This document shows positions 1 through 64,000 of a DNA stretch of 64,000 nt, piece after piece. Location of the stretch: contig CADCWE010000179.1 of assembly GCA_902806325.1 (NCBI GenBank), positions 4,124 to 68,123 of the forward strand. The letters are read 5' to 3'. Within the stretch, counting starts at the first letter, position 1. Each line of letters starts with the position of its first letter. The notes under the pieces were generated by a model. That model did not search any database. It was not told the origin of the DNA and saw only the letters and a program-made list of their open reading frames with translations. The position numbers and the translations under genes are program-made. This stretch comes from an uncultured Thermomicrobiales bacterium (GTDB lineage Bacteria; Chloroflexota; Chloroflexia; Thermomicrobiales; UBA6265).

Positions 1-365
1 GGATCCGGGAGGAGTACCGGCGCACCGGCGACAACACGCTGGCGGTGACCCGGGGGTTGGAAGCGACCGGCCGCGTGGTGACGGGCGCGGCGGCGATCAT
101 GGTCGTCGTCTTTATGGCCTTCGGGTTGAGCCGGATCCTGCTGGTCAAGAGCTTGGGGATTGGCCTCGCGGTGGCGGTGGCGATCGACGCGACGCTGGTC
201 CGGGCGCTGCTGGTGCCGGCGACGATGCGCCTGCTGGGGGATTGGAACTGGTGGGCGCCGGGCCGGTTCGGCGGCCGGAGTGACCCGCACCCGCACCCGC
301 AGCCGCAGCCGCTGCCGATCCACCTGCAGCGGACCGCGCCCCGAGCGCCGGAGCTTGGCGATTGA
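1..365 (+). CDS. MMPL/RND-type membrane transporter, C-terminal fragment (5-prime end lies outside the window)
   Basis: The frame is open from the window edge (IREEYRRTGDNTLAVTRGLEATGRVVTGAAAIMVVVF...AIDATLVRALLVPATMRLLGDWNWWAP). The same C-terminal signature occurs in the full-length MMPL gene at 38738-41071. Confidence 0.8.
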   Translation, partial: IREEYRRTGDNTLAVTRGLEATGRVVTGAAAIMVVVFMAFGLSRILLVKSLGIGLAVAVAIDATLVRALLVPATMRLLGDWNWWAPGRFGGRSDPHPHPQPQPLPIHLQRTAPRAPELGD

Positions 366-913
366 GCGCTCCCATGGTCACCTTACGCCGGGCCGTTCCC
401 GACGACGCTCCGCTGATTATGGCTTGGCGGGTGGAGTCGAGCGCGGGCCGCTACCAGCCATTGCGGGCGATGACGACGGAGTCCTTGCGACGGTCGTTGG
501 TCGAAGACGCGAATCCCCGGGACGGAGCGATCCAGCGCGCCCGCTACATCGTCGAAGCCGCGCCGGGACCGGTCGGCACGATCCGGTTGGACATCGAGAG
601 CCGGGAGCACGGCTACGGTTCGGTCGGGTACGGGATCGGCGAAGCCTTTCGCGGGCGGGGCTATGCCACGGCGGCGCTGCGGGCGCTGCTGGCGGTCGCG
701 TTCGGCCCGGTGGGGCCGAACCTGGACCGGGTCGAAGCGATCGCGGCGGTCGAGAATATCGCCTCGCGGCGCGCGTTGGAGCGGGCGGGATTCGGATTCG
801 AGGGGATCGCGCGGGGGTTGCTGGTGATCGGCGGCGAGCGGGTGGACCACGCCCGGTATGGGATTCTCCGGAGCGATTGGTTGGCAACGAGCGGAACGGA
901 GATCGAATCGTGA
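362..913 (+). CDS. GNAT family N-acetyltransferase (RimJ/RimL-like)
   Basis: 183-aa ORF. It reads LRRAVPDDAPLIMAWR...GYGIGEAFRGRGYATAALRALLAVAF...NIASRRALERAGFGFEGI, a typical acetyl-CoA binding core. TTG at 362 overlaps the upstream stop. ATG at 374 is an alternative start. Confidence 0.8.
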   Translation: MSAPMVTLRRAVPDDAPLIMAWRVESSAGRYQPLRAMTTESLRRSLVEDANPRDGAIQRARYIVEAAPGPVGTIRLDIESREHGYGSVGYGIGEAFRGRGYATAALRALLAVAFGPVGPNLDRVEAIAAVENIASRRALERAGFGFEGIARGLLVIGGERVDHARYGILRSDWLATSGTEIES

Positions 914-2847
914 ACCAGGAGGGCGGATCGGTGGCGCTGACCCCGGAAGAACTCGCCGATCGCTTGGTGCCGGACGACCCGCGCCTCTCGCCGGACGGCC
1001 GAAGCGTGGTCTTCGCCGTCGCGCCGCGGGGCAAGCGGGAAGCGCACAAGCGGCAGGCGCTCTGGCTTTCGCGCGACGGGGAACCGGCCCAGCCGTTCAC
1101 CGCCGGCACGGCCCACGACGCCAACCCGCGCTGGTCGCCGGACGGGACGACGGTGCTGTTCTGCTCCGACCGGATCGCCCACGACGACGAAACCTTTCGT
1201 CTGTTCCTGATCCCCGCCGCCGGGGGAGAGGCCCGCCCACTGGGGGATCTGGACGGCGCTTTGTCTCAGCCGAGCTGGTCGCCGGATGGCCGTTCGGTGG
1301 TCGTGCTGCGCAAGGATCCGAAGACGGTTGAGGAGAGGGCGCGGGCCGAGCGACGCGACGACGCAATCGTCGCGGGGGAGGCCGCCAAACGGTCGCGGGT
1401 CTGGCTGATCGAGGTCGCGACCGGCAAGGCCCGCTGCCTCACCTTCGGCGAGCGGCAGGTCTGGTCCTACGCTTGGACGCCGGAGGGAGACGCCCTGGTC
1501 GTGGTGACCACCGCGACCCCGGATCTGGACACCCACTACGGGCCGAGCGCGGTCGGCTTGGTGCCCGTCGGCGGCGGCTTGTCGCGGGCGATCGCCACCT
1601 TCCCGTCGTTGCCGACCGAACCGGTGGTGGTGGCGGCGCCGGACGGCCCACTGGTGGCGGCGATGGTCAACGCCAACCGGGACGATCCCCAGGACGCCGT
1701 CTGGACCGTACCGCTCTCCGGCGGCGAACCCCGGCGGCTGGGGCCAGCCGGGCGCGCGGTGGTCGAAGCCGTGGCGCCGCTGACGGGGTCGCCGGGCGGC
1801 TTGGCGGTGGCGATTGGGGATGGGGTCCACGGCCGGCTGTTGGGGGTGGACGCGGGGAGCGGGGAGTCGTGGGCCATCGCGCCGGCGTCGTTGCCGGAGG
1901 GCGGTTATCCGGCCACGGCCCCGTCGGTCTCGGCGGACGGGCGCCGGATCACCGTGGTCTGGTCCAACCCGACGACGCCGGAGGAGGTCTGGATCGGCGA
2001 GGCGGGCGGCGAAGGCGCGCCGGTGACGGCGTTCGGCGAGGCGTTCCGGGGCCGGTTGAGTCCGGCCGAGACCGTCCGCTGGAGCAGCCCCGACGGGGTC
2101 GAGATCGAGGGCGTACTGACCTTGCCGGCGGAGGCCACGACCGGACGTCCGGTGCCGCTGGTGGTCGAGGTCCACGGCGGCCCGTGGTGGCACTGGGGCC
2201 TGTCGGTAATGCTCGACTGGCACGACTGGGCGCAACTGCTGGCGAGCCGTGGGATCGCCGTGCTGGCGCCGAACCCGCGTGGCAGCACGGCCTACGGGTC
2301 CGCGTTCCAGCGCCTGCTCCAGGACGACGTCGGTGGCGGCGAGGCCCAGGACCTGATCGCCGGCGCCCAGGCAATGGTCGCGCGGGGGATCGCCGACCCG
2401 GAGCGGTTGGGGATCGCCGGCTGGAGTTGGGGTGGCTATTTGTCGGCCTGGGCGATCACCCAGACCGATCTGTTCGCGGCCGCCTTCGTCGGCGCCGGGG
2501 TCACCAACCTGGTCTCCGACCACGGCACCGGCGACATCCCGGCGATGAACCTGGGCCTCTTCCCGGGGATGCCCTACGCGGCGCCGGATGCGTATTGGGA
2601 GCGTTCCCCAATCCGTCACGCCGCCCGGATCACCGCCCCGACCCTGATCGCCCACGGCGACGCCGACGACCGGGTCCACCCGGCGCAGGGGATGGAGCTG
2701 CACCGGGCCTTGACCTCGCTCGGGGTGCCGACGCGCTTCCTCCGCTACCCGCGCGAAGGCCACCTGATCGCCGAGCGGGAGCACCAGATCCATCTGATGC
2801 GCGAGATCGTGGGGTGGTTCGGGCGGTGGTTGATTGAGTCCCCCTAA
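910..2847 (+). CDS. S9 family serine peptidase (prolyl oligopeptidase / acylaminoacyl-peptidase-like, beta-propeller plus alpha/beta hydrolase)
   Basis: GTG at 910 sits in the frame of the 160..2847 ORF. The upstream part of that ORF is an Arg-rich shadow of the GNAT gene. It has repeated SPDG/WSPDG propeller motifs, the nucleophile motif GIAGWSWGGY, HGDADDRV and REGH. Confidence 0.85.
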   Translation: MNQEGGSVALTPEELADRLVPDDPRLSPDGRSVVFAVAPRGKREAHKRQALWLSRDGEPAQPFTAGTAHDANPRWSPDGTTVLFCSDRIAHDDETFRLFLIPAAGGEARPLGDLDGALSQPSWSPDGRSVVVLRKDPKTVEERARAERRDDAIVAGEAAKRSRVWLIEVATGKARCLTFGERQVWSYAWTPEGDALVVVTTATPDLDTHYGPSAVGLVPVGGGLSRAIATFPSLPTEPVVVAAPDGPLVAAMVNANRDDPQDAVWTVPLSGGEPRRLGPAGRAVVEAVAPLTGSPGGLAVAIGDGVHGRLLGVDAGSGESWAIAPASLPEGGYPATAPSVSADGRRITVVWSNPTTPEEVWIGEAGGEGAPVTAFGEAFRGRLSPAETVRWSSPDGVEIEGVLTLPAEATTGRPVPLVVEVHGGPWWHWGLSVMLDWHDWAQLLASRGIAVLAPNPRGSTAYGSAFQRLLQDDVGGGEAQDLIAGAQAMVARGIADPERLGIAGWSWGGYLSAWAITQTDLFAAAFVGAGVTNLVSDHGTGDIPAMNLGLFPGMPYAAPDAYWERSPIRHAARITAPTLIAHGDADDRVHPAQGMELHRALTSLGVPTRFLRYPREGHLIAEREHQIHLMREIVGWFGRWLIESP

Positions 2848-2854
2848 CCCCCCA

Positions 2855-2893
2855 CCCCCCCTTCCCCCCGAAACGGGGGGAAGGGGGGCTTTT
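2855..2893 (+). terminator. Intrinsic terminator-like hairpin (C-tract/G-tract palindrome) followed by a T run
   Basis: The sequence cccccccttcccccc-gaaac-ggggggaagggggg is followed by cTTTTc, 8 nt after the peptidase stop. Confidence 0.65.
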
Positions 2894-3023
2894 CGGTCGC
2901 GCCCACCTCGGCTCCCCTTGCCCGAACTCGGGGACCCGCGATCGGGGGTAACGCGGCTGGGAGGGTAGGGGGCGTTCCCCGCGGCCCGAGAGTTGCGCCA
3001 GCACCCGGAGGAGGGCCACCACC

Positions 3024-3737
3024 ATGCGCGTCACGACCGCCGGCGCCAACCTGATCCAACTGACCTGGTTCCCGCGGGTGTTTCCGGTCAGCGTCTACCT
3101 GGTGCGGGAGGACGACGGGTTTACGCTGGTCGACACCGCGATTCCCGGCGTGGCCCGGTCGATCTTGGGCGCCGCCAAGGACCACGGGGCGCCGATCCGG
3201 CGGATCGCCCTGACCCACGCGCACAGCGACCACGTCGGGTCGTTGGACGCGTTGCGGGCGGCGCTGCCGGAGACGGAGGTGGTCATCTCCGCCCGCGACG
3301 CGCGGTTCCTGCGCGGCGACAAGTCGCTGGACCCTGGGGAACCGCAGACCAAACTCAAAGGGGGATTCCCCCGGCGGATGACGACGCCGACGACCGAACT
3401 CGGCGACGGCGACGCGGTGGGGTCGTTGCGGGTGGTCGCCGCGCCCGGCCACACGCCCGGCCAGGTCGCCTTCTTCGACGACCGCGACGGGTCCCTGATC
3501 GTGGGCGATGCGTTCCAAACGCAGGGCGGCATCGCGGTGGCCGGCGTCGTCCGGCCGCTGTTCCCCATCCCCGGCTTGCTCTGCTGGCACCTGCCGACCG
3601 CCGTGGAGAGCGCGGAGCGGCTGCGGGCGCTGGAGCCGCGACGGCTCGCGGTCGGTCACGGGCCGATGCTGGAGGAGCCGGGGACGAAGATGGACGAGGC
3701 GATCGCGGCGGGAAAAACGAAGGCGCAAGCGGCGTAG
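3024..3737 (+). CDS. MBL-fold metallo-hydrolase
   Basis: It has the HAHSDHVGS (HxHxDH) motif, then APGHTPG and a later D/H ligand. The SD ggaggagg lies 8 nt upstream of the ATG. Confidence 0.85.
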   Translation: MRVTTAGANLIQLTWFPRVFPVSVYLVREDDGFTLVDTAIPGVARSILGAAKDHGAPIRRIALTHAHSDHVGSLDALRAALPETEVVISARDARFLRGDKSLDPGEPQTKLKGGFPRRMTTPTTELGDGDAVGSLRVVAAPGHTPGQVAFFDDRDGSLIVGDAFQTQGGIAVAGVVRPLFPIPGLLCWHLPTAVESAERLRALEPRRLAVGHGPMLEEPGTKMDEAIAAGKTKAQAA

Positions 3738-3757
3738 GTGCCGATCGACGCACCCGG

Positions 3758-4942
3758 TCAGGCCACGCCCAGCAGCCGCGTGATCGCTTCCGCGTAGACC
3801 TTGGCCTGCGTCACGAGGTGGTCGATGTAGACCGCCTCGTTGGCGCCGTGGGCGTTTTCGCCGCCCGGGCCGTAGCCGACGGTGTCGATCCCGGCCTGGC
3901 GGTAGAAGCGGCCGTCTGTGGCGCCGGCCCAGGCGACAAAGTACTCGGGCTCGCGGTCGGTCACGGTCCGGGCGGCCGTTTGGACGGCCCGCACCAGCGG
4001 CGAGTCCTCGGGCGTGATGTTGGCCGGGATGAAATCGCCAAACGGGTCGATGCTCAACTCGTAGCGGAACTCGGGGTCCGTGGCGGCGACGGCGTCGAGG
4101 GCGGCGCGGATTTCGGCGACCACGCCGTCCTTGGTTTCGCCGGGGATCAGGCGGCGGTCGACGGTGATCGTGCAGTCGCCGGGGACGACGTTGTGGGCGA
4201 CGCCGGCATGGATCGTGTTGACGCTGATCACCGGTTTGCCGACCGCCGGGTGGAACGTGTCGAGATCGCCTTCGAGGGCCAGGACGCCCTTGGCCGCCTT
4301 GGCGATCGCGTTGATCCCGGTCGAGCGGGCGGCGGCGGTGTGCGAGGCGCGGCCGTAAAAGGTCACGGCCAGGCCGAGCAGGCCGCGTTCGGCGTTGCGG
4401 ACCTTGAGGTCGCTCTTCTCGCCGATCAGGCAGTAGTCGGGCCGGGGCAGCCGCCCGGCGGCGATCTCCTCCAGCAGGTGGATGGTGCCGAAGCGGGCGC
4501 TGGTTTCCTCGTCGGACACGACGTGGGCCTGCAGGCGGCCCTTCAGCGGCGCGTCCTTGAGCAGACCCATCAAGTAGATCATCACGCCGGTCGAACTCTT
4601 CATGTCCGAGGCGCCGCGCCCGAACAGGCGGACCCCGTCCTCGCTGACGGTTGGCTCGTACGGGTCGGAGCGCCAGGCGTCCGCGTCGGAGACCGGCACG
4701 GTGTCGAGGTGCCCGTTCATGACCACGGTCGGTCCCGCGCCCGGATCACCGACCGAGATCACGACGTTGGGCCGCTCGGGATCTTTGGCGACGATCTGAT
4801 GATCGAGGCCCCGCGCCGCGCACCACCCGGCGACATGCTCCATCACCGCCCGCTCTTCCCCGGACGGGCTGGGGATGGCGATCAACCCCTTGGCCATCGC
4901 GACGATCTCGTCTCTGTTGACGCGGTCGGTCCAGGGGTTCAA
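3758..4942 (-). CDS. M20 family metallopeptidase (ArgE/DapE/acetylornithine deacetylase-like)
   Basis: 394 aa. Motifs: VVMNGHLDTVP, GRGASDMKS, VVSDEETS, a dimerisation-domain insert and a C-terminal GATDGRF. TTG start preceded by AAGGAGG. Confidence 0.85.
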   Translation of the reverse strand: MNPWTDRVNRDEIVAMAKGLIAIPSPSGEERAVMEHVAGWCAARGLDHQIVAKDPERPNVVISVGDPGAGPTVVMNGHLDTVPVSDADAWRSDPYEPTVSEDGVRLFGRGASDMKSSTGVMIYLMGLLKDAPLKGRLQAHVVSDEETSARFGTIHLLEEIAAGRLPRPDYCLIGEKSDLKVRNAERGLLGLAVTFYGRASHTAAARSTGINAIAKAAKGVLALEGDLDTFHPAVGKPVISVNTIHAGVAHNVVPGDCTITVDRRLIPGETKDGVVAEIRAALDAVAATDPEFRYELSIDPFGDFIPANITPEDSPLVRAVQTAARTVTDREPEYFVAWAGATDGRFYRQAGIDTVGYGPGGENAHGANEAVYIDHLVTQAKVYAEAITRLLGVA

Positions 4943-4956
4943 ATGGGCCTCCTTGA

Positions 4957-5043
4957 GAGACGGCAGACGGCAGAACGGGAGAGGACTGAGGACTGAGGAC
5001 TGAGGACTGAGCCGATCGGCCTGCCGTCTGCCGTCTGCCGTCT
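4957..5043. repeat. Hairpin built from heptamer tandem repeats: (agacggc)x2.5 and (ctgccgt)x3 as arms, (gaggact)x4.4 in the loop
   Basis: gaggact occurs at 4981, 4988, 4995 and 5002, plus a partial copy. ctgccgt occurs at 5021, 5028 and 5035. The left arm gagacggcagacggcaga is complementary to the right arm. It lies between the darA stop (5046) and the M20 start (4942). Confidence 0.8.
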
Positions 5044-5045
5044 GG

Positions 5046-5375
5046 TCACAAGCGTTCGAACCGGTCCACGTCGGCGACGAAGACGACGGCGCCGCCGACC
5101 TCGACCTCGAAGTTCTCCGGCATGTAGAGGAGGCCGGGTTCGAGGGCGGGGGAGTAGGGGACGGCGATCTGGGTGCGGCGGCGGCAGGTGCGGCGCAGCA
5201 CGCCCATCACGCCGGCCACCGCCGCGTCCTCGACCCCGATCAGCAGGGAGCTGTTGCCGGTGCGCAGGAACGAGCCGGTGGTGCTGATCTTGGTGAAGCG
5301 GTGTCCCGCGCCGACCAGGGCCTGGGTTAGGGCGTCGATGTCTTCGTCCTGCACGATGGCGACGACCAGTTTCAT
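5046..5375 (-). CDS. darA: Cyclic-di-AMP receptor, PII-like (DarA/YaaQ family)
   Basis: MKLVVAIVQDEDIDALTQAL...RFTKISTTGSFLRTGNSSLLIGVED...EVEVGGAVVFVADVDRFERL is collinear with B. subtilis DarA (MKLIVAVVQDQD...[23 protein letters not shown]...VEVGGATVFVLPVDEF). The ATG at 5375 is preceded by GGAGG. Confidence 0.85.
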   Translation of the reverse strand: MKLVVAIVQDEDIDALTQALVGAGHRFTKISTTGSFLRTGNSSLLIGVEDAAVAGVMGVLRRTCRRRTQIAVPYSPALEPGLLYMPENFEVEVGGAVVFVADVDRFERL

Positions 5376-5568
5376 CACCGCCTCCTTGGTCTCGCGATCG
5401 GTCGGTTCGCGGGGCCGGAGCGAAGACCGCCGCGCTCCCGTCGCCGGGTGTCGCCTGGGCCGTCCATCGCCTGGATCGGCTGAGTCTACCAGACGCGACC
5501 CGGCCTTCCCGCGCCACACCGTTCTTCCTTGCCGCGCTCGGATTGCCACTAGCGGCGCAGGGAGGATT

Positions 5569-7623
5569 CTAGCCGTCGGCGAACGGGACCGGGTCCGCCG
5601 TTGCGGCTGTCGCGGTCGTGTCCCGCCGCTTGGGCAACGAGACGCGGAAGACCGCCCCGCCATCCGGGGCGTTCTCGGCGCTGAGGTGGCCGCCGTGGGC
5701 GGTCACGATCTCGTGGCAGATGGCGAGGCCGAGGCCGAGGCCGCGGGCGGCGGCGCCGTCCGCGCCTTCGACCCGGAAAAACGGCTGGAGGACGCGGTCC
5801 AGCAGCGCGGCCGGGATGCCGGGTCCGCGGTCGGCGACCACCAGCGAGACCGACGCCGGTTCGTCCCGCACCGCGATCGAGACCGGTTCTCCCAGCGGGG
5901 AGTACTTGATCGCGTTGGAGAGCAGGTTGTCCAGCACTTGGCGGAGACGAACGGGGTCGCCGGCGATCGGCGCCTGGTCTCCGGCGTCGACCAGAATCGG
6001 TGGTTCGGACTCGCCCCGCGCGGCCCGGAGATCGGCCACGGCCTCGGCGACGAGGGCGACCAGGTCGCACGGTTCTTCGACCAAGATCAGGTGCCCGCTG
6101 TCGAGGTGGGACAGATTCAGGAGGTCGTTGACCAGACTGTCCAGCCGCCGCGCCTGGTCCTCGATCACCGCCACCATCTCGGCGTGGGACGTGCGGCCGA
6201 CCCGGTCGCTAAGGCCGGTCGCGGCCTCGCGGACCAGGCGCCGCCGGAGGAGTTGGCTGTAGCCGGTGATCGAGGTGATCGGGGTCCGCAACTCGTGGCT
6301 GACGATGGACAAGAACTGCTGTTTGGCCTCGACCGCCGCCCGTTCCGCCCGGAACAGCTGGGCGTTGCGGATGGCGACCGCCGCCTGACCGGCGACGGTT
6401 TCCAAGAGCGCCACCCGCTCCGGTCCGTAGGCGTCGGGGCGGACGCTTTTCGCGGTGAGGGCGCCGAGGATCGTGTCGCCGGAGCGCATCGGGACCGCCA
6501 CGGCCGAGGCGAAGCGGCGCTCGGCGGCACCGTCGGCGGCGCCGCGGAGGGCGAAGGACTCCGTATCGTCGCCGACGATCGGGGTGCCGGCGCGGACCGC
6601 CGCGGCGGCGATCCCGCCGTCGCCGGTCAGGGGTTCTTCCCGTTCGGGCTGGGCGACGCCGCCGTGGAGCTGGAACGGGAACCGGAGCACGCCGGCCTCC
6701 CGATCGACCAGCGCGACGAGGAACGCGTCGGTCGGCAGCACCCGCTGGACCTGGGCGGCCAATTCGGCGAAGAGCTGGTCGAGGTCCAGGGTCGCGCTCA
6801 GGGTCTGGCCGATCGCGTTCAAGGTCCGCAGGTCGGCGGTGGCGCGGGCCAGGTCGGCGTTGCGTTGGCCGAGGCGGAGGTTGAGGTCGATCAGGCGGCC
6901 GACGGCGACCAGACTGGCGAAGACCAGGGCGACCGCCAGCGGGAGACCGATCTGATCGGCGAGGGCGACCACGAACAGGGCGAGCGGGGTGGCGATGAGC
7001 AGGCTGATCGCCGTCCAGCGGGTGGTTTCGGGCCACAACCGATCGCGGACGGCGGCGGCGCCGTCCCGGAGCAGCACGGCACCGGAGATCAACGCGGTGT
7101 TGACCAGAAAGGCGACCAGGGCAAACAGCACCACCGAGCCCGGTGCGGAGTCGCCCGGCGAGTCGGGCGGGATCCCGAACCCGGCCCAAACCGCGACTCC
7201 CCCGAGCAGGGACGCCACCCCAACCTGGCCGGCGTTGAAGACGAGGAAGCGGAGGGTGCGCGGGGGACCGGGGGAGGCACGGATGGGCACCACCGCCCAG
7301 ATTAGCATCGCGACGACGTTGATGGTCGCCGCGGCGACCGCGCCCAAGGCAAGGAACGCCGCAAAAACGAAGACCGACGACAAGGACACGTAGCCGCGGC
7401 TGCCGTGCTCGACCGGGACGATTAACATCAATTCGGTCAAGACGACGGCCAGGACCAGAACGGCGCTCTCGGCGGCGGTCAATCCATCGCCGCCGGAGGC
7501 GACAAGCGCCACAAAGAGGAGCAGAAAGCCGACGGCCCCGACCCACCACCGGTAGCGGTTCCCCAGATTGTTTGCCGTCGAAGCCACTCCCGGCCCCGCG
7601 CCGCCCACATCGGTCGCGACCAT
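5569..7623 (-). CDS. Membrane sensor histidine kinase (multi-TM N-terminus, GAF, HisKA, HATPase_c)
   Basis: H-box SIVSHELRTPITSITGY, N-box LLSNAIKYS, G-boxes DRGPGIP and GLGLGLAICHEIV. About 8 hydrophobic helices lie N-terminal, and a GAF-like region lies between them and the kinase core. The start is set at the ATG at 7623 (MVATDVGG). Upstream ATGs are possible. No cognate response regulator is adjacent. Confidence 0.85.
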   Translation of the reverse strand: MVATDVGGAGPGVASTANNLGNRYRWWVGAVGFLLLFVALVASGGDGLTAAESAVLVLAVVLTELMLIVPVEHGSRGYVSLSSVFVFAAFLALGAVAAATINVVAMLIWAVVPIRASPGPPRTLRFLVFNAGQVGVASLLGGVAVWAGFGIPPDSPGDSAPGSVVLFALVAFLVNTALISGAVLLRDGAAAVRDRLWPETTRWTAISLLIATPLALFVVALADQIGLPLAVALVFASLVAVGRLIDLNLRLGQRNADLARATADLRTLNAIGQTLSATLDLDQLFAELAAQVQRVLPTDAFLVALVDREAGVLRFPFQLHGGVAQPEREEPLTGDGGIAAAAVRAGTPIVGDDTESFALRGAADGAAERRFASAVAVPMRSGDTILGALTAKSVRPDAYGPERVALLETVAGQAAVAIRNAQLFRAERAAVEAKQQFLSIVSHELRTPITSITGYSQLLRRRLVREAATGLSDRVGRTSHAEMVAVIEDQARRLDSLVNDLLNLSHLDSGHLILVEEPCDLVALVAEAVADLRAARGESEPPILVDAGDQAPIAGDPVRLRQVLDNLLSNAIKYSPLGEPVSIAVRDEPASVSLVVADRGPGIPAALLDRVLQPFFRVEGADGAAARGLGLGLAICHEIVTAHGGHLSAENAPDGGAVFRVSLPKRRDTTATAATADPVPFADG

Positions 7624-7803
7624 GGTCTCCTCGTCCACCGTGTTGGGCGGCGCCGGACACGGCACCATGCGGAGCAAGGGCAAGGCGCGGGCCATCGTGC
7701 TCGTCCGAATTGGACCGCGGCCCAGAGATTCCTTGCCCCGACCACGATCGCTTGACGGACCGATTCCGTGGGTCCATAAACGAAACACCATCCTTGGCGT
7801 CGA

Positions 7804-8369
7804 ATGGTCCAGCCGTTGGGAGGTCACGATGCGCGTCGCCCGGCACGGTTGGACTCGTTGGCGCTCGCCCCGCTCGCTGAGCGGCTCGGCGTACGCATCC
7901 CCTCGCTCTCCAACACCGTCGCGGGGCTGCCTGAGCGCGGCGCGATCCGGCGCTGCTCGGCGCGCGCGTGATGGCGACGCGTCTCGGGCGGGCGGCGACC
8001 GGCAAGGCGGACGACGTGGCGGTCGTCGCGCTCGCCGCCGCCTCCCGCGCGTTCGCCACCGAGCGCCCTGGCCTCTACGCCGCCTTCCTCCGGGCGCCGG
8101 ACGCCTCGGACGAGGCGATGGCGATCGTGGACGCGGCGCTAACGGGCTACGGGCTGCGCGACGACGACGCGATCCACGCCATCCGCGGCCCGCGCGGCCT
8201 GCTCCACGGCGTCGTCGCGTTGGAACAGGGCGGAGGGTTTGGGCTTCCCCTCGACCCCGACGAGCGTTTCCGCCGGTCGATCGCCACCGTCATCGCCGGA
8301 CAGAATCGGCGGCACGGCGATTGGCCACCGGCAGAGGTGGACCAATGGCCACGGCACGCGATCCCGTGA
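7804..8369 (+). pseudogene. TetR/AcrR-family regulator (WHG-type C-terminal domain), frame-disrupted
   Basis: The HTH-like segment LAERLGVRIPSLSNTVAGLP is in frame 1 (7804-7971). The C-terminal domain (RDPALLGARVMATRL...RGPRGLLHGVVALEQGGGFGLP) is in frame 0 from about 7935. The switch lies near 7925-7940. Helix 1 of the HTH also looks truncated. Confidence 0.5.
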
Positions 8370-8728
8370 TGTCCCGGCTCCTGCTCCGGCTGGAAGGCGC
8401 CGCGCTGCTGGTCGCGAGCGTGATCCTCTACCGGCAGTTCGGCGCCGGCTGGCCCCGGTTCGCCCTGCTGATCCTCGCTCCCGACCTGGCGGCGCTCGCG
8501 TATCTGGCGGGCGGACGGCTCGGCGCGGTGGCCTACAACCTGGCCCACACCTCCGCCATCCCGTTGACATTGGCCGTCGTCGCCGCGTGGGAATCGGGCT
8601 GGGACGGCGACGGAACAACATTCAGCCTGGCCCTGATCTGGCTCGCCCACATCGGGATGGACCGGCTGGCGGGCTACGGCGTTAAAGACCCCGGTGGGGT
8701 CACGGCGACGCGTCCGAACCTCGGTTAG
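8345..8728 (+). CDS. DUF4260-family small membrane protein
   Basis: LLLRLEGAALLVASVILYRQFGAGWPRFALLILAPDLAALAYLAGGRLGAVAYNLAHTSAIPL...LIWLAHIGMDRLAGYGVK matches the DUF4260 pattern. ATG at 8369 is an alternative start. Confidence 0.7.
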   Translation: MATARDPVMSRLLLRLEGAALLVASVILYRQFGAGWPRFALLILAPDLAALAYLAGGRLGAVAYNLAHTSAIPLTLAVVAAWESGWDGDGTTFSLALIWLAHIGMDRLAGYGVKDPGGVTATRPNLG

Positions 8729-9466
8729 CGTGGCGGCGGCTCTCGCGGCCGATCCGGATCGGGCCTCGGTCGAGCAGCGTGGCGCAGATCACCGTCGCCG
8801 CTTCGGTGACGATGTGCCAGCGTTGGCCGCGGGGCACGGGCCGGAACAGCGTCACCCGCCGCGACCCGGTGGTCGCCAGGGCGTGCTAAATCAGCGTTTG
8901 CATTCGTCCGCCGTGCGGTCGTCGGGTTCGGTCTCGGCTTAGAGGGCCCTGTGCGACGGGGATCCGATCAGTGTCGTCCAACGGCGCCCAACGAGCGCGT
9001 CGCTCGCGTCAGTGTGCCATAGGGGCCGCGCTTCGGCGTCCGCTCGGGGCGCTCCCTGCGGCGCCGAGGCGGTGATCCCCGGCGCCGCCCGCGGTTGGAG
9101 GTCGCGCGCTCATCGATGCGGAGGCTCTCGACCATCACCCCGCAGTGACTGAAGTCGAAGTCGTCGGTGCCGCCGAGGCGGTCCTGCCAGGCCGGGACAG
9201 GGCCGTATTCGGTGGTGATCACGGCCCTGGGGTGGCAACGTTCTAGGCGAACGCCGCGGGCGACGCAACGACGGCGGCCAACGTGGCGGACGGTCTCGTG
9301 CAGTACGGTCGAACGACCGGTCGACAACGAGGCCAGCAGGGCGACGATCACGGCGTCGTGCGGCGGAATGATCCGGTCCAGCAGATCTCGGCCGGCCGGG
9401 GTAGCGACCGATCGTCGCGCATCGGCTGGCCCTCTCCCGTTCAACCTGATTCGGCACCACGAACCA

Positions 9467-10264
9467 CTAGCCCCGGTCGGCGATCACGGCCAGCATCGCG
9501 GCGTGCAGGGCGCCGTTGGTGGCGACGATGCCGGTGCCGTACGGGGCGAAGGCGCCGCCCCGGATGTCGCTGACCTTGCCACCCGCCTCCTCGACCAGCA
9601 GCGACCCGGCGGCCATGTCCCACGGTTGCAGCGGGTCCTCCCAAACCCCGTCCAGGCGGCCGACGGCGACGTAGGCGAGGTTTAACGCCGCCGAGCCGGT
9701 GCCGCGGATGCTCTGGCAGCGGACCAGGAAGCGGCCCCAGATCTCGGCCCGCCCGGTTCGCCGGGCGAGATCGTAGGGAAACCCGGTCGCGAGCAGGGAG
9801 CGGATTAGGTCGTCGGTGCCGGAGACCCGCACGGGGACGCCGTTCAAGGACGCCCCCCGCCCGCGCTCGGCGACGAACAGCTCGTCGCGCAGCGGGTCGT
9901 AGATCACGCCGAGGACGACGGTGCCCGCCCGTTCGAGGCCGATCGAGACGGCGAAGTGGGGGAACCCGTGGGCGTAGTTGGTGGTGCCGTCGAGGGGATC
10001 GATGATCCAGCCGAGGGCGGCGTCCGTCGCCGGGCGCTCGCCCCGCGCCCCCTCTTCTCCCAGGATCCGGTGATCCGGGAAGGCGTCGCGGATGCGGGCG
10101 GCGATCGCGGCCTCGGCGGCGCGATCGGCGTCGGTGACCAGGTCGACGACGCCCTTGAACTGGATGTCGCGGTGCTGGCCGAGCCGTTCGCGGAGGATCG
10201 AACCGGCGTCGCGGGCGGCGGCGATCGCCACCTCGCGGGCGGTCGCCATCGGGGTCTCGCTCAT
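9467..10264 (-). CDS. Inositol monophosphatase family protein (SuhB/ImpA-like)
   Basis: Motifs: VVDLVTDADRAAE, ILGEE, WIIDPLDGTTNYAHG, GSAALNLAYVAVGRLD. Confidence 0.9.
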   Translation of the reverse strand: MSETPMATAREVAIAAARDAGSILRERLGQHRDIQFKGVVDLVTDADRAAEAAIAARIRDAFPDHRILGEEGARGERPATDAALGWIIDPLDGTTNYAHGFPHFAVSIGLERAGTVVLGVIYDPLRDELFVAERGRGASLNGVPVRVSGTDDLIRSLLATGFPYDLARRTGRAEIWGRFLVRCQSIRGTGSAALNLAYVAVGRLDGVWEDPLQPWDMAAGSLLVEEAGGKVSDIRGGAFAPYGTGIVATNGALHAAMLAVIADRG

Positions 10265-11376
10265 CGGCTTCCCAACGGGTGGCGGGGATGAACGTCGAGA
10301 TCCCAGGCGGGAGGCCCGACGGGGTCGCGGCCGAAGAAGGCGGCGGCGGCGACCATCGCCGCGTTGTCGGTGCAGAGGGCGGGCGGCGGCCAGCGGACCG
10401 GGATCGGGGGCACCCTGCCGGTCTCGCTGTGCCGATCCATTTCGGCGCCGAGGCGGGCGCGGAGGGCGGCGTTGGCGGCGACGCCGCCGGCCAGGAGCAC
10501 GGTTCGGGCGCCTTGGGCGAAGGCGGCGCGGACGGTCTTGGTCGCCAGCACGTCGATCACCGCGTCCTGATACGAGGCCGCGAGGTCCGCCACCGGCAGA
10601 TCCGGGCGGAACAGGGGCGGTCGGTGCTCCGGGAACGGACCGGTGGACGGCGCGGGCGGTGGGTCCGGCAAACGGTAGGGGTCGGTCAGGCGGCGGAGGG
10701 CGGTCTTGAGACCGGAGAAACTGAACCCGAACTCCTCGTCGCCGCCCAGCCAGGCACGGGGGAGCGGAAACCGGGCGGGATCGCCGTCGCGGGCGGCGCG
10801 CTCGATCGCCGGTCCGCCCGGGTAGCCGAGGCCGAGCCAGCGGGCGCCCTTGTCGAATGCTTCGCCGGCGGCGTCATCGAGCGTGCCGCCGAGGTGGCGG
10901 TACGCGCCGTGGCCGGTCATCAGGATCAGCTCGGTGTGGCCGCCCGAAACCAGCAGGCAGACGGCCGGGAAGGCGGGCGGGTCGTCCGATTCGCGCGCCC
11001 GATTCCCGTCCACCAGCCAGTTGGCGTAGAGGTGCGCTTCGAGGTGGTTGACCGGCAGCAGCGGCTTGCCGAGGGCGTAAGCAAACCCCTTGGCGGCGTT
11101 GACGCCGACCAGCAACGACCCGGCCAGCCCCGGTCCGTCGGTGACCGCGACCGCGTCGACCCCGTCGCGGCCGATCCCGGCCCCGGTCAGCGCCGCTTCC
11201 ACCACCGGCACGATCGCGGTCAGGTGGCCGCGCGCCGCCAGCTCCGGCACCACCCCGCCGTGGGAGCGGTGGAGGGCGATCTGGGAGGCGATCGCGTTCG
11301 AGCGGACGTGGCGTCCGTCGGCGACGACGGCGGCGGCGGTCTCGTCGCAGGAGGTCTCGATGCCAAGGACATTCAC
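10261..11376 (-). CDS. tsaD: tRNA N6-adenosine threonylcarbamoyltransferase TsaD (Kae1/Gcp family)
   Basis: VNVLGIETSCDETAAAVV...HRSHGGVVPELAARGH...GPGLAGSLLVGVNAAKGFA...VNHLEAHL. GTG at 11376 overlaps the rimI stop by 4 nt (GTGA). The rest of the 631-aa ORF upstream is a shadow of rimI. Confidence 0.9.
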   Translation of the reverse strand: MNVLGIETSCDETAAAVVADGRHVRSNAIASQIALHRSHGGVVPELAARGHLTAIVPVVEAALTGAGIGRDGVDAVAVTDGPGLAGSLLVGVNAAKGFAYALGKPLLPVNHLEAHLYANWLVDGNRARESDDPPAFPAVCLLVSGGHTELILMTGHGAYRHLGGTLDDAAGEAFDKGARWLGLGYPGGPAIERAARDGDPARFPLPRAWLGGDEEFGFSFSGLKTALRRLTDPYRLPDPPPAPSTGPFPEHRPPLFRPDLPVADLAASYQDAVIDVLATKTVRAAFAQGARTVLLAGGVAANAALRARLGAEMDRHSETGRVPPIPVRWPPPALCTDNAAMVAAAAFFGRDPVGPPAWDLDVHPRHPLGSR

Positions 11377-12119
11377 CGCTCGGCCGCCAGTTCGACGCCG
11401 AACGGGTGCAGGCGGTGCGATTCGGCCCCCGGGTCGGCGCCGGGATCGGCATCGGCAGCGGCTTGGACGCGGGCGTGGATGGCGCGGCGGAGCGCGGCGA
11501 AGCGGTGCAGGTTGGCGCTCTCGCGCAGCGACGGCGACCACATCACGTAGGCGTCTTCGTTGTCGTCGCTGTAGTAGGCGTGGCGGGTCCCTTTGACCGT
11601 GAACCCGTACTTGGAGTACAGCCGTTGGGCGGTGACGTTGGAGACCCGGACCTCCAAGGTCAGCCACCCCGCGCCGCGCGCGATCGCCTCCGTGACCAGT
11701 TCCGCCAGGAGCCACTCGCCGAGGCCGTGACCGCGGTGGGCGGGGTCGACGCCGATGGTCGTGATGTGGGCCTCGTCGTAGAGGTGCCACATCCCGGCGA
11801 ACCCGACCACGGGCCCGGCGCTGCCCGTTTTCGGTCCCCGATGGCCGCGCCCGAACGGCGGCAGGCGAAGCCTGGGCAGCGCACCAAGCCGCCCGTGGCC
11901 GTGACCATTGGCGTGCTGGCGCCCAGCGGGATCGCCGTTGTCCGGAACGGCGCCATCGGCACTCGGCTGGCGGATCACCAGGTAGTAATTCTGATCGGGC
12001 AGGCGCAATTCGCGCCGGTACGCGGCCGACGGCCACGGGTTGGAGAAACAGCGACGCTCGACGCGGGCCACCTCCGAAACGTCGTCCTGGCTCATCGGTT
12101 CGAGGCGGTAGCGGGACAC
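11373..12119 (-). CDS. rimI: Ribosomal-protein-alanine N-acetyltransferase RimI-like GNAT, with an internal insert and a C-terminal extension
   Basis: ERRCFSNPWP...YYLV...GFAGMWHLYDEAHITTIGVDPAHRGHGLGEWLL...LEVRVSNVTAQRLYSKYGF. It sits in the canonical position between tsaB and tsaD. At 248 aa it is about 100 aa longer than a typical RimI. Confidence 0.8.
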   Translation of the reverse strand: MSRYRLEPMSQDDVSEVARVERRCFSNPWPSAAYRRELRLPDQNYYLVIRQPSADGAVPDNGDPAGRQHANGHGHGRLGALPRLRLPPFGRGHRGPKTGSAGPVVGFAGMWHLYDEAHITTIGVDPAHRGHGLGEWLLAELVTEAIARGAGWLTLEVRVSNVTAQRLYSKYGFTVKGTRHAYYSDDNEDAYVMWSPSLRESANLHRFAALRRAIHARVQAAADADPGADPGAESHRLHPFGVELAAER

Positions 12120-12231
12120 CTGGGTTTGCTTTCAACGGTCCGCTATCGGCGTTCAACCACGGGGACGATCACGTATGACGTTAGCACCGATGGTGCCAGG
12201 CGGCAACCGCGCGCGATACCGGTCACCGTGG

Positions 12232-12903
12232 TCACCCAACCGCCGGCGCGCCGTGCAGGTAAACCGGTTCCAGCGTCGCGGCGTCGTCCGCGTCACCCGC
12301 CAGAAGGCGGTCCCAGGCGAGTTGGGCGACGGAGGCCGGGCGGCGAACGCGCAGGGCCGGCGGCGACACGGCGGCACCGGCGGCGGCGAGGTCGGCGGCG
12401 AGCGCGGCGGGGAACTCGCCGGTGACGAGGGCCGCCGCGCCGATTTCGATGACCCGCGCCAGCAGTTCCACCGGGGTGCCGTTGCGTGGCGGCGTGGGGT
12501 CGTCCCCTCGGGGAATCTCGGCCCAGACGAGCCGGCCGCGACCGGCGGCGAGGACCGGGACCACAACCCCGTGCCAGGCCCGGTGGGGCAGCGCGGCGGC
12601 GGCCAGCGTCGGCACGCCGATTAGGGGGATACCGGTCGCAAGGATCAGCCCCTTCGCCAGCCCGTGGCCGACCCGGAGGCCGTTGTAGGTGCCGGGCCCG
12701 GCGGCGACGGCAACCGCCGCCAGGTCGGAAACGGCGATGCCCGCCAGGCCGAGCAAGCGATCCACCTGGGCTAACAGGACGCGGGTTTGGTCCCGACCGG
12801 CGGGCCAGAGCAGTTCGACCACCCGGTCGCCATCGAAGAGGGCAACGCCAGCCTGTTCGGTCGAGGTGTCGAGGGCGAGGAGAAAGCGGGCGGCGCCGTT
12901 CAT
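12232..12903 (-). CDS. tsaB: tRNA threonylcarbamoyladenosine biosynthesis protein TsaB
   Basis: MNGAARFLLALDTSTEQAGVAL...AVAVAAGPGTYNGLRVGHGLAKGLILATGIPLIGVPTL. Start at the ATG at 12903. The upstream part of the ORF has no homology. Confidence 0.85.
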   Translation of the reverse strand: MNGAARFLLALDTSTEQAGVALFDGDRVVELLWPAGRDQTRVLLAQVDRLLGLAGIAVSDLAAVAVAAGPGTYNGLRVGHGLAKGLILATGIPLIGVPTLAAAALPHRAWHGVVVPVLAAGRGRLVWAEIPRGDDPTPPRNGTPVELLARVIEIGAAALVTGEFPAALAADLAAAGAAVSPPALRVRRPASVAQLAWDRLLAGDADDAATLEPVYLHGAPAVG

Positions 12904-13193
12904 CGCCTGGCGTGCCGACGGGCTGGGAACGAAGAAGCCAAAACGATCCCTTGGCGAACGGAAGGGCGGGACGAACGAACGGTCCCGGTCCCCCCGTCGT
13001 CGGATGGCGAAGCAAGCGCGGGTCGGCCGGGTCGCGCCCAGTTTAACGCATCGCTCACCGGAGCGTTCCGCTCGGCTGGGACACTGGCGTCGTCGAGTCG
13101 CGCGCGAAGGCGGGTCGAACCCGGCGCACACATTCGGGCAAGCGCGCCGCTCCCCGGACGACGATGGATCGCACCCCACCGGGATTTGCCCGC

Positions 13194-13222
13194 TTGACGG
13201 TCACCGGGCCATGACCCAGAAT
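13194..13222 (+). promoter_or_regulatory. Candidate sigma-70-type promoter for the ABC transporter operon
   Basis: TTGACG (13194-13199), a 17-nt spacer, then CAGAAT (13217-13222). It lies about 70 nt upstream of the permease ATG at 13295. Confidence 0.35.
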
Positions 13223-13294
13223 GGCGCTCCTGGGCAGAAGGCGTGGTCGTGAGCTGTCCCTCGGGCTTCGGTGGTGGCCTCACCGGGGAGAATC

Positions 13295-14251
13295 ATGGCG
13301 AGTACCACGCGGCGAGATCAGGTCACAACCTACCGCGGTCAAACGGTGGTGCGCGGTTCGTCGCGGCGCTCCCGCTTGGACGCTCAGCGAGAATGGGTCC
13401 TCTTTATCCTGTTCATGCTGCCGAACATGGTCCTGTTCGGGCTGTTCACCTTCTGGCCGATGGTCGAGAACGTCCGGCTCAGCACCCAACGGTGGGACAT
13501 GATCTCGCCCGTCCGGCTCGACGTCGGGCTGGATAACTACCGCTATCTGATTGACGATGAGACGTTTCATCGGGTCCTGCGCAACACGGCCTATTTCACC
13601 GTCGCGGCCGTCGGCTTTTCGCTCCTGATCGGGCTCATCGTCGCCCTGTTGCTGAATCAGCCGCTGAAATTCCGAAACGGCGCCCGCGCGGTGGTCTTCG
13701 CGCCGACGCTCCTGTCCGGGGCGGCGATCGGGATCGTTTGGTCCTACATCTTTGATCCGCGGTACGGTCTGATGGCGCAGGTGCTTGGCTGGGTCAGCGT
13801 GTCGTCCCCGGACTGGCTCAACCGCCCCGAATGGGCGATGCCGGCGATCATCATCGTCTACGTCTGGAAGAACATGGGCTTCGCCGCCGTGATTTTCCTG
13901 GCCGGTTTGCAGGCGATCCCCCGCGATCTCTACGACGCGGCCAAGGTCGACGGCGCGAACGTCTGGTGGCGGTTCCGCTCGGTGACCCTGCCGATGCTGT
14001 CCCCGATCAGCTTTTTCCTGCTGGTGACGTCGATCCTCAACACCTTCCAGGCGTTCGACATCATCCGGGTGATGACCCAGGGCGGCCCGGTCGATTCGAC
14101 CAACACGCTCATCTACTACGTCTACGATCAGGGATTCACGTACATCAACGCCGGGCGGTCGGCCGCCGCCGCGCTGGTGCTGTTCGTGCTGATGATGGTC
14201 ATCACGCTGGTCCAACTGCGGTTCGCGGAGCAGAGGGTGCATTATGGGTAG
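13295..14251 (+). CDS. Carbohydrate ABC transporter permease (CUT1, MalF/UgpA-like)
   Basis: Six TM segments. The EAA-loop region is AIPRDLYDAAKVDGANVWWRFRSVTLPML. The ATG at 13295 is preceded by GGGGAG. GTG at 13271 is an alternative start. Confidence 0.85.
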   Translation: MASTTRRDQVTTYRGQTVVRGSSRRSRLDAQREWVLFILFMLPNMVLFGLFTFWPMVENVRLSTQRWDMISPVRLDVGLDNYRYLIDDETFHRVLRNTAYFTVAAVGFSLLIGLIVALLLNQPLKFRNGARAVVFAPTLLSGAAIGIVWSYIFDPRYGLMAQVLGWVSVSSPDWLNRPEWAMPAIIIVYVWKNMGFAAVIFLAGLQAIPRDLYDAAKVDGANVWWRFRSVTLPMLSPISFFLLVTSILNTFQAFDIIRVMTQGGPVDSTNTLIYYVYDQGFTYINAGRSAAAALVLFVLMMVITLVQLRFAEQRVHYG

Positions 14252-15110
14252 GCTCTCCCAGGAACATCAGCGGCGCCTGAACCTGGCCGCGGGCTACCTG
14301 GCGATGGCGCTGATCGTGCTCGTCGTCGGCCTGCCGGTTTGGTGGATGATTTCGGGCTCGTTGAAGACCAGCCGGGAGATCTACACGTTTCCACCGGACT
14401 GGATCCCGCGCAACCCGCGGTGGAGCAACTTCCGGGACGCCTGGCAGTCGGCACCGTTCGATCGCTTCTACCTCAATAGCATCATCACCACGGTCGCCGG
14501 GTCGGCGCTCGAAGTCACCAACGCGACGCTCGGCGCGTACGCGCTCGCCTTCTTGCGGTTTCCGTTCAAGAACGTGGTCTTCGCCATCCTGTTGGCGGCG
14601 TTGATGATCCCGGGCCAGGTCACGATCCTGCCGAACTACGTCTTTTTCGGCTCGACGGTCTACGACCTGATCGGCCAAAGCTGGGTCAACACCTACCAGG
14701 CGATCATCCTGCCCGGGGCCTCCGTGGCGTTCGGCACCTTCCTCATGCGCCAGAGCTTTCTCGGTCTTCCCCGGGAAGTGCTCGACGCCGCGAAGGTGGA
14801 CGGCGCCGGTCACCTCCGCACGCTGTGGGACGTCGTGCTGCCGATGGCGCGGCCGGTCATCGTCACATTCGGGTTGATCTCGGTGGTCGCCAAATGGAAC
14901 GACTACCTGTGGCCGCTGGTGATCACCCAGACCGAGAACATGCGCACGCTGACCGTCGGCATCTCTTCGTTCTACGACCTGGAGGGCAACACCCAGTGGG
15001 GCGTCGTCATGGCCGCCACCGTCTTCGTGATCTTTCCCTTGCTGGTCGTCTTTGTCTTCGTGCAGCGCTTCATCATCGAGGGGCTAACGTCGGGAGCCAC
15101 CAAAGGCTGA
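14244..15110 (+). CDS. Carbohydrate ABC transporter permease (CUT1, MalG/UgpE-like)
   Basis: The EAA loop is LPREVLDAAKVDGAGHLRTLWDVVLPMARP. It overlaps the upstream permease by 8 nt. Confidence 0.85.
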   Translation: MGRLSQEHQRRLNLAAGYLAMALIVLVVGLPVWWMISGSLKTSREIYTFPPDWIPRNPRWSNFRDAWQSAPFDRFYLNSIITTVAGSALEVTNATLGAYALAFLRFPFKNVVFAILLAALMIPGQVTILPNYVFFGSTVYDLIGQSWVNTYQAIILPGASVAFGTFLMRQSFLGLPREVLDAAKVDGAGHLRTLWDVVLPMARPVIVTFGLISVVAKWNDYLWPLVITQTENMRTLTVGISSFYDLEGNTQWGVVMAATVFVIFPLLVVFVFVQRFIIEGLTSGATKG

Positions 15111-15296
15111 TCCGCTCGCGGGATGGCGGCGCGGGTCGGGAACGCGGCGCTTCGTAGACGCTCAACACGTTCCTCGCGGCGTTTGGTAGGATCATCCGGG
15201 GATCGGGGGAAGGATGCCCGATCGCCCGGCGGACGACGGCGGGGCACCGGTTCGGTGTCCCGGGTAACCGGCTCGATCGAGGAGGATCACCGCGTT

Positions 15297-16634
15297 ATGA
15301 CCGGTCAGATCAACCGACGCTCGCTGATCAAGGGCGCCGCCGGGGCGGCGGTCGGCACGGCCGCGCTGGCGGCCTCCAAGCGGAGTAGCGTGTTCGCCGC
15401 GCCGGCGGTGATCCAGGAGACGGGTTCTCAGGTTAACGTGGTGTTCTGGAGCGCGTTTGGCGGCAAGAACGCAGAGGTCGAGCAAGAGGTCATCAAGCGA
15501 TTCAACGAGTCGCAGCAGGACGTCGTCGTCGAGTACCAGTACCAGGGCACCTACGAGGAGACGGCCCAAAAGGTCATCGCGGCCCTGCAGGCGCGTCAGG
15601 CGCCGGACATGGCCGTGTTGTCGGAGGCGAACTGGTTCCGCTTCTACGCCAACCAGTACCTCGCCGCGATGGACGACTTCATTGCCGCCGAGGAGATCGA
15701 CACCAGCGACTACGTCGAGTCGTTCCTGACCGAGGGCCAGCGGCAGGGCAAGCAGTGGTGGATGTCCTTCGCCCGGTCGACCCCGCTGTTCTACTACAAC
15801 AAGCAGATGTGGGCCGAGGCCGGGCTCGAGGATCGGGGACCGAAAACCTACACCGAGTTCTCCGAGTGGGGGCCGAAGCTGCTCAAGAAGAGCGGGAACG
15901 ATGTCTCGCAGTGGGCGTTCCTCCACGCCCCGGCGGTCGACTACCTGTCCTGGCCGTTCCAGGGCACCGTCTGGGCCTTCGACGGCGCCTACTCCGACGA
16001 AGAGTTCAACATCCGGATCACCGAGCCGAACTCGATCAAAGCCGGCGAATGGCTGCGCTCGACCGTGGTCGAGGGGTGGTCGACGGCGTCCCAGGATCGG
16101 ACGACCGACTTCGTCAACGGCGTGACGGCGTCGATCATGCAATCGACGGGAACGCTGGGCACGCTGATCGCGAACGCGACGTTCGAATTCGGGTCGGCGT
16201 TCCTGCCCTCGGAGGTCACGTCCGGTTGCCCGACCGGCGGCGCCGGCATCGGCATCCTGAGCACGTCGCCCGCCGAGAAGCAACAAGCGGCCTTCAAGTA
16301 CATCGCGTTCGCCACCTCCCCGGAGATCACGACCTATTGGTCGCAGAACACCGGCTACATGCCGGTGCGCAAGTCGGCGGGCGCAAGCCCGGAGATGCAG
16401 ACGTTCTACGAAACCAACCCCAACTTCCGCACCGCGGTCGAGCAGCTCGCGATCACCAAGCCGCAGGACCCCGCGCGCCGCTTCATCCCGGCCGGCGACT
16501 CGATCATCGGCAAGGGCCTGGAAGAGATCACGGTCAACCAGGCGGAGGTGCAGCCGACCTTCGAGCGCGTCAAGGCGACGCTCGAAGAGGAAGCCAAGCC
16601 GATCCTGGAGCAGTTGAAAGCCGTCGAAGGCTAG
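15297..16634 (+). CDS. ABC transporter extracellular solute-binding protein (family 1, sugar-type) with a Tat-like signal
   Basis: MTGQINRRSLIKGAAGAAVGTAALAA is a twin-arginine-type signal. The body resembles SBP_bac_1/8. The ATG at 15297 is preceded by GAGGAGGA. No ATPase gene lies in the module. Confidence 0.8.
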   Translation: MTGQINRRSLIKGAAGAAVGTAALAASKRSSVFAAPAVIQETGSQVNVVFWSAFGGKNAEVEQEVIKRFNESQQDVVVEYQYQGTYEETAQKVIAALQARQAPDMAVLSEANWFRFYANQYLAAMDDFIAAEEIDTSDYVESFLTEGQRQGKQWWMSFARSTPLFYYNKQMWAEAGLEDRGPKTYTEFSEWGPKLLKKSGNDVSQWAFLHAPAVDYLSWPFQGTVWAFDGAYSDEEFNIRITEPNSIKAGEWLRSTVVEGWSTASQDRTTDFVNGVTASIMQSTGTLGTLIANATFEFGSAFLPSEVTSGCPTGGAGIGILSTSPAEKQQAAFKYIAFATSPEITTYWSQNTGYMPVRKSAGASPEMQTFYETNPNFRTAVEQLAITKPQDPARRFIPAGDSIIGKGLEEITVNQAEVQPTFERVKATLEEEAKPILEQLKAVEG

Positions 16635-16667
16635 ACGTCCTCCCCGTAGCGAGGAACAACCTCAAGG

Positions 16668-16699
16668 CAGGAAGGCCGGGCACACGCCCGGCCTTCCTC
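16668..16699. terminator. Bidirectional terminator-like hairpin between convergent genes
   Basis: caggaaggccgggc-acac-gcccggccttcctc, a perfect GC-rich stem with no clear T run. Confidence 0.5.
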
Positions 16700-16767
16700 C
16701 GCGTATGGACCGCGAACGTGTCGGTTCCTCGGGTTCGGTGATGCGCCCGGGATGGGAGGTGCGCGGT

Positions 16768-17607
16768 TCAGATCGCCTCCGGGAGCACCTCGTCGACCCG
16801 GTTGAGCACCCAGGTCGGCTGGTCCTCGGGCGGATGAGATTGCAGGATCGCCGGTGTGGTTTCACCGGTCAGGACCAGGGCCGACGCCATCCCCGCGTCG
16901 ATCGCCATCCGGATGTCGGTCGCCAACCGGTCGCCGACCACGACGCAGTCGGCCGCGGTCAGCCCCAGCCGTTCCAGGGCCGCCGCGAGCATGAACGGGT
17001 CCGGTTTGCCGGTGTTTTGCTCGCAGCGGACCCCGGTGCAGCCCTCGATCGCCCCGATCACCGCGGCGGCATCCGGCTCGCCCCGTCCGCTGGGCAGCGG
17101 GCAAAAGCGGTCCGGATTGGTGGCGACGAGCCGCGCCCGGCCGTGGGTGCGGATCGCGTCGAAGGCGATCTGGAGCTTACGGTAGTCGAAGGCGCGATCG
17201 TAGCTGGCGACGACGATGTCGATCTCGGCCGGATCCTCCGACATCCGGACCCCGGCGGCGGCCAGCCCTCGCGTCAACGGCGCTTCGCCGATCGGGAACA
17301 CCGCGGCGCCGGGATGGTGCCGCACCAACCAGCGCGCCATCGTATCGACGGAATTGAGAACCTGCTCCCGCCGGGCCGGCATGCCGAGCCGGGTCAACTT
17401 GGCGGCCAGGTCTTCCGCCGCGTGGGTCGGGTTGTTGGAGAGGAAAAGGACCTGGCGCCCGAGCGAGGCCAGCGCAGCAACCAGGCGCCGGGCGCCAGGC
17501 AGGATCTCCTCGCCGAGGTAGAGCGTCCCGTCGAGGTCGAGAATGTAGCCGGCAAAGAGCCGGTCCGGCCGGACGGTCGACGGCGACGGGAGGGGCGCAA
17601 CGGGCAT
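16768..17607 (-). CDS. HAD-IIA family hydrolase (NagD-like sugar phosphatase)
   Basis: Motifs: ILDLDGTLY, LFLSNNP, TGKPDP, VVGDRLATDI. Start at the ATG at 17607 (MPVAPLP). Confidence 0.8.
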   Translation of the reverse strand: MPVAPLPSPSTVRPDRLFAGYILDLDGTLYLGEEILPGARRLVAALASLGRQVLFLSNNPTHAAEDLAAKLTRLGMPARREQVLNSVDTMARWLVRHHPGAAVFPIGEAPLTRGLAAAGVRMSEDPAEIDIVVASYDRAFDYRKLQIAFDAIRTHGRARLVATNPDRFCPLPSGRGEPDAAAVIGAIEGCTGVRCEQNTGKPDPFMLAAALERLGLTAADCVVVGDRLATDIRMAIDAGMASALVLTGETTPAILQSHPPEDQPTWVLNRVDEVLPEAI

Positions 17608-17824
17608 GGCCACCGGATCGGTCCTCTCGTTGGGGTTGCCGGATCGCGTCCGTCGCGCGGCGGCGGCGGCGGCTGGGAGTGCCTCGCGGTCGCCGGGTGG
17701 AGCATACGCAGAAATGGGACACCGCGGCTTCACGGCCTCCGCCACCCCCGCCACCACGACGATCGTGCCCGTGCCTGGTCGCGACGCGCGGGAGGGGAAG
17801 GTGCCACCGGTATCCCTCTTGCCG

Positions 17825-18355
17825 CTAACCCTCCGAATCTGAGCGACGCGCGGGAAACCCCGCGACCTCGGAGGCGAGGGTTGCCAGCCACGGCGCCGAT
17901 CGCGCGACCGATGGAACCTCCGAAAAGGTCAACCGCCGCCCTCCGTCTCCGGTGTCCTCCAATCGCACCAACCAGTACGCCTCCGGCAGCGCCGACCCGG
18001 CCCGTTCCGGCCACTCGACCACGGTCACGCCGTCCGCCGCCGCCAAGTACGCGTCCCAGCCAACACCGTCGAGGTCGCCTTCGCCCGCCAGCCGGTAGAG
18101 GTCGAGGTGATACAGGCGGATCGGGGCGCCGTCCCGGATGCCGTCGTGTTCGTTGGCGAGGGTAAAGGTGGGGCTTTGGACCGGGCCGGGCACGCCGAGG
18201 CCCTGAGCGATTCCCTGGGCAAGGGTGGTCTTGCCGGCGCCGAGGTCGCCGTGGAGCAGGATCACCGTCCTTGGCGGCACCAGGCGACCGAGGGCGGCGC
18301 CGACGACACGGGTTTGGTCGGGAGTGGTGGTCGTGAGGGTCAATGCGGTGGGCAC
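17825..18355 (-). CDS. tsaE: tRNA threonylcarbamoyladenosine biosynthesis ATPase TsaE
   Basis: LLHGDLGAGKTTLAQGIAQGLGV...VQSPTFTLANEH...LYHLDLYRL. The start is uncertain (GTG 18355 or TTG 18343). The upstream part of the ORF is Pro/Arg-rich junk. Confidence 0.8.
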   Translation of the reverse strand: MPTALTLTTTTPDQTRVVGAALGRLVPPRTVILLHGDLGAGKTTLAQGIAQGLGVPGPVQSPTFTLANEHDGIRDGAPIRLYHLDLYRLAGEGDLDGVGWDAYLAAADGVTVVEWPERAGSALPEAYWLVRLEDTGDGGRRLTFSEVPSVARSAPWLATLASEVAGFPARRSDSEG

Positions 18356-18428
18356 CGGGTTGCCTTCAGGGAATGCGGTCGAGGTTGGCGGCGAGGCGCG
18401 TCGTGGGGGCGGCCGCAGAGAGCCGGCC

Positions 18429-20102
18429 CTACGAGGAGCTGGCGCCCGCCATCGCCGCCTCGTACACCGTCTCGCCGCCGACGACAGTGGCCAGGACCGG
18501 GACCGCGGCGATCTCGGACGGCGGGACCGTGGCCGGATCGTGGGCGAGGACGGCGAGGTCGGCCAGCATGCCCGGTTTGAGGGCGCCCTTCTGGTGTTCC
18601 TCGAAGGTGGCGTGGGCGCCGGCGACGGTGTAGGCGCGGATCGCTTCCTCGACGGTGAGGGCTTCGGCGGGGGCATACGGGCTGCCGGAGCCGGTCCGCT
18701 CTTCCACCGCGGCCTGGATGCCCTTCAGCGGCTCGAAGGCCGAGACCGGGCAATCGGAGGAGAAGACGAGGGTCACGCCGCCGTCGAGCAGCGAGCGGAA
18801 CGGGTAGGTTAGTTGGCAGCGATCCCAGCCGAGGTGGCGCAAGAACCCGTCGCCGTACTCAGGGATGAAGACGGGTTGGGAAACCGCCAGGACGCCCATC
18901 GCCGCCAGCCGCGCGATCAGGTCCGGGCGCAGAATCCCGCAGTGTTCGATCCGGTGCCGGTGGTCGGGGCGCGGGCCGGCGGCGAGGGCGCGTTCGTAGG
19001 CATCCAAGACCATCCCGATCGCCCGGTCGCCGATGGCGTGGGTGGCGACCTGATAGCCGGCGTCATGCGCCTGGCGGACGACGGCGTCCAACTCGTCCTG
19101 GGGCATCATCTCCAGACCGAGGTTGTCCGGCCGGGGGTCTTCCAGGAACGGCTCGGTGACGGCGGCCGTGCGGCCGATCAGCGACCCGTCGGAGAAGAAC
19201 TTGATCGGGCCGACCCGCAGGCGATGATCCCCCAGGCCACCGCGCATCCCTAACTCGGCGACCCGCGGCAGGAGCGGTTGGCCGATCATCAGGCTGGTCC
19301 GGAGCGGCAGCCCCCGTTCCAACGAAGCCACCTGGTGCGCCGTCAACTCGGCGGCGGAGTTGACCCCGGCGGTTTGTGAGCTGGTGATCCCGGCGGCGAG
19401 GTACCGCTCGCCGCAGAGGCTCAGGGCGTCGACCAGATCGTCGCCCGTTGGCCTCGGGATGTGGGGCCGGATCAGTTCCTGGGCGGTTTCGAGGAGCAGG
19501 CCGGTCGGTTCGCCCGTCTCGTCGTGGACGACCTGCCCTCCCTGGGGGTCCGGCGTGCGGGCGGTGATTCCGGCCAATCGCAGCGCCGCCGTGTTAATGA
19601 CGGCGAGGTGGCCGGAGCCGTTGACGAGAAAGACCGGGTGATCCGGGGCGACCGCGTCCAGGTCCCCGCGGGAGGGGTGGCGCCGCTCGGCCAGCTTGTT
19701 GTCGTCGTAGCCGCGCGCGAGAACCCAGGCCCCGGTGGGGGTGCGCGCCGCCCGCTCCCCGATCGCCGCTTGGATCTCGGCGATGGATTCGACGGTCGGA
19801 AAGCGACAATCGACCTGAGCCAACGTCAGGCCGAAGCCGATCATGTGGTTGTGGGCCTCGTTGAAGCCCGGGACGACGAAGGCGCCGCCGAGATCGGTTT
19901 CGGTGGCGCCGGGGTGGGCGAAGGCGCGGGCGCCGTCGACGTCGCCGACGTAGCCGATCCGGTCCCCGACCAGGACCAGGGCGGCGGCGCGGGGCCGGTC
20001 CAGGTCCATCGTCAGCATGCCGGCGTTGAGCAGGAGGCGTTCGCGCACCGGTGGGGGTCCTTTCGATTCGGACTTGGCTTCCGACGGTTCGGCATTTCCC
20101 AC
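18429..20102 (-). CDS. Amidohydrolase-family metal-dependent hydrolase (YtcJ-like, Amidohydro_3)
   Basis: LLLNAGMLTMD...VVPGFNEAHNHMIGFG...VATHAIGDRA...HRIEHCGI...FSSDCPV. GTG at 20048 is an alternative start with an AAGGA SD. Confidence 0.85.
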   Translation of the reverse strand: MGNAEPSEAKSESKGPPPVRERLLLNAGMLTMDLDRPRAAALVLVGDRIGYVGDVDGARAFAHPGATETDLGGAFVVPGFNEAHNHMIGFGLTLAQVDCRFPTVESIAEIQAAIGERAARTPTGAWVLARGYDDNKLAERRHPSRGDLDAVAPDHPVFLVNGSGHLAVINTAALRLAGITARTPDPQGGQVVHDETGEPTGLLLETAQELIRPHIPRPTGDDLVDALSLCGERYLAAGITSSQTAGVNSAAELTAHQVASLERGLPLRTSLMIGQPLLPRVAELGMRGGLGDHRLRVGPIKFFSDGSLIGRTAAVTEPFLEDPRPDNLGLEMMPQDELDAVVRQAHDAGYQVATHAIGDRAIGMVLDAYERALAAGPRPDHRHRIEHCGILRPDLIARLAAMGVLAVSQPVFIPEYGDGFLRHLGWDRCQLTYPFRSLLDGGVTLVFSSDCPVSAFEPLKGIQAAVEERTGSGSPYAPAEALTVEEAIRAYTVAGAHATFEEHQKGALKPGMLADLAVLAHDPATVPPSEIAAVPVLATVVGGETVYEAAMAGASSS

Positions 20103-20156
20103 TCGCTCGGACCGACCCGCGGCCGGGGCGTGTCGGCGATACGACGCGGGGCGCCG

Positions 20157-20681
20157 CTACGGTGATTCCGTCTCGTCCGCGTCCTCCCGGTTGACGATCA
20201 ATTCGACCCCGTCAGGGATCCGGCCGAGGTGGTGCCGGAGGTACACCGGGACGAGCCTGACGCGATCCAAATCGGCGACTGGGAACCAGCGGTAGACCAT
20301 GGCCACCCCGTCCTCGCGGTGGACGTGGTCGCGGGTCAGGTCGAGCCACGGGGACCCGGGCGGGATGGCGTAAAGGAAGACGAACCCGACTTCGTGCCAC
20401 CGCTCGTCCCAATGGCGGACGAAGGTTTCGTGGATCCAGACCAGGCGCTCGATCCGGGGGACGAAACCGAGCTCTTCGGTCAACTCGCGGACGATCGCGT
20501 CGGCGGACGTCTCGTCGTGGTGGATGCGCCCGCCCGGCAGCGTCCAATATTCCGCGTCGCCTTCGCGCAACAAGAGGGCGTGCCCTTGCCGAAGGCAAAC
20601 GCCGGACGCCTTGAGGTTGAACTCCCGTCGCCCGACGGAGAGCGAGAGCATCAAGGCGGGAACCGGGTCCGACACGTTCAC
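20157..20681 (-). CDS. NUDIX hydrolase
   Basis: The Nudix box is LPGGRIHHDETSADAIVRELTEELG (GX5EX7REUXEEXGU). The start is GTG 20681 or ATG 20651. Confidence 0.8.
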   Translation of the reverse strand: MNVSDPVPALMLSLSVGRREFNLKASGVCLRQGHALLLREGDAEYWTLPGGRIHHDETSADAIVRELTEELGFVPRIERLVWIHETFVRHWDERWHEVGFVFLYAIPPGSPWLDLTRDHVHREDGVAMVYRWFPVADLDRVRLVPVYLRHHLGRIPDGVELIVNREDADETESP

Positions 20682-20865
20682 GGGTGATCTGGCCTCTTTG
20701 GACGTCGCGCGTGCGACGAGTATCCCACAACCAACGACGCGCCCTCGCTGCCCGGATCTTGCGTGCCCCGCGCCAAGCATCTCCGCGCGGGGTGGGCTTG
20801 CCAAGCGCCCCGCCACAAGCTACCATAACAGCGTTAGGAAATGAACAACGGTGTTCGGAGGGGTT

Positions 20866-21579
20866 ATGGTCGCCAACGCGGAACCGGTCGCTGTTGCCCC
20901 CGCGGAGTCGCGGCGAGAGCGGATGCGGGCGATGATGCGCGAGGACGTGCTGGCGGCGGCGCGCCGGATCGTGCAGGAGGACGGGGTCAAGGGATTGGCG
21001 ATGCGTGCCCTGGCCCAGGCGGTCGGAGTGACCGCGCCGACGCTCTACGACTACTTTCCATCCAAGGAAGCAGTGCTCGACGAGCTGTACCTCCACGGCG
21101 CGGACCTCATGCTGACCGCGTTCAAGGACGCGATCGCGTCCAGCGAACCGGGGCTGGACCGGTTGCAGGCGATCGGCCAGGCCTACCGCGGCTTCGCGAT
21201 CGGGCATCCGGATCTTTATCTCCTGATGTACGGACGGGTCGACGCCAGCTACCGGCCGGGCGTGGACGAGATGGCCTGCGGGATTGATGTGCAAATGGCG
21301 ACGATCGGCGCGGTGGCCGAAGCGATGGAAATGGGCTGCCTGCGGCCGGGCGACCCGGAGGCGGTCGGTCACGCCCTCTGGACGATGGCCCACGGCCACG
21401 TGTCGCTGGAAATCAACGGGTTCCTCGGCGAGAAATGTCACGCCGGGGACGCGGCGGCGTTGTACGAGCGGAACTTCGACCTGCTCTTCTCCGGGTTGAG
21501 TGCCGCCGCGCCCGATCCCGCCCCCGGGGACCACCCGGCAATGCCGCCGGACCTCAGCGCGGCGACGCGCCCGCTCTAA
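20866..21579 (+). CDS. TetR/AcrR family transcriptional regulator
   Basis: The HTH is GLAMRALAQAVGVTAPTLYDYFPSKEAVL. The ATG at 20866 is preceded by GGAGGGG. It lies upstream of an MFS efflux gene. Confidence 0.85.
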   Translation: MVANAEPVAVAPAESRRERMRAMMREDVLAAARRIVQEDGVKGLAMRALAQAVGVTAPTLYDYFPSKEAVLDELYLHGADLMLTAFKDAIASSEPGLDRLQAIGQAYRGFAIGHPDLYLLMYGRVDASYRPGVDEMACGIDVQMATIGAVAEAMEMGCLRPGDPEAVGHALWTMAHGHVSLEINGFLGEKCHAGDAAALYERNFDLLFSGLSAAAPDPAPGDHPAMPPDLSAATRPL

Positions 21580-21732
21580 CCCCAGGCCCAGACCCCGCTC
21601 CGTCCGCCGCCGGTTGCGGCGCCGTTTTCCGTGCGCCCCAAGGATTGGCCGTCCGAGACCCGGTGGTCGCGCCGCTGGGTCGTTGTCGCTTCGTGTGCCC
21701 GCGCCGCGGGCTAGGTCTGGAGGTTTACCCGT

Positions 21733-23364
21733 ATGGCGTCTCGAACCCGGTTGGCGGATCGCGTCAACGACGACAACCTGAAGTGGTTCACCCTGGCGGC
21801 GGCCTGCATCGCCCTGTTCATGGCGATTTTGGACAACCTGGTGGTCAACGTCGCGCTGCCGACGATCTCGCAGGAGCTGAACGCCGGGCCAACCGACCTG
21901 CAGTGGATCGTCTCCGCCTACACCATCGTCTTCGCGTCGCTCCAAATTACCACCGGCGGCCTCGGCGACCGGTTGGGTCGCAAACGCTGGTTCCTGATTG
22001 GCGTGGTGATCTTCACCGTCACCTCGGCGGTGGCCGCCTTCGCCAACACGATCGAGCTCCTGATCGCCGCTCGCGCCCTCCAAGGGGTCGGCGCCGCGTT
22101 CATCATGCCGCTCTCGCTGTCCTTGATCTCCGACGCCTTCCCGCCGGAGGAGCGGGGCAAGGCGCTCGGGATCTGGTCGGCGGTCTCGATCTCCGGTCTC
22201 GCCTTCGGGCCGATCGTCGGCGGCACGATCGTCGAGTACGCGAGCTGGAACTGGGTCTTCCTGATCAACATCCCGATCGGGATCGGCGCCTTCATCGTCA
22301 CCTCGGCGGTGGTGCGGGAATCGCGCGACCGATCCGGCACCGTCGCCACCGACATCCCCGGCACCGTCCTGGTCACCGGGGCGATCGCGGCCCTCGCCTA
22401 CGCCCTGATCGAAGCCGGCAACCGGGGCTGGACCGACGGGTTGATCCTGGCCTCGTTCGCGGTCTCGGCGGTGCTCTTTGCGGCGTTCGTGATCGTCGAG
22501 AACCGGACCGAGAAGCCGATGGTGCCGCTCTCGTTCTTCCGCTCCTCCACCTTCACCGGCGCCAATCTGGTCGCCTTCGCGATCTCGTTCCTGATCTCCG
22601 GCGTCGCCTTCTCGATGACGCTCTACCAGCAGAACGTCCACGGCTACTCCCCGGTCCAGGCCGGGTTGACGCTGCTGCCGCTGGTAATCACGATGATGGT
22701 CTGCTCGCCGATCTCCGGCTCGCTGGTGAACCGGATCGGGTCGGCCAAGCTGATCGCGCTCGGAATGCTGATCACCGGCGGCTCGGCGCTGCTGTTTCTC
22801 CGCGCCGACGTCGGGGCGAGCTTTATCGACATCGTGCCCGCCCTGGTGGTGATGGGGCTCGGCAACTCCTTGATCTTTGCCCCGATGACGACCGCGGTCC
22901 TCAACAGCGTCTCGACCGACAAGAGCGGCGTCGCCTCGGCGGTCAACGGCGCCGTCCGGGAAACCGGCTTCGCCTTCGGCATCGCCCTCCTGGGCACGAT
23001 CATGAACCGGGTCTACCAGGACCGCTACAACAGCAACAACGCCATCGAGGCCCTCGAAGCCAACGCCGCCGCCCGACCGGCGGTGGACACCATCGGCGAA
23101 GGGGTCAATTACGCCGGCCGGATCCTGGAAGAGGACACCCGGTTCGCGCCGCTGCGCGCCCCGCTCGACGCCTCGATCCTCGACACGATCGTCGACGCCA
23201 GCGGTCGGGCCTTCGTCCTCGGGATGGAGCGCGCGTTCGTGATCTCCAGCATCGCGATCGTGCTCTGCGCCGGCTTGGCCTACGCCCTGATCAAGGACCG
23301 GGTGGCCCAGCGCGAACCCGCCCCGGCGGCCGAGGCGGGGTTGGCGCCGAGCGTCGGGGACTAG
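21733..23364 (+). CDS. MFS transporter, DHA2 (EmrB/QacA-like, 14-TMS) drug:H+ antiporter family
   Basis: LFMAILDNLVVNVALPTISQEL...WIVSAYTIVFASLQITTGGLGDRLGRKRWFLIG. 543 aa, with about 14 hydrophobic segments. Confidence 0.9.
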   Translation: MASRTRLADRVNDDNLKWFTLAAACIALFMAILDNLVVNVALPTISQELNAGPTDLQWIVSAYTIVFASLQITTGGLGDRLGRKRWFLIGVVIFTVTSAVAAFANTIELLIAARALQGVGAAFIMPLSLSLISDAFPPEERGKALGIWSAVSISGLAFGPIVGGTIVEYASWNWVFLINIPIGIGAFIVTSAVVRESRDRSGTVATDIPGTVLVTGAIAALAYALIEAGNRGWTDGLILASFAVSAVLFAAFVIVENRTEKPMVPLSFFRSSTFTGANLVAFAISFLISGVAFSMTLYQQNVHGYSPVQAGLTLLPLVITMMVCSPISGSLVNRIGSAKLIALGMLITGGSALLFLRADVGASFIDIVPALVVMGLGNSLIFAPMTTAVLNSVSTDKSGVASAVNGAVRETGFAFGIALLGTIMNRVYQDRYNSNNAIEALEANAAARPAVDTIGEGVNYAGRILEEDTRFAPLRAPLDASILDTIVDASGRAFVLGMERAFVISSIAIVLCAGLAYALIKDRVAQREPAPAAEAGLAPSVGD

Positions 23365-23369
23365 GGATT

Positions 23370-23429
23370 GGGGGACGGCTTGGGCGTCGGGGAACCACTC
23401 GCGGTGCCCCGACGCCCAAGCCGTCCCCC
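23370..23429 (+). terminator. Strong hairpin after the MFS gene
   Basis: A perfect 23-bp stem, gggggacggcttgggcgtcgggg / ccccgacgcccaagccgtccccc, with a 14-nt loop. It begins 6 nt after the stop. There is no T run. Confidence 0.6.
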
Positions 23430-23519
23430 GGCTCCCGGCATTGACCCAAGCCCCGTCGCTTGGTAGTCTCCCTATTCGCCGCCCGAAGGCCCGCTGTCCT
23501 TGGAGGGGGTTCCCGCGCG

Positions 23520-24683
23520 ATGCCCGCGTCGTCTCGCTCCGTGCTGGCGGCCACGCTCGACCGGCGGACGTTCGTCGCGCTCGCGGCGGGTGGGGTGCTC
23601 GCGGCGGGGGGGTGCGGCGGGCGGTCGGCGCCGAAACCGACGGAGATCGCGGTCGCCTCCCCGGGAGCGGGGACACCGGTGCCGGACGTGGCTGGATTTG
23701 ACGACCCCCGGCGGTGGGCCGGGCGCCGGGTGCGGGTCGGGGCTTGGGGCGGCGAGGTCCAGGATGCCCTGCGGGATGCGGTCTGGCGCCCGTTCGCGGC
23801 GGCCACCGGGGCCGAGGTGGTCGAGGTCGCGACCGACTACGCCCAGCTCCACGCCAGCCTGGAGGACGGCGCGCCGTACGCCGACGCGCTGGTCGCCGAC
23901 GCCGTCTGGGCGCACGGCGCGCTCGGCGCTGGGCAGGTCCAGGCACTGGCGGCCGAGACCATCGCCGCCGCGCCACCACGACCGATTGCCCCCACCGACC
24001 ACGCCTTGCCCGCCTACGCCTACGCCTTGGTCGGCGCCTACCGTTGGGACCACCTGGCCGCCGGGCCGCCGCAGAGTTGGGCGGAGTGGTGGGATGGCGC
24101 GCGGTATCCGGAGCCGCGGGCGCTGTTCAAGGGCGCGCTCGGCACCTTCGAGTTCGCCCTCCTGGCCGACGGGGTCGAACCGGCTTCCCTCTACCCGCTC
24201 GACCACGACCGGGCGATCGAAAGCTTGAAACGGATCAGCGGCAAAATCGTCGACCGGTGGTGGGAAAGCGGGCAGCGTCCGGTTGGCTGGCTGGCCACCG
24301 AGCGGGCCCAGTTGGCGAGCGCCTGGCACCATCGCGTGGTCGCCGGGATGGACGACGGGCACCCAATCGACATCGTCTGGAACGAGGGCCTCTTGGTGGC
24401 CGACCGGTGGGTGGTCCCGGCCCGGGCCGAGAACGCCGACGTCGCCAACGATTTCCTGCGCTACGCCGTTTCTGCCCCGATCCAGGCCGCGCTCGCCGGG
24501 TCGGTCCCGCTCGGCCCGATCGCGCCGGAGGCGTTCGCCACCTTGGCGGACGAGGTCGCGCCGCGGTTGCCGACCGCGCCGGACAATCTTTCTCAACTGA
24601 TCCCTCAGGACGTGGCCTGGTGGGCCGCCAACGGCCTGGAAGCGGAGCAGCGCTTCAACGGCTGGCTGCTGGGCGTGCCATGA
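23520..24683 (+). CDS. ABC transporter periplasmic substrate-binding lipoprotein (PotD/PotF-like polyamine/amine type)
   Basis: Tat/lipobox N-terminus MPASSRSVLAATLDRRTFVALAAGGVLAAGGCGG. It is a paralogue of the next gene. The ATG at 23520 is preceded by GGAGGGGG. Confidence 0.7.
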   Translation: MPASSRSVLAATLDRRTFVALAAGGVLAAGGCGGRSAPKPTEIAVASPGAGTPVPDVAGFDDPRRWAGRRVRVGAWGGEVQDALRDAVWRPFAAATGAEVVEVATDYAQLHASLEDGAPYADALVADAVWAHGALGAGQVQALAAETIAAAPPRPIAPTDHALPAYAYALVGAYRWDHLAAGPPQSWAEWWDGARYPEPRALFKGALGTFEFALLADGVEPASLYPLDHDRAIESLKRISGKIVDRWWESGQRPVGWLATERAQLASAWHHRVVAGMDDGHPIDIVWNEGLLVADRWVVPARAENADVANDFLRYAVSAPIQAALAGSVPLGPIAPEAFATLADEVAPRLPTAPDNLSQLIPQDVAWWAANGLEAEQRFNGWLLGVP

Positions 24684-25867
24684 GCGCCGGGGGGGGATCG
24701 CGTCCCCGCCGGTTCGATCGCCGGGGGGTGCTGCGTGCCGGTGCCGGGCTGGCGGTGTTGGCCATCGCCGGTTGCGGCGACGACGACGAGGTCGCCCAGG
24801 ACGCGACTCAGGTGCCGACCCCGGACTCGGTCCCAACCCAGGCTCCGATCGGGTCGCCGGTGCCCGGCTACGTCGACGTGGCCGAGAAATGGACCGGCCG
24901 GACGCTGACCATCGCCGGCCTCGGCGGCGCCTACCAGAGCGCCCAGGACGAAGCCTTCTTTAAGCCGTTCGCCGAGGCAACCGGCGTCGACATCGCGCTC
25001 GATGCGGCCTCCATCGGCGGCCTCACCGACCAGGTCGACGACGAGGCCGTGACCTGGGACGTGGTCGACCTGCCGACCGATCGGGTGCGCACCCTCTCCT
25101 CCGCCGATTACCTTTCCGCCATCGACACCCTGCTCGTCGACACGTCCCCCCTGTTCCCGGAGATCGTCGGCCAGTACGCAATCGGCGCGGCGTTCTTCTC
25201 CACCGTGATCGTCTACCCGGCCGCCGCCAACCCACCTGCCGGGTGGGTCGACTTTTGGGATCCGGCGCGTTTTCCCGGCCAGCGGGCCCTGCGCAAGACC
25301 CCGATCGGAACCATGGAATTCGCGCTGCTTGCCGACGGCGTGGCGCCCGACGACTTGTACCCCCTTGATGAGGAGCGGGCCTTCCGCAGCCTGGACCGGA
25401 TCAAGCCGTACGTCGCGTCCTGGTACGAGGACGGCAAGCAGCCGGTCGAGTTGATCGCCAACGCGGAGGTGGCCCTGGCCAGCGCCTGGAACGACCGCGC
25501 GGAGTTGCTGGACCTCGACGAGGTGGTGCGGGTCCAATGGCGCGGCGGCATGCTCTCAAGCCAGTCCTGGGTGGTCCCGCGGGGGGCACCGAACGCCGAC
25601 GTGGCGATGGACTTCGTCAACTTCGCGACCCGGGCGGTGCCCAACGCCAACTTCGCCCGGCTCGTCCCCTTCGGCCCGGTCAACCGGGACGCCTTCGCCC
25701 TCCTCCGCCCGGACCGCCTGGCCAGCCTGCCCAGCGCGCCGGACCACCTGGCCGTCCAGTTTCTAGAGAACGGGAACTTCTGGGCGGAGAACCTGGACCG
25801 GCTGCAAGAGCGGTTCGACGATTGGGTGATCGAGGAATTGCCGGAGACGCCGGAGGGGGAGGGATAA
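24680..25867 (+). CDS. ABC transporter periplasmic substrate-binding lipoprotein (PotD/PotF-like), paralogue
   Basis: MSAGGGSRPRRFDRRGVLRAGAGLAVLAIAGCGDD signal and lipobox. Blocks shared with the upstream SBP: FWDPARFPGQRAL / WWDGARYPEPRAL, FALLADGV, SAWN. An ATGA start/stop overlap joins the two genes. Confidence 0.7.
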   Translation: MSAGGGSRPRRFDRRGVLRAGAGLAVLAIAGCGDDDEVAQDATQVPTPDSVPTQAPIGSPVPGYVDVAEKWTGRTLTIAGLGGAYQSAQDEAFFKPFAEATGVDIALDAASIGGLTDQVDDEAVTWDVVDLPTDRVRTLSSADYLSAIDTLLVDTSPLFPEIVGQYAIGAAFFSTVIVYPAAANPPAGWVDFWDPARFPGQRALRKTPIGTMEFALLADGVAPDDLYPLDEERAFRSLDRIKPYVASWYEDGKQPVELIANAEVALASAWNDRAELLDLDEVVRVQWRGGMLSSQSWVVPRGAPNADVAMDFVNFATRAVPNANFARLVPFGPVNRDAFALLRPDRLASLPSAPDHLAVQFLENGNFWAENLDRLQERFDDWVIEELPETPEGEG

Positions 25868-25931
25868 TCCCCCTCCCCCCAGCACCCTTCCCCGTGCGAA
25901 CCGGGGAGCCGATGGTTGGGGGGAGGGGGAT
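25867..25931. repeat. C-tract/G-tract palindromic element (perfect 14-bp inverted repeat, 37-nt spacer)
   Basis: atccccctcccccc (25867-25880) and ggggggagggggat (25918-25931). It lies between convergent stops and probably acts as a bidirectional terminator. Confidence 0.7.
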
Positions 25932-25933
25932 CG

Positions 25934-27379
25934 TCACTTCCCCTTCCCCTTCCGCATCCCCGACGGCGCCAGGGCCGCCAGGCGTCTCGTCACCGGCCCG
26001 GCCGGCTGCCCCGTCTCCTCCGTCTCTTCCTTCCGCTCGACGGCCTTTCGGACCAGGACGCCGCCGACGTAGCGGACCGGGTCCGGCGGAAACAGCGAGC
26101 GGATGCCGCGGTTGAGGGGGGTGGCGCTCCACTCGTCGTCCAGGCCGAGGGCGGTCGACGCGAGGATGCGCCCGCCGAGGAGGCTTTGGGCGACGCCGGT
26201 GCCGGAGTAGCCGGCGCCGTAGAGGACGCGCGGGTCGCCGTTCAGGCGGCCGAAGAAGGGCAGGCCGTTCTCGGCCCGGTCGACGGCGCCGGACCAGGCG
26301 TGGGTGATCGGGACGTCGGCGAACGACGGGTAGAGGCGGCGCAGACCGCGTTCGGCGGCCGCGGCCCGCGCTGGGGCATCGTCGAAGGTCGGTGAAACGC
26401 GGCCGAGGCGGGCGTGGGCGGCTCCGGCGCGGCCGAGGACGACCCGGCCCTCGGGCGTGGCCTGGTAGTAGTGGAGCATCATCCGGGAGTCGGAGATCGC
26501 CTCGCCGCCGGTCCACCCGATAGTCGCCACGCGTTCCGCTGCCGGGGCGGTGGCGACCATGTCGCTGCTCATCGGCAGGATCGCCCGCCTCAACTCCGGC
26601 AACGACGCGGCCCAGGCGTTGATCGCCAAGATCACCATCTCGGCGGCGACGGCGCCACGGTCGGTGCGGACCACGGGGCGGGCGCCGCGATCCAGGGCGG
26701 TCGCCCGGGAATCCTCGAAGATCCGGACGCCGCGGTCGAGCGCCACCCGGCGCAGGCCGCGCGCCAGCAGGGCCGGTTGGACGGTGGCGGCGGTGCTGTC
26801 GAGGACGCCGCCGAGGTGGACGGGCGAACCGGTGCGGGCCGCGATCTCGGCCGCCGACAGGGCGCGCAGCGCGGCGATCCCGCGGCGCTCCATCTCGCCT
26901 AAGAACGCGTCCCACATCCCGAGGTGCAGCGGGGTGGTGGTGGTCCAGATCGCGCCGCCGGGACGAAACTCCACCCGGATGCCGTTGGCGGCGCAGAAGG
27001 CGCCGATCTCGCGGACAGCGGCGGCGGCGGCGTGGACCAGGCGCAGCGCGTCTTCCCCGCCACAGAGCGCGGTCAGGGAGCTGAGTTTGCCCCACCAGCC
27101 GAGGACGAATCCTCCGTTGCGCCCGCTGGCCCCGTCGCCGCAACGGGCGGCCTCCAGGAGCACCACGTCCGTCGCCGGGTCCAGCTCCTTGATCCGCAGC
27201 GCGGTCCACAAGCCGGTGTAGCCGCCGCCGACGATGCAGACATCGGCGCGGTGGGCACCCGCCAGCGGTTCGATGGGGGCAGCGTCCGGTTCGATCGCCC
27301 GCGCCTGCTCGATCCAGAGCGCGGGGCGGCGTGGGCGGTGGACGGGTTGGAAGCGGGTCACGGGCGGCTCCGGAAGCAC
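25934..27379 (-). CDS. FAD-dependent oxidoreductase, DAO family (gamma-glutamylputrescine oxidase PuuB-like)
   Basis: ALWIEQA...ADVCIVGGGYTGLWTALRIKE...GASGRNGGF (dinucleotide fold). 481 aa. GTG start at 27379. Confidence 0.8.
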   Translation of the reverse strand: MLPEPPVTRFQPVHRPRRPALWIEQARAIEPDAAPIEPLAGAHRADVCIVGGGYTGLWTALRIKELDPATDVVLLEAARCGDGASGRNGGFVLGWWGKLSSLTALCGGEDALRLVHAAAAAVREIGAFCAANGIRVEFRPGGAIWTTTTPLHLGMWDAFLGEMERRGIAALRALSAAEIAARTGSPVHLGGVLDSTAATVQPALLARGLRRVALDRGVRIFEDSRATALDRGARPVVRTDRGAVAAEMVILAINAWAASLPELRRAILPMSSDMVATAPAAERVATIGWTGGEAISDSRMMLHYYQATPEGRVVLGRAGAAHARLGRVSPTFDDAPARAAAAERGLRRLYPSFADVPITHAWSGAVDRAENGLPFFGRLNGDPRVLYGAGYSGTGVAQSLLGGRILASTALGLDDEWSATPLNRGIRSLFPPDPVRYVGGVLVRKAVERKEETEETGQPAGPVTRRLAALAPSGMRKGKGK

Positions 27380-27389
27380 GAAGTCGGGA

Positions 27390-28784
27390 TCGGATCAGGT
27401 CGCCGTACTCGGCGATTTCCCAGGGGTCGATCCGCTGTTGGAACGTGGGGGCGTCGTAGTCCGGCACCGCGGCGCGGCAGCGCCGCAGTTCGGAACGTTT
27501 CACCAGCAGGAACAGGTCGACGAACGGGTCCCCAAGGATCGCCCGCAGCGCGGCGTCGGCGTTCAGGGCGTCGAGCGCGGCGTCGAGCGAGCGCGGCAGC
27601 GGCGGGTGGGCCGGGTCGGTGGTGATGTCACCGACGGCGGGCGGTGGCGGAACCATTTCCCGCCGCAGCCCGTCTAATCCGGCGGCGAGGAGCCCGGCGG
27701 CGACGACGTAGGGGTCGGCCGCGGCGCCGCCGACCCGGGTTTCGAGCCGGGTCGCCGCGCCGGTGGCGAGGGGAACGCGGATCGCCGCCTGGCGGTTGTC
27801 CAGGCCCCAGCAGGCGTTGGTTGGGGCAAAGATGTGGGGTCGGTAGCGTTTGTAGCAGTTGACGGTCGGGGAGAGCAGGGCGGTCAGCGCGGAGGCGTGG
27901 GCGAGTTGGCCCGCGAGGACGCGTCTCCCAGATTCGGAAACGGGGTGGTCGGTGCCGGGCGACGGAGCGAACAGGTTCTCCCCGGTGGCGGCATCGAGCA
28001 GGCTCTGGTGGACGTGGCCGCCGCTGCCGGCTTCGTCCGCGAACCGCTTGGTCATAAAGCTGGCGTGGTAGCCGAGGCGGGCGGCGACCTCCTTGACCGC
28101 GCCCTTGAACGCGAACGCCTGGTCGGGCGCCTCCAGCCCGACGGCGGCATCGAACGGGGTTTCGAGCTGGCCCGGCGCGTTCTCGGCGAAGAAGCCAAGG
28201 GGGGTGATGCCGAGCGCGGCCAGCGCCGCGAACAGCCCTTCGGTGAACGCCTGGTCGAACAGGTTGCGCAGGGTGGCGGCGAGCTGGCGGTCGGCGAAGA
28301 CCGGCGACCGGTCGGCGGTATCGCGGGCGAGGAAGAACTCGTACTCGAATCCCAGCTTCGGCGTCGCCCCGAGTGCCGCGAACTCGGCCAGGAGACGCTT
28401 GACCACCGACCGCGGCGCGGCCGGAACCGGGGCGCCGTCGGGAAGATGCAGATCGCAGACCACGCGCGCGGAGGCGGGGGCTTGGGCGGGGTCGAGCACG
28501 GCCAGCGTCGATAGGTCCGGTCGCAGCAGGTAGTCGGGCAAGAACGGGCGCCCGCCGGAAAAATGGTTGGCCGGCACGTCGTCGCCGCGGGCGTCGGAGT
28601 GGAGCAGACCGCCGTAGACGGCGGTGCCGTCCCGGACGATCTTCGGCAGCAGCGACAGCGGGACGACCTTGGAGCGGGAGATGCCGTGCAGATCGGCGGT
28701 TTCCAGCCGGACCAGGCGGACACCGGCGGCACCGAGGATCCTGGTCACCGCCTCCGGGGAGATGGGCGTCGTCATGAGCGGCAT
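27390..28784 (-). CDS. Glutamine synthetase family protein (GlnA-like gamma-glutamyl-amine ligase, PuuA/GlnA3-type). The coordinates cover only the homologous part because no in-frame stop follows.
   Basis: VRLVRLETADLHGISRSK...FEYEFFL...AENAPGQLE...GSGGHVHQSL...NCYKRY...RVP...RLETRVGGAAADPY...PWEIAEYGDLI. The same frame stays open to 25680 (the 1070-aa ORF in the track) and runs through the oxidase gene out of frame. Confidence 0.75.
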
Positions 28785-29032
28785 GGTAGCGCACCGGCGG
28801 TTGGGGCGCCGCGGCCGGGTCGAGGGCTTGCCTCCGCGAGAGGACATCGCTCCCGACCCCACAACGACCGCTCGGCTGTTCCCGGCGGGCAAATCAAAGC
28901 CGGGGCGAACGGATCGCCCCGGCTTCCGAATGGCTTGGATTGTCGGCCGCTTAGCGGCTTTGGCGATGGGGCAGCGTCCAATTCATGGTCGTTCTCCTCG
29001 GTAAGGAAATCGCGCGGGTGGCCGGGCGGGGT

Positions 29033-29186
29033 CTAGGTCCAGGGCGAGAGCCGCCCGACCACCAGCGACCAGGCGACGACGGCCAGCAGCACGAACAGCA
29101 GCGCCAACCCGACTTGCAGGACCACTTCGCCCGTTTCCTCCATCGTCGTTTGAGCCTTGGTAGGACAGCACGGTAGGTTCATCATC
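29033..29186 (-). CDS. Possible small membrane protein (50 aa)
   Basis: MMNLPCCPTKAQTTMEETGEVVLQVGLALLFVLLAVVAWSLVVGRLSPWT has one clear TM helix. The SD AAGGGAGA lies upstream of the ATGATG at 29186. I recognise no family. Confidence 0.3.
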
Positions 29187-29386
29187 GCCGTTGTCTCCCT
29201 TAGCCGAGGTTCCGGGTTCCTGTCGCCGGGTGGAGCATTTCCCTTTCCCGACGCTGCCATGATGCCAGGCCGTTGTCGAGGGATCTATCGGGCGAACAAC
29301 GTATTTCGGGCGCCGATGAGGTGCGCCGGTCACTACGTAGAACGACGTAGGCACGGAGGTGTGAGACCCAGAACGGCGGCAAACGC

Positions 29387-30973
29387 TCAATACCCGACCG
29401 CCGATCCGTCGGCTCGCGGGTCCGCGCCGCCGAGGAGGACGCCGCGGGCCGAATCGCGCAGGATCACCTGAGCGTGACCGAAGTGGGGGTTCCGGGCCGG
29501 GACCTGCCGGACCGTGTGGTTGCGGGCGGCGAGACCGGCGACGGTTCCGGCCGGGAACCCGGCTTCGAGGGACACCAGCGTCGGCGGATCGGTCGCCAGC
29601 CCGCCGGCCAGCCAGCGCGGGGCGTCCACCGCCTGCTGGGGGTGCAGCCCGTGGTCGGCGATGGCGGCGATCAGTTGGAGGTGGACCTGGGCCTGGGCGT
29701 CTCCCCCCTGGGTGCCGAGCGGGCCGAGCAGGGCGCCGTCCCGCAGCAGCATCGCGGGCATTAGGGTGTGCATCGGGCGCTTGCCGGGTTCGAGGCGGTT
29801 CGGGTGGTCGGCGGCGAGGGAGAAGGAGGTGCCACGGTTCTGGAGCACGATCCCGGTGCCGTCGGCCACCACGCCGGAACCGAAGGCCTGGAACAGGCTC
29901 TGGATCAACGAGGCGGCGTTGCCGTCGCGGTCGACCGCGCAGAGATAGACCGTGTCGCCCGCCAGGGAGGGTGCGCCGGCGGCGGCGCGGCCGGGATCGT
30001 AGGCGCGCCAGAGGTCGGCCGCGTACGTTTTGGAGACCAGACGGGCGGGGTCCTGCGGCACGAAGGCGGGGTCGGCCAGCGTTCGGTCGCGCACGGCGAA
30101 GGCGAGCTTCTTGGCTTCGATCTGGGCGTGGAGACCGTCGGTCGATCCCCACGGTGCCGGACGTTCGCGTTCGATCAGGTTGAGGGCGAGCAGCGCCGTC
30201 AGTCCCTGCGAGTTGGGCGGAAAGCCGAGGACGGTCAGCCCGCGGTAGGTGGCGGCGATCGGGTCAACCCATTCGCCGCGGTGGGCGGTCAGATCCCCGG
30301 CGGCGAGGGCGCCGCCCAACCGCTCGGACGTGGCGCCGATCGCTTCGGCCAGGGCGCCGTCGTAGAACGCGGCGCGGCCTTCCCGGGCGATGAGATCCAA
30401 CGACGCGGCCAGGTCCGGCAGCGGAAGCAGGCTGTCGGGGCTGGGAACGACGCCGGCGGGGAGAAAGATCGCCTGCAGCGCCGGGTTGTCGACCAGCGTC
30501 GGCGGCATCGCGGCGATCGCGGCCGAGAGGCGCGGCGAGACCGGGAAGCCGTCCCGGGCCAGGGCGATCGCGGGGCGAAGCGCGCGATCGAGGCCGAGGC
30601 GTCCGAAGCGGTCGAGGGCGGCGTCCCAGGCGTCGACCGTGCCCGGCACCGTGACGGTGGCGATGCCCTGGCGCGGCATCCGGCCGCCGTGCGTCGCGCC
30701 CAGCGCGTCGCGGTCGGCGGCGAGGGGGGCGCGGCCGGAGCCGTTGTAGGCGTGGGTTTGGCCCGTGGCCGCCTCGTGGTAGAGGAGGAAGCAATCGCCG
30801 CCGATCGCGGTCTGATCGGGGTAGACCACCGTCAGCACCGCGTTGGCGGCGACGGCGGCGTCCATCGCGGTGCCGCCCTCGCGCAACACGGCCAGTCCGG
30901 CCTCCGCGGCCAGCGGGTGAGGCGCCGCGACCATTGCCCGCTCCGCGATCGCCGATGGTCGTGCGGTGTCCAT
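29387..30973 (-). CDS. ggt: Gamma-glutamyltransferase (GGT, Ntn-hydrolase)
   Basis: AAPHPLAAEAGLAVLREGGTAMDAAVA...GIGGDCF...GTVDAW...GDTVYLCAVDRDGNAASLIQS (Thr nucleophile after GD)...GTQGG. No obvious signal peptide. Confidence 0.9.
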   Translation of the reverse strand: MDTARPSAIAERAMVAAPHPLAAEAGLAVLREGGTAMDAAVAANAVLTVVYPDQTAIGGDCFLLYHEAATGQTHAYNGSGRAPLAADRDALGATHGGRMPRQGIATVTVPGTVDAWDAALDRFGRLGLDRALRPAIALARDGFPVSPRLSAAIAAMPPTLVDNPALQAIFLPAGVVPSPDSLLPLPDLAASLDLIAREGRAAFYDGALAEAIGATSERLGGALAAGDLTAHRGEWVDPIAATYRGLTVLGFPPNSQGLTALLALNLIERERPAPWGSTDGLHAQIEAKKLAFAVRDRTLADPAFVPQDPARLVSKTYAADLWRAYDPGRAAAGAPSLAGDTVYLCAVDRDGNAASLIQSLFQAFGSGVVADGTGIVLQNRGTSFSLAADHPNRLEPGKRPMHTLMPAMLLRDGALLGPLGTQGGDAQAQVHLQLIAAIADHGLHPQQAVDAPRWLAGGLATDPPTLVSLEAGFPAGTVAGLAARNHTVRQVPARNPHFGHAQVILRDSARGVLLGGADPRADGSAVGY

Positions 30974-30982
30974 GGCGGTGTT

Positions 30983-31124
30983 CCCCCTATCCCCCCGGCC
31001 CCCCTTGCCCCCTCGCCTGGGGGCAAGGGGGGGAGCGACAAGGTAGTCCTGCTCGGGCCACTCGGTTGCGGACGTCCCCCTTCCCCCCGGCGACCGGGGG
31101 AAGGTGGGTTGGGGGGATAGGGGG
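30983..31124. repeat. Composite nested C-tract/G-tract palindromic element in a divergent promoter region
   Basis: Outer inverted repeat: ccccctatcccccc (30983-30996) and ggggggataggggg (31111-31124). Inner hairpins: ccccccttgcccc...ggggcaagggggg (30999-31033) and cccccttcccccc...gggggaaggtggg (31076-31108). Confidence 0.75.
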
Positions 31125-31264
31125 ATAACCCCCGGCCCCTCGTCCCGGCGCTAGGGTATCGCCTCGGAACCGGGAGCGCGCGCCGTCACGCGGCGGGGCC
31201 GGTGGTGTAGCCTTCGGGTCTACCGGATCAGGAAGCCGGTGCCGTCGCCAGAGGAGGTCGGTTC

Positions 31265-32512
31265 ATGCTCGCGCGTCGCGCGCTCGCCACGTTGGCGCTC
31301 TCTGTTCCGTTGCTGTTCGCCCCGCTGCCGACCGTCGCCGGCCAGGCCGGGGACGCCACGCCCACCGCCGGCGGGGACCGCGCCGATTTGGCGGCGATGA
31401 CCCTCGATTCCGAGGATTTGCCGGAAGACTACTTCCTACGCGGCGAACGGTACATCACCGGCGAGAACCTGGTCGCGGGGTTGGACCTGGAGGACGCCAC
31501 CGCCGAGGCCCTGACCGAAAGCGGCCTGACCTGGTTCTACGAGAGCACCTACACCACCGCCGACGGGGCGGGGCAGATCCGCTCCTACGTCTCGGAATAC
31601 CCCGACGAGGCGGGCGCGGAGGCCGGGTTTGGCGTCCTTGAGGACGAGGAAGCCCTGGTCGGCGAGGGCGGCGACCTGGAAGACCAGGACGGCCCGGCGG
31701 TTGGCGAGGATCCGAAGGAGATCACCGTCGGGTCCCTGCCGCCAAACGCCGACGCCGATGACGATGCCCCGGCGCTGCGCTCCGTGGACGCGACCTTCCG
31801 CGTCGGCACCTTGATCGTCGGCGTCGCGGTCGAAACCCGCGACGACGCGGAGCCGGATCAGGCGCTGGCCGAGGAATTGGCCGACGTGCTGGCGACCCGG
31901 GTCGAGGACGTGCTGGCGGGCCAAGCCCCGGCAACGGCCGACCCGGCGGTGCGGGAAGCGCTGTTGCAATTGGACGCGGGCCTGAGCGTGCAAGAAGGGT
32001 ACTTGACGGCGACCGACGTGCTCGGCCCGGTCGACCCGGCCGACACCCCGTACGCCGAGTACGACGCCGGGTACGCCCTAACGCTGGCGATAGGCGACGG
32101 TGGAACCACCCTGCCGTACGTCAGCCTGGCCGTCTCGTCCTTCTCGTCCGAGGACGGCCCGCTGGCGGTGCTTGGGGACGCCGACAATCTGCAACCGGCA
32201 TTCACCAACATCGAGCGGGTGGACGACGTCCTGGTCGAGGGCGCGGACGCCGCGGTCGGCTACCGCTTCGCCTCGACGACGGGCGGCCGGTCGGAGAACG
32301 ACAGTTTCCGGATCCTGATCATCGTCGGCGACCGGCTGGCGACCGTTGACGTCCAGGGCGCGACCTCGGCAGAGGTCGCCGAGGCGGCGGCGTTGGACCT
32401 GGCCGGGCAGCAGGCCGAGTGCCTCCAAAGCGACGATCCGTGCGGGGCGGGGACGATCCCGGTCGATCTCGAGACGGCGCCGTCGGCGACGCCGGAGGCG
32501 GAAGTGCTGTAG
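31265..32512 (+). CDS. Secreted acidic protein of unknown function, with an internal two-fold repeat
   Basis: Signal peptide MLARRALATLALSVPLLFAPLPTVAGQA. Very Asp/Glu-rich. Two similar halves end in FRVGTLIVGVAVE and FRILIIVGDRLATVDV. I recognise no family. Confidence 0.6.
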   Translation: MLARRALATLALSVPLLFAPLPTVAGQAGDATPTAGGDRADLAAMTLDSEDLPEDYFLRGERYITGENLVAGLDLEDATAEALTESGLTWFYESTYTTADGAGQIRSYVSEYPDEAGAEAGFGVLEDEEALVGEGGDLEDQDGPAVGEDPKEITVGSLPPNADADDDAPALRSVDATFRVGTLIVGVAVETRDDAEPDQALAEELADVLATRVEDVLAGQAPATADPAVREALLQLDAGLSVQEGYLTATDVLGPVDPADTPYAEYDAGYALTLAIGDGGTTLPYVSLAVSSFSSEDGPLAVLGDADNLQPAFTNIERVDDVLVEGADAAVGYRFASTTGGRSENDSFRILIIVGDRLATVDVQGATSAEVAEAAALDLAGQQAECLQSDDPCGAGTIPVDLETAPSATPEAEVL

Positions 32513-32530
32513 CGCGAGGGAATTCCCTTG

Positions 32531-32575
32531 ATCCGTCCCCCCTCTTCCGAATCGCGGGGGAGGGGGGATTTTTGT
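32531..32575. terminator. Hairpin plus T run between convergent genes
   Basis: tcccccctcttccgaatcgcgggggagggggga is followed by TTTTTG. Confidence 0.6.
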
Positions 32576-32591
32576 TCCTTGCGCTTGGGCC

Positions 32592-33776
32592 CTACACCAA
32601 ATACACCGCTTCCTGCGGGTCCACGAGGAACTCGCACCCCGTCTCCGTGACGACGACGTTCTCTTCCAGCCCGATCGGGCCGACGCACGGTTCGAGGGTG
32701 AACACCATGCCCGCCTCGACGAGACCGCCGGAGCGGGCGCCGTAGCGGGCGTTGTCCGGGCCGAGCAGGAGACCGCCGTCGTGGGCGAGGCGGCCGAGCT
32801 GGTGGCCGAGGGCGTGGGTGAAGGTGTAGCCGCGAGCGGCGAGCGGGTCGCGGGCGGCGGCGTCGACCACCTGGCCGGTGACGCCCGGGCGAAGGGTTTC
32901 GGCGGCGAGGCGGATCCCGTCGTGGACGGTGTCGAAGGCGCGGACGAAGTCGGCCGGGGGCGCCGTCTCACCCGGCCGGAGCAGGTACCAGGTGCGCTGG
33001 AGGTCGGAGCAGTAGCCTTCGGAGCGGACGCCGAAGTCGACCCGGAGGCCGTCGCCGCGTTCGATCCGGGTCGTGCCGGGGGCGTGGTGGCCGCCGGCGG
33101 AGCGGGAGGAAAAGACCGACGGGCAGTAAGCGGCTTCCCAGGCGGGCCCGACCTCGTAGGTCTGCATCCGCTCCCGGAAGATCTCCGCGATCTCGGTCTC
33201 GGTCAGGCCCGGTTTGAGCATCCCGGTGATGTCTTCGAAGATGCGCTGGGTGATCTCGCCGGCGCGGCGCAACCGCTCCAACTCGGCCGGGGTTTTCGTG
33301 GCGCGGACAGCGGCGGCGACCGGTTCGGCGGTGGTCAGGGCTTCGGCGAGGCCAATCGGTTCCAGGGCGTCGATCAGGGCGAGGAACAGGCCGTGTGTCA
33401 GGCCGTCCGTCCCGTGGTCGTGCTCGGAAAAATTGATCCCGATCCGCGCCGGTTTGCGCTCGTTGAGAATCTCCCGCAGCGGCCCTTGCCAGTCCAGTGA
33501 GTATGGAAGCACGGTCTCGAAGTGGTCCTCGACTTGGCCCACGTCGTAGTCGGCGACGATGGCGACGGTGGGGCCGTCGGCGAAGAGCATCAAGGCGGCG
33601 GTGCCGACCAGCTCTTCGCCGCCCATCACGTACGGCAGGAGCAGGTCGCTGCCCTCGCGGGAGAAGGTGAGCCAGCAGTCGAGGCCGTGCGCCGGAAGCA
33701 GCGCGGTCGCCTGGGCATGCTTTTCCGCCACCAGGGCGCGGCGGAGGGTCTGTTCCTCGGTCGGACGACGGTCCAC
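32592..33776 (-). CDS. M24 family metallopeptidase (Xaa-Pro aminopeptidase/creatinase-like)
   Basis: N-terminal creatinase-like domain, then KTPAELERLRRAGEIT...DFG...YCSDLQRT...HALGHQLG...FTLEP...LEENVVVT (pita-bread metal ligands). Confidence 0.85.
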   Translation of the reverse strand: MDRRPTEEQTLRRALVAEKHAQATALLPAHGLDCWLTFSREGSDLLLPYVMGGEELVGTAALMLFADGPTVAIVADYDVGQVEDHFETVLPYSLDWQGPLREILNERKPARIGINFSEHDHGTDGLTHGLFLALIDALEPIGLAEALTTAEPVAAAVRATKTPAELERLRRAGEITQRIFEDITGMLKPGLTETEIAEIFRERMQTYEVGPAWEAAYCPSVFSSRSAGGHHAPGTTRIERGDGLRVDFGVRSEGYCSDLQRTWYLLRPGETAPPADFVRAFDTVHDGIRLAAETLRPGVTGQVVDAAARDPLAARGYTFTHALGHQLGRLAHDGGLLLGPDNARYGARSGGLVEAGMVFTLEPCVGPIGLEENVVVTETGCEFLVDPQEAVYLV

Positions 33777-33942
33777 GATGGCGCTCCCTCACGTCCGCGT
33801 TGGCGACGCGGTGACGAATCCGACGCCGGGCGACCCGGCCGCCTGGGGGCCTAAACCATAGGCCGACCGAACGAATCCGCGTGAACGAGGCTGGCGAGGC
33901 GGTGTGGGTGCCTGCCCGTGCGCCCCACAATCGTCCTATCGC

Positions 33943-34842
33943 CTACCGCCGCCGTCCCCGCCGGTCGGTCCGCCGGGGCGGGTTGACGACCGGGAGCTGC
34001 GTGGTTTCGGCTTCGGCGCGATCGGCGCGATCGGCGCGGTCGGCGCGGTCGACGCGATCGGCGCGGTCGCCGCGTGCGGCGCGGGGGTGCTCGGGGTCGA
34101 TCCGGTCTTGGGGCGAAGACCCAGCGGCGACGTTGGCGAGGAGGACGTCGTTGTACAGGACGGCGGCGATCACGGCACCGACGGCCGGGCCGAGCCACCA
34201 GATCCAGTGGTCGGCGAAGCTCTGCTGGACCAGGGCCGGGCCGAAGGCGCGGGCCGGGTTCATCACCGCGCCGCTGACGGCGCCGCCGGCCAGGATGTCG
34301 AGGCTGATGGTCAGGCCGATCGCCAGACCGGAGATGGCGCGTCCGGTGCGGTGGTCGATCGCGACGCCGAAGATCACCAACATCAGGAAGAACGTCAGCA
34401 CGATCTCCATCACCAGGGCGTTGCCGGCCGTGTGGTTGAGACCGACGACCGGCACGCCGAGGTCGACCCGGTTGCGCTCGATGTCGCGGTAGACCAACGT
34501 TAAGGCGCCGGCCCCGGCCAGGCCACCGGCGAGCTGGGCGACCACGTAGAGGATGGCGCGGTCGAGTGGCAGGCGACGGGCGATCAGCAGGCCGAGGGTG
34601 ACGGCGGGGTTGAAGGCGCCGCCGGAGATGTGGCCGGTGGCGGCGACCAGGAGGCCGATCGCCAGGCCGTGGGCGAGGGCGATCGCGACCAGGTTTTCCC
34701 CCCCGGTCTGGATCACGCTGCCGACCCCGGCGAAGACCAGGACGAACGGGCCCAGGAACTCGACGATCGCCAGCTTCAGGTACTCCGGATCCCGTTGGGT
34801 GGACGCGGATCGCGCCCGCGCCCCGCCGCGCGCCGTGGCCAT
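33943..34842 (-). CDS. MIP-family channel (aquaporin/glycerol-facilitator-like) with an Arg/Asp-repeat C-terminal tail
   Basis: Two NPA boxes (HISGGAFNPAVT and SGAVMNPARAFGP). The ATG at 34842 is preceded by GAGGAGGA. The tail is RGDRADRVDRADRADRADRAE. Confidence 0.9.
   Translation of the reverse strand: MATARGGARARSASTQRDPEYLKLAIVEFLGPFVLVFAGVGSVIQTGGENLVAIALAHGLAIGLLVAATGHISGGAFNPAVTLGLLIARRLPLDRAILYVVAQLAGGLAGAGALTLVYRDIERNRVDLGVPVVGLNHTAGNALVMEIVLTFFLMLVIFGVAIDHRTGRAISGLAIGLTISLDILAGGAVSGAVMNPARAFGPALVQQSFADHWIWWLGPAVGAVIAAVLYNDVLLANVAAGSSPQDRIDPEHPRAARGDRADRVDRADRADRADRAEAETTQLPVVNPPRRTDRRGRRR
34012..34083. repeat. 9-bp tandem repeat (RTCGGCGCG, about 8 units) encoding the (RAD)n tail of the aquaporin
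   Basis: Units start at 34012, 34021, 34030, 34039, 34048, 34057, 34066 and 34075, with 0-2 mismatches each. Confidence 0.8.
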
Positions 34843-35051
34843 GCGTTTCCTCCTCGCCGTGCCGCCCTTTACCGATCCCACGGGGCGAGTGTATGGGGTG
34901 GGGGGAGGCGGCGCAAGACGACGTCGGGGGGTCGGGGAGGCGGGACGCGAGATGGGCGACAGCAGGCTCACCACGGGGGCAACGGACGACCCATCCGATA
35001 CCTTGTCCGTCCCGTGCGGCTTCCGGATTCCCAGACCCCCGGCCTCCCTCC

Positions 35052-35786
35052 CTATGGCCCGTCCTCCTCGATGTCCTCGATGACGATCTCGACGTCGTCC
35101 TCGCCGTCGTCGCGGTCGGGATTGGCGGCGGGGCGGTCGGAGGCGCGGACGGGGGCGGAGCCGCTCCCGGTGACACGGAAGACGAGGGAGTTGAGGAAGA
35201 CCGGGGCGTCGTCGTCGGGGCCGTCGGCGACCGAGACGTAGACGGCGTAGTCCCCGGTCGGCAGGGAACCGTTCAGCGCCAAGGGCAGCGCGACCCAGGC
35301 CGGGACGGGGTCGGTGATGTCGACGGCGGAGGCGCCGATGTCCACGCGGTCGGCGTTGCGCCAGACGGCGCGGACCTGTTGGCCGGGTCGGAGGTGGCTC
35401 AGTTTGGCGCCGGCGTAGACCGTGCCCGCGTCGGCGGGAACGGCGTCGTACTCGCCGTCGGGGCCGCCGGAGTCGACGCGGAGGGAAAGGGCGAGGGCTT
35501 CGAGACCGGTCGCGGCGGGCGCGGTTGGCTGGGGGCTGACCGCCGGGGAGGCGTATTGGGAGGCGATCCGGGTCGCCTGCTGGGCCGGCAGCTCGGCGCC
35601 GCGGGTGGCGGCGCGGCTCTGGCCGCGCCGGGCGTCGTCGGCCTCGCCGGTGGCGCAGGCGGCAAGGGCCGCCAGCAGCGTCGCGGCGAGCAGGACACGA
35701 CCGACCCCGCCCGCCCAACTCCGGGGTTCAGTCGGCGCGCGCGGGATCGGGTTGGGGTGGGGGCGGCCGGTACGGGCCGAACGCAT
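35052..35786 (-). CDS. Putative lipoprotein of unknown function
   Basis: Lipobox LLAALAACATG after a hydrophobic stretch. The C-terminal tail is acidic. The only in-frame start I find is the ATG at 35786, which overlaps the recombinase 3-prime end by 59 nt. Confidence 0.5.
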   Translation of the reverse strand: MRSARTGRPHPNPIPRAPTEPRSWAGGVGRVLLAATLLAALAACATGEADDARRGQSRAATRGAELPAQQATRIASQYASPAVSPQPTAPAATGLEALALSLRVDSGGPDGEYDAVPADAGTVYAGAKLSHLRPGQQVRAVWRNADRVDIGASAVDITDPVPAWVALPLALNGSLPTGDYAVYVSVADGPDDDAPVFLNSLVFRVTGSGSAPVRASDRPAANPDRDDGEDDVEIVIEDIEEDGP

Positions 35787-36843
35787 CCTGGTACTCCTCG
35801 CCCACCTCGATCGAGGACTGGTGGACGTAGATCCGGGTCGTGGCCGGGGAGGCGTGCCCGAGCAGGGTCTGCACGGTCGATTCGCGGACCCGGCGGCGGA
35901 CCAGCTCGGTCGCCAGACCGTGGCGGAACGAGTGGGGCGTGACCTCGCTCTCGATCCCGCACCGTTCGCAGAGCTGGCTGATGATCAGCTCGACCGTGCG
36001 CGGGCTGATCGCGCGGCCGACCTCGCCCAGTTTATCGCGCCCGCTGAAGGCGGGTAGGGCGGCGGCGCCGCGCACCGGGTCGCCGCGAGCCGCCCAATAG
36101 GCGGTCAGGGCGGCGCCGGTCTCGTGGTCGAAGTGGACCGTCCGGCTCTTGCCGCCTTTGGCGCGGTAGATCCCGGCGGTGCCGTTGACCAGGTCCACGT
36201 CGCGGCGGCGTAGGGCGACCAGCTCCGAGACCCGAACGCCGGTGCGGTAGAGGACCAAGACGATCGCCCGCACCTTCAGCCGGCGGAGTTCGGATTCTGG
36301 TCGCTCCTGAGGACGGTCCTCGCGGACGTGGGCGACCAACCGCTCGAGGTCCGCCAGCTTGACGTCCGGCGGCGGCGGGGTGAAGCGGGGCATCATCGCG
36401 GCGAGGCGGACCCGCAGCTTGTCCGTGCCGAGGGCGGGGTGGATGTCGTAGGCGGCGAGGTACGCGCAGAACTTGCGCACCGCGGCCAGGTTGTTCTGGG
36501 CGGTGCGCATCCGCGACACCTCCTCCGGCGTCCGCACGTCCGGCGGCACCAGCAGGGCGGCGAAGGCGGTGACGTGTTCCGGTTGGAGGACGGTGGCCGG
36601 GGCGGCATCGGCGTCGATGCCCTCGTGCTGAGCGAGGTGGCGGAAAAACTTGGCGACGCCGTGGCGGTACGTCTTGCGCGACCGGGGGGCGAGCCGGAGG
36701 TCGCCGAAAAACATCTCGGCGGCGGCGCCGAGGGTCAGGGGGACGGCGTCGGCCGGCGCGGCGACCGGCTCGGTTTCCGCGATCGGGTCGCGGTCTTGGC
36801 GGTCCATCGGCTCTCCCGCACGGTCATCTCTATGTACGTACAT
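35728..36843 (-). CDS. Tyrosine recombinase, XerC/XerD/phage-integrase family
   Basis: Catalytic set: RTGVRVSEL (R), KGGKSRTV (K), HSFRHGLAT (HxxR), LLGHASPATTRIYVH (H...Y). An N-terminal SAM-like domain is present. ATG at 36807 is an alternative start. Sequence alone cannot tell a housekeeping Xer from a mobile-element integrase. Confidence 0.85.
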   Translation of the reverse strand: MYVHRDDRAGEPMDRQDRDPIAETEPVAAPADAVPLTLGAAAEMFFGDLRLAPRSRKTYRHGVAKFFRHLAQHEGIDADAAPATVLQPEHVTAFAALLVPPDVRTPEEVSRMRTAQNNLAAVRKFCAYLAAYDIHPALGTDKLRVRLAAMMPRFTPPPPDVKLADLERLVAHVREDRPQERPESELRRLKVRAIVLVLYRTGVRVSELVALRRRDVDLVNGTAGIYRAKGGKSRTVHFDHETGAALTAYWAARGDPVRGAAALPAFSGRDKLGEVGRAISPRTVELIISQLCERCGIESEVTPHSFRHGLATELVRRRVRESTVQTLLGHASPATTRIYVHQSSIEVGEEYQDAFGPYRPPPPQPDPARAD

Positions 36844-37106
36844 CTCCTTCGTCTAGCATAGCGGATAACGTACACCGTGTCGAATGCCGTCGCGGAGCCA
36901 TTCTGGCGAGGCCGGGCGTGATCGTGCCAGGGGACCAATCGGGTCCCAGCGGGGGGGGCCGGCACCAGAGACCGCTGTTGCCGGCGGCGTGTGGTGGCCG
37001 TTTCCGGACACGGCGGTACCTTGGGTGATCATCTGCGCCGAAAGCAGAAGCCGATTGCCCCCGCGTTAGGAAGCGCACGCTCCCCGGGGACGATGGTTCG
37101 CGCCCG

Positions 37107-37604
37107 CTAGTTCGCCGGGATGGCAACCGGGGGACCGAGCACCGTGACCCCGTAGCGACGTCCGATCTCGGCGATGGCGTCCGGGTCGGGTGGCCCTTCG
37201 AGGGAGGCGAAGTACGTCGACTGGTCGGCGAACATCCCTTCTAACCCTGCCGGGACCACCATCCCTACGACGTGGACGGGATCCGGCTTCAGGTTGGCGA
37301 AGGTGTGGGGAACGCCCCGAGGCAGCCAGGCGACGCCGCCGGCCGGGACGTCGAACCGCTCGTCGCCGAGGACGACCGTAAGCACGCCGGAGATCACGTA
37401 GCTCGCCTCGTCCTCGTGGGCGTGGACGTGCAAGGAAGGACCCGCCGTCATCGCCGGCATGCGAGCCTCGCCGATCACCAGCAGTCCGCCGGTGTCCGCG
37501 CCGACGACCCGCGTCCGCCACGGGCCTCCGCTCGGGCCCCGCGACTCCGCTGGTCCCAGGACGAATGGATCGGTGCTCGGCGCCACGCCGTGGTCCACGC
37601 CCAC
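37107..37604 (-). CDS. Cupin-domain protein
   Basis: LHVHAHEDEASYVISGVLTVVLGDERFDVPAGGVAWLPRGVPHTF (the two cupin motifs). Confidence 0.75.
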   Translation of the reverse strand: MGVDHGVAPSTDPFVLGPAESRGPSGGPWRTRVVGADTGGLLVIGEARMPAMTAGPSLHVHAHEDEASYVISGVLTVVLGDERFDVPAGGVAWLPRGVPHTFANLKPDPVHVVGMVVPAGLEGMFADQSTYFASLEGPPDPDAIAEIGRRYGVTVLGPPVAIPAN

Positions 37605-37900
37605 CTCCTATTGTTGATAGCCATTATAGGGTCAGACCATCGGGCGACCGCGCGTCCGTTTCGCATCGGAGAACGGCGTGCGTCGGTCGAGCATGCTGCG
37701 GCGGAGCGACGTGGCCCGGTGGCGCGGCGCGCGTTGGGGCCGAGCGGCACCGCGCCGCCATCCGACGGCGCGGCTCGACGCCCCGGCAGAACGGTCGCCG
37801 CGCCCGTTTCGGGGTACCGGGTGAGTGCGTCCCCTCTCACCCTGGGGCTGAAACGGGTCGCGCGACGTCCGCTGCCGCGGGGAGGGGACGGGTTTCCGCC

Positions 37901-38335
37901 CTACGTCGACGGACATGGACCGGTGTTCGCCGGGAGGACGTACCGGGCGACGAGGCCAAGCACGTCGCGGTGGAACTCGCCGTTGGAGACGACGCGGGCG
38001 ACGCCGGCCGCCTTGGCGGCGCGGAACCCGGCGATGTCCTTGTGAGGGCCGAAGACCAGGATCGGAGTCGCCGCGCCAAGGTCGGCGGTGAAGTCCGCGA
38101 CGGCGGCCCAGTCTGGCCCGGCGCCGAGGTCGACGATGCCGAGGCGAGGCGGGGCCGGCGCACGGAGGTGGGTCAGGAAGGCGGCGGTATGCGGAGCAAA
38201 GGCCACCCGGTACCCGGCGTCGCGCAGCGTGTTGCCGAGGCGGACGCCGAAGAAGAGGTCGCGGTTGAGGATGACCAGGTCGGGCGCCGGTCCGGCGGGA
38301 TCGGAGCGGTTGTGCGGCGGCGGCGGCGCGTTCAT
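37901..38335 (-). CDS. Hypothetical protein, possibly receiver-domain-like (degenerate)
   Basis: DLVILNRDLFFGVRL...RLGIVDLGAG...PILVFGPHKD...AKAAGVARVVSNGEF has the alternating beta/alpha pattern of a CheY-like fold but lacks the acidic pocket. ATG at 38335. Confidence 0.4.
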   Translation of the reverse strand: MNAPPPPHNRSDPAGPAPDLVILNRDLFFGVRLGNTLRDAGYRVAFAPHTAAFLTHLRAPAPPRLGIVDLGAGPDWAAVADFTADLGAATPILVFGPHKDIAGFRAAKAAGVARVVSNGEFHRDVLGLVARYVLPANTGPCPST

Positions 38336-38549
38336 GGAAACGGCCCTCCAGGGATTGGCTGCCCGACCCAACGCGGGCGGGGTTGTCTTGGCCGCCTGGC
38401 GGTTCCGGCCGGACGATGATGCACGAACGCCAGGGAGATTGACAGTTTTGTGACACATTGGACGGAGATGTGCCGCAGGCTAGGGGTATCGTGGGCAACG
38501 ATGTGGGAGCCGTACCCCACGCCGGGCCAGACCGATTGGGCGCAACGGC

Positions 38550-38568
38550 CCCCGAACATTGTTCGGGG
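38550..38568. promoter_or_regulatory. Perfect 19-bp palindrome, a candidate operator just upstream of the -35 of the MMPL promoter
   Basis: ccccgaaca-t-tgttcgggg (9-bp arms, single central nucleotide). Confidence 0.4.
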
Positions 38569-38574
38569 AACCCC

Positions 38575-38603
38575 TTGACAGGGCACCGGTCGGCCGCTAC
38601 GAT
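38575..38603 (+). promoter_or_regulatory. Candidate sigma-70-type promoter of the MMPL transporter gene
   Basis: TTGACA (38575-38580), a 17-nt spacer, then TACGAT (38598-38603). It lies about 135 nt upstream of the ATG at 38738. Confidence 0.45.
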
Positions 38604-38737
38604 AACGACGTTCGGAAAACTTGAACAGCGTTCGATTTCGTGAACGACGGTCGTCACCGGGTCGCGCGGCCCGCCACCGACCACCGTTCTCCGGCACCGG
38701 GCGTCGACACCCGTTCTCCCATGAAGGAGTCTCCGCG

Positions 38738-41071
38738 ATGGCCAGCGATTTCTCGACCGCCGGGTTGGCCCGGTCCAGCGCGCGCCGCCCCTGGTGGACC
38801 GTGGGGGCCTGGGTCGCCCTCCTCGTCGTCGCCGTCGGCCTGATGGCCGGTCTGGGCATGAAAACCACCTCCGAGGTCGATTTCACCAACGACCCGGAGG
38901 CCAAGCACGGCCTCGAACTGATCGAGGCCGCTGGGTTGTCCTCCGGCGAGCCGACCAACGAGACCGTGATCGTTCGCCACGAAGGATCGACCGTCGACGA
39001 CCCGGCGTTCAAGGCCCGCGTTGAGCAGGTCACCGCCGCCCTCCGCGGCATGGACGGGGTCGTCGATCCCGCCTCCGTCACCAACTTCTACGAGTTGAGC
39101 GCCGACGCGGCGACCGCTGGCGGGGCCGCCGGCTTGGTCTCGCCGAACCGGCAGACCACGCTGATCCCGGTCACCCTGTCGGGAACGCTCGACGACGCGG
39201 CGACCAACGCCCATCAGTACCTCGCCGACCTCGAAACGCAGGCCGGGGACGGATTCGAGGTTCTTTCGGTCGGGTTCGTCAGCATCGGCGAAGAGAACAA
39301 CGTGATCGCCGAGGAGGATCTCCTCCAGGGCGAGGCGTTCGGCATCGGCGCCGCGTTGGTGATCCTGATCATCGTCTTCGGGGCGCTGGTCGCGGCCGGG
39401 GTGCCGCTGATCCTCGCGATCGTCTCGATCATGATTTCGTTCGGCATCACCGCGGTGCTGGGGCAGGTCCTGGACCTGAGCTTCTTCATCACCAACATGA
39501 TCACGATGATCGGCCTCGCGGTCGGCATCGACTACGCCCTGTTCGTGGTCGAGCGGTACCGCGAAGAGCGCCGCCGCGGGCGGACCAAGGCCGAGGCGAT
39601 CGGCGTCGCCGGCGGCACCGCATCGAAGGCCGTCGCCTTCTCCGGCGGCACCGTGGTCCTGGCGCTGGCCGGCATGCTGCTGATTCCGGCGACCATCTTC
39701 CAAGCCCTCGCCATCGGCGCCATCATCGTGGTCGTGGTCGCCGTCTTCGCCGCCCTGACCTTGATCCCGGCCGTGCTCTCGCTGCTCGGCGACAAGATCG
39801 ACTGGCCGCGCCGGCGCGACTACGACGCCTACGCCCTGGCCCACGCCAACGAGGATCCGCACAACCTGGACGCGGTCCATCGCGGGTTCTGGGGCCGGAT
39901 CACCAAGACCGTGATGGCCCGCCCGATCGTCAGCGTCGTCGCCGCCGTCGCCCTCCTCGTGCTGGCCGCGGTCCCCTACTTCGACATCAACCGCGGTTTT
40001 GCGGGCGTCGAGGCGATGCCGGCCGACAGCAGCGCCCGCCACGGCTTCGAGATCCTGAACGAGGAGTTCTCGGCCGGGCGCCTGGCCCCGGTCCAGTTCG
40101 CGATCGAGGGCAGCCGCGACGCCGCCCAAACTGGGATCGAGAACCTGCGCGCAGCGCTGGCCGCCGAGACGGTCGAGGACGGCGACGGCACCAAGCCCGC
40201 CTTCCTGCCGATCCCGGACGGCGAGTGGGCGAGCTGGAACGCCGACGGCACCGTCGCCCTGCTCGAAGCGACCCTGACCGTACCCAGCAACGAGGCCCGC
40301 GCCTACGCCGAGATCGAGCACCTGCGCGACGAGATCGTGCCGGCGGCCTTCGCCGGGTCGTCCGCCCAGGTCTTCGTCACCGGCGAGACCGCCTTCAACC
40401 AAGACTTCTTCGACATGGTCCAGCGCTACACGCCGATCGTGCTCGCGTTCGTCCTCGGTCTCAGCTTCGTGCTCCTGCTGCTGGCCTTCCGCTCGGTCGT
40501 CGTCTCGGCGAAGGCGATCGTGATGAACCTGCTCTCGGTCGGCGCGGCCTACGGGTTGCTGGTGCTGGTCTTCCAGAAGGGCGTCGGGGCCGACCTGTTC
40601 GGCTTCCAGCAGACCCCGACGATCGAGGCCTGGCTGCCGATCTTCCTCTTCTGCGTCCTCTTCGGCCTGAGCATGGACTACCACGTCTTCCTGCTCAGCC
40701 GGATCCGCGAGCACTACGACGCGACGGGGCGCAACACCGAATCCGTCGCGGTCGGACTCCATTCCACCGCCAAGATCATCACCGGCGCCGCGCTGATCAT
40801 GGTCGCCGTCTTCGGCGGGTTCGCCGCCGGTCGCCTGGTGATGCTGCAGCAGATGGGCTTCGGCCTCGGCGTCGCCGTCCTGCTCGACGCCACCATCGTC
40901 CGCTCGATCCTGGTCCCCTCGGCGATGGCCCTCCTCGGCGACCGCAACTGGTACCTGCCGAAGTGGTTGACCTGGCTGCCGGACCTGCGGGTCGAGGGTG
41001 CGCCGCTGCCGGCCCCGAAGCTGGCCCCGGTCTCCTCCCCGACGCCGATGCCGGAAGGCGCGGCGGACTAA
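38738..41071 (+). CDS. MMPL family RND-type membrane transporter
   Basis: 777 aa. Two 6-TM bundles, each followed or preceded by a large periplasmic loop. Motifs: GIDYALFVVERYREE, LSMDYHVFLLSRIRE, a C-terminal DATIVRSILVPSAMALLGDRNWYLP. The ATG is preceded by GAAGGAG. Confidence 0.9.
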   Translation: MASDFSTAGLARSSARRPWWTVGAWVALLVVAVGLMAGLGMKTTSEVDFTNDPEAKHGLELIEAAGLSSGEPTNETVIVRHEGSTVDDPAFKARVEQVTAALRGMDGVVDPASVTNFYELSADAATAGGAAGLVSPNRQTTLIPVTLSGTLDDAATNAHQYLADLETQAGDGFEVLSVGFVSIGEENNVIAEEDLLQGEAFGIGAALVILIIVFGALVAAGVPLILAIVSIMISFGITAVLGQVLDLSFFITNMITMIGLAVGIDYALFVVERYREERRRGRTKAEAIGVAGGTASKAVAFSGGTVVLALAGMLLIPATIFQALAIGAIIVVVVAVFAALTLIPAVLSLLGDKIDWPRRRDYDAYALAHANEDPHNLDAVHRGFWGRITKTVMARPIVSVVAAVALLVLAAVPYFDINRGFAGVEAMPADSSARHGFEILNEEFSAGRLAPVQFAIEGSRDAAQTGIENLRAALAAETVEDGDGTKPAFLPIPDGEWASWNADGTVALLEATLTVPSNEARAYAEIEHLRDEIVPAAFAGSSAQVFVTGETAFNQDFFDMVQRYTPIVLAFVLGLSFVLLLLAFRSVVVSAKAIVMNLLSVGAAYGLLVLVFQKGVGADLFGFQQTPTIEAWLPIFLFCVLFGLSMDYHVFLLSRIREHYDATGRNTESVAVGLHSTAKIITGAALIMVAVFGGFAAGRLVMLQQMGFGLGVAVLLDATIVRSILVPSAMALLGDRNWYLPKWLTWLPDLRVEGAPLPAPKLAPVSSPTPMPEGAAD

Positions 41072-41094
41072 CCCGATCCGGCGCCGACCAATCG

Positions 41095-41126
41095 AACGCC
41101 CTCCCCCGAATCCGGGGGAGGGCGTT
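41095..41126 (+). terminator. Hairpin after the MMPL gene
   Basis: aacgccctccccc-gaat-ccgggggagggcgtt. Confidence 0.55.
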
Positions 41127-41222
41127 CCTGTTGGATCGGGCGACGGCGCAGAACCGGACGACCCGCGCGACGGGGAGAGGTAGATCAACCAGGGGCGCGA
41201 CGGCCGGGGCCCGGCGCTCCGG

Positions 41223-42404
41223 TTATCCCCCGTCCGCCGCGACCACCCGACTCCCGATCGTCGTTTCGATCAACCCCAGCATCCGCGCCGCGATCGCGTC
41301 CCAATCGTGCTCGGCGAGCAGCAGACGGGCGGCGGCCAGACGACGGTCCCGGTCCGCCTGGGTTTCGGTGAGCGCGGCGTCGACGGCGGAGACGAAGGCG
41401 GCGGGACTCTCGGCGACGGCGACCACCGCGCCGTAGAGGGAGACCACGTCCGCGATCGGCGTCGAGACGATCGGTTTCTCGCCGGCCAGGTACTCCAGCG
41501 TCTTAGTCGGGGAGATAAAGCGGGTGGCTTCGTTGCGGGCGAAGGGCATCAGGGCGACGTCGAAGGCGGCGAGAAAGGCGGGCAAATCGGCATACGCCTG
41601 CTGGCCAAGGTAGGCGATGTTCGGGCGCTGGGGCAGGGTGGCGGGGTCGATCTTGACGACCGGGCCAACCAAGGCCAGGGTCCAATCGGGCCGGGCATCG
41701 GCGACGGCGGCCAGGAGGTCGAGGTCGAGCCGCTCATCGATCACTCCGTAGAAGCCGAGGATCGGGCGCGGCGCGGTGGCCAAGGCGGCAGGGACCTCCG
41801 TGGAACTGTCGGCGGCCCGGGCGAAATGGGCGGCTTCGACACCGGAGGGGAAGCAATGGACGGCGGGGTGGCGATGCCGGCGGGCCTCGTACAAGCTGGG
41901 ACCGCCGGCGAAGACGAGGTCGGCCCGGTCCATCAGCGCCGCTTCCTGGGCGCGCAGCTTCGGCGGGGCGCCGTGGAACTGGGCCAGTTCGTCCATCGCG
42001 TCGAAGACGACCAGGGCGTCGCCCAACGCCGCCGGTTCGGCGCCGAGGGCCATCGGGGTGTAGTACCAGACGACGCTGTGCGCGGCGGAGTTCGCGGTTA
42101 GCCCAACCTCGGCCAGGAACGGGTCGAGCAGGGCGCGGACGACCGGATTGGTCCGCTCGTTGAACCCCCCCGGAGGGGCCGGTTCCTGCTCCAGTTCCGG
42201 GGTGAGGACGGTGACGGCGTCGTGGCGCGCGGCGCGGAGGGCGGGGCCGGTGCCCGGGGGACGAACGAACTCGGGCTCCTCGACGACCGAGACCGGCATC
42301 CGGCGCGCGAACCGCGACAGGAGGTGCTGGGGGCGTTGCCAGACAAATCCCCACCGGAGGTGGGAGAAGCAGACCAAGGCGGGCGTTTCGGTAACCGGCG
42401 GCAA
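41223..42404 (-). CDS. Glycosyltransferase (GT-B fold, GT1/GT4-like)
   Basis: N-terminal FSHLRWGFVWQRPQHLLSRFA, typical of a clade of group-1 glycosyltransferases. C-terminal E-x7-E-like region (FISPTKTLEYLAGEKPIVST). TTG start preceded by GGAAGGA. Confidence 0.75.
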   Translation of the reverse strand: MPPVTETPALVCFSHLRWGFVWQRPQHLLSRFARRMPVSVVEEPEFVRPPGTGPALRAARHDAVTVLTPELEQEPAPPGGFNERTNPVVRALLDPFLAEVGLTANSAAHSVVWYYTPMALGAEPAALGDALVVFDAMDELAQFHGAPPKLRAQEAALMDRADLVFAGGPSLYEARRHRHPAVHCFPSGVEAAHFARAADSSTEVPAALATAPRPILGFYGVIDERLDLDLLAAVADARPDWTLALVGPVVKIDPATLPQRPNIAYLGQQAYADLPAFLAAFDVALMPFARNEATRFISPTKTLEYLAGEKPIVSTPIADVVSLYGAVVAVAESPAAFVSAVDAALTETQADRDRRLAAARLLLAEHDWDAIAARMLGLIETTIGSRVVAADGG

Positions 42405-42590
42405 CGGGTGGTCCTTCCAGCGGACGAGGGGACCGGCATCACGCCGGAAGGCGGCGATCGCGCGGTCGGACGCTCGGCAACGGATCGATTCCTGGGATGG
42501 CAGGATGCAACTCCCGTGCCAGTTGGCAATGGCGGGGTGCTAGAATCGGCCGCCGGTCCGGGCGAGGCGGCGAACGGTCGGAGGGTCGGG

Positions 42591-43820
42591 GTGGCGGCGA
42601 ACGGGACCGGGGGGTGGCCGGACGCGATTGTGGTCGGCGGCGGGGTCGTCGGCTGCTCGATCGCCTACCGTCTGGCGGCGCGCGGCAAGCGGGTGCTGCT
42701 CTTGGAGCGGCGCGGGCTGGCGTCCGGTGCCTCCGGACGCAACGGCGGCATGACCGGCGCCGGCTCGGCGATGCACTCCGCCGCCGGCCGGGCAGTCTAC
42801 GCCCTGACCGCGGCCAACCTCTCGCTGCTGCCGGGGTTGGCGGAAGAGTTGGACGCCGACTTCGCCCTCCGCCTGCCGGGAACGCTCGACGTGGCGACCA
42901 CGGAGGCGCAGTGGGCCCACCTGGCCGAGAGCGCGGCCGAGCAGCGCGCCGCCGGTCTCGACGTCCGGCTGCTGGACCGCGACGAGGCCCGCGCCGCGAT
43001 GCCGGCCTTGTCCCCGGCCATCCTCGGGGCGTCGTTCGCCGGCGGGCGGGGCCACCTCTGGCCGTTCGCGCTGGTCCACGGGTTCGCGGACGCGGCCCGC
43101 CGGTTGGGCGTCGAGATCCGGGCCGGGGTCGAAGTCGAGCGATTGTCGCGGGTCGGGGACCGGGTGACCGGCGTGGTCGCCGGTGGGCAGCGGATCGAAG
43201 CCGACGACGTGGTCTTGGCGACCAACGCCTACACGCCCCACCTCCTGCCGGAACTTCCGCCCGGGGCGATCGTCCCCGCGCGGGGCCAGATCCTGGTCAC
43301 GAGCGCGGTACCGCCGCTGTTGCCGCACCCGTTCGGCACCAACTTCGACAAGGAGTACGGGCGCCAAACCCCGGACGGCAAGATCCTCTGCGGCGGTTTC
43401 CGCCGCCTGGACGACGACGAGGGCCTCGGCCACGAGGAGGAGCGGGTGACGCCGGCGGTGCTGGCCGGGATCGCCGGCTGCCTGGCCGGATTGTTCCCGG
43501 TCCTGCGCGACCGGGTCCGGGTGGTCCGGGCGTGGGCAGGGATCATGGGCTTCACCGCCGATGGGCTGCCGCTGATCGGGGCATTCCCCGGAACGCCGGG
43601 CTTGACCGTGGCCGCCGGCTTCAACGGCGGCGGCTTCTCCTGGGCCGCGATCGTCGGCCAAGTGGTCGCGGACCTTGTATCCGGGCGCGACCCGGGGTTC
43701 GACCTGGCGCCGTTCGACCCTGGTCGGTTCTCCGCGGGGAGAACCGCGTGGACCAACCCGTTCACGGCGGGCGAGCGCGCTCGGGTGGTCGGCGCACCGG
43801 CCCTGGCGGGGCCGTCCTGA
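42591..43820 (+). CDS. FAD-dependent oxidoreductase, DAO family (sarcosine/glycine/D-amino-acid oxidase-like)
   Basis: DAIVVGGGVVGCSIAYRLAARGKRVLLLE...GASGRNGG...C-terminal GFNGGGFSWA. GTG at 42591 is preceded by GGAGGG. The upstream part of the track ORF is a shadow of the glycosyltransferase. Confidence 0.8.
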   Translation: MAANGTGGWPDAIVVGGGVVGCSIAYRLAARGKRVLLLERRGLASGASGRNGGMTGAGSAMHSAAGRAVYALTAANLSLLPGLAEELDADFALRLPGTLDVATTEAQWAHLAESAAEQRAAGLDVRLLDRDEARAAMPALSPAILGASFAGGRGHLWPFALVHGFADAARRLGVEIRAGVEVERLSRVGDRVTGVVAGGQRIEADDVVLATNAYTPHLLPELPPGAIVPARGQILVTSAVPPLLPHPFGTNFDKEYGRQTPDGKILCGGFRRLDDDEGLGHEEERVTPAVLAGIAGCLAGLFPVLRDRVRVVRAWAGIMGFTADGLPLIGAFPGTPGLTVAAGFNGGGFSWAAIVGQVVADLVSGRDPGFDLAPFDPGRFSAGRTAWTNPFTAGERARVVGAPALAGPS

Positions 43821-44045
43821 CTCCGGGGTTCGGGGTTGGCCGGATCTCCCCCGGTCCTTTCCGCGGAGACCGTGCTGGCGCGATCTCCCGGCATCGTCCC
43901 GGGCGCCGCGTGCCGGCGCAACGCGGCCGCCCCCATCGGGGCGATCCGGACGTCGGAAGGTCCCGGCCGCCATCATCCGCGCCAGCGCAATCCGCCCCCG
44001 GCCGGGGCGAGCCGGAACGTGGGTTCCGGCTCGCCCCCCACGGCG

Positions 44046-44534
44046 CTACCCCGCGCTCACGCGGGTGCCGTCGACGTTGAGCCTGCAGGTGCATCCCGGC
44101 GGGCATACGTATCCGAAGACCCGGGAGAAGGTGCCGCTGCAGGTTCCCGGCACGGGAGGTTCTACGCGGGTGCCGCCGTAGACGCCGCTGCAGCGGCTCC
44201 CCTCCGCGCATCCGAGCCCGGCGGGCGGGGAGCAGTAGCCGCCGCAGATGACCGACGGCGCGCCGCCGGGTTCCCCCGCGCAGCACCGGGTCGCCGGGTC
44301 GCACTAACCGCTGGCGCAGTGGTCGGTGCGGACGCAGGTCGCGCCAGCGGGCCGGGCCCTCGCCTCGGTCCGCCCGGCGCCGACGAGCGCCGCCGCGCCG
44401 CCACCGATCCCACCGAGCAGGCCCGTGAGCCGCCGGCGCCGGGAGGTCCACCCGCCAGCGCCCGCGTCAGGTCGTGAAGCGTTGCCCGTCCTTGCCGTGC
44501 CTCCTCCTCGTGTCCCGCCGCGCCCCGACCCCAC
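44046..44534 (-). pseudogene. Tat-signal, cysteine-rich small secreted protein interrupted by an in-frame TAG
   Basis: The ORF 44304-44534 ends ...WTSRRRRLTGLLGGIGGGAAALVGAG...ATCVRTDHCASG-TAG. The same frame continues for 85 codons: CDPATRCCAGEPGGAPSVICGGYCSPPAGLGCAEGSRCSGVYGGTRVEPPVPGTCSGTFSRVFGYVCPPGCTCRLNVDGTRVSAG-TAG (13 Cys in total). I translated this by hand from the reverse strand. Confidence 0.45.
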
Positions 44535-44593
44535 CGACGATCCGGTGGCCGTGGGGGGGCGCTACCAATCGCCACCCGGCGCCACGCGCCGTG

Positions 44594-44839
44594 TCAAACG
44601 CCCTGCCGCTTGGAGACCGCCGGCACGCGGCCGAGGACCGCGACGTGCGGCAGGTCCGGCAGGCCGCGGGCGGCGGCGACCCACGCCGCCCGCCGGTCCA
44701 AGCCCAGCGGGGATGGCTGCGGCTGCTCCGCTCCCGGCTGCGGCCACGCCGTCCGCGCCAACCTGGCCCGCGCCGCGCGAACCGCGTCCTGGCACCGTCG
44801 ATTGGTATCGACTTCTTGGAAATTCAGGTTCGCGACCAT
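44594..44839 (-). CDS. Possible 81-aa protein of unknown function
   Basis: The ATG at 44839 is preceded by GGAGGA, 8 nt upstream. The protein begins MVANLNFQEVDTNRRCQDAVRAARARL. GC3 is high after the first codons. It lies between the beta-propeller gene and the Cys-rich gene on the same strand. I recognise no family. Confidence 0.3.
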   Translation of the reverse strand: MVANLNFQEVDTNRRCQDAVRAARARLARTAWPQPGAEQPQPSPLGLDRRAAWVAAARGLPDLPHVAVLGRVPAVSKRQGV

Positions 44840-45001
44840 CGCTGCGGTCCTCCGTTGCCCCGCGGCTTGGCAGCCCCGCCCGCCGCCCTCGCTCGCTCGT
44901 CGGTCATCACCATCCGCCAAGGGTGGCAACACGCCCTACGGCGTTCCGGGAGCGGCGGGGACGATTACGCCAGCCCCGGCCGCCGCCACCGAGCCGGTGG
45001 A

Positions 45002-46351
45002 TCAGCGTGACCGGACCGCCAGCCCGTGCGGATCGGATGTGACCGCCCCGTCGGCGCCGAGGTGGACGATCGGTGCCACCCCGACCAACTCGCCCGTGCG
45101 ACCGTCAGGTCCGACCCGTGCGACGCCGAGCCCAGGCGAGGAGCCGACGGCGTTGTTCGCCCCCTCCACGTTGGCCGAGAGGGGCACGGGACCGCGCAGG
45201 GCCATGAAGACCCAGTCCCCGTCCGGCGAGGCGGCGATCAGGTCCGGGGCCGGATCGGCCGAGAACTCGCCGGCCAGATCGATCTCGGCGACGACCTGGT
45301 CGGTCGCGACCTCGACGACGATGATCCGGTTGCCGGCGCGGTCGGCGACCCAGACGTAGGCGTCCCCGTTGACCAGGACGCAGCCGTGCGTATCGGTCCC
45401 GGTGTGGCTGTAGTGGAAGATCTCGGTCGGGGCCGGCGTGTTGGGCGGGCTCGGCGCGGTCGAGAAGGCAGCGACCTCGAAGGCGTAGAGGTCGGCCGCG
45501 AAGGGGGATAACGCCGTGCCGCCGCTGGAGTTGAGGTAGAGCGTGCCGGCCGTCTCGGCCCCGACGCAGCCGTTGGGGCGGATGGTGGCGGCGTCGTACT
45601 CGGCGACGATCGCCATTGGCGTTGCCAGGCTATCGACGACGAAGAGACCGCCGCCGCGCAGAGTCACGGCCGTGAAGCGCGCGTCGGCGGTGACGACCGG
45701 GCAGGCCGGGGCGTTGTCCGGCCGCAGGGTCGGATCCTCGCAGGCCGCGCCGCTGGGGGTGGTGCAGATGGCGAGGTCGAGGGTCGCCGCGTCTTCCAGG
45801 GCGAAGATCCCGGCCGCGTAGTCGGTCCGGATGCGCTGCAAAAGCTTGCCGTTTTGGTTGGCGACGATGACGTAGGACTCATCCGGCGCCGGGTAGGCGG
45901 CGTGGGCCTGCTCCCCGACGTCGCGGCACGCGACGGGGGTCCGCGATGCCGCGTCGATGAACAGGACGTGCCCGGTGGCGACGAAGGCCACCACGGCGTG
46001 GGTTTCGCTCGCGTTGACCATCAACATGTGCGGGCGCTTAGGGGCGGTGCCGGTCTGGGCCAGGCAGAGCGCCCTGGCCTCGCCGCCCAGGTCGACGACC
46101 TCCGGCTCGGCGGTGGCGGCCGCCGTTGTCAACCCGGCGCTGGGGTAGACGTACAGCGTGCCGCCGCCGTCGGCGGTCGTGTCCGATTGGTCCATGACCC
46201 AGACTTCGAAGGACGAACGGGCGAATGCGGCCTGCGCCGAGGCATCCGAAGGGGACCCGGCGCCTCCAATCCCGACCGAGAACGCCAACGCCAGCGGCAA
46301 AGTAACGGTGACGACAACCAGCGACAGGCGGGCCAACGAGAGCGGGTTCAT
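45002..46351 (-). CDS. Secreted beta-propeller protein (YVTN/YncE / cytochrome-d1-like repeat family)
   Basis: Signal peptide MNPLSLARLSLVVVTVTLPLALAFS. Repeated blade-like segments include VWVMDQ, HAVVAFVATGHVLFIDA, YVIVANQNG, GGLFVVDS, YVWVADRAGNRIIVVEV, SPDGDWVFMALRGP. Confidence 0.65.
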   Translation of the reverse strand: MNPLSLARLSLVVVTVTLPLALAFSVGIGGAGSPSDASAQAAFARSSFEVWVMDQSDTTADGGGTLYVYPSAGLTTAAATAEPEVVDLGGEARALCLAQTGTAPKRPHMLMVNASETHAVVAFVATGHVLFIDAASRTPVACRDVGEQAHAAYPAPDESYVIVANQNGKLLQRIRTDYAAGIFALEDAATLDLAICTTPSGAACEDPTLRPDNAPACPVVTADARFTAVTLRGGGLFVVDSLATPMAIVAEYDAATIRPNGCVGAETAGTLYLNSSGGTALSPFAADLYAFEVAAFSTAPSPPNTPAPTEIFHYSHTGTDTHGCVLVNGDAYVWVADRAGNRIIVVEVATDQVVAEIDLAGEFSADPAPDLIAASPDGDWVFMALRGPVPLSANVEGANNAVGSSPGLGVARVGPDGRTGELVGVAPIVHLGADGAVTSDPHGLAVRSR

Positions 46352-47172
46352 GGTGAGTCCTCAAGATCCGCGAGACGGGGCCGGCGATCCGGCGCACCGG
46401 ACGAGTGGACGGTCACGCCGCCAGGTCGCGGATTGACGTCCGCCCGGATCGGAGTCGGTCTCGGGGGATCGCCGGCCGTTCTTCGCATCGGAGGGCCGAG
46501 TCAGCATCGCGTGGGATGGTCTGCCCCCCGTCGAACGCCCCGTCGTTGCATCGCCGCGGTGTGTCCGTCGCGGTACCGTGGCCGCGAGTCGGGTGGCCGG
46601 GCACGAGCGGCGCGCTCGCTCGAGCGGCGAGGCGTTGCTGTCGGGAGTCCCGCAGCTCCGCGGCCAACTCATCGTCGTACGCCGCATCCGTCGGCGACCT
46701 CGTCCCAAGGGCGGCGAGGTCGTGTTTGTTCGAACGTGGGAACTAGTGGCTGTCGTGCGCGAGACCACCGCCGCCGCGCAGCGCCGCTCCGGTCACTCGG
46801 AGCCGGTTGCCGACCGCGGTCACCGCCACGTACGAGGGTCGACGCGATGCGGCGGGTACGCTGCCAGTCGACCGGAGCGGCCCGAACCGGTCGGCGTCTG
46901 CGACCCGCGTCCGATGCTCGGCGATGCGTGCGTTTGCCGTGACCAAGTCCAGGTCTAGGGTCATCGTGGTGTCCTACCTCCATGGGTAGTTGGGTGGTGG
47001 CTGCCCCGCGTTGGGTGGTCTCCACGGTAGATCTATGGACTGCCCGGTTCATCGGTACGAGTACCCTGTTTGGCCCCGGTGCGGTACTCAATCGCGCGCA
47101 CGATGTTGCCACGCCGCCGCTGGCCCGGGGGGACGCGAGGCCGAGGGCCGGCGATCTGGCGGCGGCGGTCGG

Positions 47173-49674
47173 TTAAGGCGTCGTGGGATCATCGGGCTCG
47201 ACGAGCCCGGCGGCGATGGCGGCGCTGACGGCCGCGGTCCGCGTCCGGACGCCGAGCTTGGCGAGGATATGGGCAACGTGGCGCTCGACGGTGCGGACAC
47301 TGAGGAAGAGCGTCTCGGCGATCTCGCGGTCGGCGCTCCCGGCCAGGAGCAGGCCGAGCACCTCGTGCTCGCGCGCCGAAAGCGTGACGGCGGCACGGTC
47401 GAGCGCTCCCGCGGCAGCAGCGGGTGGGGACATGCTCCGCACCTCCGCCGTCGCGCTCGCCACCGTGAGCCCGCGCCCAACCGCCCAGGCAGCTTGGAGG
47501 TCCTGCTCTCCCAACGCCGCGCGGGCGACGGCCAAGGCGCGCTCGTGCGCCGCCCGGTCGGTCGGGACGACAAACGTGCCGCCGAACTGCTCCCGCAGCG
47601 CCTCCGCGGCGCCCAAGAGCCGCGCGGCCCGCACCGGCTGATGCCAGGCCGCCGCCGCCAGCGCCGCCCCTTCCAGGGCGTCGACGACGACGCGCAGATC
47701 CCCCCGCTCGCCCAGCAACCCCAGGCACTCGCGATAGAACGTCACCGAGCCGGCGTAGTCGCCTTGGTCGCGCGCCACGTCACCCAGGTCGCGCAGCGAG
47801 CGGACGACGCCGATGGCGTAGCCGTGGGCGCGGCAGGTGGCGAGCGACCGCTCGTGCCGCGCCCTGGCGAGGGCGAAGTCCCCCCGGCCGTGCGCGGCGA
47901 GACCGAGGTTCGCGAGCACCATCCCGGTCACGGACGCGGCGACGATCGGGTCCTCGATGGCCGCCGCTTCGACGAGCGCCTCCTCGAGCACGCGCTCGGC
48001 ACGGTCGTGCGTCCCGCGGTCGATCGCGATCCCGCCTCGCCGGAGGAGCGCCATGGCCAGGGTTTGCGCGTCGTCGTTCTCGCGCAGAAGCGCGACCGCC
48101 TCGACGATGAGGCGATCCGCGCGCTCGGTCTCACCCTGGAACGCCAGCAACCACGCCAACCCGACGAGCGCCCGGGCGCGCGCGGACCGGTCACTTCGCG
48201 GGTCGGACGCCAGCGCGCGGTCCAGCCAGATGCTCCCTTCCCGATAGTGGCTGTGGCCGTACCAGAACCCGCCCAGCGCGGCAGCCAGACGAAGCAGGCG
48301 CCCGCCGTCGGTGCGCCGATCGAGCCAGCCGAGGGCCGCGCGGAGGTTGCCGTGCTCGGCATCCAGGCGCCGCAATGCTCGCTCGCCGTCCGGCAGGATC
48401 CATGCCGACTGGCTTCCCTCCGCCAAGGCCAGGCACCAGTCCGCGTGTTCGTCACCGACGGCGTCGCGCTCGTTCTTGGCGACGAGTTGCTCCAATGCAA
48501 ACGCCCGAATGGTCTCCAACATGGAAAAGCGCGCCTCAGGTGCCCCCGCTTCCTGCCGCACCAGGCTCTTGTCCACCAACGATGAGACGAGGTCGAGGGT
48601 CGGGGGCCGGGGGCCGAGAGCAGAACCATCGCTCGTTCGAATCGTATCGCTCGACGCTCGACTCAGGGACTCGGCCGCCGCCAAGGGAAAGCCGCCGACG
48701 AAGACGCCGAGGCGCCGAAACAGGATCCGCTCGTCGTCCGTCAGGAGGTCATAGCTCCAGGCGACGGCGTTGTCCATCGTACGCATGCGATCCGGCGCGT
48801 TCCGCGGAGCGGCGACCGGCAGCGGCAGTCGCTCCTGGATCCGGGCCAGGAGCGCGGCGGGCGGGAGGACGGCGCTTTGCGCGGCGGCGAGCTCGATCGC
48901 GAGGGGCAGGCCATCGAGGCGCCGGCAGATGGCGGCCACCAGCGGAACGGTGGTCTCCGTCAGGACGAAGGCCGGGTTGACCGCGAGGGCGCGCGCCGCA
49001 AAGAGCCGGACCGCCGCCGATCCCATCAGGAGTTCGAGCGTGTCGCGCTCGTCGGTGCCGGGCAGGTCCAACGGCGGGACCGGGAAGGCGTGTTCGCCGG
49101 GGACCCGCAGAAGTGCCCGGCTCGTCGCCAGCACCTTGAGGTGGGGGCAGGCCGCGAGCAGGTCGCTCACGAACGGGGAGGCGGCCAGGACGTGCTCGAA
49201 CGTATCGAGGACGAGCAACGCCTCCGCGTCGCGAAGGGCGACCAGCAGGGCGTCGCTCGCCGAAATGCCGCGGGTCTCCTGGACGCCGAGGGAGCGGGCG
49301 ACGGAGGCCGCGACCAGGCCGGCGTCGGGAACGGCGGCCAGTGGAACGAAGCGGACCCCGTCGGCGAGCGTGGGCATGGCCTCGCGGGCGATCTCCAGGG
49401 CGAGGTGCGTCTTGCCGATGCCGCCGGCGCCGGTCAGGGTCAGGAGGCGGACATCGAATCGGCGCAGGAGCGCCCGGACCGCCGCGACCTCGCGCTCGCG
49501 GCCGATCAACGGCGTGAGCGCCCGCGGCAACGGGGCGAACCGGTGCTCGCCGCCGCGCGGCGACGACCGCGGGGGGGAACGCTGGTCGTGGAGCGGCGAC
49601 AGAGCGGAAGCCATGAGGTTCTCCCGGAGACCGTCCGGTATCGGTCGCCCCAGGGGCGACCGCTGGCCGGTCAT
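47173..49674 (-). CDS. STAND-type transcriptional regulator: NB-ARC ATPase, TPR array and C-terminal LuxR-type HTH
   Basis: Walker [14 protein letters not shown], Walker [16 protein letters not shown] signature [14 protein letters not shown], long TPR-like helical repeats, and the Lux[49 protein letters not shown]. Confidence 0.85.
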
Positions 49675-52100
49675 GCCGGCGTGGAGGGACCGGGCGCCGC
49701 AAACCCGGCGTCGATGGCGGCGCGGACGGCCGCCGTCCGCGTCCGAACGTCGAGCTTGGCGAGGATATGGGCGACGTGGTGCTCAATGGTCCGTACGCTG
49801 AGGGCCAGCGCCTGGGCGATCTCGCGGTCGGGGTGCCCGGCCACGAGCAGGCGGAGGACGTCGACCTGCCTCGGGGTCAGGGATCCGAGCCGCGGGCTGA
49901 CCACGGCCCGCTCTTCGACACCGGCGGGCCGCTCCGGCGGCGCAAGGGCCTCCGCGACGACCTGGGCCAGCGGCAGCGCCCGCCCGGCCGCCCAGGCGGT
50001 CGCGAACGACGCCTCGCCCAAGACTGCGCGAGCGGCGGTCGTCCCCTGCTCATGGGCCGCTTGGGCCAGCGGGTCCCGCATCGTAATGCCCGTGGTCTCG
50101 CGCAGCCGTTCCGCCGCCGCGTACCAGCGCGTGGCGGTCAGCGCCTCGCGGGCGGCCGCAGCCGCCCACGCCAGGCCCTCCAGCGCGTCGGCGATGGCCC
50201 GCCGCTCGTCGCCGTCCCAGGCCAGCGCCAGGCCGTCGCGGTAGCACGCGGTTGCGCGGTCCAGGTCTCCCTGACTGCGCGCGACGTTGCCGAGGTCGAC
50301 GAGGGACAGCGTCTCTCCCCAACTGTTCCCGGCCGCCCGTCGCTCCGCCAATGCCTCCTCGTGGTAGGCCATCGCCGTCGCGAGCCGGCCCTGACCGTGG
50401 ACCGCCGTGCCGAGGTTGGCGAGGGCCGAGCTCGCCAGCGCCGTCGTCTGGCGCGGATCGACCATGTTCCGTGCCACGGTCAGAGCGTTCCAGAAGTGGG
50501 CCGCGGCCAGGTCGTAGTCCCCTCGGACCTGGGCCACCGCGCCACGCGCGATCAGCGCGCGGGTGGTCTCCACAGGATCGTCGGCCGCGAGCGCGAGCGA
50601 ATGGCTTTCCACCGCCAGGCGGTCGGCCTCCGCGAGGTCGCCCCGCGTCACCATCATCAGGCTCAACAGGCCCGCCATCTTGGCTTGGGTCGGGGTCGGC
50701 GCCGCGGCCGGCGTCCGCACCCGGCCCAGCCAGGTCAGGCCGTCGCGCAGGTATCCGCGGATGAACCAGAACCAGGCCAGGGCGCCGGCGAGGCGAGCGA
50801 TGTCTGCCTCCGCGCCGGTCTCCGCCAGCCAGCCGAGGGCCGCTCGCAGATTGGCGTGTTCGGCATCAAGGCGGTCGAGTCGACGCCGGTCGCCGGGGAG
50901 GGACGGCTCCGCTTGCCACCGCTCGGCAAATGCCAGGAAATACGCGGCATGGGCCTGGACGGCGGACTCCGCTTCGCCGCTCGCCGCCAGCCGTTCCGCC
51001 GCGTATTCGCGGATCGTCTCCAGCATCCGGTAACGCGCCGTCCCGTCACCGTCGAGCTCGTTCCGCAGCAGACTCGCCTCGACCAACGCGGCGATACCGT
51101 CGAGAGTGATCGGTGCCGCGTCATCAGTGCTCGGGTCCCCGCCCCCGTTCCCTGTCACCCACTCGGCGGCCTCCAGGGTGCAGCCGTCGGCAAAGACGGA
51201 GAGGCGGCGGAACAGGGCTTGTTCCCCGGGCGAGAGCAGTTCGTAGCTCCAGGCGATCGCGTTGCGCAAGGTGCGGTGGCGGTCCGGCCGATCGCGTGCG
51301 CCGCCGGTGAGCAGCGGCAGCCGGCGTTCGAGCCGCGTCAGCAAGGCCGCCGGCGGCAGCACGGCGACCCGCGCCGCCGCCAGCTCGATGGCGAGCGGCA
51401 GCCCGTCCAGGCGCCGACAGATCGCCGCCACGACGGTAGCCTGCTCCGTCGACAGGACGAAGTCGGCCTGCACCGCCCGCGCTCGCTCGACGAATAGCCG
51501 GATCGCCTCGTACGCCGCCACCTCCGCCAGGACCGGATCGTCGGTCGCCGGCGGGTGCGCCAGCGGCTGGACGACGACGCGGTGTTCCCCGGAGACGCGC
51601 AATGCGGTGCGGCTGGTCACGAGCATCTTGAGTCCGTCGCAGGCGCCGAGCAATTCGGTCAGGAGCGGCGCCGCTTCCACGACCTGTTCGAAGTTATCAA
51701 TCACCATCAGCAGTTGCCGGTCGTGGAGGAAGGCCACCAGGTCCTCCACCACCGGGCGGTCGCCGCGCTCGCGCAGCCGCAACGCCCGGGCGATGGTCGG
51801 TCCGACGAGCGCGGGGTCCCGAACCTGCGCGAGCCCGACGAAGACGACGCCGTCGGTGAAGTCCGTCGCCATCCCGGTTCCGACGGCCAGGGCGAGGCGC
51901 GTCTTGCCGATGCCGCCGGGGCCGGTCAGGGTCAGGAGGCGGACGTCGGGGTCTCGCAGTCGTTCCTGGACGATCTCGATCTCGCGCTCGCGACCGATCA
52001 GCGGCGTGAGCGGGACCGGAAAGGGGTTGAGCTCGTCGCGGGCGCCAGGCAGCAACGTGAGGGATTGCCGGACCAGATCCGGTGACGGCGAGTGAGCCAT
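49671..52100 (-). CDS. STAND-type transcriptional regulator: NB-ARC ATPase, TPR array and LuxR HTH (paralogue of the downstream gene)
   Basis: [83 protein letters not shown]. Its stop overlaps the next start (ATGA at 49671-49674). Confidence 0.85.
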
Positions 52101-52452
52101 GCCGTCATCCTCACGAGCGCGTGGTGGCGACCTCCGCGCGGTGCGGTGCGGGTTCGAGCGAGGGGCGGGGCGGCCGGAGACGGCGGGGAATCAGGGTGTG
52201 CCTGGGTCGCACTGGACGCACGCCAAGGTACACCGGCGAACCAAGGGTGTCAAACCCCGCCGCGCGGCAGCGACGCCGGTCGTGGCGGGCTGCTGGCGAT
52301 CGACGACCTCTCCAGCGCGCTGGGCGCCGAGGCGAAGCGCGGGCTCACCGTCGGGCGTCCAATGGGCGGATCGGCGACGGTAGACTCAGCGGCGAGGAAC
52401 GACGGCCACGCTCGATCGCGGGCCCACGGACGGCGCCGGTGTTACGGCCGCC

Positions 52453-52908
52453 AACCTCCCCTACGGCAAGATCCTCTTCGGCGCCTTCCGGCGCCTGGAC
52501 GAGGACGAAGGCATCGGCCACGACGAGGAACGGGTGGCGCCGGCGGTGCTGGCCGGGATCGCCGGCTGCCTGGCCGGATTGTTCCCGGTCCTGCGAGACT
52601 GGGTCCGGGTCGTCCGCGCCTGGGCCGGGATCATGGGCGTCACCGCCGACGGGCTGCCGCTGATCGAGAGGACGCCCGGAACCCGTGGCCCGTTCCTGAC
52701 GGCGGGCTTCAACGGCGGGGGCTTCTCCTGGGCGGCGATCGCCGGCCGGGTCGTCGCCGACCTGGTTTGTGGGCGCTCCCCGGGCTTCGACCTGGCGCCG
52801 TTTCGGCCGGGCCGGGTCGCGGAGGGCGGCACCGCCTGGAGCAACCCGTTCACCGCCGGGAAGCGGAGCGCGGTGGTCGGGGCGCCGGCGCTGGCGGGCC
52901 CGGGCTGA
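52453..52908 (+). pseudogene. 3-prime fragment (copy B) of the DAO-family oxidoreductase gene at 42591-43820
   Basis: It translates to NLPYGKILFGAFRRLDEDEGIGHDEERVAPAVLAGIAGCLAGLFPVLRDWVRVVRAWAGIMGVTADGLPLI...GFNGGGFSWAAI...NPFTAGKRSAVVGAPALAGPG-stop. This is collinear with residues ...PDGKILCGGFRRLDDDEG... to the stop of the intact gene. It includes a 58-nt perfect match (52538-52595 = 43450-43507). There is no N-terminal half and no start. Confidence 0.85.
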
Positions 52909-52995
52909 CGAAAGGGTTCGGGCGGAACCAAGGGCGAGCCGGCATGCCCGTGGCCATTGCTGGCGCGATGGGGATGGCCGAGGGCCGCCGGCCCG

Positions 52996-53547
52996 TCAGC
53001 GAAAAAGCACGGCGACGGGGAGGCGGAAGCCGGGCACCACGTCACCGCCGTCCAATTCTTCGGTCTCGAGCAGGGTCAGCGGCCCGCGTCCGGCGGCGTA
53101 GGCGACGACCGCCCGGCGGCGGGGGAGGACGAGCCAGAGCAGCGGAACCCCGGCCCGCTGGTAGAGTTCGATCTTCTCCGCCACTTCGTCGAAAGGGTCG
53201 TTCGGGGAGACGACCTCGACGGCCAGGTCGGGCGGGTAGGGCGCGATCTTCCAGCGCTCGGCCTCCGGGCGCAGCCGGTCGGCGCGGACGAAGGCGACAT
53301 CGGGGATCAGGATCCTGTCCGGCTCACGGAGCACGATGAACTGGGTGTCGGACGGGTAGATTCGACCCAACCCGTGAGCGAAGACGTGCGAGCCGAGCGG
53401 GACGGTGATCTGGATCTCGATCTCTCCGTGGCGCATGCTCACGCCGGGTTTCTCCCGCGGCTCGTCGCCGATCAGTTCCAGGCGCGCACCGGCGCTGCCC
53501 ATCCGTTCGACGTCGGCGGCGGTGAACGGGCCGGTGATCGTGGACAC
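52996..53547 (-). CDS. Uma2-family (DUF820) PD-(D/E)XK endonuclease
   Basis: MRHGEIEIQI..., IPDVAFV, PDLAVEVVSPND, KIELYQRAGVPLLWLV. These are typical Uma2 motifs. GTG start at 53547. Confidence 0.8.
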   Translation of the reverse strand: MSTITGPFTAADVERMGSAGARLELIGDEPREKPGVSMRHGEIEIQITVPLGSHVFAHGLGRIYPSDTQFIVLREPDRILIPDVAFVRADRLRPEAERWKIAPYPPDLAVEVVSPNDPFDEVAEKIELYQRAGVPLLWLVLPRRRAVVAYAAGRGPLTLLETEELDGGDVVPGFRLPVAVLFR

Positions 53548-53644
53548 GGCGTTCGCTCCGGTCGAAGACGGTCCCGGCGGTCACCGCGCTTGGCGAGTCC
53601 GCGCCAAGATCATAGCATCGCCACCTTAACCGGCGATTGCGCGC

Positions 53645-53721
53645 GATCGTCTGGGGCAACCCGTTCACCGCCGGGGAGCGGAGTCGTCGTCGGGACGCCG
53701 GTGTTGGCGGGTCCGAATTGA
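53645..53721 (+). pseudogene. About 75-bp remnant (copy C) of the extreme 3-prime end of the DAO-family oxidoreductase gene
   Basis: tggggcaacccgttcaccgccggggagcgg...ggcgggtccgaattga aligns with tggaccaacccgttcacggcgggcgagcgc...ggcggggccgtcctga (43751-43820). It carries a 1-nt deletion and keeps the TGA at the equivalent position. Confidence 0.7.
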
Positions 53722-54035
53722 AGGGCGATCCGGTCCGCAAGGTTGAACGTGGCGACCCGGCTCGGGCCGTCCGGTGCCAACGCGGACCGGTTGAGACCGC
53801 CGATTAGGATCAGCACGGCGTTGATGCGATCTCCCGTTGAACCCGAGGACGTGAACCGCCGCGGACGTTCGCATCCGTGCCGCGCTTGCGGTTCTGGCCA
53901 GGCGGCGCACGATCGGACGCCCCGCAATGACTCGGGCCGCCGTCGCCTCCAACTCGTCGGTTGGTTCGGTGGCCCGGTGCGGGCGATCGCGCTGGTCGGA
54001 ACGGAGGTCGCGAGGGCGCGGTCGGTCGCTTGCGA

Positions 54036-54851
54036 CTACCCCTCGATCCGCGCCAGGTACCGCGCCGCCGATCGCCGGACCGCTCCCTTCGCGTCCGGCG
54101 TAACGACGTGGTCGGGCCAACTGCCGTAGAGGACCTCGAACGGGTAGGGTTCGACGGCGGCGGCGATGCGACGGATCGCGACCGGGCCGAGCGGGATCAG
54201 GTTGGGGTAGCTGTAGAGGAAGCTGACCCAGCGGCGGTCGGCCACCACCATGATCGTGTCGCCGGTCAGCAGGGCGCCCGCGCCGTTCGCGCCGCCGGCC
54301 CAGTGGAGGACGCAACTGCCCGGAAAGTGGCCACCGCAGCGAATCAAGGTCAGGCCGCTGCCCGGCAGCACGTCGGCGCTGTCGCCGTCCCAGAAGCGGA
54401 TCGCCGGGTCGGGGCGGGTCACCCACTCCTGGTCGTCGGCGTGCAGCAGGACCGGGATGCCGCCGAAGGCGCGGCTCCACTCGGCGATCCCGGTGTAGAG
54501 GTGCGGGTGCGAGACGGTGATCGCCGCCAAGCCGCCCAAGCCTTCGATGTGGGCCACGGTATCGTCGTCGATCAGGTTGACGCAATTCCAGAGCACGTTG
54601 CCGGCCGGGGTCGCGATCAGGTGGGCCTGCTGGCCAATGGCGAAACTCGGCCGGGTTACGATCCCGGTCAACCCCTCGGCGACGGGCTGGACGAGGTTGT
54701 GGCGGTCGCCGCGCAGGGCTTCCAGGGTTGTCCAGCGTTGGCCGCCGTGGCCGACGTACTGGCGCTCGTCGTCGCAGATCGGGCACCGCTCCGGCGGCTC
54801 GGCCGATTCCGGGAACTGGGCGCCGCAGGTGGCGCAGATCGGGTGCTCCAT
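54036..54851 (-). CDS. MBL-fold hydrolase-like protein with an N-terminal CxxC...CxxC zinc-ribbon
   Basis: HPICATCGAQFPESAEPPERCPICDDERQYV, then AITVSHPHLYTG...LLHADD...GGHFPG. The ATG is preceded by GAGGAG. Confidence 0.7.
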   Translation of the reverse strand: MEHPICATCGAQFPESAEPPERCPICDDERQYVGHGGQRWTTLEALRGDRHNLVQPVAEGLTGIVTRPSFAIGQQAHLIATPAGNVLWNCVNLIDDDTVAHIEGLGGLAAITVSHPHLYTGIAEWSRAFGGIPVLLHADDQEWVTRPDPAIRFWDGDSADVLPGSGLTLIRCGGHFPGSCVLHWAGGANGAGALLTGDTIMVVADRRWVSFLYSYPNLIPLGPVAIRRIAAAVEPYPFEVLYGSWPDHVVTPDAKGAVRRSAARYLARIEG

Positions 54852-54905
54852 GGGTGTCGCTCCTCGCTGGCGTGGGTGTTCTACCTGGCTCGGGCGTGGT
54901 GGTGG

Positions 54906-55301
54906 TCAGCGGTCCAGCAGCTCGGTCGCGGCGTCGAGACCGGCGTCGGCCAGCGCCGAGTCGAGGTCGTCGTGCCGGGCGATCCGCTCCACCCGGCCGC
55001 CGCCGACGCGGAACGCCGTCGCGACCGGCCGCGGGGTGCCCGTCGCGCCCGTGCTCGGGTCGCGCCAGGTCGCCCGCTGCGCCACGACGACGGCGTTGCC
55101 GCGGTGGAACCACCGCTCGGGGACGAGCCGGATCCCGGCGCGGCCGACCCAATCGCGCACCACCGCGGCCCCGGTCGCGGTCCCGCGCGGTCCGACGACC
55201 GCCACGTCGTCGCCGCAGAGCGCGACCACGCGGTCGGCGTCCCCGGCGTTGAGGGCGGCGTGCCAATCTTCGATCAGTGCGATGTCGGGCGGGGTCGGCA
55301 T
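54906..55301 (-). CDS. NTF2/SnoaL-like small protein
   Basis: MPTPPDIALIEDWHAALNAGDADRVVALCGDDVAVVGPRG... is a typical SnoaL_2/DUF4440-style N-terminus. 131 aa. Confidence 0.6.
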   Translation of the reverse strand: MPTPPDIALIEDWHAALNAGDADRVVALCGDDVAVVGPRGTATGAAVVRDWVGRAGIRLVPERWFHRGNAVVVAQRATWRDPSTGATGTPRPVATAFRVGGGRVERIARHDDLDSALADAGLDAATELLDR

Positions 55302-55360
55302 GGTCGCGGCTCCCGGGTCGGTGGACGGCCAACCGAGCGGCCGCGGCGGCGCGACCTCCA

Positions 55361-56269
55361 TTATCGGTCGGGCAACGCACCGAGCGCCCGCGCGACGAAG
55401 CCGGCGTGCAGATCCCGCCAGCGGCGCTCGGTCTCGGCGTCGAGGCCCCAGCCGGAGAGGTTGCCGCAGGGCCGGAGGGCGGCGCGGAGGTCCCAATACG
55501 CCAGGCCAGACCAGTCCAGCGCGGTGAGGGATCGGTAGCGCGCGGTGAGCGCTTCCATCGCGTCGGTGCCGAAGGCGAAGAGGAACTCCAGGCGGGCATT
55601 GCCGACGTCGGCGAGGGGGTCGCCGACGCGGGCGTCTTCCCAATCGATCACCGCCGCCAGTCGGCCGTTCCGCCACAGCAGGTTCCCCGGCCAGTAGTCT
55701 CCGTGGAGCAGCGCCGGAGGGTTGGCGACCGACGGCGACCGGGCAGCGTCCAGGGCATCGCGGATCTGTCCCTCGCCCAGCGCGTCGTCCAGGACGGCCG
55801 GGCGTTCCCCGGCGTCCGATGCAAACCGAGGGAGGAACGCCAGCTCCGGCCCGCCGGGAATGGCGTGGATCGCGGCCAACTGGGCGGCGGCCTGGTTGAC
55901 ACGTCCGGCACCGCCGCCGAGGGCCATGTCTGGTGCGCCGTCCACGTACCCCTGCACCAGAAACGGGTGCGGGGACAGGGTGCCGGTTTCGTCCAGCAGC
56001 AGCGGTTCGGGGACGGGGATACCGCGGGCGTGGGCGATCCGCAGGACCGCGAACTCGTCGCGGGCCACGTTCGGGTTCTGCCTCCGGTCGAGGTCCCCGT
56101 GCTGGCGGACGACCAGCGTGGTGGGACCGGCGTCGCCGCGCGCCAGTTCGAGCGCCGTGACCGTGGCCGAGACGCCGCCGGTCAGCCGCCGGCTGCGAAC
56201 CAGCGCGGCGCCGGGCGCGAGGTGGTCGACCAGGCGGCGGAAGCGGTCGACATCGGTCGGCTCGGTCAC
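55361..56269 (-). CDS. Phosphotransferase enzyme family protein (APH/choline-kinase-like)
   Basis: LLHGDYWPGNLLW (HGD..N catalytic loop) and VIDWEDARVGDPLADV (DxE/D metal site). GTG start at 56269 is proposed. Confidence 0.75.
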   Translation of the reverse strand: MTEPTDVDRFRRLVDHLAPGAALVRSRRLTGGVSATVTALELARGDAGPTTLVVRQHGDLDRRQNPNVARDEFAVLRIAHARGIPVPEPLLLDETGTLSPHPFLVQGYVDGAPDMALGGGAGRVNQAAAQLAAIHAIPGGPELAFLPRFASDAGERPAVLDDALGEGQIRDALDAARSPSVANPPALLHGDYWPGNLLWRNGRLAAVIDWEDARVGDPLADVGNARLEFLFAFGTDAMEALTARYRSLTALDWSGLAYWDLRAALRPCGNLSGWGLDAETERRWRDLHAGFVARALGALPDR

Positions 56270-56432
56270 GGGGATTGGCCCTCTCGGCAAGCGACCGGTT
56301 GCGGCGACGAGGGTACCCGATCCGCCGACACGACATCCGCCGCCCGGTCCGGGGCGTATCCCTAGCGTCCTCCGAGTTCGGATGGGTCGCGAGTAGCTCG
56401 CCGCCGGGTGCGGCGGCAGGAGGTCGGCCACG

Positions 56433-57446
56433 ATGGATCGCCCGCTGGATCGCCGCCGCGTGCTGACGGCCCTCGGGGCCGCCGCCGTGCTCGGGGCCGC
56501 CCCGCTTCGCCTTCGCGCGGCCTTCGCTCAGGAAACCGACCCGGTTTCGCCCGCCGCCGCGATCGCCGAGGCCGCCGGGGCCTTCCTCGATGCCCTCTCC
56601 GCCGACGGGCGGAGCCGGGCGCGCTACGCCTTCGACGACCCGGAGCGGGTGCGCTGGCACTGGACGACCCCGGGCCGCGTGCCGCGCAACGGGCTGCCGC
56701 TGGCCGAGATGTCGGCGGCTCAGCGCGACCTCGCGCTCGCCCTCCTCCGGGCCAGTCTCTCAGAAGCCGGCTACGCGCAGAATCTCGCCATCACCCAATT
56801 GCAAGCGGAGCTCGGCCAGGACCCGACCCTCTACTACGCGACCGTCTTTGGCGAACCGGGCGGCGCCGACCCGTGGGGTTGGCGGTTCGAGGGCCACCAC
56901 CTGTCGCGCCACTTCACCGTCGTCGGCGACCAGGTCGCCGCCGCGCCGTTTTTCCACGGCGCCTGGCCGACCGAGACCGCCGACGGCCGCCGGGCGATGG
57001 ACCGCGAAGAAGCGGCGGCGCGGGAACTGGTCCGCTCCCTCACCGGCGCCACCCGCGACGCGGCGGTGTTCCAGGTCGAGAGCTTGAACACCCATGTCAC
57101 CCAGAACGAACCGGAAGTGGCGCCGCTGGACCCGGTCGGCGTTCGGGTCGGCGACCTCGACGGCGACCAGCAAGCCTTGGTCGAGGAGATCGTCCTCGCC
57201 TACCTCGACTCGTTGCCGGAGGCGCTGGCCAACCCGGCGCGGGAGCGCGCCCTCGGCGGCGACCTGGACGGGATCCGCTTCGGCTGGGCGGGCGGTTTCG
57301 ACCCCGGGCAGCGGCACTACTACCGCCTCCAAGGCAGGACCTTCCTCCTCGAGTTCGACAACTCCCTCAACCAGGCGACCCACATCCACAGCGTCTGGCG
57401 GGATTTCGAACAGGATTTTGGGCGGCACTTGGTGGAGGGGGCGTAA
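56433..57446 (+). CDS. DUF3500-domain protein with a Tat signal
   Basis: MDRPLDRRRVLTALGAAAVLGAAPL..., WHWTTPGRVPRNGLPL, WGWRFEGHHLSRHF, FLLEFDNSLNQATHIHSVWRD. Confidence 0.75.
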   Translation: MDRPLDRRRVLTALGAAAVLGAAPLRLRAAFAQETDPVSPAAAIAEAAGAFLDALSADGRSRARYAFDDPERVRWHWTTPGRVPRNGLPLAEMSAAQRDLALALLRASLSEAGYAQNLAITQLQAELGQDPTLYYATVFGEPGGADPWGWRFEGHHLSRHFTVVGDQVAAAPFFHGAWPTETADGRRAMDREEAAARELVRSLTGATRDAAVFQVESLNTHVTQNEPEVAPLDPVGVRVGDLDGDQQALVEEIVLAYLDSLPEALANPARERALGGDLDGIRFGWAGGFDPGQRHYYRLQGRTFLLEFDNSLNQATHIHSVWRDFEQDFGRHLVEGA

Positions 57447-57474
57447 TCCCCTGCGACGCTGCTTTGCCCGACAA

Positions 57475-57569
57475 GTCATGCTGAGCGAAGCGACGAATCT
57501 TCTGCCCGCGAGCGGCGTTCTCGTTCGGAAACGACGACAAACGAGGTTCTTCGCCTCGCTCAGCATGAC
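57475..57569. repeat. Palindromic repetitive element of the LSEAK/SLSMT type (MITE/REP-like)
   Basis: Arms gtcatgctgagcgaagcgacgaa (57475-57497) and ttcttcgcctcgctcagcatgac (57547-57569), with 2 mismatches, plus an inner ctcgtt/aacgag stem. The arms translate to the spurious peptides MLSEAKNL and ASLSMT. Confidence 0.7.
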
Positions 57570-57718
57570 CTCCAGATGGGGGGTTGGCGCCGCTTGGTGA
57601 CGGGCGGGAACGATTTTCTCACCCAGAATGGTGCAGTTGTGACCAACCATCGCTACACTAGGAGAACGCGAGAACGGGGCAGAGGCGTCGGATCGGGCGC
57701 GGGCAAGGGGACACGACG

Positions 57719-60700
57719 GTGGGGCAAGACGAGTACCCGGTTCCGGCGCCCGGCGGCGGTGCCCCGCGCCAGATTTCCCCGACCGACGTCTCCCAGTTCA
57801 TCCGCCTGGACCAATGCGAACGCTACCTGCGGCTGCGCCTCCACGAACGGGTGGCCGTGCGAAACTTTCTCCGCGACTACGGGGTGGCGCCGCAGGCGAT
57901 CCCACCGCTGCTGACGCACTCCGGCAAGACCTTCGAAGATCGGATCGTGGCGGCGGTGGCGGGGCGTTTCCCCAGCTACGATCTGGTCGCCGAGCACGCC
58001 AACCCGCACGACCGCCAAGACGACAACCGGCGCGTGCTGGCCCTCGCCCGGGCCTTGCCCGCCGGGGAAACCCTGGTCGCCTTCCAACCCCGGCTGCGGA
58101 CGATCGTCGACGGGTGGGCGGTCCGCGGAGACCTCGACGTCTTGCGCCTGGAACGCGCACGAGACGGGGCGCTGTCGGCCTTGATCGTGGACATCAAAAG
58201 TTCCACCAGCGCCAAGGTCGAACACCGGCTCCAGGTCGCCTTCTACCGGGAGATGGTGGCCGCGCTCCTGGCGGAGACCGGGGTGGAACCGGATCGAATC
58301 GAGATCGGCGTCCTCTACCGGAGCGCCGCCGACGGGGCGCCGCCCCCGGACGCCGCCGACGCCGCCCGCCAGGCGCGCGAGCGGGCCGACGCCGAAACCC
58401 GGCTCGGGGTGGCGGACGGGTTCCTCGAAGTGGTCCCGGACCCGGAGGTCTACCGGGCGTCGGTGCGCGACCTGGTCACCGGGCCTGGTTCGCTCGCCGA
58501 CCGGGTCTCGGCGGCGCCGTTCGACACCATCCCGTTCCACCTCACCTACAAGTGCGACGGCTGCCTCTACAACGAGTTCTGCCTCAAACGGAGTGCCGAG
58601 ACCGACGACCTCTCCTTGCTGCCGCACCTGACCGAAGGCGACAAACGCGCGTTGCAGCGGGCCGGGGTCGGGGCGATCGGCAATCTGGTGGCCATGAAGG
58701 ACCTGCGGCGGCGGGGCACGGTCTCGGTCGACGGGGACGTGGTCGAGCGGACCGAACTGGTGCCGGCGCCCGGCCACGAAGCCCTCTCCCGGAGATTGGC
58801 CGCGACGTGGCCGGTCGGGCAGCGCCTCGACGAGCTGATCCACCGCGCCCGCCGCTACGCCGCCTGGAAAAAGCAACCGGTCGAGGCGCTCTACCACATC
58901 CCGAGCAAAGGCTACGGTTCGCTGCCCTACGCCGACGCGACCCAAAACCCGAACCTGGTCCGGGTCTATCTCGACGCCCAGCACGATTACCTGCACGATC
59001 GGATCTACCTCCTCGGCGCCCTGGTTGCCGGCAGCGAGGGCGGCGTCGAGCGGCCGGAGCGGCGGCGCACCGTGGTCGCGTTGGCCGACGGCCCGCCGGA
59101 CTCGCTGGCCGGGGAGGAAGCGCTGTTCGTGGATTGGATCGGGCGAACGCTGGCGGCGATCGCCGAGGTCGCCGCGCCGGACGCGGACGGGCGGCCGAGG
59201 GCGCCGATCCACCTGATCTTCTACAACGAGTTCGAGCAGCGGTTGCTGCTGGACGGCCTCGCCCGCCACGCCGGGGCGATCCTCGGCGCGACCCCGCTCT
59301 ACGACTTCGTCACCCAGTTGGCGGCGTTCGATTCGCCGTTGAGCACGTTCCTCGCCCAGGAGATCCGGGAGCGGAAGAACTACCCGATGGTCTGCCAGTC
59401 GTTGCAGGCGGTGGCGGCGTTCCTGGGATTCGACTGGAACCGGGGCGAGCGCTACCGGGACCTCTTCCGGGCCCGGATGTTCGATTTTTGGGGCCGCTTG
59501 GACGCCCCGGCCGACGCCGCCGCCGAGACGCCCGGCGCCTGGTACACCAACCGCGCCCGCTTCAACTCCCAGATCCCGCTGGAGTTCGCCTACGCCGCCT
59601 GGGGCGACCTGCCCACGCCGCCGGAGCGGGGCAAAGACGACGTGGCGCCGTACCGCGCCGCGACCCTGGACCTGCTGCGCGGCTTCCACGCCCGCCGCCT
59701 GGAGGCGATGGAGCACGTCGCCAAGGATTTTAAGGGGAACAGGCAGACGGAGAAGACGGCGTTCGTGCTCCCGGACCTGCCCACCTTCGAGGAGAAGGCG
59801 CGGTCGCTCGCCCACGCCTTGGACGAGTTCGTGACCATCGAGCGCCACGTTTTCCTCGCCGCCTGGAAGCGCGAACGCTTGGCGGAGCCGGAGCAGCGGG
59901 TCCTGGCCGGGCAAACCCTGGTCGTCCGCTACCGCGAGGAGGACCAAGCGCCCGGCGTCGCGGAGCAAAACCGGGACAACGAGCGGCGGCGCCAGCTACG
60001 CGACGCCTACCGCGCCGCCTGGAAGGCGGAGCATCCGGACGCGAAGCAGATCCGGCTGCCGAAGGAGCAGCGCGAGGAGTCCGAATGGTCCCAGGAGGGG
60101 ATGACGGTCCGCCTCCGCCTGGAGTGCGCCGATGTCGCCTGCGACCTCGACGAGGCGCTCGGCATCACCACGCTCAAGGCGGGCGATCGCCTCGTGCTCT
60201 CGCCGCGGTGGACCGTCGACGAGCGGTTGCCCGTGGCCGACCGGGTGTCGTTCACCCCAACCGCGAAGGCGATGCTCTACGGGTTGCGGGCCGACTTGGA
60301 TCGGATCGTGATCGACCGGGGCGACGACGGCCGGGCGGTCGCGGCCTGGGCCGAGGTGGCGCTGCGGCAAGGCTTCGGCGGTGGCTCGCGCGGCTTCACG
60401 TTCGCCACGATCCCGGCTCGCAACCGGCCGCTGGAACCCGACGCGATTTACACCCTCGACCCGGACCCGAACGACTTCTACGGCTCCTGGACCGCCACCG
60501 TCACCGAAGGGCTCGTCGACGGCGGTCAGAACACGCTCTACGCGCTGCTGGCCGGGCAGGAGCGTCCGTTGCCGCTCTGGCCGGAGGCGGGCGCGGTCGG
60601 TCAAGCCCGGTTCCTGGCCGGCCTGGACGCGCTGCACAGTGTGGGCGCCCTGCACGGATTCGAGCCGAGCAAGCGCGCCTTCATCGGGGGGCACGGGGAA

Positions 60701-62170
60701 GCGCCGCTGCTGCTGGTCCAAGGGCCGCCCGGCACCGGCAAAAGCTACTCGACCGCCTTCGCGATCCTGGCCCGGATCCAGGGCGCGATGGCCGCCGGGC
60801 GGGATTTCCGGGCCGTCGTCTCCTGCAAAACGCACGCGGCGACCGACGTCCTGCTGGGCAACCTGGTCCGGGTCCAGGAGCTGTTGGCCGGGTTGGCGGA
60901 CCAGCACCCCGCCATCGCCGCCGCGCACTTCGATCCTCGGCTGTGGGACGCGCCCCTGTTCCGGGTGGCGCCGCGCGGGGACGCGCCGGCCGGGACGACG
61001 GCGCTGCCGCGGGAGCGCGACCGGACGCCGGACCAACCGAAGGCGACCGAGGCGATCCAGGCCGCGCGCTGGTGCGTCGCCGCCGCGACGCCGGGCGGCG
61101 TCTTCGGGCTCATCAAGGACCGCTGGGCGAAGGATCTCTTCGGCCATCCCCTGGCCGACTGCCTGGTGCTGGACGAGGCGTCGCAGATGAACCTGCCGGA
61201 GGCGGCGATGGCGGCGTTGCCGCTGGCGCCGGACGGGCGGCTGATCGTGGTCGGCGACCACCGCCAGATGCCGCCGATCGTCAAGCACGACTGGGCCAGC
61301 GAGCCGCGGCGCACCTTTCAAGAGTTCCGCTCCTACGAGTCGTTGTTCGAGACCCTGCTGCCGTTAAACCCGCCGATGATCAAGTTCGAGGAAAGCTTCC
61401 GCCTCCACGCCGACGCGGCGGAATTCCTGCGCCGCGAGATCTACGCCCAGGACGGCATCGCCTACCACTCCCGGCGCCGCGACACCATCGCCGCGCTGCC
61501 AATCGCCGACCGGTTCGTGGCCGCTGTCTTGTCGCCGCACCACCCGCTGACGGTGGTGGTCCATGACGAGGCCGGCAGCCAGGTCCGCAACCCCTACGAG
61601 CAGGCCCTGGTGGCACCGATCCTGGAGGCGTTGGCCGACCCGTTGGTCTACAACCTGGGGCCGGAGCGAGGGCTGGGCGTGGTGGTGCCGCACCGCGCGC
61701 AGCGGGCAGCGCTCCAAGAGGCGGTGCCGGGATTGACGGTCCGCGACCCAACCACCGGCGCCATCTCCCTCTCGGCGGTCGACACGGTCGAGCGTTTCCA
61801 GGGCGGCGAGCGGACGGTGATCCTGGTCGGGGCGACCGAGAGCGACCGCGAGTACCTGCTGGTCTCCGGCAAGTTCCTGCTCGATCCGCGCCGCCTGACC
61901 GTGGCCTTGAGCCGGGCCAAAGAAAAGATGGTCCTCGTCGCCGCCCGCACCGTCTTCGAGGTTTTTAGTCCGGACGACGAGGTTTTTGCCCACGCTCAGC
62001 TTTGGAAAAACCTGCTCCGCCGGACGTGCACGGTGCTGCTCTGGGAAGGGGAGCGGGGCGGACGGCGGGTGCAGGTGTGGGGGAACCCGGCGTCTGAGGA
62101 GCTCGGCGGAGTGGAGGGCAGCCGGTCCGTTTCACCCGTCCAAGTGGGCGGCGGCTCGATCGCCCGGTGA
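57719..62170 (+). CDS. 1483-aa fusion: Cas4/AddB-type 4-Cys PD-(D/E)XK nuclease (TM0106-like N-terminal half), an uncharacterised middle region, and a Dna2/Upf1-like SF1B helicase
   Basis: Nuclease: C33, GDLDVL (D138/D140), VDIKSS (D158, K160), QVAFY (Q172..Y176), YKCDGCLYNEFC (C279-x2-C282-x5-C288). Helicase: GPPGTGKS (aa 1002-1009, nt 60722-60745), VLDEASQ (1150-1156), VVGDHRQMPP (1177-1186), VDTVERFQGGERTVILV (1354-1370), RRLTVALSRAK (1391-1401). GTG start at 57719. It appears monocistronic. Confidence 0.85.
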   Translation: MGQDEYPVPAPGGGAPRQISPTDVSQFIRLDQCERYLRLRLHERVAVRNFLRDYGVAPQAIPPLLTHSGKTFEDRIVAAVAGRFPSYDLVAEHANPHDRQDDNRRVLALARALPAGETLVAFQPRLRTIVDGWAVRGDLDVLRLERARDGALSALIVDIKSSTSAKVEHRLQVAFYREMVAALLAETGVEPDRIEIGVLYRSAADGAPPPDAADAARQARERADAETRLGVADGFLEVVPDPEVYRASVRDLVTGPGSLADRVSAAPFDTIPFHLTYKCDGCLYNEFCLKRSAETDDLSLLPHLTEGDKRALQRAGVGAIGNLVAMKDLRRRGTVSVDGDVVERTELVPAPGHEALSRRLAATWPVGQRLDELIHRARRYAAWKKQPVEALYHIPSKGYGSLPYADATQNPNLVRVYLDAQHDYLHDRIYLLGALVAGSEGGVERPERRRTVVALADGPPDSLAGEEALFVDWIGRTLAAIAEVAAPDADGRPRAPIHLIFYNEFEQRLLLDGLARHAGAILGATPLYDFVTQLAAFDSPLSTFLAQEIRERKNYPMVCQSLQAVAAFLGFDWNRGERYRDLFRARMFDFWGRLDAPADAAAETPGAWYTNRARFNSQIPLEFAYAAWGDLPTPPERGKDDVAPYRAATLDLLRGFHARRLEAMEHVAKDFKGNRQTEKTAFVLPDLPTFEEKARSLAHALDEFVTIERHVFLAAWKRERLAEPEQRVLAGQTLVVRYREEDQAPGVAEQNRDNERRRQLRDAYRAAWKAEHPDAKQIRLPKEQREESEWSQEGMTVRLRLECADVACDLDEALGITTLKAGDRLVLSPRWTVDERLPVADRVSFTPTAKAMLYGLRADLDRIVIDRGDDGRAVAAWAEVALRQGFGGGSRGFTFATIPARNRPLEPDAIYTLDPDPNDFYGSWTATVTEGLVDGGQNTLYALLAGQERPLPLWPEAGAVGQARFLAGLDALHSVGALHGFEPSKRAFIGGHGEAPLLLVQGPPGTGKSYSTAFAILARIQGAMAAGRDFRAVVSCKTHAATDVLLGNLVRVQELLAGLADQHPAIAAAHFDPRLWDAPLFRVAPRGDAPAGTTALPRERDRTPDQPKATEAIQAARWCVAAATPGGVFGLIKDRWAKDLFGHPLADCLVLDEASQMNLPEAAMAALPLAPDGRLIVVGDHRQMPPIVKHDWASEPRRTFQEFRSYESLFETLLPLNPPMIKFEESFRLHADAAEFLRREIYAQDGIAYHSRRRDTIAALPIADRFVAAVLSPHHPLTVVVHDEAGSQVRNPYEQALVAPILEALADPLVYNLGPERGLGVVVPHRAQRAALQEAVPGLTVRDPTTGAISLSAVDTVERFQGGERTVILVGATESDREYLLVSGKFLLDPRRLTVALSRAKEKMVLVAARTVFEVFSPDDEVFAHAQLWKNLLRRTCTVLLWEGERGGRRVQVWGNPASEELGGVEGSRSVSPVQVGGGSIAR

Positions 62171-62181
62171 GGAGAGGGATT

Positions 62182-62211
62182 GGCGGGCATCGGGGCGCGC
62201 CGATGCCCGCC
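62182..62211 (+). terminator. Hairpin 12 nt after the nuclease-helicase stop
   Basis: A perfect 12-bp stem ggcgggcatcgg / ccgatgcccgcc with the 6-nt loop ggcgcg. There is no T run. Confidence 0.55.
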
Positions 62212-62322
62212 GCCCCTCCCGAATCGGACGGTGGAACGGCCCGTTCTGGTTTCCGCCGACCCGTCACTGCCCGGGCGGCACGCGCAGGCATCTCCCGATT
62301 CCGCCGAGACGGGTTTGCGCCG

Positions 62323-62763
62323 TCACCCGTATCCTCGTGGCTGCGCCGCCGGGTCCGGCACCACCGAATGGTGGGTGTGGACGGCCAGCCAGCGCCCATC
62401 CCGCCGCTCCAGGACGGCGGTCATCCGGCCGGGGCGGCGGCGCCAGTCGCCGTCGGGTCCGCGGCCCTCGGAGATCCAGGGGCAGCCGAGCCACAGTCCG
62501 TCGCCGTAGCGGGCGCAGCTTAGTTCGTCGGTCAGAAAGGTGTAGCCACGGATGCGGCCCCAGATGTGGCGCCACTGGTCGTGTTCGAGGGCGTCGAGGC
62601 CGACCGCGATCGCCGTTCGGGTGCCGAAGCCGACGACGTCGGCGGCGAAGATCGCCCGGCAGCGGGCGTAGTCCTCGGCCCGGACGCAGGCTTCCATCTC
62701 CGTCAGCCAGGCACGGGCGATGCCGTTGGCCGTTTCGGCGTGGTCCATCGGGGCATCGGTCAT
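62323..62763 (-). CDS. SnoaL/NTF2-like (DUF4440-type) small protein
   Basis: MTDAPMDHAETANGIARAWLTEMEACVRAEDYARCRAIFAADVVGFGT...TAVLERRDGRWLAVHTHHS. The rest of the 486-aa track ORF is a shadow of the moeB-like gene. Confidence 0.6.
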   Translation of the reverse strand: MTDAPMDHAETANGIARAWLTEMEACVRAEDYARCRAIFAADVVGFGTRTAIAVGLDALEHDQWRHIWGRIRGYTFLTDELSCARYGDGLWLGCPWISEGRGPDGDWRRRPGRMTAVLERRDGRWLAVHTHHSVVPDPAAQPRGYG

Positions 62764-62976
62764 AGGTCGCACTCCGGGTGCTGCTCGCGATCGCCGACGG
62801 GGACGATACCGCACGGCGGGCGTTGGCGTGCGTTCCTCGGCCCAACACGTCAGAATAGACCGATCGGGGCTGCGGCCATTCCGGGTGATGCCGGATCGCT
62901 CGTCGTCGCTTGCCTGGAGAACCGGATTCCTCACGCCGCCCGGAATGACGATTCGTCCCCCAAACGGAGGCCCCCG

Positions 62977-64000
62977 GTGAGCGTGACCTACCGAGACTTG
63001 CTGGCCCAAACCAAGCGCGAGATCACCGAGATCGATCCTGCCGCTGCCCAAACCCTGGTGGCGGAGGGCGCCGCGGTGATCGACGTCCGCGAGGCCGACG
63101 AGGTCGAACAGGGGATGGTGCCGGGAGCGACCCATATCCCACGCGGCTTCCTGGAGGCCAGGATCGAGGAGGCGGTGCCGGACAAGCACCGGCCCGTGGT
63201 CGTCTACTGCGCCGGCGGGGCGCGCTCGGCCTTCGGCGCCAAGGCGCTGGCGGAACTGGGGTACACCGAGGTCGTTTCCCTGGCCGGCGGGTTCGGGGCT
63301 TGGAAGGGGGCCGGGCTGGCCTGGGAAACCCCGGCCCGGTTCGCCCCGGCGCAGCGGCGCCGCTACAGCCGCCATTTCATGTTGCCGGAGGTCGGCGAGG
63401 CGGGGCAGCGCCGGCTCCTCAACAGCAAAGTCTTGCTGATCGGGGCGGGCGGCCTCGGCTCCCCGGCCGCGCTCTACCTGGCGGCGGCCGGGGTCGGCAC
63501 CCTCGGCATCGTCGACGACGACGTGGTCGACGAGAGCAACCTCCAGCGCCAGGTGCTGCATACCACGGACCGGATCGGCACGCCGAAGACCGAATCCGCC
63601 CGCCTGACCATGCTCGCGATCAACCCGGACGTGGACGTGGTCGCCCACCAGACTCGATTGACCAAGGAGAACGTGCTCGATCTGTTCCGCGACTACGACA
63701 TCGTCGTCGACGGGACCGACAATTTTGCCTCCCGCTACCTGATCAACGACGCCTGCGTCCTGCTCGGCAAGCCCTGCGTCCACGGTGCCATCTTCCGCTT
63801 CGAAGGCCAGGCGACGGTCTATTGGGCGGACCAGGGGCCGTGCTACCGTTGCCTGTTCCCGGAGCCGCCTCCCCCGGAACTGGCGCCGAATTGCGCCGAG
63901 GCCGGGGTGCTGGGTGTGCTGCCGGGCGTGATCGGCACGATCCAGGCGACCGAGGCGATCAAGTTGGCGCTCGGGATCGGCGAAACCCTGGTCGGGCGCC
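62977..64000 (+). CDS. Rhodanese-domain / MoeB-ThiF-family adenylyltransferase fusion (3-prime end outside the window)
   Basis: The N-terminal rhodanese has the active-site loop VVVYCAGGARSAFGA. It is followed by RYSRHFMLPEVGEAGQRRLLNSKVLLIGAGGLGSPAALYLAAAGVGTLGIVDDDVVDESNLQRQ...DGTDNF..RYL.ND...CYRCLFPEPP. GTG at 62977 lies 6 nt after GGAGG. The ORF is open to the window end and is therefore absent from the ORF track. Confidence 0.85.
   Translation, partial: MSVTYRDLLAQTKREITEIDPAAAQTLVAEGAAVIDVREADEVEQGMVPGATHIPRGFLEARIEEAVPDKHRPVVVYCAGGARSAFGAKALAELGYTEVVSLAGGFGAWKGAGLAWETPARFAPAQRRRYSRHFMLPEVGEAGQRRLLNSKVLLIGAGGLGSPAALYLAAAGVGTLGIVDDDVVDESNLQRQVLHTTDRIGTPKTESARLTMLAINPDVDVVAHQTRLTKENVLDLFRDYDIVVDGTDNFASRYLINDACVLLGKPCVHGAIFRFEGQATVYWADQGPCYRCLFPEPPPPELAPNCAEAGVLGVLPGVIGTIQATEAIKLALGIGETLVGR

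Follow-up and report, generated by a model that had tools for sequence, protein, structure and literature searches.

The window analysed here, 64,000 nucleotides of DNA from a Thermomicrobiales bacterium (Chloroflexota), raises the question of how the 3′ end of one metabolic gene came to stand three times in a row with other genes in between. The gene encodes a DAO-family FAD oxidoreductase (nt 42591–43820, plus strand, 409 aa, GTG start; Pfam DAO, 2e-73). It is intact, and it is also called as 409 aa in a second assembly contig from ENA, L081. Its last ~155 codons (copy A, nt 43356–43820) recur on the same strand as a start-less fragment (copy B, nt 52443–52908), and its last ~24 codons recur as copy C (nt 53645–53721). 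BLAST of the window against itself defined the boundaries and found the repeats significant: A (nt 43356–43834) and B (nt 52443–52922) are 81.7% identical over 481 nt (E ~1e-130 to 6e-130), B (nt 52833–52902) and C (nt 53648–53715) are 82.9% identical over 70 nt (E 4e-12), and A and C are 74% identical over 61 nt. The nested ends claimed in the first-pass annotation are thus real. Its finer points hold as well: B is collinear with A up to the stop (no indel or internal stop across nt 52459–52908), the similarity runs past the stop in both (GGGTTCGGG, TGCTGGCGCGAT), and C carries a 1-nt frameshift with TGA kept at nt 53719–53721 (translation VWGNPFTAGERS/VVGTPVLAGPN*). We consider it likely that integrative elements inserted site-specifically into the DAO gene at least twice in succession and left the three ends as scars.

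The mobile partner of the gene end is found in related genomes. In 8 of 8 readable contexts the DAO 3′ end lies directly upstream of an integrase gene of one tyrosine integrase clade (P0121–P0132), whose members share 49–100% identity and whose next matches reach only ~32%. An intact DAO gene is followed by the integrase in L033, L043, the P0124 contig and L091, and in the contig-cut L093 and L090. The elements of P0124 and L088 continue with HTH_3 and Replic_Relax genes, and the P0124 contig additionally encodes Phage_rep_O and ParA. In L088 and L089 the N-terminal half of an arginase-family gene (Pfam Arginase 1e-37, profile 2–138 of 280) runs in frame into the ~450-nt DAO end (DAO, profile 222–352 of 353), which is again followed by the integrase; the junction reads YFGM|EYGRQTP. 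This fusion places the crossover and shows that the ~450-nt gene end is part of the element. It maps to GGAGTACGG (codons E-Y-G), within about 10 nt of the left edge of copy B. In the window the presumed crossover, or core, is the attL-type junction at nt 43350–43372 on the plus strand (AAGGAGTACGGGCGCCAAAC, codons K-E-Y-G-R-Q, with GAGTACGG at nt 43353); the DAO homology starts at this core in the L088 fusion, and no more than about 10 nt from it in copy B and in fragment 1 of L079. One metagenome-assembled genome has two relevant contigs, one with an intact DAO gene followed by the integrase (L033) and one with a start-less DAO fragment (L079, nt 624–1086). This fragment is 80% identical to L033, its left edge is about 10 nt from the start position of copy B, and it has AAGTACGG/AAATACGG sites on its left.

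In the relatives, a non-coding P′ arm separates the DAO stop from the start of the integrase gene. It is clear in the integrase-linked copies L033, L088, L092, L093 and L090, weaker in L091 and L043, and conserved also after copy A of the window, after L083 and fragment 1 of L079, and partly in L011. Most integrase-free species-representative loci have nothing arm-like. Among all 72 species-representative loci, the strict arm pattern follows the DAO stop only in the integrase-linked L033. The plus-strand segment at nt 43821–43885 of the window is a decayed remnant of this arm. About 55 nt after the copy A stop still match, with nt 43824–43875 being 77% identical to L033 nt 2278–2328 over 52 nt (E 8.6e-5, the best match in 1.25 Mb of loci), and the homology ends at about nt 43885, where the integrase would be expected.

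We accordingly read copy A, whose counterpart adjoins the integrase in all eight members of the clade, as the coding portion of the P′ arm that the most recent element brought in, and the DAO gene is most likely a chimera of native 5′ two-thirds and an element-derived 3′ third. Copy A violates none of 64 highly conserved C-terminal columns. The GT1–DAO synteny of the left flank is kept in five relatives, and the sequence downstream of DAO differs widely among relatives. In trees the 3′ third of copy A clusters with its own lineage (L083, then L001) and with copy B, not with the arms of L033 and L088, so the trees give no phylogenetic proof of foreign origin. A tRNA-type call by ARAGORN at nt 43769–43864 was rejected for want of support from Rfam; no tRNA is involved.

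Copy B differs from A in its state of preservation. Its translation is 79.7% identical to copy A residues 384–531, there is a 1-nt indel close to its left edge, 12 of the 64 conserved columns are violated (the highest count of all sequences compared), and dN/dS against copy A is 0.32. Judged by these substitutions, copy B is a decayed pseudogene; we interpret it as an attR-type scar, the end that the latest insertion pushed aside. The sequence on its left has no similarity to the sole known right end of such an element (L079, nt 1–623). The plus-strand sequence after its stop (nt 52909–52975) weakly resembles the arm remnant of copy A in GGGTTCGGG, CCGG and TGCTGGCGCGAT, and comparison of this segment with the arms of integrase-bearing loci gave no significant match. 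The arm-like sequence suggests that copy B may once have been an element-borne end itself. The derived arm states common to A and B (TGCTGGCGCGAT) fit both related elements and the duplication of one scar.

A mechanism can be proposed from these features. The Thermomicrobiales elements seen in the relatives carry a tyrosine integrase and an attachment site that duplicates the final ~450 nt of DAO; after this spare end come a ~100-nt arm, in which AGTACGG is repeated three times, and then the integrase gene. Recombination at GGAGTACGG would join the 5′ two-thirds of the host gene to the 3′ third of the element, leaving the enzyme intact, and the earlier 3′ end would be left as a start-less piece at the opposite end of the element. 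In the window, A would be the end supplied by the latest arrival and B the end it displaced, itself probably supplied by a still earlier element, with C as an older truncated end; integrases, element backbones and integrase-binding repeats would later have been lost. Serial insertion had first been read from the layout alone. It is now supported by an integrase clade that is always linked to a DAO 3′ end in relatives, by a DAO end carried into a non-DAO gene in L088, by the left edge of copy B within about 10 nt of the mapped crossover, and by the recognisable arm remnant after copy A.

The leftover array would be immobile, consisting of two LuxR-type STAND regulators, a propeller, a broken gene for a Cys-rich secreted protein and Uma2. 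All the cargo genes lie on the minus strand. The Tat-signal Cys-rich ORF (nt 44046–44534) has an in-frame TAG at nt 44304–44306 that is also present in L081, and is likely a pseudogene; its GC3 in this frame is 0.87–0.92. A plus-strand ORF at nt 43836–44477 was rejected as a gene, having no coding signature. Next come an 81-aa ORF (nt 44594–44839, GC3 0.87), which is called as a gene in L081 and gave no Pfam match or family assignment, and a predicted beta-propeller protein of 449 aa (nt 45002–46351) with weak, sub-threshold YNCE and PQQ-associated propeller matches. The two STAND-TPR-LuxR regulators are paralogous. Regulator 1 (nt 47173–49674; Pfam GerE 6e-15, TPR_12; AAA_16 and NB-ARC below threshold) is split in two in L081, and regulator 2 (nt 49671–52100) matches GerE at 1e-14 and NB-ARC at 8e-9. 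The initially described gene content stands where Pfam backs DAO, both regulators, Uma2 and the integrase; the Cys-rich ORF had to be revised as minus-strand and TAG-interrupted. Cargo and flanks show no contrast in GC. STAND-LuxR genes also occur near DAO in several relatives at varied positions, so part of this cargo may not have come with the element.

Between copies A and C there is no integrase, backbone gene or AGTACGG binding repeat. The absence of an integrase from the modules agrees with the first-pass annotation, but the mechanism need not be called unexplained as it was there, given the DAO-linked clade in relatives; we infer that the integrases were lost from decayed elements. The recombinase of the window (nt 35728–36843; Pfam Phage_integrase 2e-31) is Xer-like, shares 31% identity with the DAO-linked clade, and is probably irrelevant to the array. 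A search of related genomes found no empty-site allele or cargo polymorphism, and the near-identical contigs (99.7–100%) all have the same array, so mobility in the window is something we infer from the relatives: its own insertions would have been made by such an integrase, in the order given and with deletions afterwards. The array is a fixed and probably immobile fossil.

The older step is less secure than the step from A to B, since copy C is only ~75 nt long and gave no diagnostic arm match. We interpret C as the oldest scar. Alternatively, one insertion produced A and B, and the C/Uma2 module arose later by a local event, either partial duplication of the end of B or entry of Uma2 into a longer scar with a deletion afterwards. 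The short C is nearest to B (83%, against 74% to A), and the interval between them holds no att-like features and a single gene, a Uma2-family PD-(D/E)XK nuclease (nt 52996–53547, minus strand; Pfam Uma2 1.3e-28) that also matches the PADLOC candidate family PDC-S03 (3e-11). However, the arm-like remnant after B resembles that of A and implies an attL position for B in the past. Nested scars split by a single small minus-strand gene also recur independently: L079 has a full scar, a different small gene (DinB_2) and a shorter scar, and L005 has a related layout of intact gene, small genes including SRAP, and scar, which fits repeated turnover of the site. A single insertion is therefore judged unlikely.

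An old segmental duplication that copied the DAO 3′ end locally, without any mobile element and with later divergence and gain of unrelated genes, is disfavoured and appears improbable. It would agree with an array that lacks an integrase and a compositional contrast, with A, B and L083 forming one clade, and with the same layout in the only close strain. Yet it leaves unaccounted for the start of B within about 10 nt of the integrase-family crossover in other genomes, the presence after A of an arm that otherwise precedes an integrase, and the travel of a DAO end with an integrase into an arginase gene. Tandem duplication would also copy the intervening genes, and none are seen copied in the self-BLAST.

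Serial site-specific insertion must also accommodate a 58-nt run (nt 43450–43507, plus strand) identical to nt 52538–52595, which proved exact, as had been claimed, and maximal. With 83 mismatches in 447 nt placed at random, such a run has P = 2.5e-4. It could mark the crossover of a Campbell-type insertion, in which a circular element enters through its ~450-nt DAO homology rather than at GGAGTACGG, and the related DAO of L083, which mixes A-like with B-like states, shows that this region undergoes homologous exchange. The topology would nevertheless be that of site-specific insertion, making this a variant rather than a true alternative, and the fragment boundary would still be set by the element-borne segment. 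Identity is alike on either side of the run (85% left, 81% right) and B is decayed on both sides, which later gene conversion fits better. Crossover within the run is thus very improbable; it is probably a gene-conversion tract between A and B and probably not the attachment core, which lies ~95 nt to its left. An assembly artefact or a chimeric join of strains with diverged DAO alleles deserves almost no credence, for although repeats of 82% identity in a metagenomic source can mislead assemblers, B and C are truncated and decayed rather than full allelic genes, and the layout is reproduced by L081 (99.7% over 20.5 kb, all three copies covered) and by the Logan contig L082 (identical over 1777 bp spanning the 3′ part of B, Uma2 and C), making a single-assembler artefact unlikely even if these contigs, with close run accessions (ERZ1300029, ERR3885239), may share one sample.

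Insertion with a spare gene end is a known mechanism, found here in a little-studied bacterial group. The first-pass annotation called such insertion much rarer for protein genes than for tRNA/tmRNA genes, but published cases are not rare: the 3′ ends of icd, fda, rpsI, rpmG and rplL are reported targets (PMC6379469, PMC7563491). In E. coli, e14 and phage 21 reside in icd, and the displaced end of e14 is a 163-bp icd′ fragment (PMC6379469). Like the window, e14 and phage 21 present a tyrosine-integrase element in the 3′ part of a metabolic protein gene, a diverged replacement end that keeps the gene intact, and a displaced end left as a pseudogene at the far side. In contrast, the window has a DAO-family oxidoreductase as its target and a Thermomicrobiales host, and the replaced end, which at ~450 nt or 150 codons makes up a third of the enzyme, is about three times as long. 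The scars in the window are also three deep, and its copies have lost the integrase.

Streptococcal CIMEs, and the tandem accretion of ICEs and IMEs at the 3′ ends of fda, rpsI, rpmG and rplL, are similar in that integrase-less, decayed elements flanked by att repeats form tandem arrays at a protein gene's 3′ end, with small remnants that hold one or few cargo genes (PMC7563491). Their att repeats measure tens of bp, whereas that of the window is ~450 nt. A CIME is defined by att sites that still work and allow mobilisation in cis; in the window the arm repeats have all degraded, as has the core in B, and its copies are therefore more likely dead scars than CIMEs.

Genomic islands at tRNA and tmRNA genes likewise supply a replacement 3′ end and, by serial use of a single site, leave nested repeats. 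The target in the window is instead protein-coding, so that the replacement end may diverge synonymously and can alter the protein. At rhs and cdiA toxin genes, start-less displaced 3′ ends gather downstream of the intact gene, each followed by a small gene; these orphan modules arise through homologous replacement of toxin tips together with immunity genes. The window shares with them the start-less ends and small genes downstream of an intact gene, but here the gene is a metabolic oxidoreductase, and its end is linked to a family of site-specific integrases.

The DAO-family oxidoreductase gene lies at 42591-43820 on the plus strand (Pfam DAO, 2e-73; 409 aa as called in the near-identical contig L081), and its nearest homologues are all in Thermomicrobiales/Sphaerobacteraceae MAGs of the Chloroflexota, which makes an origin of the window in this group most likely. 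BLASTN of the window against itself confirms that three nested copies of its 3′ end are present, as the first-pass annotation had proposed, and both repeats are significant. Copy A (43356-43834), which belongs to the intact gene, matches copy B (52443-52922) with 81.7% identity over 481 nt (E ~1e-130), and nt 52833-52902 of B match copy C (53648-53715) with 82.9% identity over 70 nt (E 4e-12). The 58-nt perfect run reported between A and B is exact. Copy B is collinear with A up to the stop, has an open frame with zero indels from 52459, and shares 79.7% amino acid identity. Copy C corresponds to the last ~24 codons of the DAO end, with one frameshift and the TGA still in place. A gene-end direct repeat is therefore present, with the intact gene (A) at one border and a start-less fragment (B) at the other. 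The same layout is found in the ENA contig L081 (36.6 kb; 99.7% identity over 20.5 kb) and in the Logan contig L082 (100% over 1777 bp), although the two may share one sample. Because both reproduce the layout, a misassembly of the repeat array is unlikely.

The copies differ in condition. The C-terminal third was aligned with about 75 orthologues, giving 64 columns with a conservation of 90% or more. None of these is altered in A, and 12 are altered in B, the highest number of all the sequences aligned. For A against B, dS is 0.44 and dN/dS 0.32, the latter fitting a divergence that is part selected and part pseudogene-like. Given the column counts and the dN/dS, A is the working gene end and B an old, decaying end that has been displaced.

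An origin for displaced ends is offered by relatives. Taking one genome per species yielded 80 DAO loci. The left flank of the DAO gene is native, with a glycosyltransferase-DAO gene pair conserved in five relatives; the gene context downstream of DAO varies widely. At locus L033, a tyrosine integrase (Pfam Phage_integrase, 1e-27) follows directly after the DAO stop, and at L043 a frameshifted tyrosine integrase occupies the same position. A protein-database search placed the L033 integrase in a clade of 12 clusters sharing 49-100% identity, the next matches being at ~32%; a scan of metagenome contigs with the same query retrieved distant relatives only (≤34%). The DAO 3′ end is immediately upstream of the clade integrase in all eight readable contexts, and the two adjoin in L033, L043, L088, L091, L093 and the contig of protein entry P0124. 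The elements of P0124 and L088 go on with HTH_3, three ORFs of unknown function and Replic_Relax, and that of P0124 additionally has Phage_rep_O and ParA. This gene content points to self-replicating or transferable integrative elements. The L088 element also carries a BrnT/BrnA pair. At locus L072, BrnA-antitoxin-like segments are duplicated (805-887 and 1810-1892) just downstream of DAO and ahead of a STAND-LuxR gene. L079, a contig of the same MAG as L033, contains a start-less DAO fragment (624-1086) that is 80% identical to the DAO end of L033, followed by a DinB_2 gene and then by a second, more degraded DAO piece.

The ownership of the DAO end can be judged from a gene fusion. In L088 (8556-9532), and also in contig L089, the N-terminal half of an arginase/agmatinase-family gene is fused in frame to the last ~150 codons of DAO (Pfam Arginase 1e-37, profile positions 2-138 of 280; DAO, profile positions 222-352 of 353). 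Across the junction the sequence is ...YFGM|EYGRQTP, and the ~450-nt DAO end is followed by the integrase as in the DAO-linked loci. The chimera arose when the integrase element inserted at a secondary site. The fusion shows that the DAO end is element-borne, as part of the arm beside the integrase, and places the crossover on GGAGTACGG or immediately to its left. DAO homology starts no more than about 10 nt from this point in the first L079 fragment and in window copy B, and the left edge of the L079 fragment is about 10 nt from the start equivalent to that of copy B. GAGTACGG is kept only in the coding core of A (43353), the core of B reading GTGTTACGG. The 58-nt run was considered as the att core and rejected, since three independent junctions place the crossover ~95 nt upstream of it.

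The window is linked to these elements by the non-coding arm that separates the DAO stop codon from the start of the integrase. In integrase-linked loci the arm follows the pattern GAAGTACGGGTTTCGG - GNNGGCCGTATTTCCTCCGG - GCGAAGTACGGG - GAAGTACGG. Its AGTACGG unit is also seen in the core and left of the L079 fragment, and is a plausible candidate for an integrase-binding repeat. The strict pattern follows the DAO stop in one of 72 species-representative loci examined, namely the integrase-linked L033; weaker versions occur in L043, L079 and partly L011, and most integrase-free loci show nothing similar. At L011 (about 11206-11240), an early-ending DAO gene is followed by CGTCTGAAGTACGGGT, identical to the first arm site of L033, with no integrase after it; this locus is probably a further fossil of the L033-type family. 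In the window, the conserved arm GGGTTTCGG..GGCCGTATTTCCTCCGG is found after the DAO 3′ end at A, is degraded in B, and is absent or unclear in C. The sequence downstream of A reads GGGGTTCGGGGTTGGCCGGATCTCCCCCGG...GCGGAGACCGTGC. Searched against 1.25 Mb of loci, it has its best match in the L033 arm (77% over 52 nt, E 8.6e-5) and its next in the arm of L093. Since this remnant matches the L033 arm, the 3′ end of A most likely derives from an L033-type element. The arm homology after A ends at about 43885, where the integrase would start. Downstream of B there is a weak likeness to the sequence after A, with variant states such as TGCTGGCGCGAT in common, which suggests that B was once the element-borne end of a related element. 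Copy C has no diagnostic arm.

Other parts of the element were sought in the window. TBLASTN detected no integrase or remnant between 43821 and 53645, in agreement with the first-pass annotation, which had seen no integrase inside either module. The backbone proteins of L088 gave by TBLASTN only a weak match in the window, at 35791-36042 within the unrelated recombinase of 35728-36843, and no AGTACGG arm repeats were found near A, B or C or elsewhere between A and C.

The serial insertion first proposed from the layout is thus supported by the DAO-linked integrase clade, the arginase fusion and the arm remnant after A. Its mechanism, which had been left unexplained, is largely accounted for by the integrase elements of relatives, and the recombinase near the array is considered unrelated. 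The order of insertions and later deletions is inferred, most likely as follows. An element of the L033 family would first have entered DAO at its EYG codons, bringing the ancestor of B as the new gene end and displacing the earlier end, the ancestor of C, downstream. A second, related element would then have entered at this position, bringing A and displacing B along with what was left of its predecessor. Deletions would finally have taken the integrases and backbones, so that Uma2 now lies between B and C, and 8.6 kb of genes separate A from B. The B-C step rests on a 75-nt remnant. Some of the genes in the 8.6 kb may be later arrivals, because the position of STAND-LuxR genes near DAO varies in several relatives and GC shows no contrast. 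A 58-nt run of this kind is not expected by chance (P = 2.5e-4), and it is situated ~95 nt to the inner side of the crossover. The related DAO of L083 (88% aa identity) is A-like at both ends and, in the middle, half B-like. Gene conversion between copies is the simplest explanation for both the run and this mosaic.

Comparisons with relatives that might display the insertion directly were also made. For related loci against the window, TBLASTX gave GC-rich noise, and TBLASTN with composition correction was used instead. None of the 80 species-level loci or the near-identical contigs revealed an empty-site allele, a polymorphic cargo or a product of excision, and the genes of the right flank (271-aa ORF, SnoaL, APH, DUF3500) are next to DAO in none of the 80 loci. 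The contexts downstream of DAO in these loci are unrelated, and the only close contigs carry the same array. The closest DAO, that of L083, is on a 1.5-kb contig with 23 nt after the stop; the next is protein entry P0003 (81%). A GC contrast between cargo and flanks had been suggested as a check; the window has a GC content of 71%, and its profile shows no such contrast and is uninformative. In trees of the 5′ and 3′ parts, the 3′ third of A groups with its own lineage and B, with no clear incongruence; this neither proves nor disproves a foreign origin of the end of A.

The gene content of the array stands as first described, except for the strand and integrity of the Tat Cys-rich ORF and a plus-strand ORF at 43836-44477, which is non-coding. 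All genes between 44 and 56 kb are encoded on the minus strand. The Cys-rich ORF (44046-44534, minus), with its Tat signal (SRRRRLTGLLGG...), is interrupted by an in-frame TAG at 44304-44306. Coding-type GC3 runs on beyond the TAG, and L081 has the same codon; the ORF is probably a recently formed pseudogene, or else a split gene. Selenocysteine is rejected, as the codon is TAG and not TGA. Two STAND-TPR-LuxR regulators (47173-49674 and 49671-52100, minus) are tandem paralogues with a 4-nt overlap and 67-80% nucleotide identity in blocks; the former is two ORFs in L081. The Uma2 gene (52996-53547, minus) has a PADLOC match to the candidate defence family PDC-S03 (3e-11). Only regulators, the propeller, small ORFs and Uma2 are present in the array, with no recombination or transfer genes.

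The Xer-like tyrosine recombinase of 371 aa at 35728-36843 (minus) follows directly on a cupin gene (37107-37604), in an interval bounded by aquaporin and MMPL transporter genes. It is 31% identical to the DAO-linked clade, its best matches are to Xer-type models below their cut-offs, and a search of its surroundings revealed no att-like direct repeats; it is unlikely to be the enzyme of the DAO site and is rejected as such. Upstream of the aquaporin domain, an extended ORF contains the 9-nt unit TCGGCGCGR six times in tandem (34004-34084). A tRNA or tmRNA gene as the target is rejected too: ARAGORN made two unusually long tRNA-Ala calls, at 43769-43864 (96 nt, across the DAO stop) and 24743-24835 (93 nt), and Rfam cmscan at E ≤ 1 found no tRNA in 43000-54500, so that the call over the stop is probably spurious.

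The odd triple repeat can thus be accounted for without any new mechanism. To our knowledge, mobile elements of the Thermomicrobiales have been little studied, and a DAO-targeting family of integrative elements in this group has apparently not been described before. For this family the target gene is defined, and a crossover motif and candidate repeats for integrase binding can be named. With about a third of the enzyme, the replaced end is unusually long, and each insertion therefore creates a chimeric oxidoreductase; a mis-targeted one produced the arginase fusion. In annotation, elements now or formerly present can be recognised by start-less DAO fragments and by an arm motif after a DAO gene. 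Similar arrays, in which the scars accompany a single small gene, are also found in L079 (DinB_2, 1299-1823) and in locus L005 (SRAP, 11972-12715), from which it appears that the DAO site is used, and decays, time and again. DinB_2, SRAP and Uma2, in three genomes, are small genes of stress, DNA-damage or nuclease type on the strand opposite DAO, which could be coincidence or preferential retention. A wider proposal, which we regard as quite improbable, is that the DAO 3′ end serves over long periods as a site of capture, at which successive elements exchange the final third (150 aa) of a working metabolic enzyme and leave single genes of stress, DNA-damage or defence type. Mobile elements would then drive the evolution of chimeric oxidoreductases and the growth of a small accessory-gene array that persists after integrase loss, with the L083 mosaic and the 58-nt tract as signs that scars and the functional gene still exchange sequence.

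Similar insertions are known elsewhere. In E. coli icd, e14 and phage 21 supply the 3′ end of the gene and leave a 163-bp icd′ fragment (PMC6379469), which is the mechanism proposed here for the DAO array. An integrase within the element by the att site, as in elements of this type, is missing from the window but present in the relatives; a replacement end carried by the element is indicated for the family by the L088/L089 fusion and for the window by the arm remnant of A. In streptococci, tandem arrays of decayed elements (CIMEs) occupy the 3′ ends of fda, rpsI, rpmG and rplL (PMC7563491). The window array shares their stacked, integrase-less state without recombination or transfer genes. CIMEs keep usable att sites, whereas the att features in the window are degraded, as would be expected of a fossil rather than a mobilisable CIME. 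Compared with the L033-type element, the DAO end and arm are found at A but the backbone genes are not found in the window. Genomic islands of the tRNA-targeting type use tRNA or tmRNA genes, while the target here is protein-coding. From e14, phage 21 and the CIMEs, the window array differs in its host group, its target gene and its replaced end of ~450 nt, a third of the protein.

What the first reader, a model, noticed from the sequence alone, without database searches (positions are those of the whole stretch)
44046..46351. Secreted beta-propeller, an 81-aa ORF and a Tat-exported 13-Cys mini-protein broken by an amber codon
Three co-directional ORFs lie on the minus strand:
- a signal-peptide beta-propeller (449 aa)
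- an SD-preceded 81-aa ORF
- an ORF with a textbook twin-arginine signal (TSRRRRLTGLLGG...) that stops at TAG (44304-44306) after about 20 mature residues

After that TAG, the same frame continues for 85 more codons that are extremely Cys-rich (CC, CxxxC and CxC patterns).

A propeller heavy subunit paired with a small, Tat-exported, disulfide-rich light subunit is the architecture of quinoprotein amine dehydrogenases such as MauB/MauA. Those enzymes are relevant to the amine-catabolic flavour of this window. However, the Trp residues needed for a TTQ/CTQ cofactor are absent, so this is not a canonical member.

Three readings are possible. It may be a recently inactivated gene, a sequencing error, or a read-through or two-piece arrangement. 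The whole set sits inside the inserted module described above, downstream of two STAND-LuxR regulators.
Basis: partly seen in the sequence, partly recalled or inferred. Interest (0 to 1): 0.6.

Follow-up and report, generated by a model that had tools for sequence, protein, structure and literature searches.

The report
Broken Cys-rich gene beside orphan propeller
The three ORFs and the in-frame amber codon are real, but the small Cys-rich gene looks like a strain-specific decaying gene that merely lies next to a widespread stand-alone secreted beta-propeller, not the light subunit of a quinoprotein-like enzyme, so the finding is largely ordinary.

Summary
On the minus strand lie a 449-aa propeller with a signal peptide (45002-46351), an SD-preceded 81-aa ORF (44594-44839), and a Tat-like ORF stopped by TAG (44304-44306). 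The same frame then runs 85 more codons with 11 Cys.

- **The TAG is not a read error.** A second assembly, 99.6% identical with 52 SNPs over 13 kb, has the same codon.
- **TAG is an ordinary stop here.** It ends 12 of 33 genes in the window.
- **The post-TAG region was coding.** GC3 is 0.82-0.95, and it is homologous (z = 8.8) to a rare six-Cys repeat protein (P0124). Four of the 12 family-conserved Cys are replaced by one-step neighbours of TGC. No start codon follows the TAG.
- **The segment is lineage-specific.** The 81-aa ORF and the Tat/Cys segment are absent from all 80 other propeller loci. In the five closest relatives, nucleotide homology ends at or within about 35 nt of the propeller stop codon.
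- **The propeller is not MauB-like.** It belongs to a large unclassified YVTN/lactonase-type seven-blade family (more than 3,600 proteins, bacteria and archaea) with no conserved neighbour. Neither it nor the mini-protein matches the Mau Pfam families.

Verdict: a pseudogenised accessory secreted Cys-rich gene next to a stand-alone propeller. Interest is low. The propeller family itself is the more interesting unknown.

The parts
45002..46351 (-). Secreted seven-bladed beta-propeller, 449 aa. It belongs to a large unclassified YVTN/YncE/lactonase-type family and is a stand-alone gene.
   Evidence: GC3 is 0.91 and the codon score is gene-like. More than 3,656 homologues were found, and 353 species genomes encode a relative, at 47-91% identity. 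The AF2 model has pLDDT 88.6 and a seven-blade topology. PDB matches are generic. Pfam YNCE scores 16.3 bits, below the 27.1 cut-off. Against strain L004 there are 7 synonymous and 2 non-synonymous SNPs.
44594..44839 (-). Orphan 81-aa ORF. It is annotated 'hypothetical protein AVDCRST_MAG73-2727' in the public record, and whether it is a real gene is uncertain.
   Evidence: GGAGGA lies 8 nt upstream of the ATG. GC3 is 0.87, but the codon score is only +0.14 bits/codon. There is no Pfam, NCBIfam or PHROG hit. Its 90% cluster has 2 members. It is absent from 80 propeller loci. The single SNP against L004 is non-synonymous, P to R.
44307..44534 (-). N-terminal piece of the interrupted gene. It has a Tat-like signal (TSRRRR, a Gly/Ala/Leu h-region, and ARA before the likely cleavage site) plus 16 mature residues with 2 Cys. 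The part upstream of 44444 is probably not coding in this frame.
   Evidence: Translation is. The codon score is -0.83 bits/codon for 44445-44534 and +0.13 for 44307-44444. No Tat-signal HMM hit was found. There is a weak profile match to the A2 family of Tat-signal Cys-rich proteins.
44304..44306 (-). In-frame amber codon (GGT TAG TGC), a genuine nonsense codon.
   Evidence: The codon is identical in the second assembly L004, which differs from the window at 52 other positions over 13.35 kb. TAG terminates 12 of 33 confident genes in the window. No suppressor tRNA was found in the window.
44046..44303 (-). Post-amber part of the same frame: 85 codons with 11 Cys. It consists of the end of an N-terminal C-x5-C-x4-C-x5-CC module and two degenerate copies of a six-Cys repeat (PGxCxGxC...CxxGCxC...GxCV).
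   Evidence: GC3 is 0.90. Exhaustive phmmer gives P0124 at E = 1.3e-4. BLASTP gives E = 5e-7 and 1e-3. The Smith-Waterman score is 127 against shuffles of 51 +/- 8.6, z = 8.8, with 0 of 2000 shuffles reaching it. Four of the 12 repeat Cys are replaced by AGC, CGC, TTC and CGC, all one step from TGC (chance about 0.001). The first in-frame start after the TAG is GTG 44153, which would give only 35 aa.
44004..44037 (-). Perfect 15-bp GC-rich hairpin with a 4-nt loop, 8 nt after the distal stop codon. It is a likely transcription terminator of the unit and lies between convergent genes.
   Evidence: Found by the repeat finder as I8. RNAfold gives dG = -41.9 kcal/mol. It has no T-tract, so the consensus terminator scan does not call it.

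Best explanation
The locus holds three unrelated things.

1. **A stand-alone secreted propeller.** It is conserved, Sec-exported and seven-bladed, of an uncharacterised but very widespread YVTN/lactonase-type family. In this Thermomicrobiales clade it travels with STAND-LuxR regulators.
2. **An orphan 81-aa ORF** of doubtful status.
3. **The remnant of an accessory gene.** It once encoded a small protein with a Tat-type signal followed by Cys-rich modules: one C-x5-C-x4-C-x5-CC module and two six-Cys repeats.

The accessory gene has been knocked out by a nonsense mutation (TAG 44304-44306) that is fixed in the sampled population. Translation ends 16 residues after the predicted signal-peptide cleavage site. 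The downstream 85 codons have no start codon of their own, so they are not made.

The high GC3 that persists after the TAG means inactivation was recent. The Cys losses and the lack of a good start suggest the gene was already drifting.

The ORF81 + Tat/Cys segment sits in a hypervariable junction immediately after the propeller stop codon. It has no functional pairing with the propeller.

Shown here: the reality of the TAG, the coding signature, the homology to a Cys-repeat protein, and the absence of linkage. Inferred: loss of function, Tat export of the ancestral product, and its disulfide or metal-binding nature.
For: **The TAG is real.**
- It is present in two assemblies that differ at 52 sites over 13.35 kb.
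- TAG ends 12 of 33 window genes.
- There is no canonical in-frame start between the TAG and GTG 44153.

**The region was coding.**
- GC3 is 0.82-0.95 across the TAG in one frame.
- The only homologue in 1.84 billion representatives with a matching repeat architecture is P0124, an uninterrupted six-Cys repeat protein. The shuffle z-score is 8.8.

**Signs of decay.**
- Four of the 12 repeat Cys are replaced by single-step neighbours of TGC, leaving 13 Cys, an odd number.
- The 30 codons between the only start and the RR motif are non-coding-like.
- The gene caller on L004 did not call the ORF.

**Relaxed selection nearby.**
- In L004, the neighbouring regulator LuxR-B also carries a fresh CAG->TAG nonsense allele.

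**No linkage to the propeller.**
- None of the 80 genomic propeller loci scanned has a match (0/80).
- Homology of the five closest relatives stops at or just after the propeller stop, and in L001 the DAO gene follows directly.
- No neighbour cluster is shared by more than 9 of 82 loci.
Against: - GC3 after the TAG is still as high as in live genes, and a strong hairpin follows the distal stop. The full-length frame therefore still looks like a complete transcription unit.
- There are no SNPs between the two strains across 43980-44648, so relaxed selection cannot be demonstrated. About 2.6 SNPs would be expected, giving P(0) of about 0.07.
- The comparison family is represented by a single, 5'-truncated metagenomic protein at about 36-45% identity. 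The 'lost' Cys could reflect a divergent subfamily rather than decay.
- I could not verify that the two assemblies come from different samples.
- A relative, L005, also has a Tat-signal Cys-rich gene of a different family 1.1 kb downstream of its propeller. This is a coincidence that a pure 'no association' model does not predict.
Confidence: 0.6

Rival explanations
1. The gene is alive. The amber codon is read through or suppressed at useful frequency, giving a 162-aa precursor that is exported by Tat as a 13-Cys protein.
For: An undiminished coding signature (GC3 about 0.9) runs downstream of the TAG, with a terminator-like hairpin only after the distal stop. A second in-frame TAG exists in a neighbouring gene of strain L004. 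Both would be tolerated if amber suppression operated.
Against: TAG terminates 12 of 33 genes in the window, so there is no reassignment. No suppressor or Pyl tRNA was found in the window. No Rfam element was found around the site. The Cys count is odd and repeat Cys are lost. No homologue carries an in-frame stop.
Confidence: 0.05
2. The TAG is a sequencing or assembly artefact, and the real genome has a sense codon and an intact gene.
For: The source is a metagenome-assembled genome, and I could not confirm that the two assemblies come from independent samples.
Against: Two assemblies, differing at 52 positions over 13.35 kb, agree at this codon and have no differences within about 300 nt on either side. 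Substitution errors at consensus level are rare in short-read assemblies.
Confidence: 0.05
3. Nothing here is or was a gene. The Tat-like and Cys-rich ORFs are chance open frames in 74% GC intergenic DNA.
For: Long ORFs occur in all six frames of this window. The codon-model score of the Cys region is about 0 against the antisense model. There is no hit in the 5.8-billion-protein word search or in two metagenome scans. The ORF is not called by gene finders.
Against: Strong third-position periodicity holds over about 400 nt in a single frame. It is the only high-GC3 Cys-dense stretch in the window. Homology to P0124 is significant and in register with the repeats (z = 8.8).
Confidence: 0.1
4. 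The propeller and the mini-protein are heavy and light subunits of a quinoprotein-amine-dehydrogenase-like enzyme, now disabled or made in two pieces.
For: A propeller gene and a small, signal-bearing Cys-rich ORF lie co-directionally within 1 kb, next to a DAO-type FAD oxidoreductase. One relative (L005) also has a Tat-signal Cys-rich gene downstream of its propeller.
Against: There is no match to Me-amine-dh_H, Me-amine-dh_L or QH-AmDH models. There is no Trp in the mature mini-protein. No mauD/E/G-like or radical-SAM maturation genes appear among the neighbours scanned. The fold match to QHNDH beta is no better than to dozens of unrelated propellers. Linkage is absent in 80 of 80 other loci, and the propeller family has no conserved partner. 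The L005 gene belongs to a different family, and other members of that family are not next to propellers.
Confidence: 0.03
5. The 76-aa ORF ending at TAG is itself the functional product: a Tat or Sec signal releasing a 16-residue, 2-Cys secreted peptide. The downstream Cys-rich frame is an irrelevant relic.
For: The RR-to-TAG part scores slightly coding-like (+0.13 bits/codon), and it has a plausible ARA cleavage site.
Against: There are no homologues of such a short product. The Cys module C-x5-C-x4-C-x5-CC is cut in the middle by the TAG when compared with the A2 family. The start context is poor.
Confidence: 0.05

Closest known systems
Methylamine dehydrogenase MauB/MauA (TTQ) and quinohemoprotein amine dehydrogenase QhpB/QhpC (CTQ)
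   Same: A seven-bladed propeller gene lies near a gene for a small, signal-bearing, Cys-rich polypeptide. The genomic surroundings include an amine/amino-acid-type FAD oxidoreductase.
   Different: There is no sequence-family match for either partner. There is no Trp for TTQ/CTQ. No maturation genes are nearby. The structural similarity is generic. The pairing is not conserved in any of 80 other loci.
YVTN / YncE / lactonase-type seven-bladed beta-propellers (PF21783, PF10282, TIGR02276; e.g. PDB 1L0Q, 3VGZ)
   Same: The fold and weak repeat-level sequence matches agree, and 1L0Q is the top PDB hit. An N-terminal export signal is present.
   Different: It scores below every curated threshold (16.3 against 27.1 bits for YNCE). 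It forms its own tight family, 47-64% identical across phyla and into archaea, with invariant His and Cys residues not described for YncE. No function is known.
P0124 / L085: uncharacterised six-Cys repeat protein from a JGI metagenome
   Same: The repeat unit PGxCxGxC...CxxGCxC...GxCV is shared in register. Both come from high-GC DNA and lie next to STAND-LuxR regulator genes.
   Different: P0124 has at least 4.5 intact repeats with all six Cys and no internal stop. The window copy has two repeats lacking 4 of 12 Cys, a different N-terminal module, and the amber codon. P0124's N-terminus is missing, so whether it has a signal peptide is unknown.
A2 family: 108-120-aa Tat-signal, 12-Cys proteins of Thermomicrobiales-type MAGs (P0125-P0135)
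   Same: Both have an N-terminal twin-arginine signal followed directly by a C-x5-C-x3/4-C-x5/6-CC module of identical overall span. One member lies 1.1 kb downstream of the propeller orthologue in L005.
   Different: The similarity is weak: hhalign gives 94% probability, but hmmsearch gives only 4-14 bits, mostly from the signal peptide. The C-terminal halves are unrelated. The family is intact and conserved (mean 67% column identity), whereas the window gene is interrupted.

Membership tests
Methylamine dehydrogenase (MauB heavy / MauA light) | The heavy chain matches Me-amine-dh_H (PF06433). | tested here: not met
   Pfam scans of the window protein (E<=1) and of 26 family members (E<=0.01) give only weak YNCE, Lactonase and Cytochrom_D1 hits.
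Methylamine dehydrogenase (MauB heavy / MauA light) | The light chain matches Me-amine-dh_L (PF02975) and has the two Trp that form TTQ. | tested here: not met
   There is no Pfam or NCBIfam hit at E<=1. The only Trp in the joined product lies before the RR motif, and there is none in the mature part.
Methylamine dehydrogenase / QHNDH | Maturation genes (mauD/E/G, or radical-SAM qhpD and peptidase qhpE) lie in the cluster. | tested here: not met
   The ten neighbour ORFs scanned, all within 35728-56431, are MMPL, a glycosyltransferase, a DAO oxidoreductase, two STAND-LuxR regulators, Uma2, an integrase, a cupin, APH and one without a hit.
Methylamine dehydrogenase / QHNDH | Propeller and small-subunit genes are consistently linked across homologues. 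| tested here: not met
   None of the 80 genomic propeller loci scanned (0/80) has a tblastn match to the mini-protein, ORF81 or P0124. The largest neighbour cluster covers 9 of 82 loci.
YVTN/YncE-type seven-bladed beta-propeller | Seven four-stranded blades, with structural similarity to YVTN or YncE structures. | tested here: met
   The AF2 model has pLDDT 88.6 and 28 or more strands in seven groups. The top Foldseek hit is 1L0Q at E = 1e-12, and YncE 3VGZ scores E = 4e-10.
YVTN/YncE-type seven-bladed beta-propeller | The sequence scores above the curated Pfam or NCBIfam threshold. | tested here: not met
   YNCE scores 16.3 against 27.1 bits. TIGR02276 scores 17.5 against 27.85. TIGR03866 scores 21.9 against 287. 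It is therefore fold-level kin, not a family member.
Tat (twin-arginine) signal peptide | An S/T-R-R-x-F-L-K-like motif, a moderately hydrophobic h-region and an AxA cleavage site. | tested here: inconclusive
   The motif TSRRRRLTGLLGGIGGGAAALVGAGRTEARA is visible. PF10518 and TIGR01409 give no hit at E<=10. No TatP-type predictor is available. The n-region and start codon are unclear.
P0124-type six-Cys repeat proteins | Repeats with six Cys in the pattern C-x3-C-x(8-14)-C-x3-C-x-C-x7-C. | tested here: inconclusive
   Homology is significant. Each of the two window repeats keeps only 4 of 6 Cys.
Pseudogene (nonsense-inactivated) | A verified in-frame stop inside a region homologous to an uninterrupted protein, with no re-initiation possibility. 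| tested here: met
   The TAG is shared by two assemblies. P0124 and the A2 proteins are uninterrupted. The next in-frame start is 50 codons downstream.
Pseudogene (nonsense-inactivated) | Relaxed selection (dN/dS near 1, further lesions). | not testable with these tools
   There are zero SNPs between the only two available sequences in 43980-44648. A proposed frameshift in the signal n-region was not statistically supported.

The most novel reading that the evidence does not exclude
The propeller is the real novelty. It represents a large family of secreted seven-bladed propellers that no curated family captures. Members are 47-64% identical from Thermomicrobiales to Acidobacteriota, Nitrospira, methanotrophs and Thermoplasmata archaea. 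Invariant His residues (H108, H150, H322, H442) sit at the start of the innermost strands of four blades. That geometry is known from central-channel metal centres such as CuZ of NosZ. The family could therefore be an undescribed extracytoplasmic metalloenzyme.

A secondary and much less likely novelty is that the amber-interrupted Tat/Cys gene is expressed by read-through. Two in-frame TAGs occur in this module in strain L004.
Probability: 0.2. Interest if true: 0.6.

Novelty: new member of a known kind. Interest (0 to 1): 0.17.

Why it matters
As posed, the finding matters little. It is a strain-specific, nonsense-inactivated accessory gene in a desert-soil Thermomicrobiales MAG, and the proposed quinoprotein-like two-subunit enzyme is not there.

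Two by-products have some value:
- Small families of twin-arginine-signal, Cys-rich mini-proteins exist in these bacteria (the A2 family and the P0124-type repeat protein). Tat export of Cys-dense proteins hints at cofactor or metal loading before export.
- The propeller belongs to a very widespread, strongly conserved, functionally blank family that would repay biochemical study.

Tried and rejected
**Searches for homologues of the mini-protein**
- The word-index search of 5.8 billion proteins with the joined product gave nothing at E<=10.
- The exhaustive phmmer search gave four hits. Three (P0121-P0123) were rejected as repeat-amplified spurious matches: a HYR-like giant protein, a cadherin-like protein with only 2 Cys, and a Gly/Ala repeat protein.
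- Two metagenome-contig scans, with the joined product and with extended P0124, found no relatives.

**Second-lesion (frameshift) idea**
- The +1 frame reads LHDLTRALAGG just before TSRRRR, which resembles the FDEVTRSLG n-region of the A2 family. A one-base repair raises the A2 HMM score from 4 to 14 bits, and hhalign gives 94%.
- The n-region motif alone does not rank among the top hits in a six-frame search of the window. The idea is therefore not adopted.

**Annotation and element searches**
- PHROG search of ORF81, the mini-protein and P0125: nothing.
- Rfam search of 43500-47400: nothing.
- tRNA scan for a suppressor: only two over-long 'tRNA-Ala' calls, probably false.

**Scans that proved uninformative**
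- A window-wide scan for other in-frame stops flanked by coding signal was swamped by antisense-frame artefacts.
- The search for insertion-element ends around 43600-45200 gave no convincing terminal repeats.

**Unavailable or negative structure searches**
- The PDB sequence-profile search for the propeller gave only repeat-level matches.

**L-NosZ lead**
- The NCBIfam hit scored 12.9 bits against a cut-off of 700. It is not a member, and the papers found were not pursued.
Full report
**Source and setting**

The window is about 72% GC. Exact protein look-ups identify it as a contig of the uncultured Thermomicrobiales MAG AVDCRST_MAG73. In that record the 81-aa ORF and the propeller are annotated as hypothetical proteins 2727 and 2728.

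Around the finding lie the following genes:
- an MMPL transporter and a glycosyltransferase;
- a DAO-type FAD oxidoreductase on the plus strand, convergent with the finding;
- two STAND-LuxR regulators upstream on the minus strand (47173-49674 and 49671-52100);
- further out, a Uma2 nuclease, and an integrase at 35728-36843.

*Propeller.* The minus strand carries a 449-aa ORF (45002-46351) with an N-terminal hydrophobic signal peptide. GC3 is 0.91 and the codon-usage score is typical of the window's genes.

*81-aa ORF.* Its ATG is at 44839, with GGAGGA 8 nt upstream.

*Interrupted frame.* The frame from 44534 reads ...WTSRRRRLTGLLGGIGGGAAALVGAGRTEARARPAGATCVRTDHCASG-TAG (44304-44306). It continues open for 85 codons with 11 Cys to a second stop at 44046-44048.

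*Coding signature.*
- Third-position GC stays at 0.82-0.95 in this one frame from about 44460 to 44046, straight across the amber.
- It is the only Cys-dense, high-GC3 stretch in the whole window in any frame.
- A perfect 15-bp hairpin (dG -41.9 kcal/mol) sits 8 nt after the distal stop, so the full-length frame is laid out like one transcription unit.

*Weaker points.*
- The only canonical in-frame start (GTG 44534) is 30 codons upstream of the RR motif, in sequence that does not look coding in this frame.
- Tat-signal HMMs give no hit.
- ORF81 has only marginal coding statistics.

**Is the amber real?**

L004 is an ENA metagenome contig carrying the same genes. It is 99.6% identical over 13,350 nt, with 52 substitutions and one indel.
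- It has the same TAG, and no difference anywhere in 43980-44648.
- A consensus-level sequencing error shared by two assemblies that differ elsewhere is unlikely. I could not establish that the samples are independent.

TAG is a normal terminator here: 12 of 33 confident genes in the window end in TAG. No suppressor tRNA or RNA element was found locally. After the TAG the first in-frame start is GTG 44153, which would give only 35 aa. The 85 codons therefore cannot be made as a separate piece.

**What the interrupted gene is related to**

*Searches.*
- The joined product has no hit in the 5.8-billion-protein word search and none in two metagenome scans.
- The exhaustive HMMER search of 1.84 billion representatives gave four hits, three of them repeat-amplified noise.

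*P0124.* This fourth hit is a Cys-rich repeat protein whose ORF runs off the 5' end of a 904-nt contig.
- Its unit is PGxCxGxC...CxxGCxC...GxCV, with six Cys, repeated at least 4.5 times without interruption.
- The window's post-amber sequence contains two such units in register: BLASTP E = 5e-7 and 1e-3.
- The Smith-Waterman score is 127, against 51 +/- 8.6 for 2000 shuffles, none of which reaches it.
- Each window unit keeps only four of the six Cys.
- The four replaced positions are AGC, CGC, TTC and CGC, every one a single step from TGC. Only 18% of non-Cys codons in the window's genes have that property, giving a chance of about 0.001. These positions were therefore ancestrally Cys.
- The total of 13 Cys is odd.

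*A2 family.* The module that the amber cuts, C-x5-C-x4-C-x5-CC, resembles the first module of a small family (A2, 11 members). These are intact 108-120-aa proteins with a twin-arginine signal and 12 Cys.
- hhalign gives 94% probability, and in its gapless alignment the amber falls on an invariant Cys column.
- With HMMER the match is weak and mostly signal peptide, so I treat it as a resemblance only.
- A tempting second lesion, a 1-nt frameshift joining LHDLTRALAGG to TSRRRR, was not statistically supported.

**Is there a propeller/mini-protein pair?**

No. The propeller family is large.
- More than 3,656 proteins were found in the word search.
- Relatives occur in 353 species-level genomes, from Thermomicrobiales, Actinomycetota, Acidobacteriota, Nitrospira, Rokubacteria, Planctomycetes and methanotrophs to Thermoplasmata archaea, at 47-91% identity.

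In the 80 genomic loci fetched with 4-kb flanks, none has a tblastn match to the Tat piece, the Cys piece, ORF81 or P0124. All-against-all clustering of neighbouring ORFs finds no partner shared by more than 9 of 82 loci.

In the five closest relatives (83-91% nucleotide identity in the propeller), homology ends at or within about 35 nt of the propeller stop codon. What follows differs in each:
- L001: the DAO gene, only 45 nt away;
- L003: a hydrolase;
- L009: a transporter;
- L031: a STAND-LuxR gene;
- L005: an A2-family Tat/Cys-rich gene 1.1 kb downstream.

The ORF81 + Tat/Cys segment, roughly 43821-45001, is therefore a lineage-specific filling of a hypervariable junction. The L005 case is a curious parallel, but its gene belongs to a different family, and other members of that family are not next to propellers.

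**What the propeller is**

- It scores below threshold for every curated family. YNCE gives 16.3 against 27.1 bits, with only repeat-level hits to TIGR03866, hydrazine synthase beta and L-NosZ. There is no hit to the methylamine dehydrogenase heavy-chain family.
- The AF2 model is confident (pLDDT 88.6, pTM 0.85) and seven-bladed.
- Foldseek against the PDB returns a flat list of generic propellers. It is led by the archaeal YVTN S-layer domain 1L0Q, B12-binding BtuG lipoproteins and 6-phosphogluconolactonases. QHNDH beta is at rank 34 and NosZ at rank 49.
- Against strain L004 it shows 7 synonymous and 2 non-synonymous differences, consistent with a live gene.
- The alignment shows many invariant residues, including six Cys and five His. 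Four of the His lie at the first residues of the innermost strands of four blades. This suggests, but does not show, a central-channel metal or active site.

**Mechanistic reading**

The best-supported account has four parts.
- The propeller is a stand-alone secreted protein of unknown function. In this clade it is kept next to STAND-LuxR regulators; six of six clade loci have one.
- The neighbouring small gene once encoded a Tat-signal, Cys-rich modular protein. It was acquired or retained only in this lineage.
- It is now truncated by a fixed amber mutation 16 residues into the mature part.
- The persistence of GC3 argues for a recent knockout. The Cys losses and the poor start region argue that it was already drifting.

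A fresh CAG->TAG nonsense allele in the adjacent regulator LuxR-B of strain L004 shows that nonsense alleles are circulating in this module. Strictly, it is equally compatible with amber suppression, which I rate as unlikely.

**Comparison with the known, and verdict**

The MauAB/QHNDH analogy fails every membership test that could be run:
- the sequence families;
- the Trp residues needed for the cofactor;
- the maturation genes;
- conserved linkage.

What remains is an ordinary kind of thing. It is a nonsense-inactivated accessory gene for a rare, uncharacterised secreted Cys-rich protein, beside an orphan ORF and a member of a large, uncharacterised propeller family. Interest in the finding as posed is low. 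The propeller family and the small Tat-signal Cys-rich families are modest leads in their own right.

Noticed in passing
window 43356-43834 and 52443-52922: The 3' end of the DAO-type oxidoreductase gene is present twice in the same orientation at 82% nucleotide identity. The second copy is only a C-terminal fragment of about 160 aa. The two copies bracket the whole module TatCys-ORF81-propeller-LuxRB-LuxRA, which suggests the module was brought in or rearranged by recombination between DAO homologues.
   Followed up: partly
window 48136-48138 (L004 4214-4216): In the sister strain L004, codon 513 of the STAND-LuxR regulator next to the propeller is TAG instead of CAG. This splits the gene into 492-aa and 293-aa calls. 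It is a second amber allele in the same 8-kb module.
   Followed up: yes
window 45002-46351; loci L005-L084: The propeller family is very widespread (353 species genomes, bacteria and archaea) and strongly conserved (47-64% identity across phyla). It falls below all Pfam and NCBIfam thresholds and has no conserved gene neighbour. Invariant His108/150/322/442 sit at the start of the inner strands of four blades, so a central-channel metal site is possible.
   Followed up: partly
L005 6471-6797: The 79%-identical propeller orthologue of Thermomicrobiales MAG19 has an intact 108-aa Tat-signal, 12-Cys gene 1.1 kb downstream. The gene belongs to a small conserved family (A2, 11 members, N-terminus MDxRKFDEVTRSLGxxxxRRGVLKG). 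No Pfam or PHROG domain assignment was found, only a sub-threshold TAT_signal hit.
   Followed up: partly
L085 1-904: P0124 is the only credible homologue of the Cys-rich region. Its ORF is truncated at the contig's 5' end. It is followed 113 nt later by the start of a STAND-LuxR regulator that is 55-60% identical to the window's two regulators. Cys-repeat genes and these regulators are therefore neighbours in at least two lineages.
   Followed up: partly
window 44004-44037: A perfect 15-bp GC-rich inverted repeat with a 4-nt loop (dG -41.9 kcal/mol) lies between the convergent Cys-rich frame and the DAO gene. It is a likely T-tract-less terminator.
   Followed up: yes
window 43769-43864 and 24743-24835: ARAGORN calls two unusually long 'tRNA-Ala' genes (96 and 93 nt). 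The first overlaps the DAO 3' end and has no Rfam tRNA match, so it is probably a false positive. The second was not checked.
   Followed up: partly
window 46352-47172: The 820-nt gap between LuxR-B and the propeller has no convincing ORF. It is nevertheless conserved at about 80% nucleotide identity in L003 and L009. In L001 and L005 the same position holds DAHP-synthase and EamA genes instead. It is a possible regulatory region.
   Followed up: no
window 44304-44306 vs alignment A2 column of Cys61: In the gapless hhalign alignment of the N-terminal Cys module with the A2 family, the amber codon falls exactly on an invariant Cys column, and the overall C1-to-CC span is identical (16 residues). 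The similarity is weak, so this may be coincidence.
   Followed up: partly

What the first reader, a model, noticed from the sequence alone, without database searches (positions are those of the whole stretch)
57719..62170. Stand-alone 1483-aa Fe-S nuclease / SF1B helicase fusion (bacterial Dna2-like or Nhi-like candidate)
This is a single very large gene, isolated on both sides. A MITE-like palindrome lies upstream and a perfect 12-bp hairpin lies downstream. It combines four parts:
- A Cas4/AddB-style PD-(D/E)XK nuclease with the full C...CX2CX5C cysteine set (C33, C279, C282, C288) and catalytic D138/D140, D158-x-K160 and QxxxY.
- A region of about 350 aa (aa 400-750, e.g. VYLDAQHDYLHDRIYLLG, IHLIFYNEFE). 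With the nuclease, it resembles the uncharacterised TM0106 RecB-like family, in which an RNase-H-like exonuclease fold is suspected.
- About 250 aa with no motifs I recognise.
- A complete Upf1/Dna2-type SF1B helicase with Walker A, Walker B and motifs III, V and VI all present.

The nuclease-then-SF1B order is that of eukaryotic Dna2 and of nuclease-helicase immunity proteins. Its neighbours (APH-like kinase, NTF2-like proteins, Uma2 nuclease, gene remnants) look accessory rather than repair-related. A four-module fusion of this size is, to my knowledge, not functionally characterised. I consider it the strongest candidate for a novel one-gene defence or DNA-end-processing system in this window.
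Basis: partly seen in the sequence, partly recalled or inferred. Interest (0 to 1): 0.75.

Follow-up and report, generated by a model that had tools for sequence, protein, structure and literature searches.

The report
Bacterial Dna2-like (Bad-type) nuclease-helicase gene
This is a real 1483-residue gene for an iron-sulfur nuclease fused to a DNA motor, an uncharacterised cousin of the studied bacterial "Bad" and eukaryotic Dna2 enzymes; whether it repairs the cell's own DNA or destroys invading DNA is still open.

Summary
They are invariant across a family of hundreds of proteins.

- **Architecture:** Fe-S "iron-staple" PD-(D/E)XK nuclease, then a helix-hairpin-helix, then an RNase-H-like central domain. 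The "motif-less 250 aa" is best read as the stalk plus beta-barrel of Upf1/Dna2-type helicases. A complete SF1B helicase follows; its best solved match is Dna2.
- **Central domain:** its DEDD exonuclease site is degenerate (DxQ instead of DxE).
- **Not unprecedented:** the module order matches the characterised Geobacillus enzyme Bad (full-length profile match E 9.5e-81 to a Bad-family proxy). It also matches actinobacterial TM0106-nuclease/RNase_H_2/helicase fusions.
- **Distribution:** mostly Chloroflexota. One clade is nested in Planctomycetota, with single branches in Acidobacteriota and Armatimonadota. A distant clade sits on haloarchaeal megaplasmids.
- **Context:** the gene stands alone with no conserved partner. 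No known defence model matches it beyond the helicase core. Most bacterial neighbourhoods are metabolic, and a minority contain defence genes.

**Verdict:** a Dna2/Bad-type 5'-3' ssDNA translocase-endonuclease and a new variant of a known kind. The defence idea is neither shown nor excluded.

The parts
57475..57569 (.). Upstream imperfect palindrome (26-nt arms, 43-nt spacer). It is a copy of a small palindromic repeat family that is widespread in metagenomes. It is probably not part of the gene's function.
   Evidence: fold z -5.3; arm found on more than 120 metagenome contigs, including inverted pairs and tandem copies
57705..57711 (+). Shine-Dalgarno-like AAGGGGA, 7 nt before the GTG start
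   Evidence: read directly from the sequence
57719..62170 (+). Whole ORF: 1483-aa Dna2/Bad-like nuclease-helicase
57767..58603 (+). Fe-S 'iron-staple' PD-(D/E)XK nuclease domain, aa 17-295. Key residues: C33, D140, D158, K160, Q172, Y176, C279, C282, C288.
   Evidence: Pfam PDDEXK_1. The residues are invariant. The AF2 model is confident here. Foldseek hits are AdnA/AdnB nuclease, Exo5, Cas4 and ACE1.
58604..58693 (+). Helix-hairpin-helix segment, aa 296-325 (DDLSLLPHLT...GVGAIGNLV). This is the only stretch that matches TIGR03491 (TM0106).
   Evidence: NCBIfam TIGR03491 matches aa 278-327, 31 bits against a cutoff of 97. Helices 306-314 and 320-324 are in the model.
58931..59638 (+). Central RNase-H-like domain, aa ~405-640. 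Its DEDD site is degenerate (D419-x-Q421-x-D423). H498, D529, F588-D589, R614, P620 and E622 are conserved. aa 545-617 are conserved but poorly modelled.
   Evidence: - beta-beta-beta-alpha-beta-alpha topology
- Weak but coherent RNase-H-fold hits in PDB and the BFVD 'RNase_H superfamily protein'
- Colinear alignment to PF13482-bearing fusions
- Conservation
- No Pfam hit by sequence
59666..60028 (+). Long helices, aa ~650-770 (linker / stalk)
   Evidence: AF2 models
60104..60463 (+). Beta-barrel, aa ~796-915. By inference it corresponds to the 1B barrel of Upf1/Dna2-type helicases. This region finds no match in the shorter (1260-1370 aa) relatives.
   Evidence: High-pLDDT strands. The C-terminal model aligns over 776 columns with Dna2 5EAN and about 760 with Upf1 cores. 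Matches to the short forms stop at about aa 740.
60671..61963 (+). SF1B helicase core (domains 1A/2A), aa ~985-1415: Walker A GPPGTGKS (K1008), DEAS (1152-1155), GDHRQMPP, TVERFQGGER, RRLTVALSRAK
   Evidence: Pfam AAA_11/AAA_12. By PDB sequence search Dna2 is the best hit. Foldseek gives Dna2 at E 8.9e-20. The motifs are nearly invariant.
61964..62098 (+). Conserved C-terminal tail, aa ~1416-1460 (QLWKNLL...C1437...W...VxVWG): a helix plus beta-hairpin of unknown role
   Evidence: Conservation and the model
62182..62211 (.). GC-rich perfect 12-bp hairpin, 12 nt after the stop codon, with no U-tract
   Evidence: The terminator scan did not call it.

Best explanation
**What it is.** The gene encodes a member of a large, uncharacterised sister family of Bad (the 'bacterial DNA2-like' helicase-nuclease).

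**Inferred mechanism, by homology to Bad and Dna2.**
1. A free 5' single-stranded DNA tail or flap threads through the Fe-S-stapled PD-(D/E)XK nuclease domain and reaches the SF1B motor.
2. The motor hydrolyses ATP to move 5'->3'.
3. The nuclease sits in front of the motor and cuts the strand endonucleolytically. The enzyme therefore shortens 5' tails and flaps and unwinds duplex.

**Central module.** The HhH plus RNase-H-like module has lost the canonical DxE exonuclease signature. It most likely acts as an extra DNA-binding site, for example for the junction or the displaced strand. That would fit the strand looping seen with Bad. This step is inference.

**Cellular role.** This is an accessory, horizontally mobile DNA-end-processing enzyme with no fixed partner. 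My split is about 45% genome maintenance (break or fork processing), about 35% attack on invading DNA, and the rest other roles.

**Confidence.** The figure given refers to the molecular identity and mechanism, not to the cellular role.
For: **Shown**
- All nuclease and Fe-S residues and all helicase motifs are present and invariant across the family.
- Dna2 is the best solved match for the C-terminal half, by sequence (E 1.4e-14; with a profile 8.3e-23) and by fold (E 8.9e-20 over 776 columns).
- The nuclease domain matches the Fe-S nucleases AdnAB, Exo5 and Cas4.
- The family profile aligns end to end with a Bad-family proxy (P0342): probability 100%, E 9.5e-81, 1173 columns.
  - P0342 has exactly Bad's spacing between the motif III Asp and the Walker Lys (152->817 against 150->815).
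  - Its 64%-identical relative comes from Competibacteraceae, a group listed in the Bad paper.
- The central regions alone still match at E 1.3e-5 over 118 columns.
- Bad's activities are published in PMC7430649: Fe-S cluster, ssDNA-dependent ATPase, 5'-3' translocase/helicase, ssDNA endonuclease and DNA looping.

**Accessory status**
- 259 relatives were found in 185,579 species genomes, using a strict 9-residue motif.
- The Planctomycetota clade is nested inside Chloroflexota at 48-55% identity.
- Some bins carry divergent second copies.
- No neighbour is conserved.
- Synteny is kept in some close pairs and lost in others.
Against: - No biochemistry exists for this family. Polarity, substrate and Fe-S content are all inferred.
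- The central-domain link to Bad is modest (probability 80%). Its link to PF13482 is not significant by sequence (E 0.17; no Pfam hit at E<=10 in 10 members).
- D419, H498, D529, D589 and E622 are conserved in the central domain. It could therefore still be catalytic, which would change the mechanism.
- The AF2 models are of medium confidence (pLDDT 73.6 and 79.5). aa 545-617 are not modelled.
- The cellular role is unresolved: defence-type neighbours occur in a minority of loci and in most of the haloarchaeal loci examined.
Confidence: 0.7

Rival explanations
1. It is a stand-alone, single-gene anti-phage or anti-plasmid system, working like Nhi, Hna or Hhe. It loads on free ends or replication intermediates of invading DNA and shreds them.
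For: - Patchy distribution across phyla, with a transfer into Planctomycetota.
- Second copies in some genome bins.
- Haloarchaeal relatives lie on megaplasmids, directly beside a pAgo plus SbcCD-like pair, Mrr endonucleases or MrfAB-like pairs.
- Some bacterial loci abut TmtA (Tiamat), type I HsdR, or SLATT/TIR/TIR-STAND genes; BrxL/BrxA, Cas3 and WYL models also matched neighbours.
- One homologue is fused to an SNF2 + NOV_C module.
- Bad itself sits next to a type-III-like methyltransferase in Geobacilli.
Against: - No PADLOC or NCBIfam defence model matches beyond the helicase core. The best hits are MkoA, DpdJ and PLuB, on aa ~983-1432 only.
- Most ±10 kb neighbourhoods are metabolic.
- In the window, 10 neighbours give only weak domain hits.
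- Among 126 nearest neighbours from 63 loci, roughly a dozen match defence models, by my own tally of the per-family counts. Three or four of the MkoA/DpdJ hits are split halves of the gene itself.
- No copies were found in phage records.
- Several lineages keep the gene in a stable syntenic position.
Confidence: 0.3
2. It is a vertically inherited genome-maintenance enzyme of Chloroflexota. It would act as the 5'-strand resection or flap nuclease-helicase in place of, or beside, AddAB/RecBCD.
For: - More than 120 full-length relatives at 57-75% identity, named as Thermomicrobiales, Sphaerobacter or other Chloroflexota, and 241 clusters at E<1e-30.
- All catalytic residues are under strict conservation.
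- Synteny is kept between some species, with neighbour identities similar to the gene's own.
- Neighbourhoods are mostly housekeeping or metabolic.
- Dna2 performs exactly this job in eukaryotes (established knowledge).
Against: - It is never found next to replication or repair genes, and it has no conserved partner.
- The family is rare overall and crosses phyla.
- In two of the syntenic pairs it evolves faster than its neighbours: 68% against 83-89% in one pair and 72-79% in the other.
- Closely related copies (82-88% identical) sit in unrelated contexts (L059/L072, L064/L070).
- I could not test whether it is universal in Thermomicrobiales, or whether those genomes lack AddAB/RecBCD.
Confidence: 0.2
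3. It acts on RNA (Upf1/Sen1-like), for example in RNA decay or R-loop removal, rather than on DNA.
For: The helicase core is about as similar to Upf1, Sen1 and IGHMBP2 as it is to Dna2. The central domain has an RNase-H-like fold.
Against: - Dna2 is the top hit by sequence and by fold.
- The N-terminal domain is a RecB/Cas4-type DNA nuclease followed by an HhH DNA-binding motif.
- The characterised relative Bad is a DNA enzyme.
- The RNase-H-like site lacks the canonical acidic set.
Confidence: 0.05

Closest known systems
Bad, the bacterial DNA2-like helicase-nuclease of Geobacillus stearothermophilus (Wilkinson et al. 2020, PMC7430649)
   Same: - Single polypeptide with the same order: N-terminal four-Cys iron-staple RecB-type nuclease, central conserved domain, C-terminal SF1B helicase.
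- Rare, sporadic, cross-phylum distribution, and cellular role unknown.
- End-to-end profile alignment with a Bad-family proxy (E 9.5e-81). Part of the central domain aligns as well (E 1.3e-5).
   Different: - The window protein is 1483 aa against 1245 aa. The distance from the motif III Asp to the Walker Lys is 850 residues against 665.
- The families are only about 23% identical.
- Bad-type proteins have T/LTxQxE where this family has DAQHD.
- The barrel region (aa 750-980) gives only a weak partial match (E 0.012).
- There is no adjacent type-III-like methyltransferase here.
- The actual Bad sequence was not in hand. A proxy (P0342) was used.
Eukaryotic Dna2 (mouse Dna2 structure 5EAN/5EAW/5EAX)
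   Same: Fe-S PD-(D/E)XK nuclease placed N-terminal to an SF1B helicase. Dna2 is the best solved match to the stalk/barrel/1A/2A half, both by sequence and by fold.
   Different: - Dna2 has no HhH + RNase-H-like module between nuclease and helicase.
- Only about 18% identity over the helicase half.
- Dna2 is universal and essential in eukaryotes and works with RPA, whereas this family is rare and patchy.
- The two are not orthologues.
TM0106-family RecB-like nuclease fused to an SF1B helicase (e.g. Microbacterium terrisoli protein P0353, 1171 aa). [quoted passage not shown]
   Same: - Identical module order: Cas4-like nuclease, then an RNase-H-like domain (PF13482 at aa ~323-525), then a linker, then AAA_11/AAA_12 helicase.
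- Colinear full-length profile alignment (E 3.3e-42). D419/Q421/D423 align to D-x-E-x-D, and H498..Y502..E506 align to H..Y..E.
   Different: - In the window family PF13482 is not detectable by sequence, and the ExoI glutamate is a glutamine.
- TIGR03491 scores 31 bits against a cutoff of 97.
- The central-domain-only profile comparison is not significant (E 0.17).
- The window protein is about 300 aa longer.
Nhi and other single-gene nuclease-helicase defence proteins (Hhe, ProA, MkoA, DpdJ)
   Same: Large proteins that combine a nuclease with an SF1-type helicase. There are partial helicase-core matches to MkoA, DpdJ, Hhe, ProA and PLuB models.
   Different: The matches cover only aa ~983-1432 and lie far below the curated cutoffs. 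No model covers the nuclease or central domains, and no Nhi model matched. There is no experimental link to defence.
Cas4 / AddB / AdnAB iron-staple nuclease domains
   Same: The same nuclease fold and Cys pattern (C...CxxCx5C), and the closest structural matches for aa 17-295.
   Different: - No cas genes nearby.
- The helicase is SF1B (5'-3'), not the UvrD-like SF1A of AddAB/AdnAB.
- It is a single chain, not a heterodimer.

Membership tests
Bad (bacterial DNA2-like helicase-nuclease) family | N-terminal RecB-type nuclease with four flanking Cys (iron staple) and nuclease motifs 1-3 + QxxxY | tested here: met
   C33, D140, D158-x-K160, Q172xxxY176 and C279xxC282x5C288 are present and invariant. 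Fe-S binding itself was not tested.
Bad (bacterial DNA2-like helicase-nuclease) family | C-terminal SF1B helicase with motifs 1-6 | tested here: met
   Pfam AAA_11/AAA_12. The motifs are conserved. Dna2/Upf1 are the top folds.
Bad (bacterial DNA2-like helicase-nuclease) family | Central conserved domain homologous to that of Bad proteins | tested here: inconclusive
   hhalign on the central regions alone gives probability 80%, E 1.3e-5, over 118 of about 500 columns. A second piece scores E 0.012. A Bad-family proxy (P0342) was used, not Bad itself.
Bad (bacterial DNA2-like helicase-nuclease) family | Size and spacing of the family (~1245-1280 aa; 665 residues from the motif III Asp to the Walker Lys) | tested here: not met
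   1483 aa with an 850-residue spacing. The shorter relatives of the window family have 699-720.
Bad (bacterial DNA2-like helicase-nuclease) family | Biochemistry: Fe-S cluster, ssDNA-dependent ATPase, 5'-3' translocation, ssDNA endonuclease | not testable with these tools
   Needs purified protein.
Eukaryotic Dna2 orthologue | Nuclease directly followed by beta-barrel/stalk and SF1B helicase, with no intervening domain; universal in its lineage | tested here: not met
   About 450 aa of HhH + RNase-H-like domain + helices intervene. The distribution is rare and patchy.
TM0106 family RecB-like putative nuclease (TIGR03491) | Score at or above the NCBIfam cutoff (97.45 bits) over the nuclease + RNase-H-like region | tested here: not met
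   31.1 bits, covering aa 278-327 only.
TM0106 family RecB-like putative nuclease (TIGR03491) | C-terminal PF13482 RNase_H_2 domain with the DxE motif | tested here: inconclusive
   **Against:** no PF13482 hit in 10 central domains even at E<=10, and the motif is DxQ.

**For:**
- AF2 topology
- Coherent RNase-H-fold hits
- The BFVD 'RNase_H superfamily protein' at E 1.9e-6
- Colinear alignment to PF13482-bearing fusions
Known anti-phage systems (PADLOC-DB v2, NCBIfam antiphage models, incl. Nhi/Hhe/ProA/Mokosh/Dpd) | Full-length match to a system's protein model | tested here: not met
   Only helicase-core matches: MkoA 1147-1428, DpdJ 983-1432, PLuB 998-1413 (112 bits against a cutoff of 999), and Hhe/ProA about 40-70 residues. 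No Nhi model is listed.
Defence-island gene (guilt by association) | Most family members lie next to known defence genes | tested here: inconclusive
   - There is no conserved neighbour.
- By my tally, roughly a dozen of 126 nearest neighbours in 63 loci match defence models.
- Of 9 ±10 kb neighbourhoods with Pfam labels, one is clearly defence-type and three have single conflict-type genes.
- Six of the 7 haloarchaeal loci examined are defence-like or MGE-like.
- No background rate was computed.
CRISPR-associated Cas4 | Cas4 profile match and adjacency to cas genes | tested here: not met
   PADLOC Cas4 E 0.0068 over 30 residues. No cas genes lie within ±10 kb.

The most novel reading that the evidence does not exclude
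The family is a new stand-alone, or pAgo-/Mrr-cooperating, anti-MGE nuclease-helicase. Its central RNase-H-like domain keeps a non-canonical active site (conserved D419, H498, D529, D589, E622). It therefore acts either as a second nuclease or as the sensor that licenses the Dna2-type motor on foreign DNA. That would make it a dual-nuclease immune motor distinct from Nhi, Hna, Hhe and Bad.
Probability: 0.2. Interest if true: 0.7.

Novelty: new variant of a known kind. Interest (0 to 1): 0.4.

Why it matters
- **A model system for Dna2-type enzymes.** These enzymes place a nuclease in front of a 5'-3' motor, and that design is still poorly understood. Bad is the only bacterial example studied, and both its central domain and its cellular role are unknown.
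- **A fold assignment for the central domain.** This family is much larger than the set listed in the Bad paper. It links Bad to the TM0106 nuclease/RNase_H_2/helicase fusions, so the 'unknown' central domain gets a testable assignment: an RNase-H-like domain with a decayed exonuclease site.
- **Natural handles on function:**
  - short and long forms of the protein;
  - a pAgo-linked archaeal clade;
  - an SNF2 fusion;
  - a Chloroflexota-to-Planctomycetota transfer.
- **What a clear answer would give.** If the family turns out to be immune, it adds a new single-gene system. If it turns out to be a repair enzyme, it shows a Dna2-like resection route in bacteria.

Tried and rejected
- **Bad sequence.** I looked for it in the paper's supplement. 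The figures are images and only accession numbers are given. I used instead a proxy (P0342), identified by identical motif spacing and a Competibacteraceae relative.
- **Pfam on isolated central domains.** Ten members scanned at E<=10 gave nothing relevant.
- **Central-only hhalign against the TM0106-helicase set.** Not significant (E 0.17), but that set has only 6 sequences.
- **Rfam scan of the window.** No families found. The sigma-70 promoter and terminator scan gave nothing above chance.
- **Literature on AddAB/RecBCD absence in Chloroflexi.** Nothing usable.
- **Later work on Bad.** None found.
- **Rejected: pseudogene or chance ORF.** The coding signature and conservation rule this out.
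- **Rejected: CRISPR-linked Cas4.**
- **Rejected: AddB/AdnB-type subunit.** The helicase class is wrong and there is no partner subunit.
- **Rejected: MkoA/DpdJ hits among the neighbours as evidence of defence.** Three or four of them are the C-terminal halves of frameshifted copies of the gene itself (L053, L063, L084).

Full report
**1. Observation**

The ORF is exactly as described: 57719..62170, + strand, 1483 aa, GTG start.
- Its codon-position GC (0.73/0.48/0.92) matches the other genes of this 71%-GC window.
- An AAGGGGA motif lies 7 nt before the start.
- Pfam finds PDDEXK_1 at aa 112-288 and AAA_11/AAA_12 at aa 994-1409.
- The upstream inverted repeat (57475-57569) and the downstream 12-bp hairpin (62182-62211) are real.

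**2. Anatomy**

*Conservation.* In 26 close relatives, 42 diverse relatives and a set that includes archaea, these residues do not vary: C33, D140, D158, K160, Q172, Y176, C279, C282, C288. D138 does vary. The helicase motifs are nearly invariant: GPPGTGKS, DEASQ, GDHRQMPP, TVERFQGGER and RRLTVALSRAK.

*N-terminal model (aa 1-980, pLDDT 73.6).* It shows, in order:
- a nuclease domain, aa 17-295;
- a helix-hairpin-helix, aa ~296-325;
- a beta-beta-beta-alpha-beta-alpha unit from aa 414;
- a conserved but unmodelled stretch, aa 545-617;
- long helices;
- a confident beta-barrel, aa 796-915.

*Fold matches for the N-terminal half.* Against the PDB, the nuclease domain matches the Fe-S nucleases AdnA/AdnB, Exo5, Cas4 and ACE1. 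The next tier of hits is almost entirely RNase-H-fold proteins: UvrC C-terminal half, retroviral RNase H and integrase, ERI1, CRN-4, Argonaute PIWI and the Pol alpha exonuclease region. These hits are weak (E 0.1-0.7). Against viral models, the best hits are an 846-aa Faunusvirus protein (E 1.8e-8) and a 471-aa giant-virus 'RNase_H superfamily protein' (E 1.9e-6). Each aligns over more than 600 columns.

*C-terminal model (aa 700-1483, pLDDT 79.5, pTM 0.66).* Its best PDB match is mouse Dna2 (E 8.9e-20, 776 columns), followed by Upf1, ZNFX1, Sen1 and IGHMBP2 at about 760 columns. From the length of these alignments I infer that the 'motif-less 250 aa' is the stalk and 1B barrel that belong to this helicase class. 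It is not an extra module.

*The RNase-H-like site.* It is not canonical.
- The first strand reads D419-A-Q421-H-D423. The ExoI glutamate is a glutamine in nearly all members; it is a glutamate in two of 42.
- The ExoII-equivalent E506 is variable.
- H498, D529, F588-D589, R614, P620 and E622 are conserved.

**3. Relatives and what is known**

*Size of the family.* There are more than 120 full-length relatives at 57-75% identity, those with names being from Thermomicrobiales, Sphaerobacter, Ktedonobacterales and other Chloroflexota MAGs. With aa 1-980 as query there are 877 50%-identity clusters, 241 of them at E<1e-30.
- Long forms (1400-1480 aa) match the whole query.
- Short forms (1260-1370 aa; Ktedonobacterales, Roseiflexaceae, Acidobacteriota) match only to about aa 740.

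*The characterised relative.* The literature holds Bad from Geobacillus stearothermophilus (PMC7430649).
- It is 1245 aa: iron-staple nuclease (D150), a central conserved domain described as having no detectable homology, and an SF1B helicase (K815).
- It contains an Fe-S cluster, is an ssDNA-dependent ATPase, a 5'-3' translocase and helicase and an ssDNA endonuclease, and it loops DNA while moving.
- Its cellular role is unknown. In Geobacilli it lies next to a type-III-like methyltransferase.

*The link to Bad.* I had no Bad sequence. P0342 (1251 aa) has D152 and K817, which is the identical 665-residue spacing. Its 64%-identical relative is from Competibacteraceae, a group in the paper's Bad list.
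- The window family aligns with the P0342 family end to end: probability 100%, E 9.5e-81, 1173 columns.
- The central regions alone match at E 1.3e-5 over 118 columns. These cover the first four elements of the RNase-H-like unit. The P0342 family has FLTxQxEP where the window family has YLDAQHDY.

*A third group.* Proteins of 1040-1194 aa, one of them named from the actinobacterium Microbacterium, carry a TM0106-type nuclease, a Pfam-recognised RNase_H_2 domain (PF13482, aa ~323-525) and the same helicase.
- The window family aligns colinearly with them (E 3.3e-42).
- D-x-Q-x-D pairs with their D-x-E-x-D, and H498..Y502..E506 pairs with their H..Y..E.
- The central-only comparison is not significant (E 0.17, six sequences).
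- Pfam does not see PF13482 in ten isolated central domains.

*Reading.* Three sister families share one architecture. The RNase-H-like module is recognisable in the TM0106-type fusions, but in the window family and in Bad it has diverged beyond Pfam recognition and lost the canonical DxE.

**4. Distribution and context**

*Distribution.*
- A scan of 185,579 species genomes with the family-specific motif PLEY[AVI][YW][AGS]A[WY] found 259 relatives.
- The best 80 are mostly Chloroflexota. They also include Gemmataceae, Isosphaeraceae and Tundrisphaera (Planctomycetota), Blastocatellia and Armatimonadota, at 48-55% identity.
- In a neighbour-joining tree the Planctomycetota form one clade nested within Chloroflexota. 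This suggests transfer followed by vertical descent.
- One MAG holds two copies that are about 65% identical (L028/L080). 'Chloroflexi bacterium 54-19' has both a long and a short form.

*Bacterial neighbourhoods.*
- Clustering of neighbours over about 70 loci found no conserved partner. The commonest neighbours are an MBL-fold hydrolase (8-9 loci), an ABC transporter (7) and a ROK kinase (6).
- The window's own neighbours are DUF3500, APH, SnoaL-like, Uma2, ThiF/rhodanese and two STAND/TPR/GerE regulators. They give no real defence hits.
- Of nine ±10 kb neighbourhoods with Pfam labels, five show no defence-type genes and one has SLATT/TIR/TIR-STAND genes. Three have single conflict-type genes: a HigB toxin plus methyltransferases, a reverse transcriptase, and a WYL-WCX regulator plus ARPP-1.
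- Among 126 nearest neighbours from 63 loci, PADLOC models matched TmtA, BrxL/BrxA, type I and type II methyltransferases, Cas3, WYL and HEC-01 in one or two members each. A follow-up scan added a type I restriction enzyme next to L077. Three or four of the MkoA/DpdJ hits are split halves of the gene itself.
- Close pairs sometimes keep synteny (L013/L017, L049/L058, L065/L067, L056/L061, L079/L081). Others do not (L059/L072 at 88% identity, L064/L070). In two of the syntenic pairs the gene is more diverged than its neighbours.

*Mobile elements.*
- No phage record carries a relative. The single weak phage hit covers only the nuclease domain.
- In plasmid records the hits are a 375-kb Chlorohelix replicon and eight haloarchaeal megaplasmids. 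Identity there is 22-26% over the nuclease and central domains, and 33% over the helicase in the Salinigranum copy.
- On the haloarchaeal plasmids the gene lies directly after a Piwi/pAgo gene and before an Mre11/Rad50-like pair (Salinigranum). Elsewhere it lies before Mrr endonucleases (two plasmids), beside MrfB-like (HHH_5+RNase_H_2) plus MrfA-like helicase pairs (two plasmids), or among replication genes.

**5. Interpretation**

*Molecular function.* This is well constrained. The protein is a Dna2/Bad-type enzyme whose Fe-S-stapled nuclease is positioned ahead of a 5'-3' SF1B motor. It is expected to load on free 5' ssDNA and cut as it translocates. This is inferred from homology to Bad and Dna2 and has not been shown for this protein.

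*Central module.* The HhH + RNase-H-like module is probably a non-catalytic DNA-binding element, perhaps the second DNA site that strand looping requires. Its conserved acidic and histidine residues leave a second activity possible.

*Cellular role.* This remains open.
- Patchiness, inter-phylum transfer, paralogues, the archaeal plasmid contexts and a minority of defence neighbours point towards conflict with mobile DNA.
- Stable syntenic positions, mostly metabolic surroundings, strict conservation and the lack of any defence-model match point towards an accessory maintenance function.

**6. Novelty and score**

The claim that such a fusion is uncharacterised is not, because of Bad. The defence reading is unproven.
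- The family is an uncharacterised sister of Bad and of the TM0106-helicase fusions, so it is a new variant of a known kind.
- The useful by-products are the fold assignment for the 'unknown' central domain and the catalogue of natural variants.
- Interest: 0.4.

Noticed in passing
window 57475-57569: The upstream palindrome is single-copy in the window and in the 90 loci fetched by then. Some of these are inverted pairs 50-80 nt apart (L149, L164) and one has three tandem copies (L091). It is a widespread small palindromic repeat family.
   Followed up: partly
window 24743-24835 and 43769-43864: ARAGORN calls two tRNA-Ala genes of unusual length (93 and 96 nt). The Rfam gathering-threshold scan of the window reports no tRNA at all. 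They may be false positives or intron-bearing genes.
   Followed up: no
window ~12000-16700: GC drops to 0.64-0.69 against 0.70-0.74 elsewhere. Three consecutive + strand ORFs (13271-16634) have first-position GC of only 0.56-0.59. This may be a foreign segment.
   Followed up: no
window 47173-52100: Two tandem ~810-830-aa genes encode STAND (NB-ARC/AAA_16) + TPR + GerE/LuxR regulators. A Uma2 nuclease gene lies at 52996-53547.
   Followed up: partly
L020 7956-15857 (Blastocatellia MAG): Here the homologue continues in frame into an SNF2-type helicase plus a NOV_C (DUF3883) domain, giving a 2633-aa ORF.
   Followed up: partly
L004 6538-17482 (Salinigranum rubrum plasmid NZ_CP026313.1): Four genes lie in a row on one strand: a Piwi-domain pAgo, the nuclease-helicase homologue, an Mre11-like metallophosphoesterase and an SMC/Rad50-like ATPase. 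This could be a pAgo accessory module.
   Followed up: partly
L087, L090, L088, L089 (haloarchaeal megaplasmids): The homologues are followed by Mrr_cat restriction endonucleases (L087, L090). In L088 and L089 they are flanked by an MrfB-like (HHH_5 + RNase_H_2) gene plus an MrfA-like (DEAD + MZB) helicase gene. The MrfB-like protein has the same HhH + RNase-H sub-architecture as the central part of the window protein.
   Followed up: partly
L026 13006-17715; L077 4868-7834; L212 15233-22302; L216 4631-6701: Individual bacterial homologues abut defence-type or conflict-type genes:
- L026: a full-length TmtA (Tiamat, E = 0)
- L077: a type I HsdR
- L212: a SLATT/TIR/TIR-STAND-WD40 cluster
- L216: a WYL-WCX regulator + ARPP-1 on the same strand

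   Followed up: partly
P0342 relatives: The Bad-type family is abundant in Planctomycetota (Gemmataceae, Pirellulaceae). It also occurs as ~2050-aa proteins that carry UvrD-type helicase Pfam domains in addition. Gemmataceae therefore carry both the Bad-type and the window-type families.
   Followed up: no
L028 vs L080; L038 vs P0274: One Chloroflexales MAG holds two copies that are about 65% identical. 'Chloroflexi bacterium 54-19' holds both a long (~1444 aa) and a short (1326 aa) form. These are paralogues or binning artefacts.
   Followed up: partly
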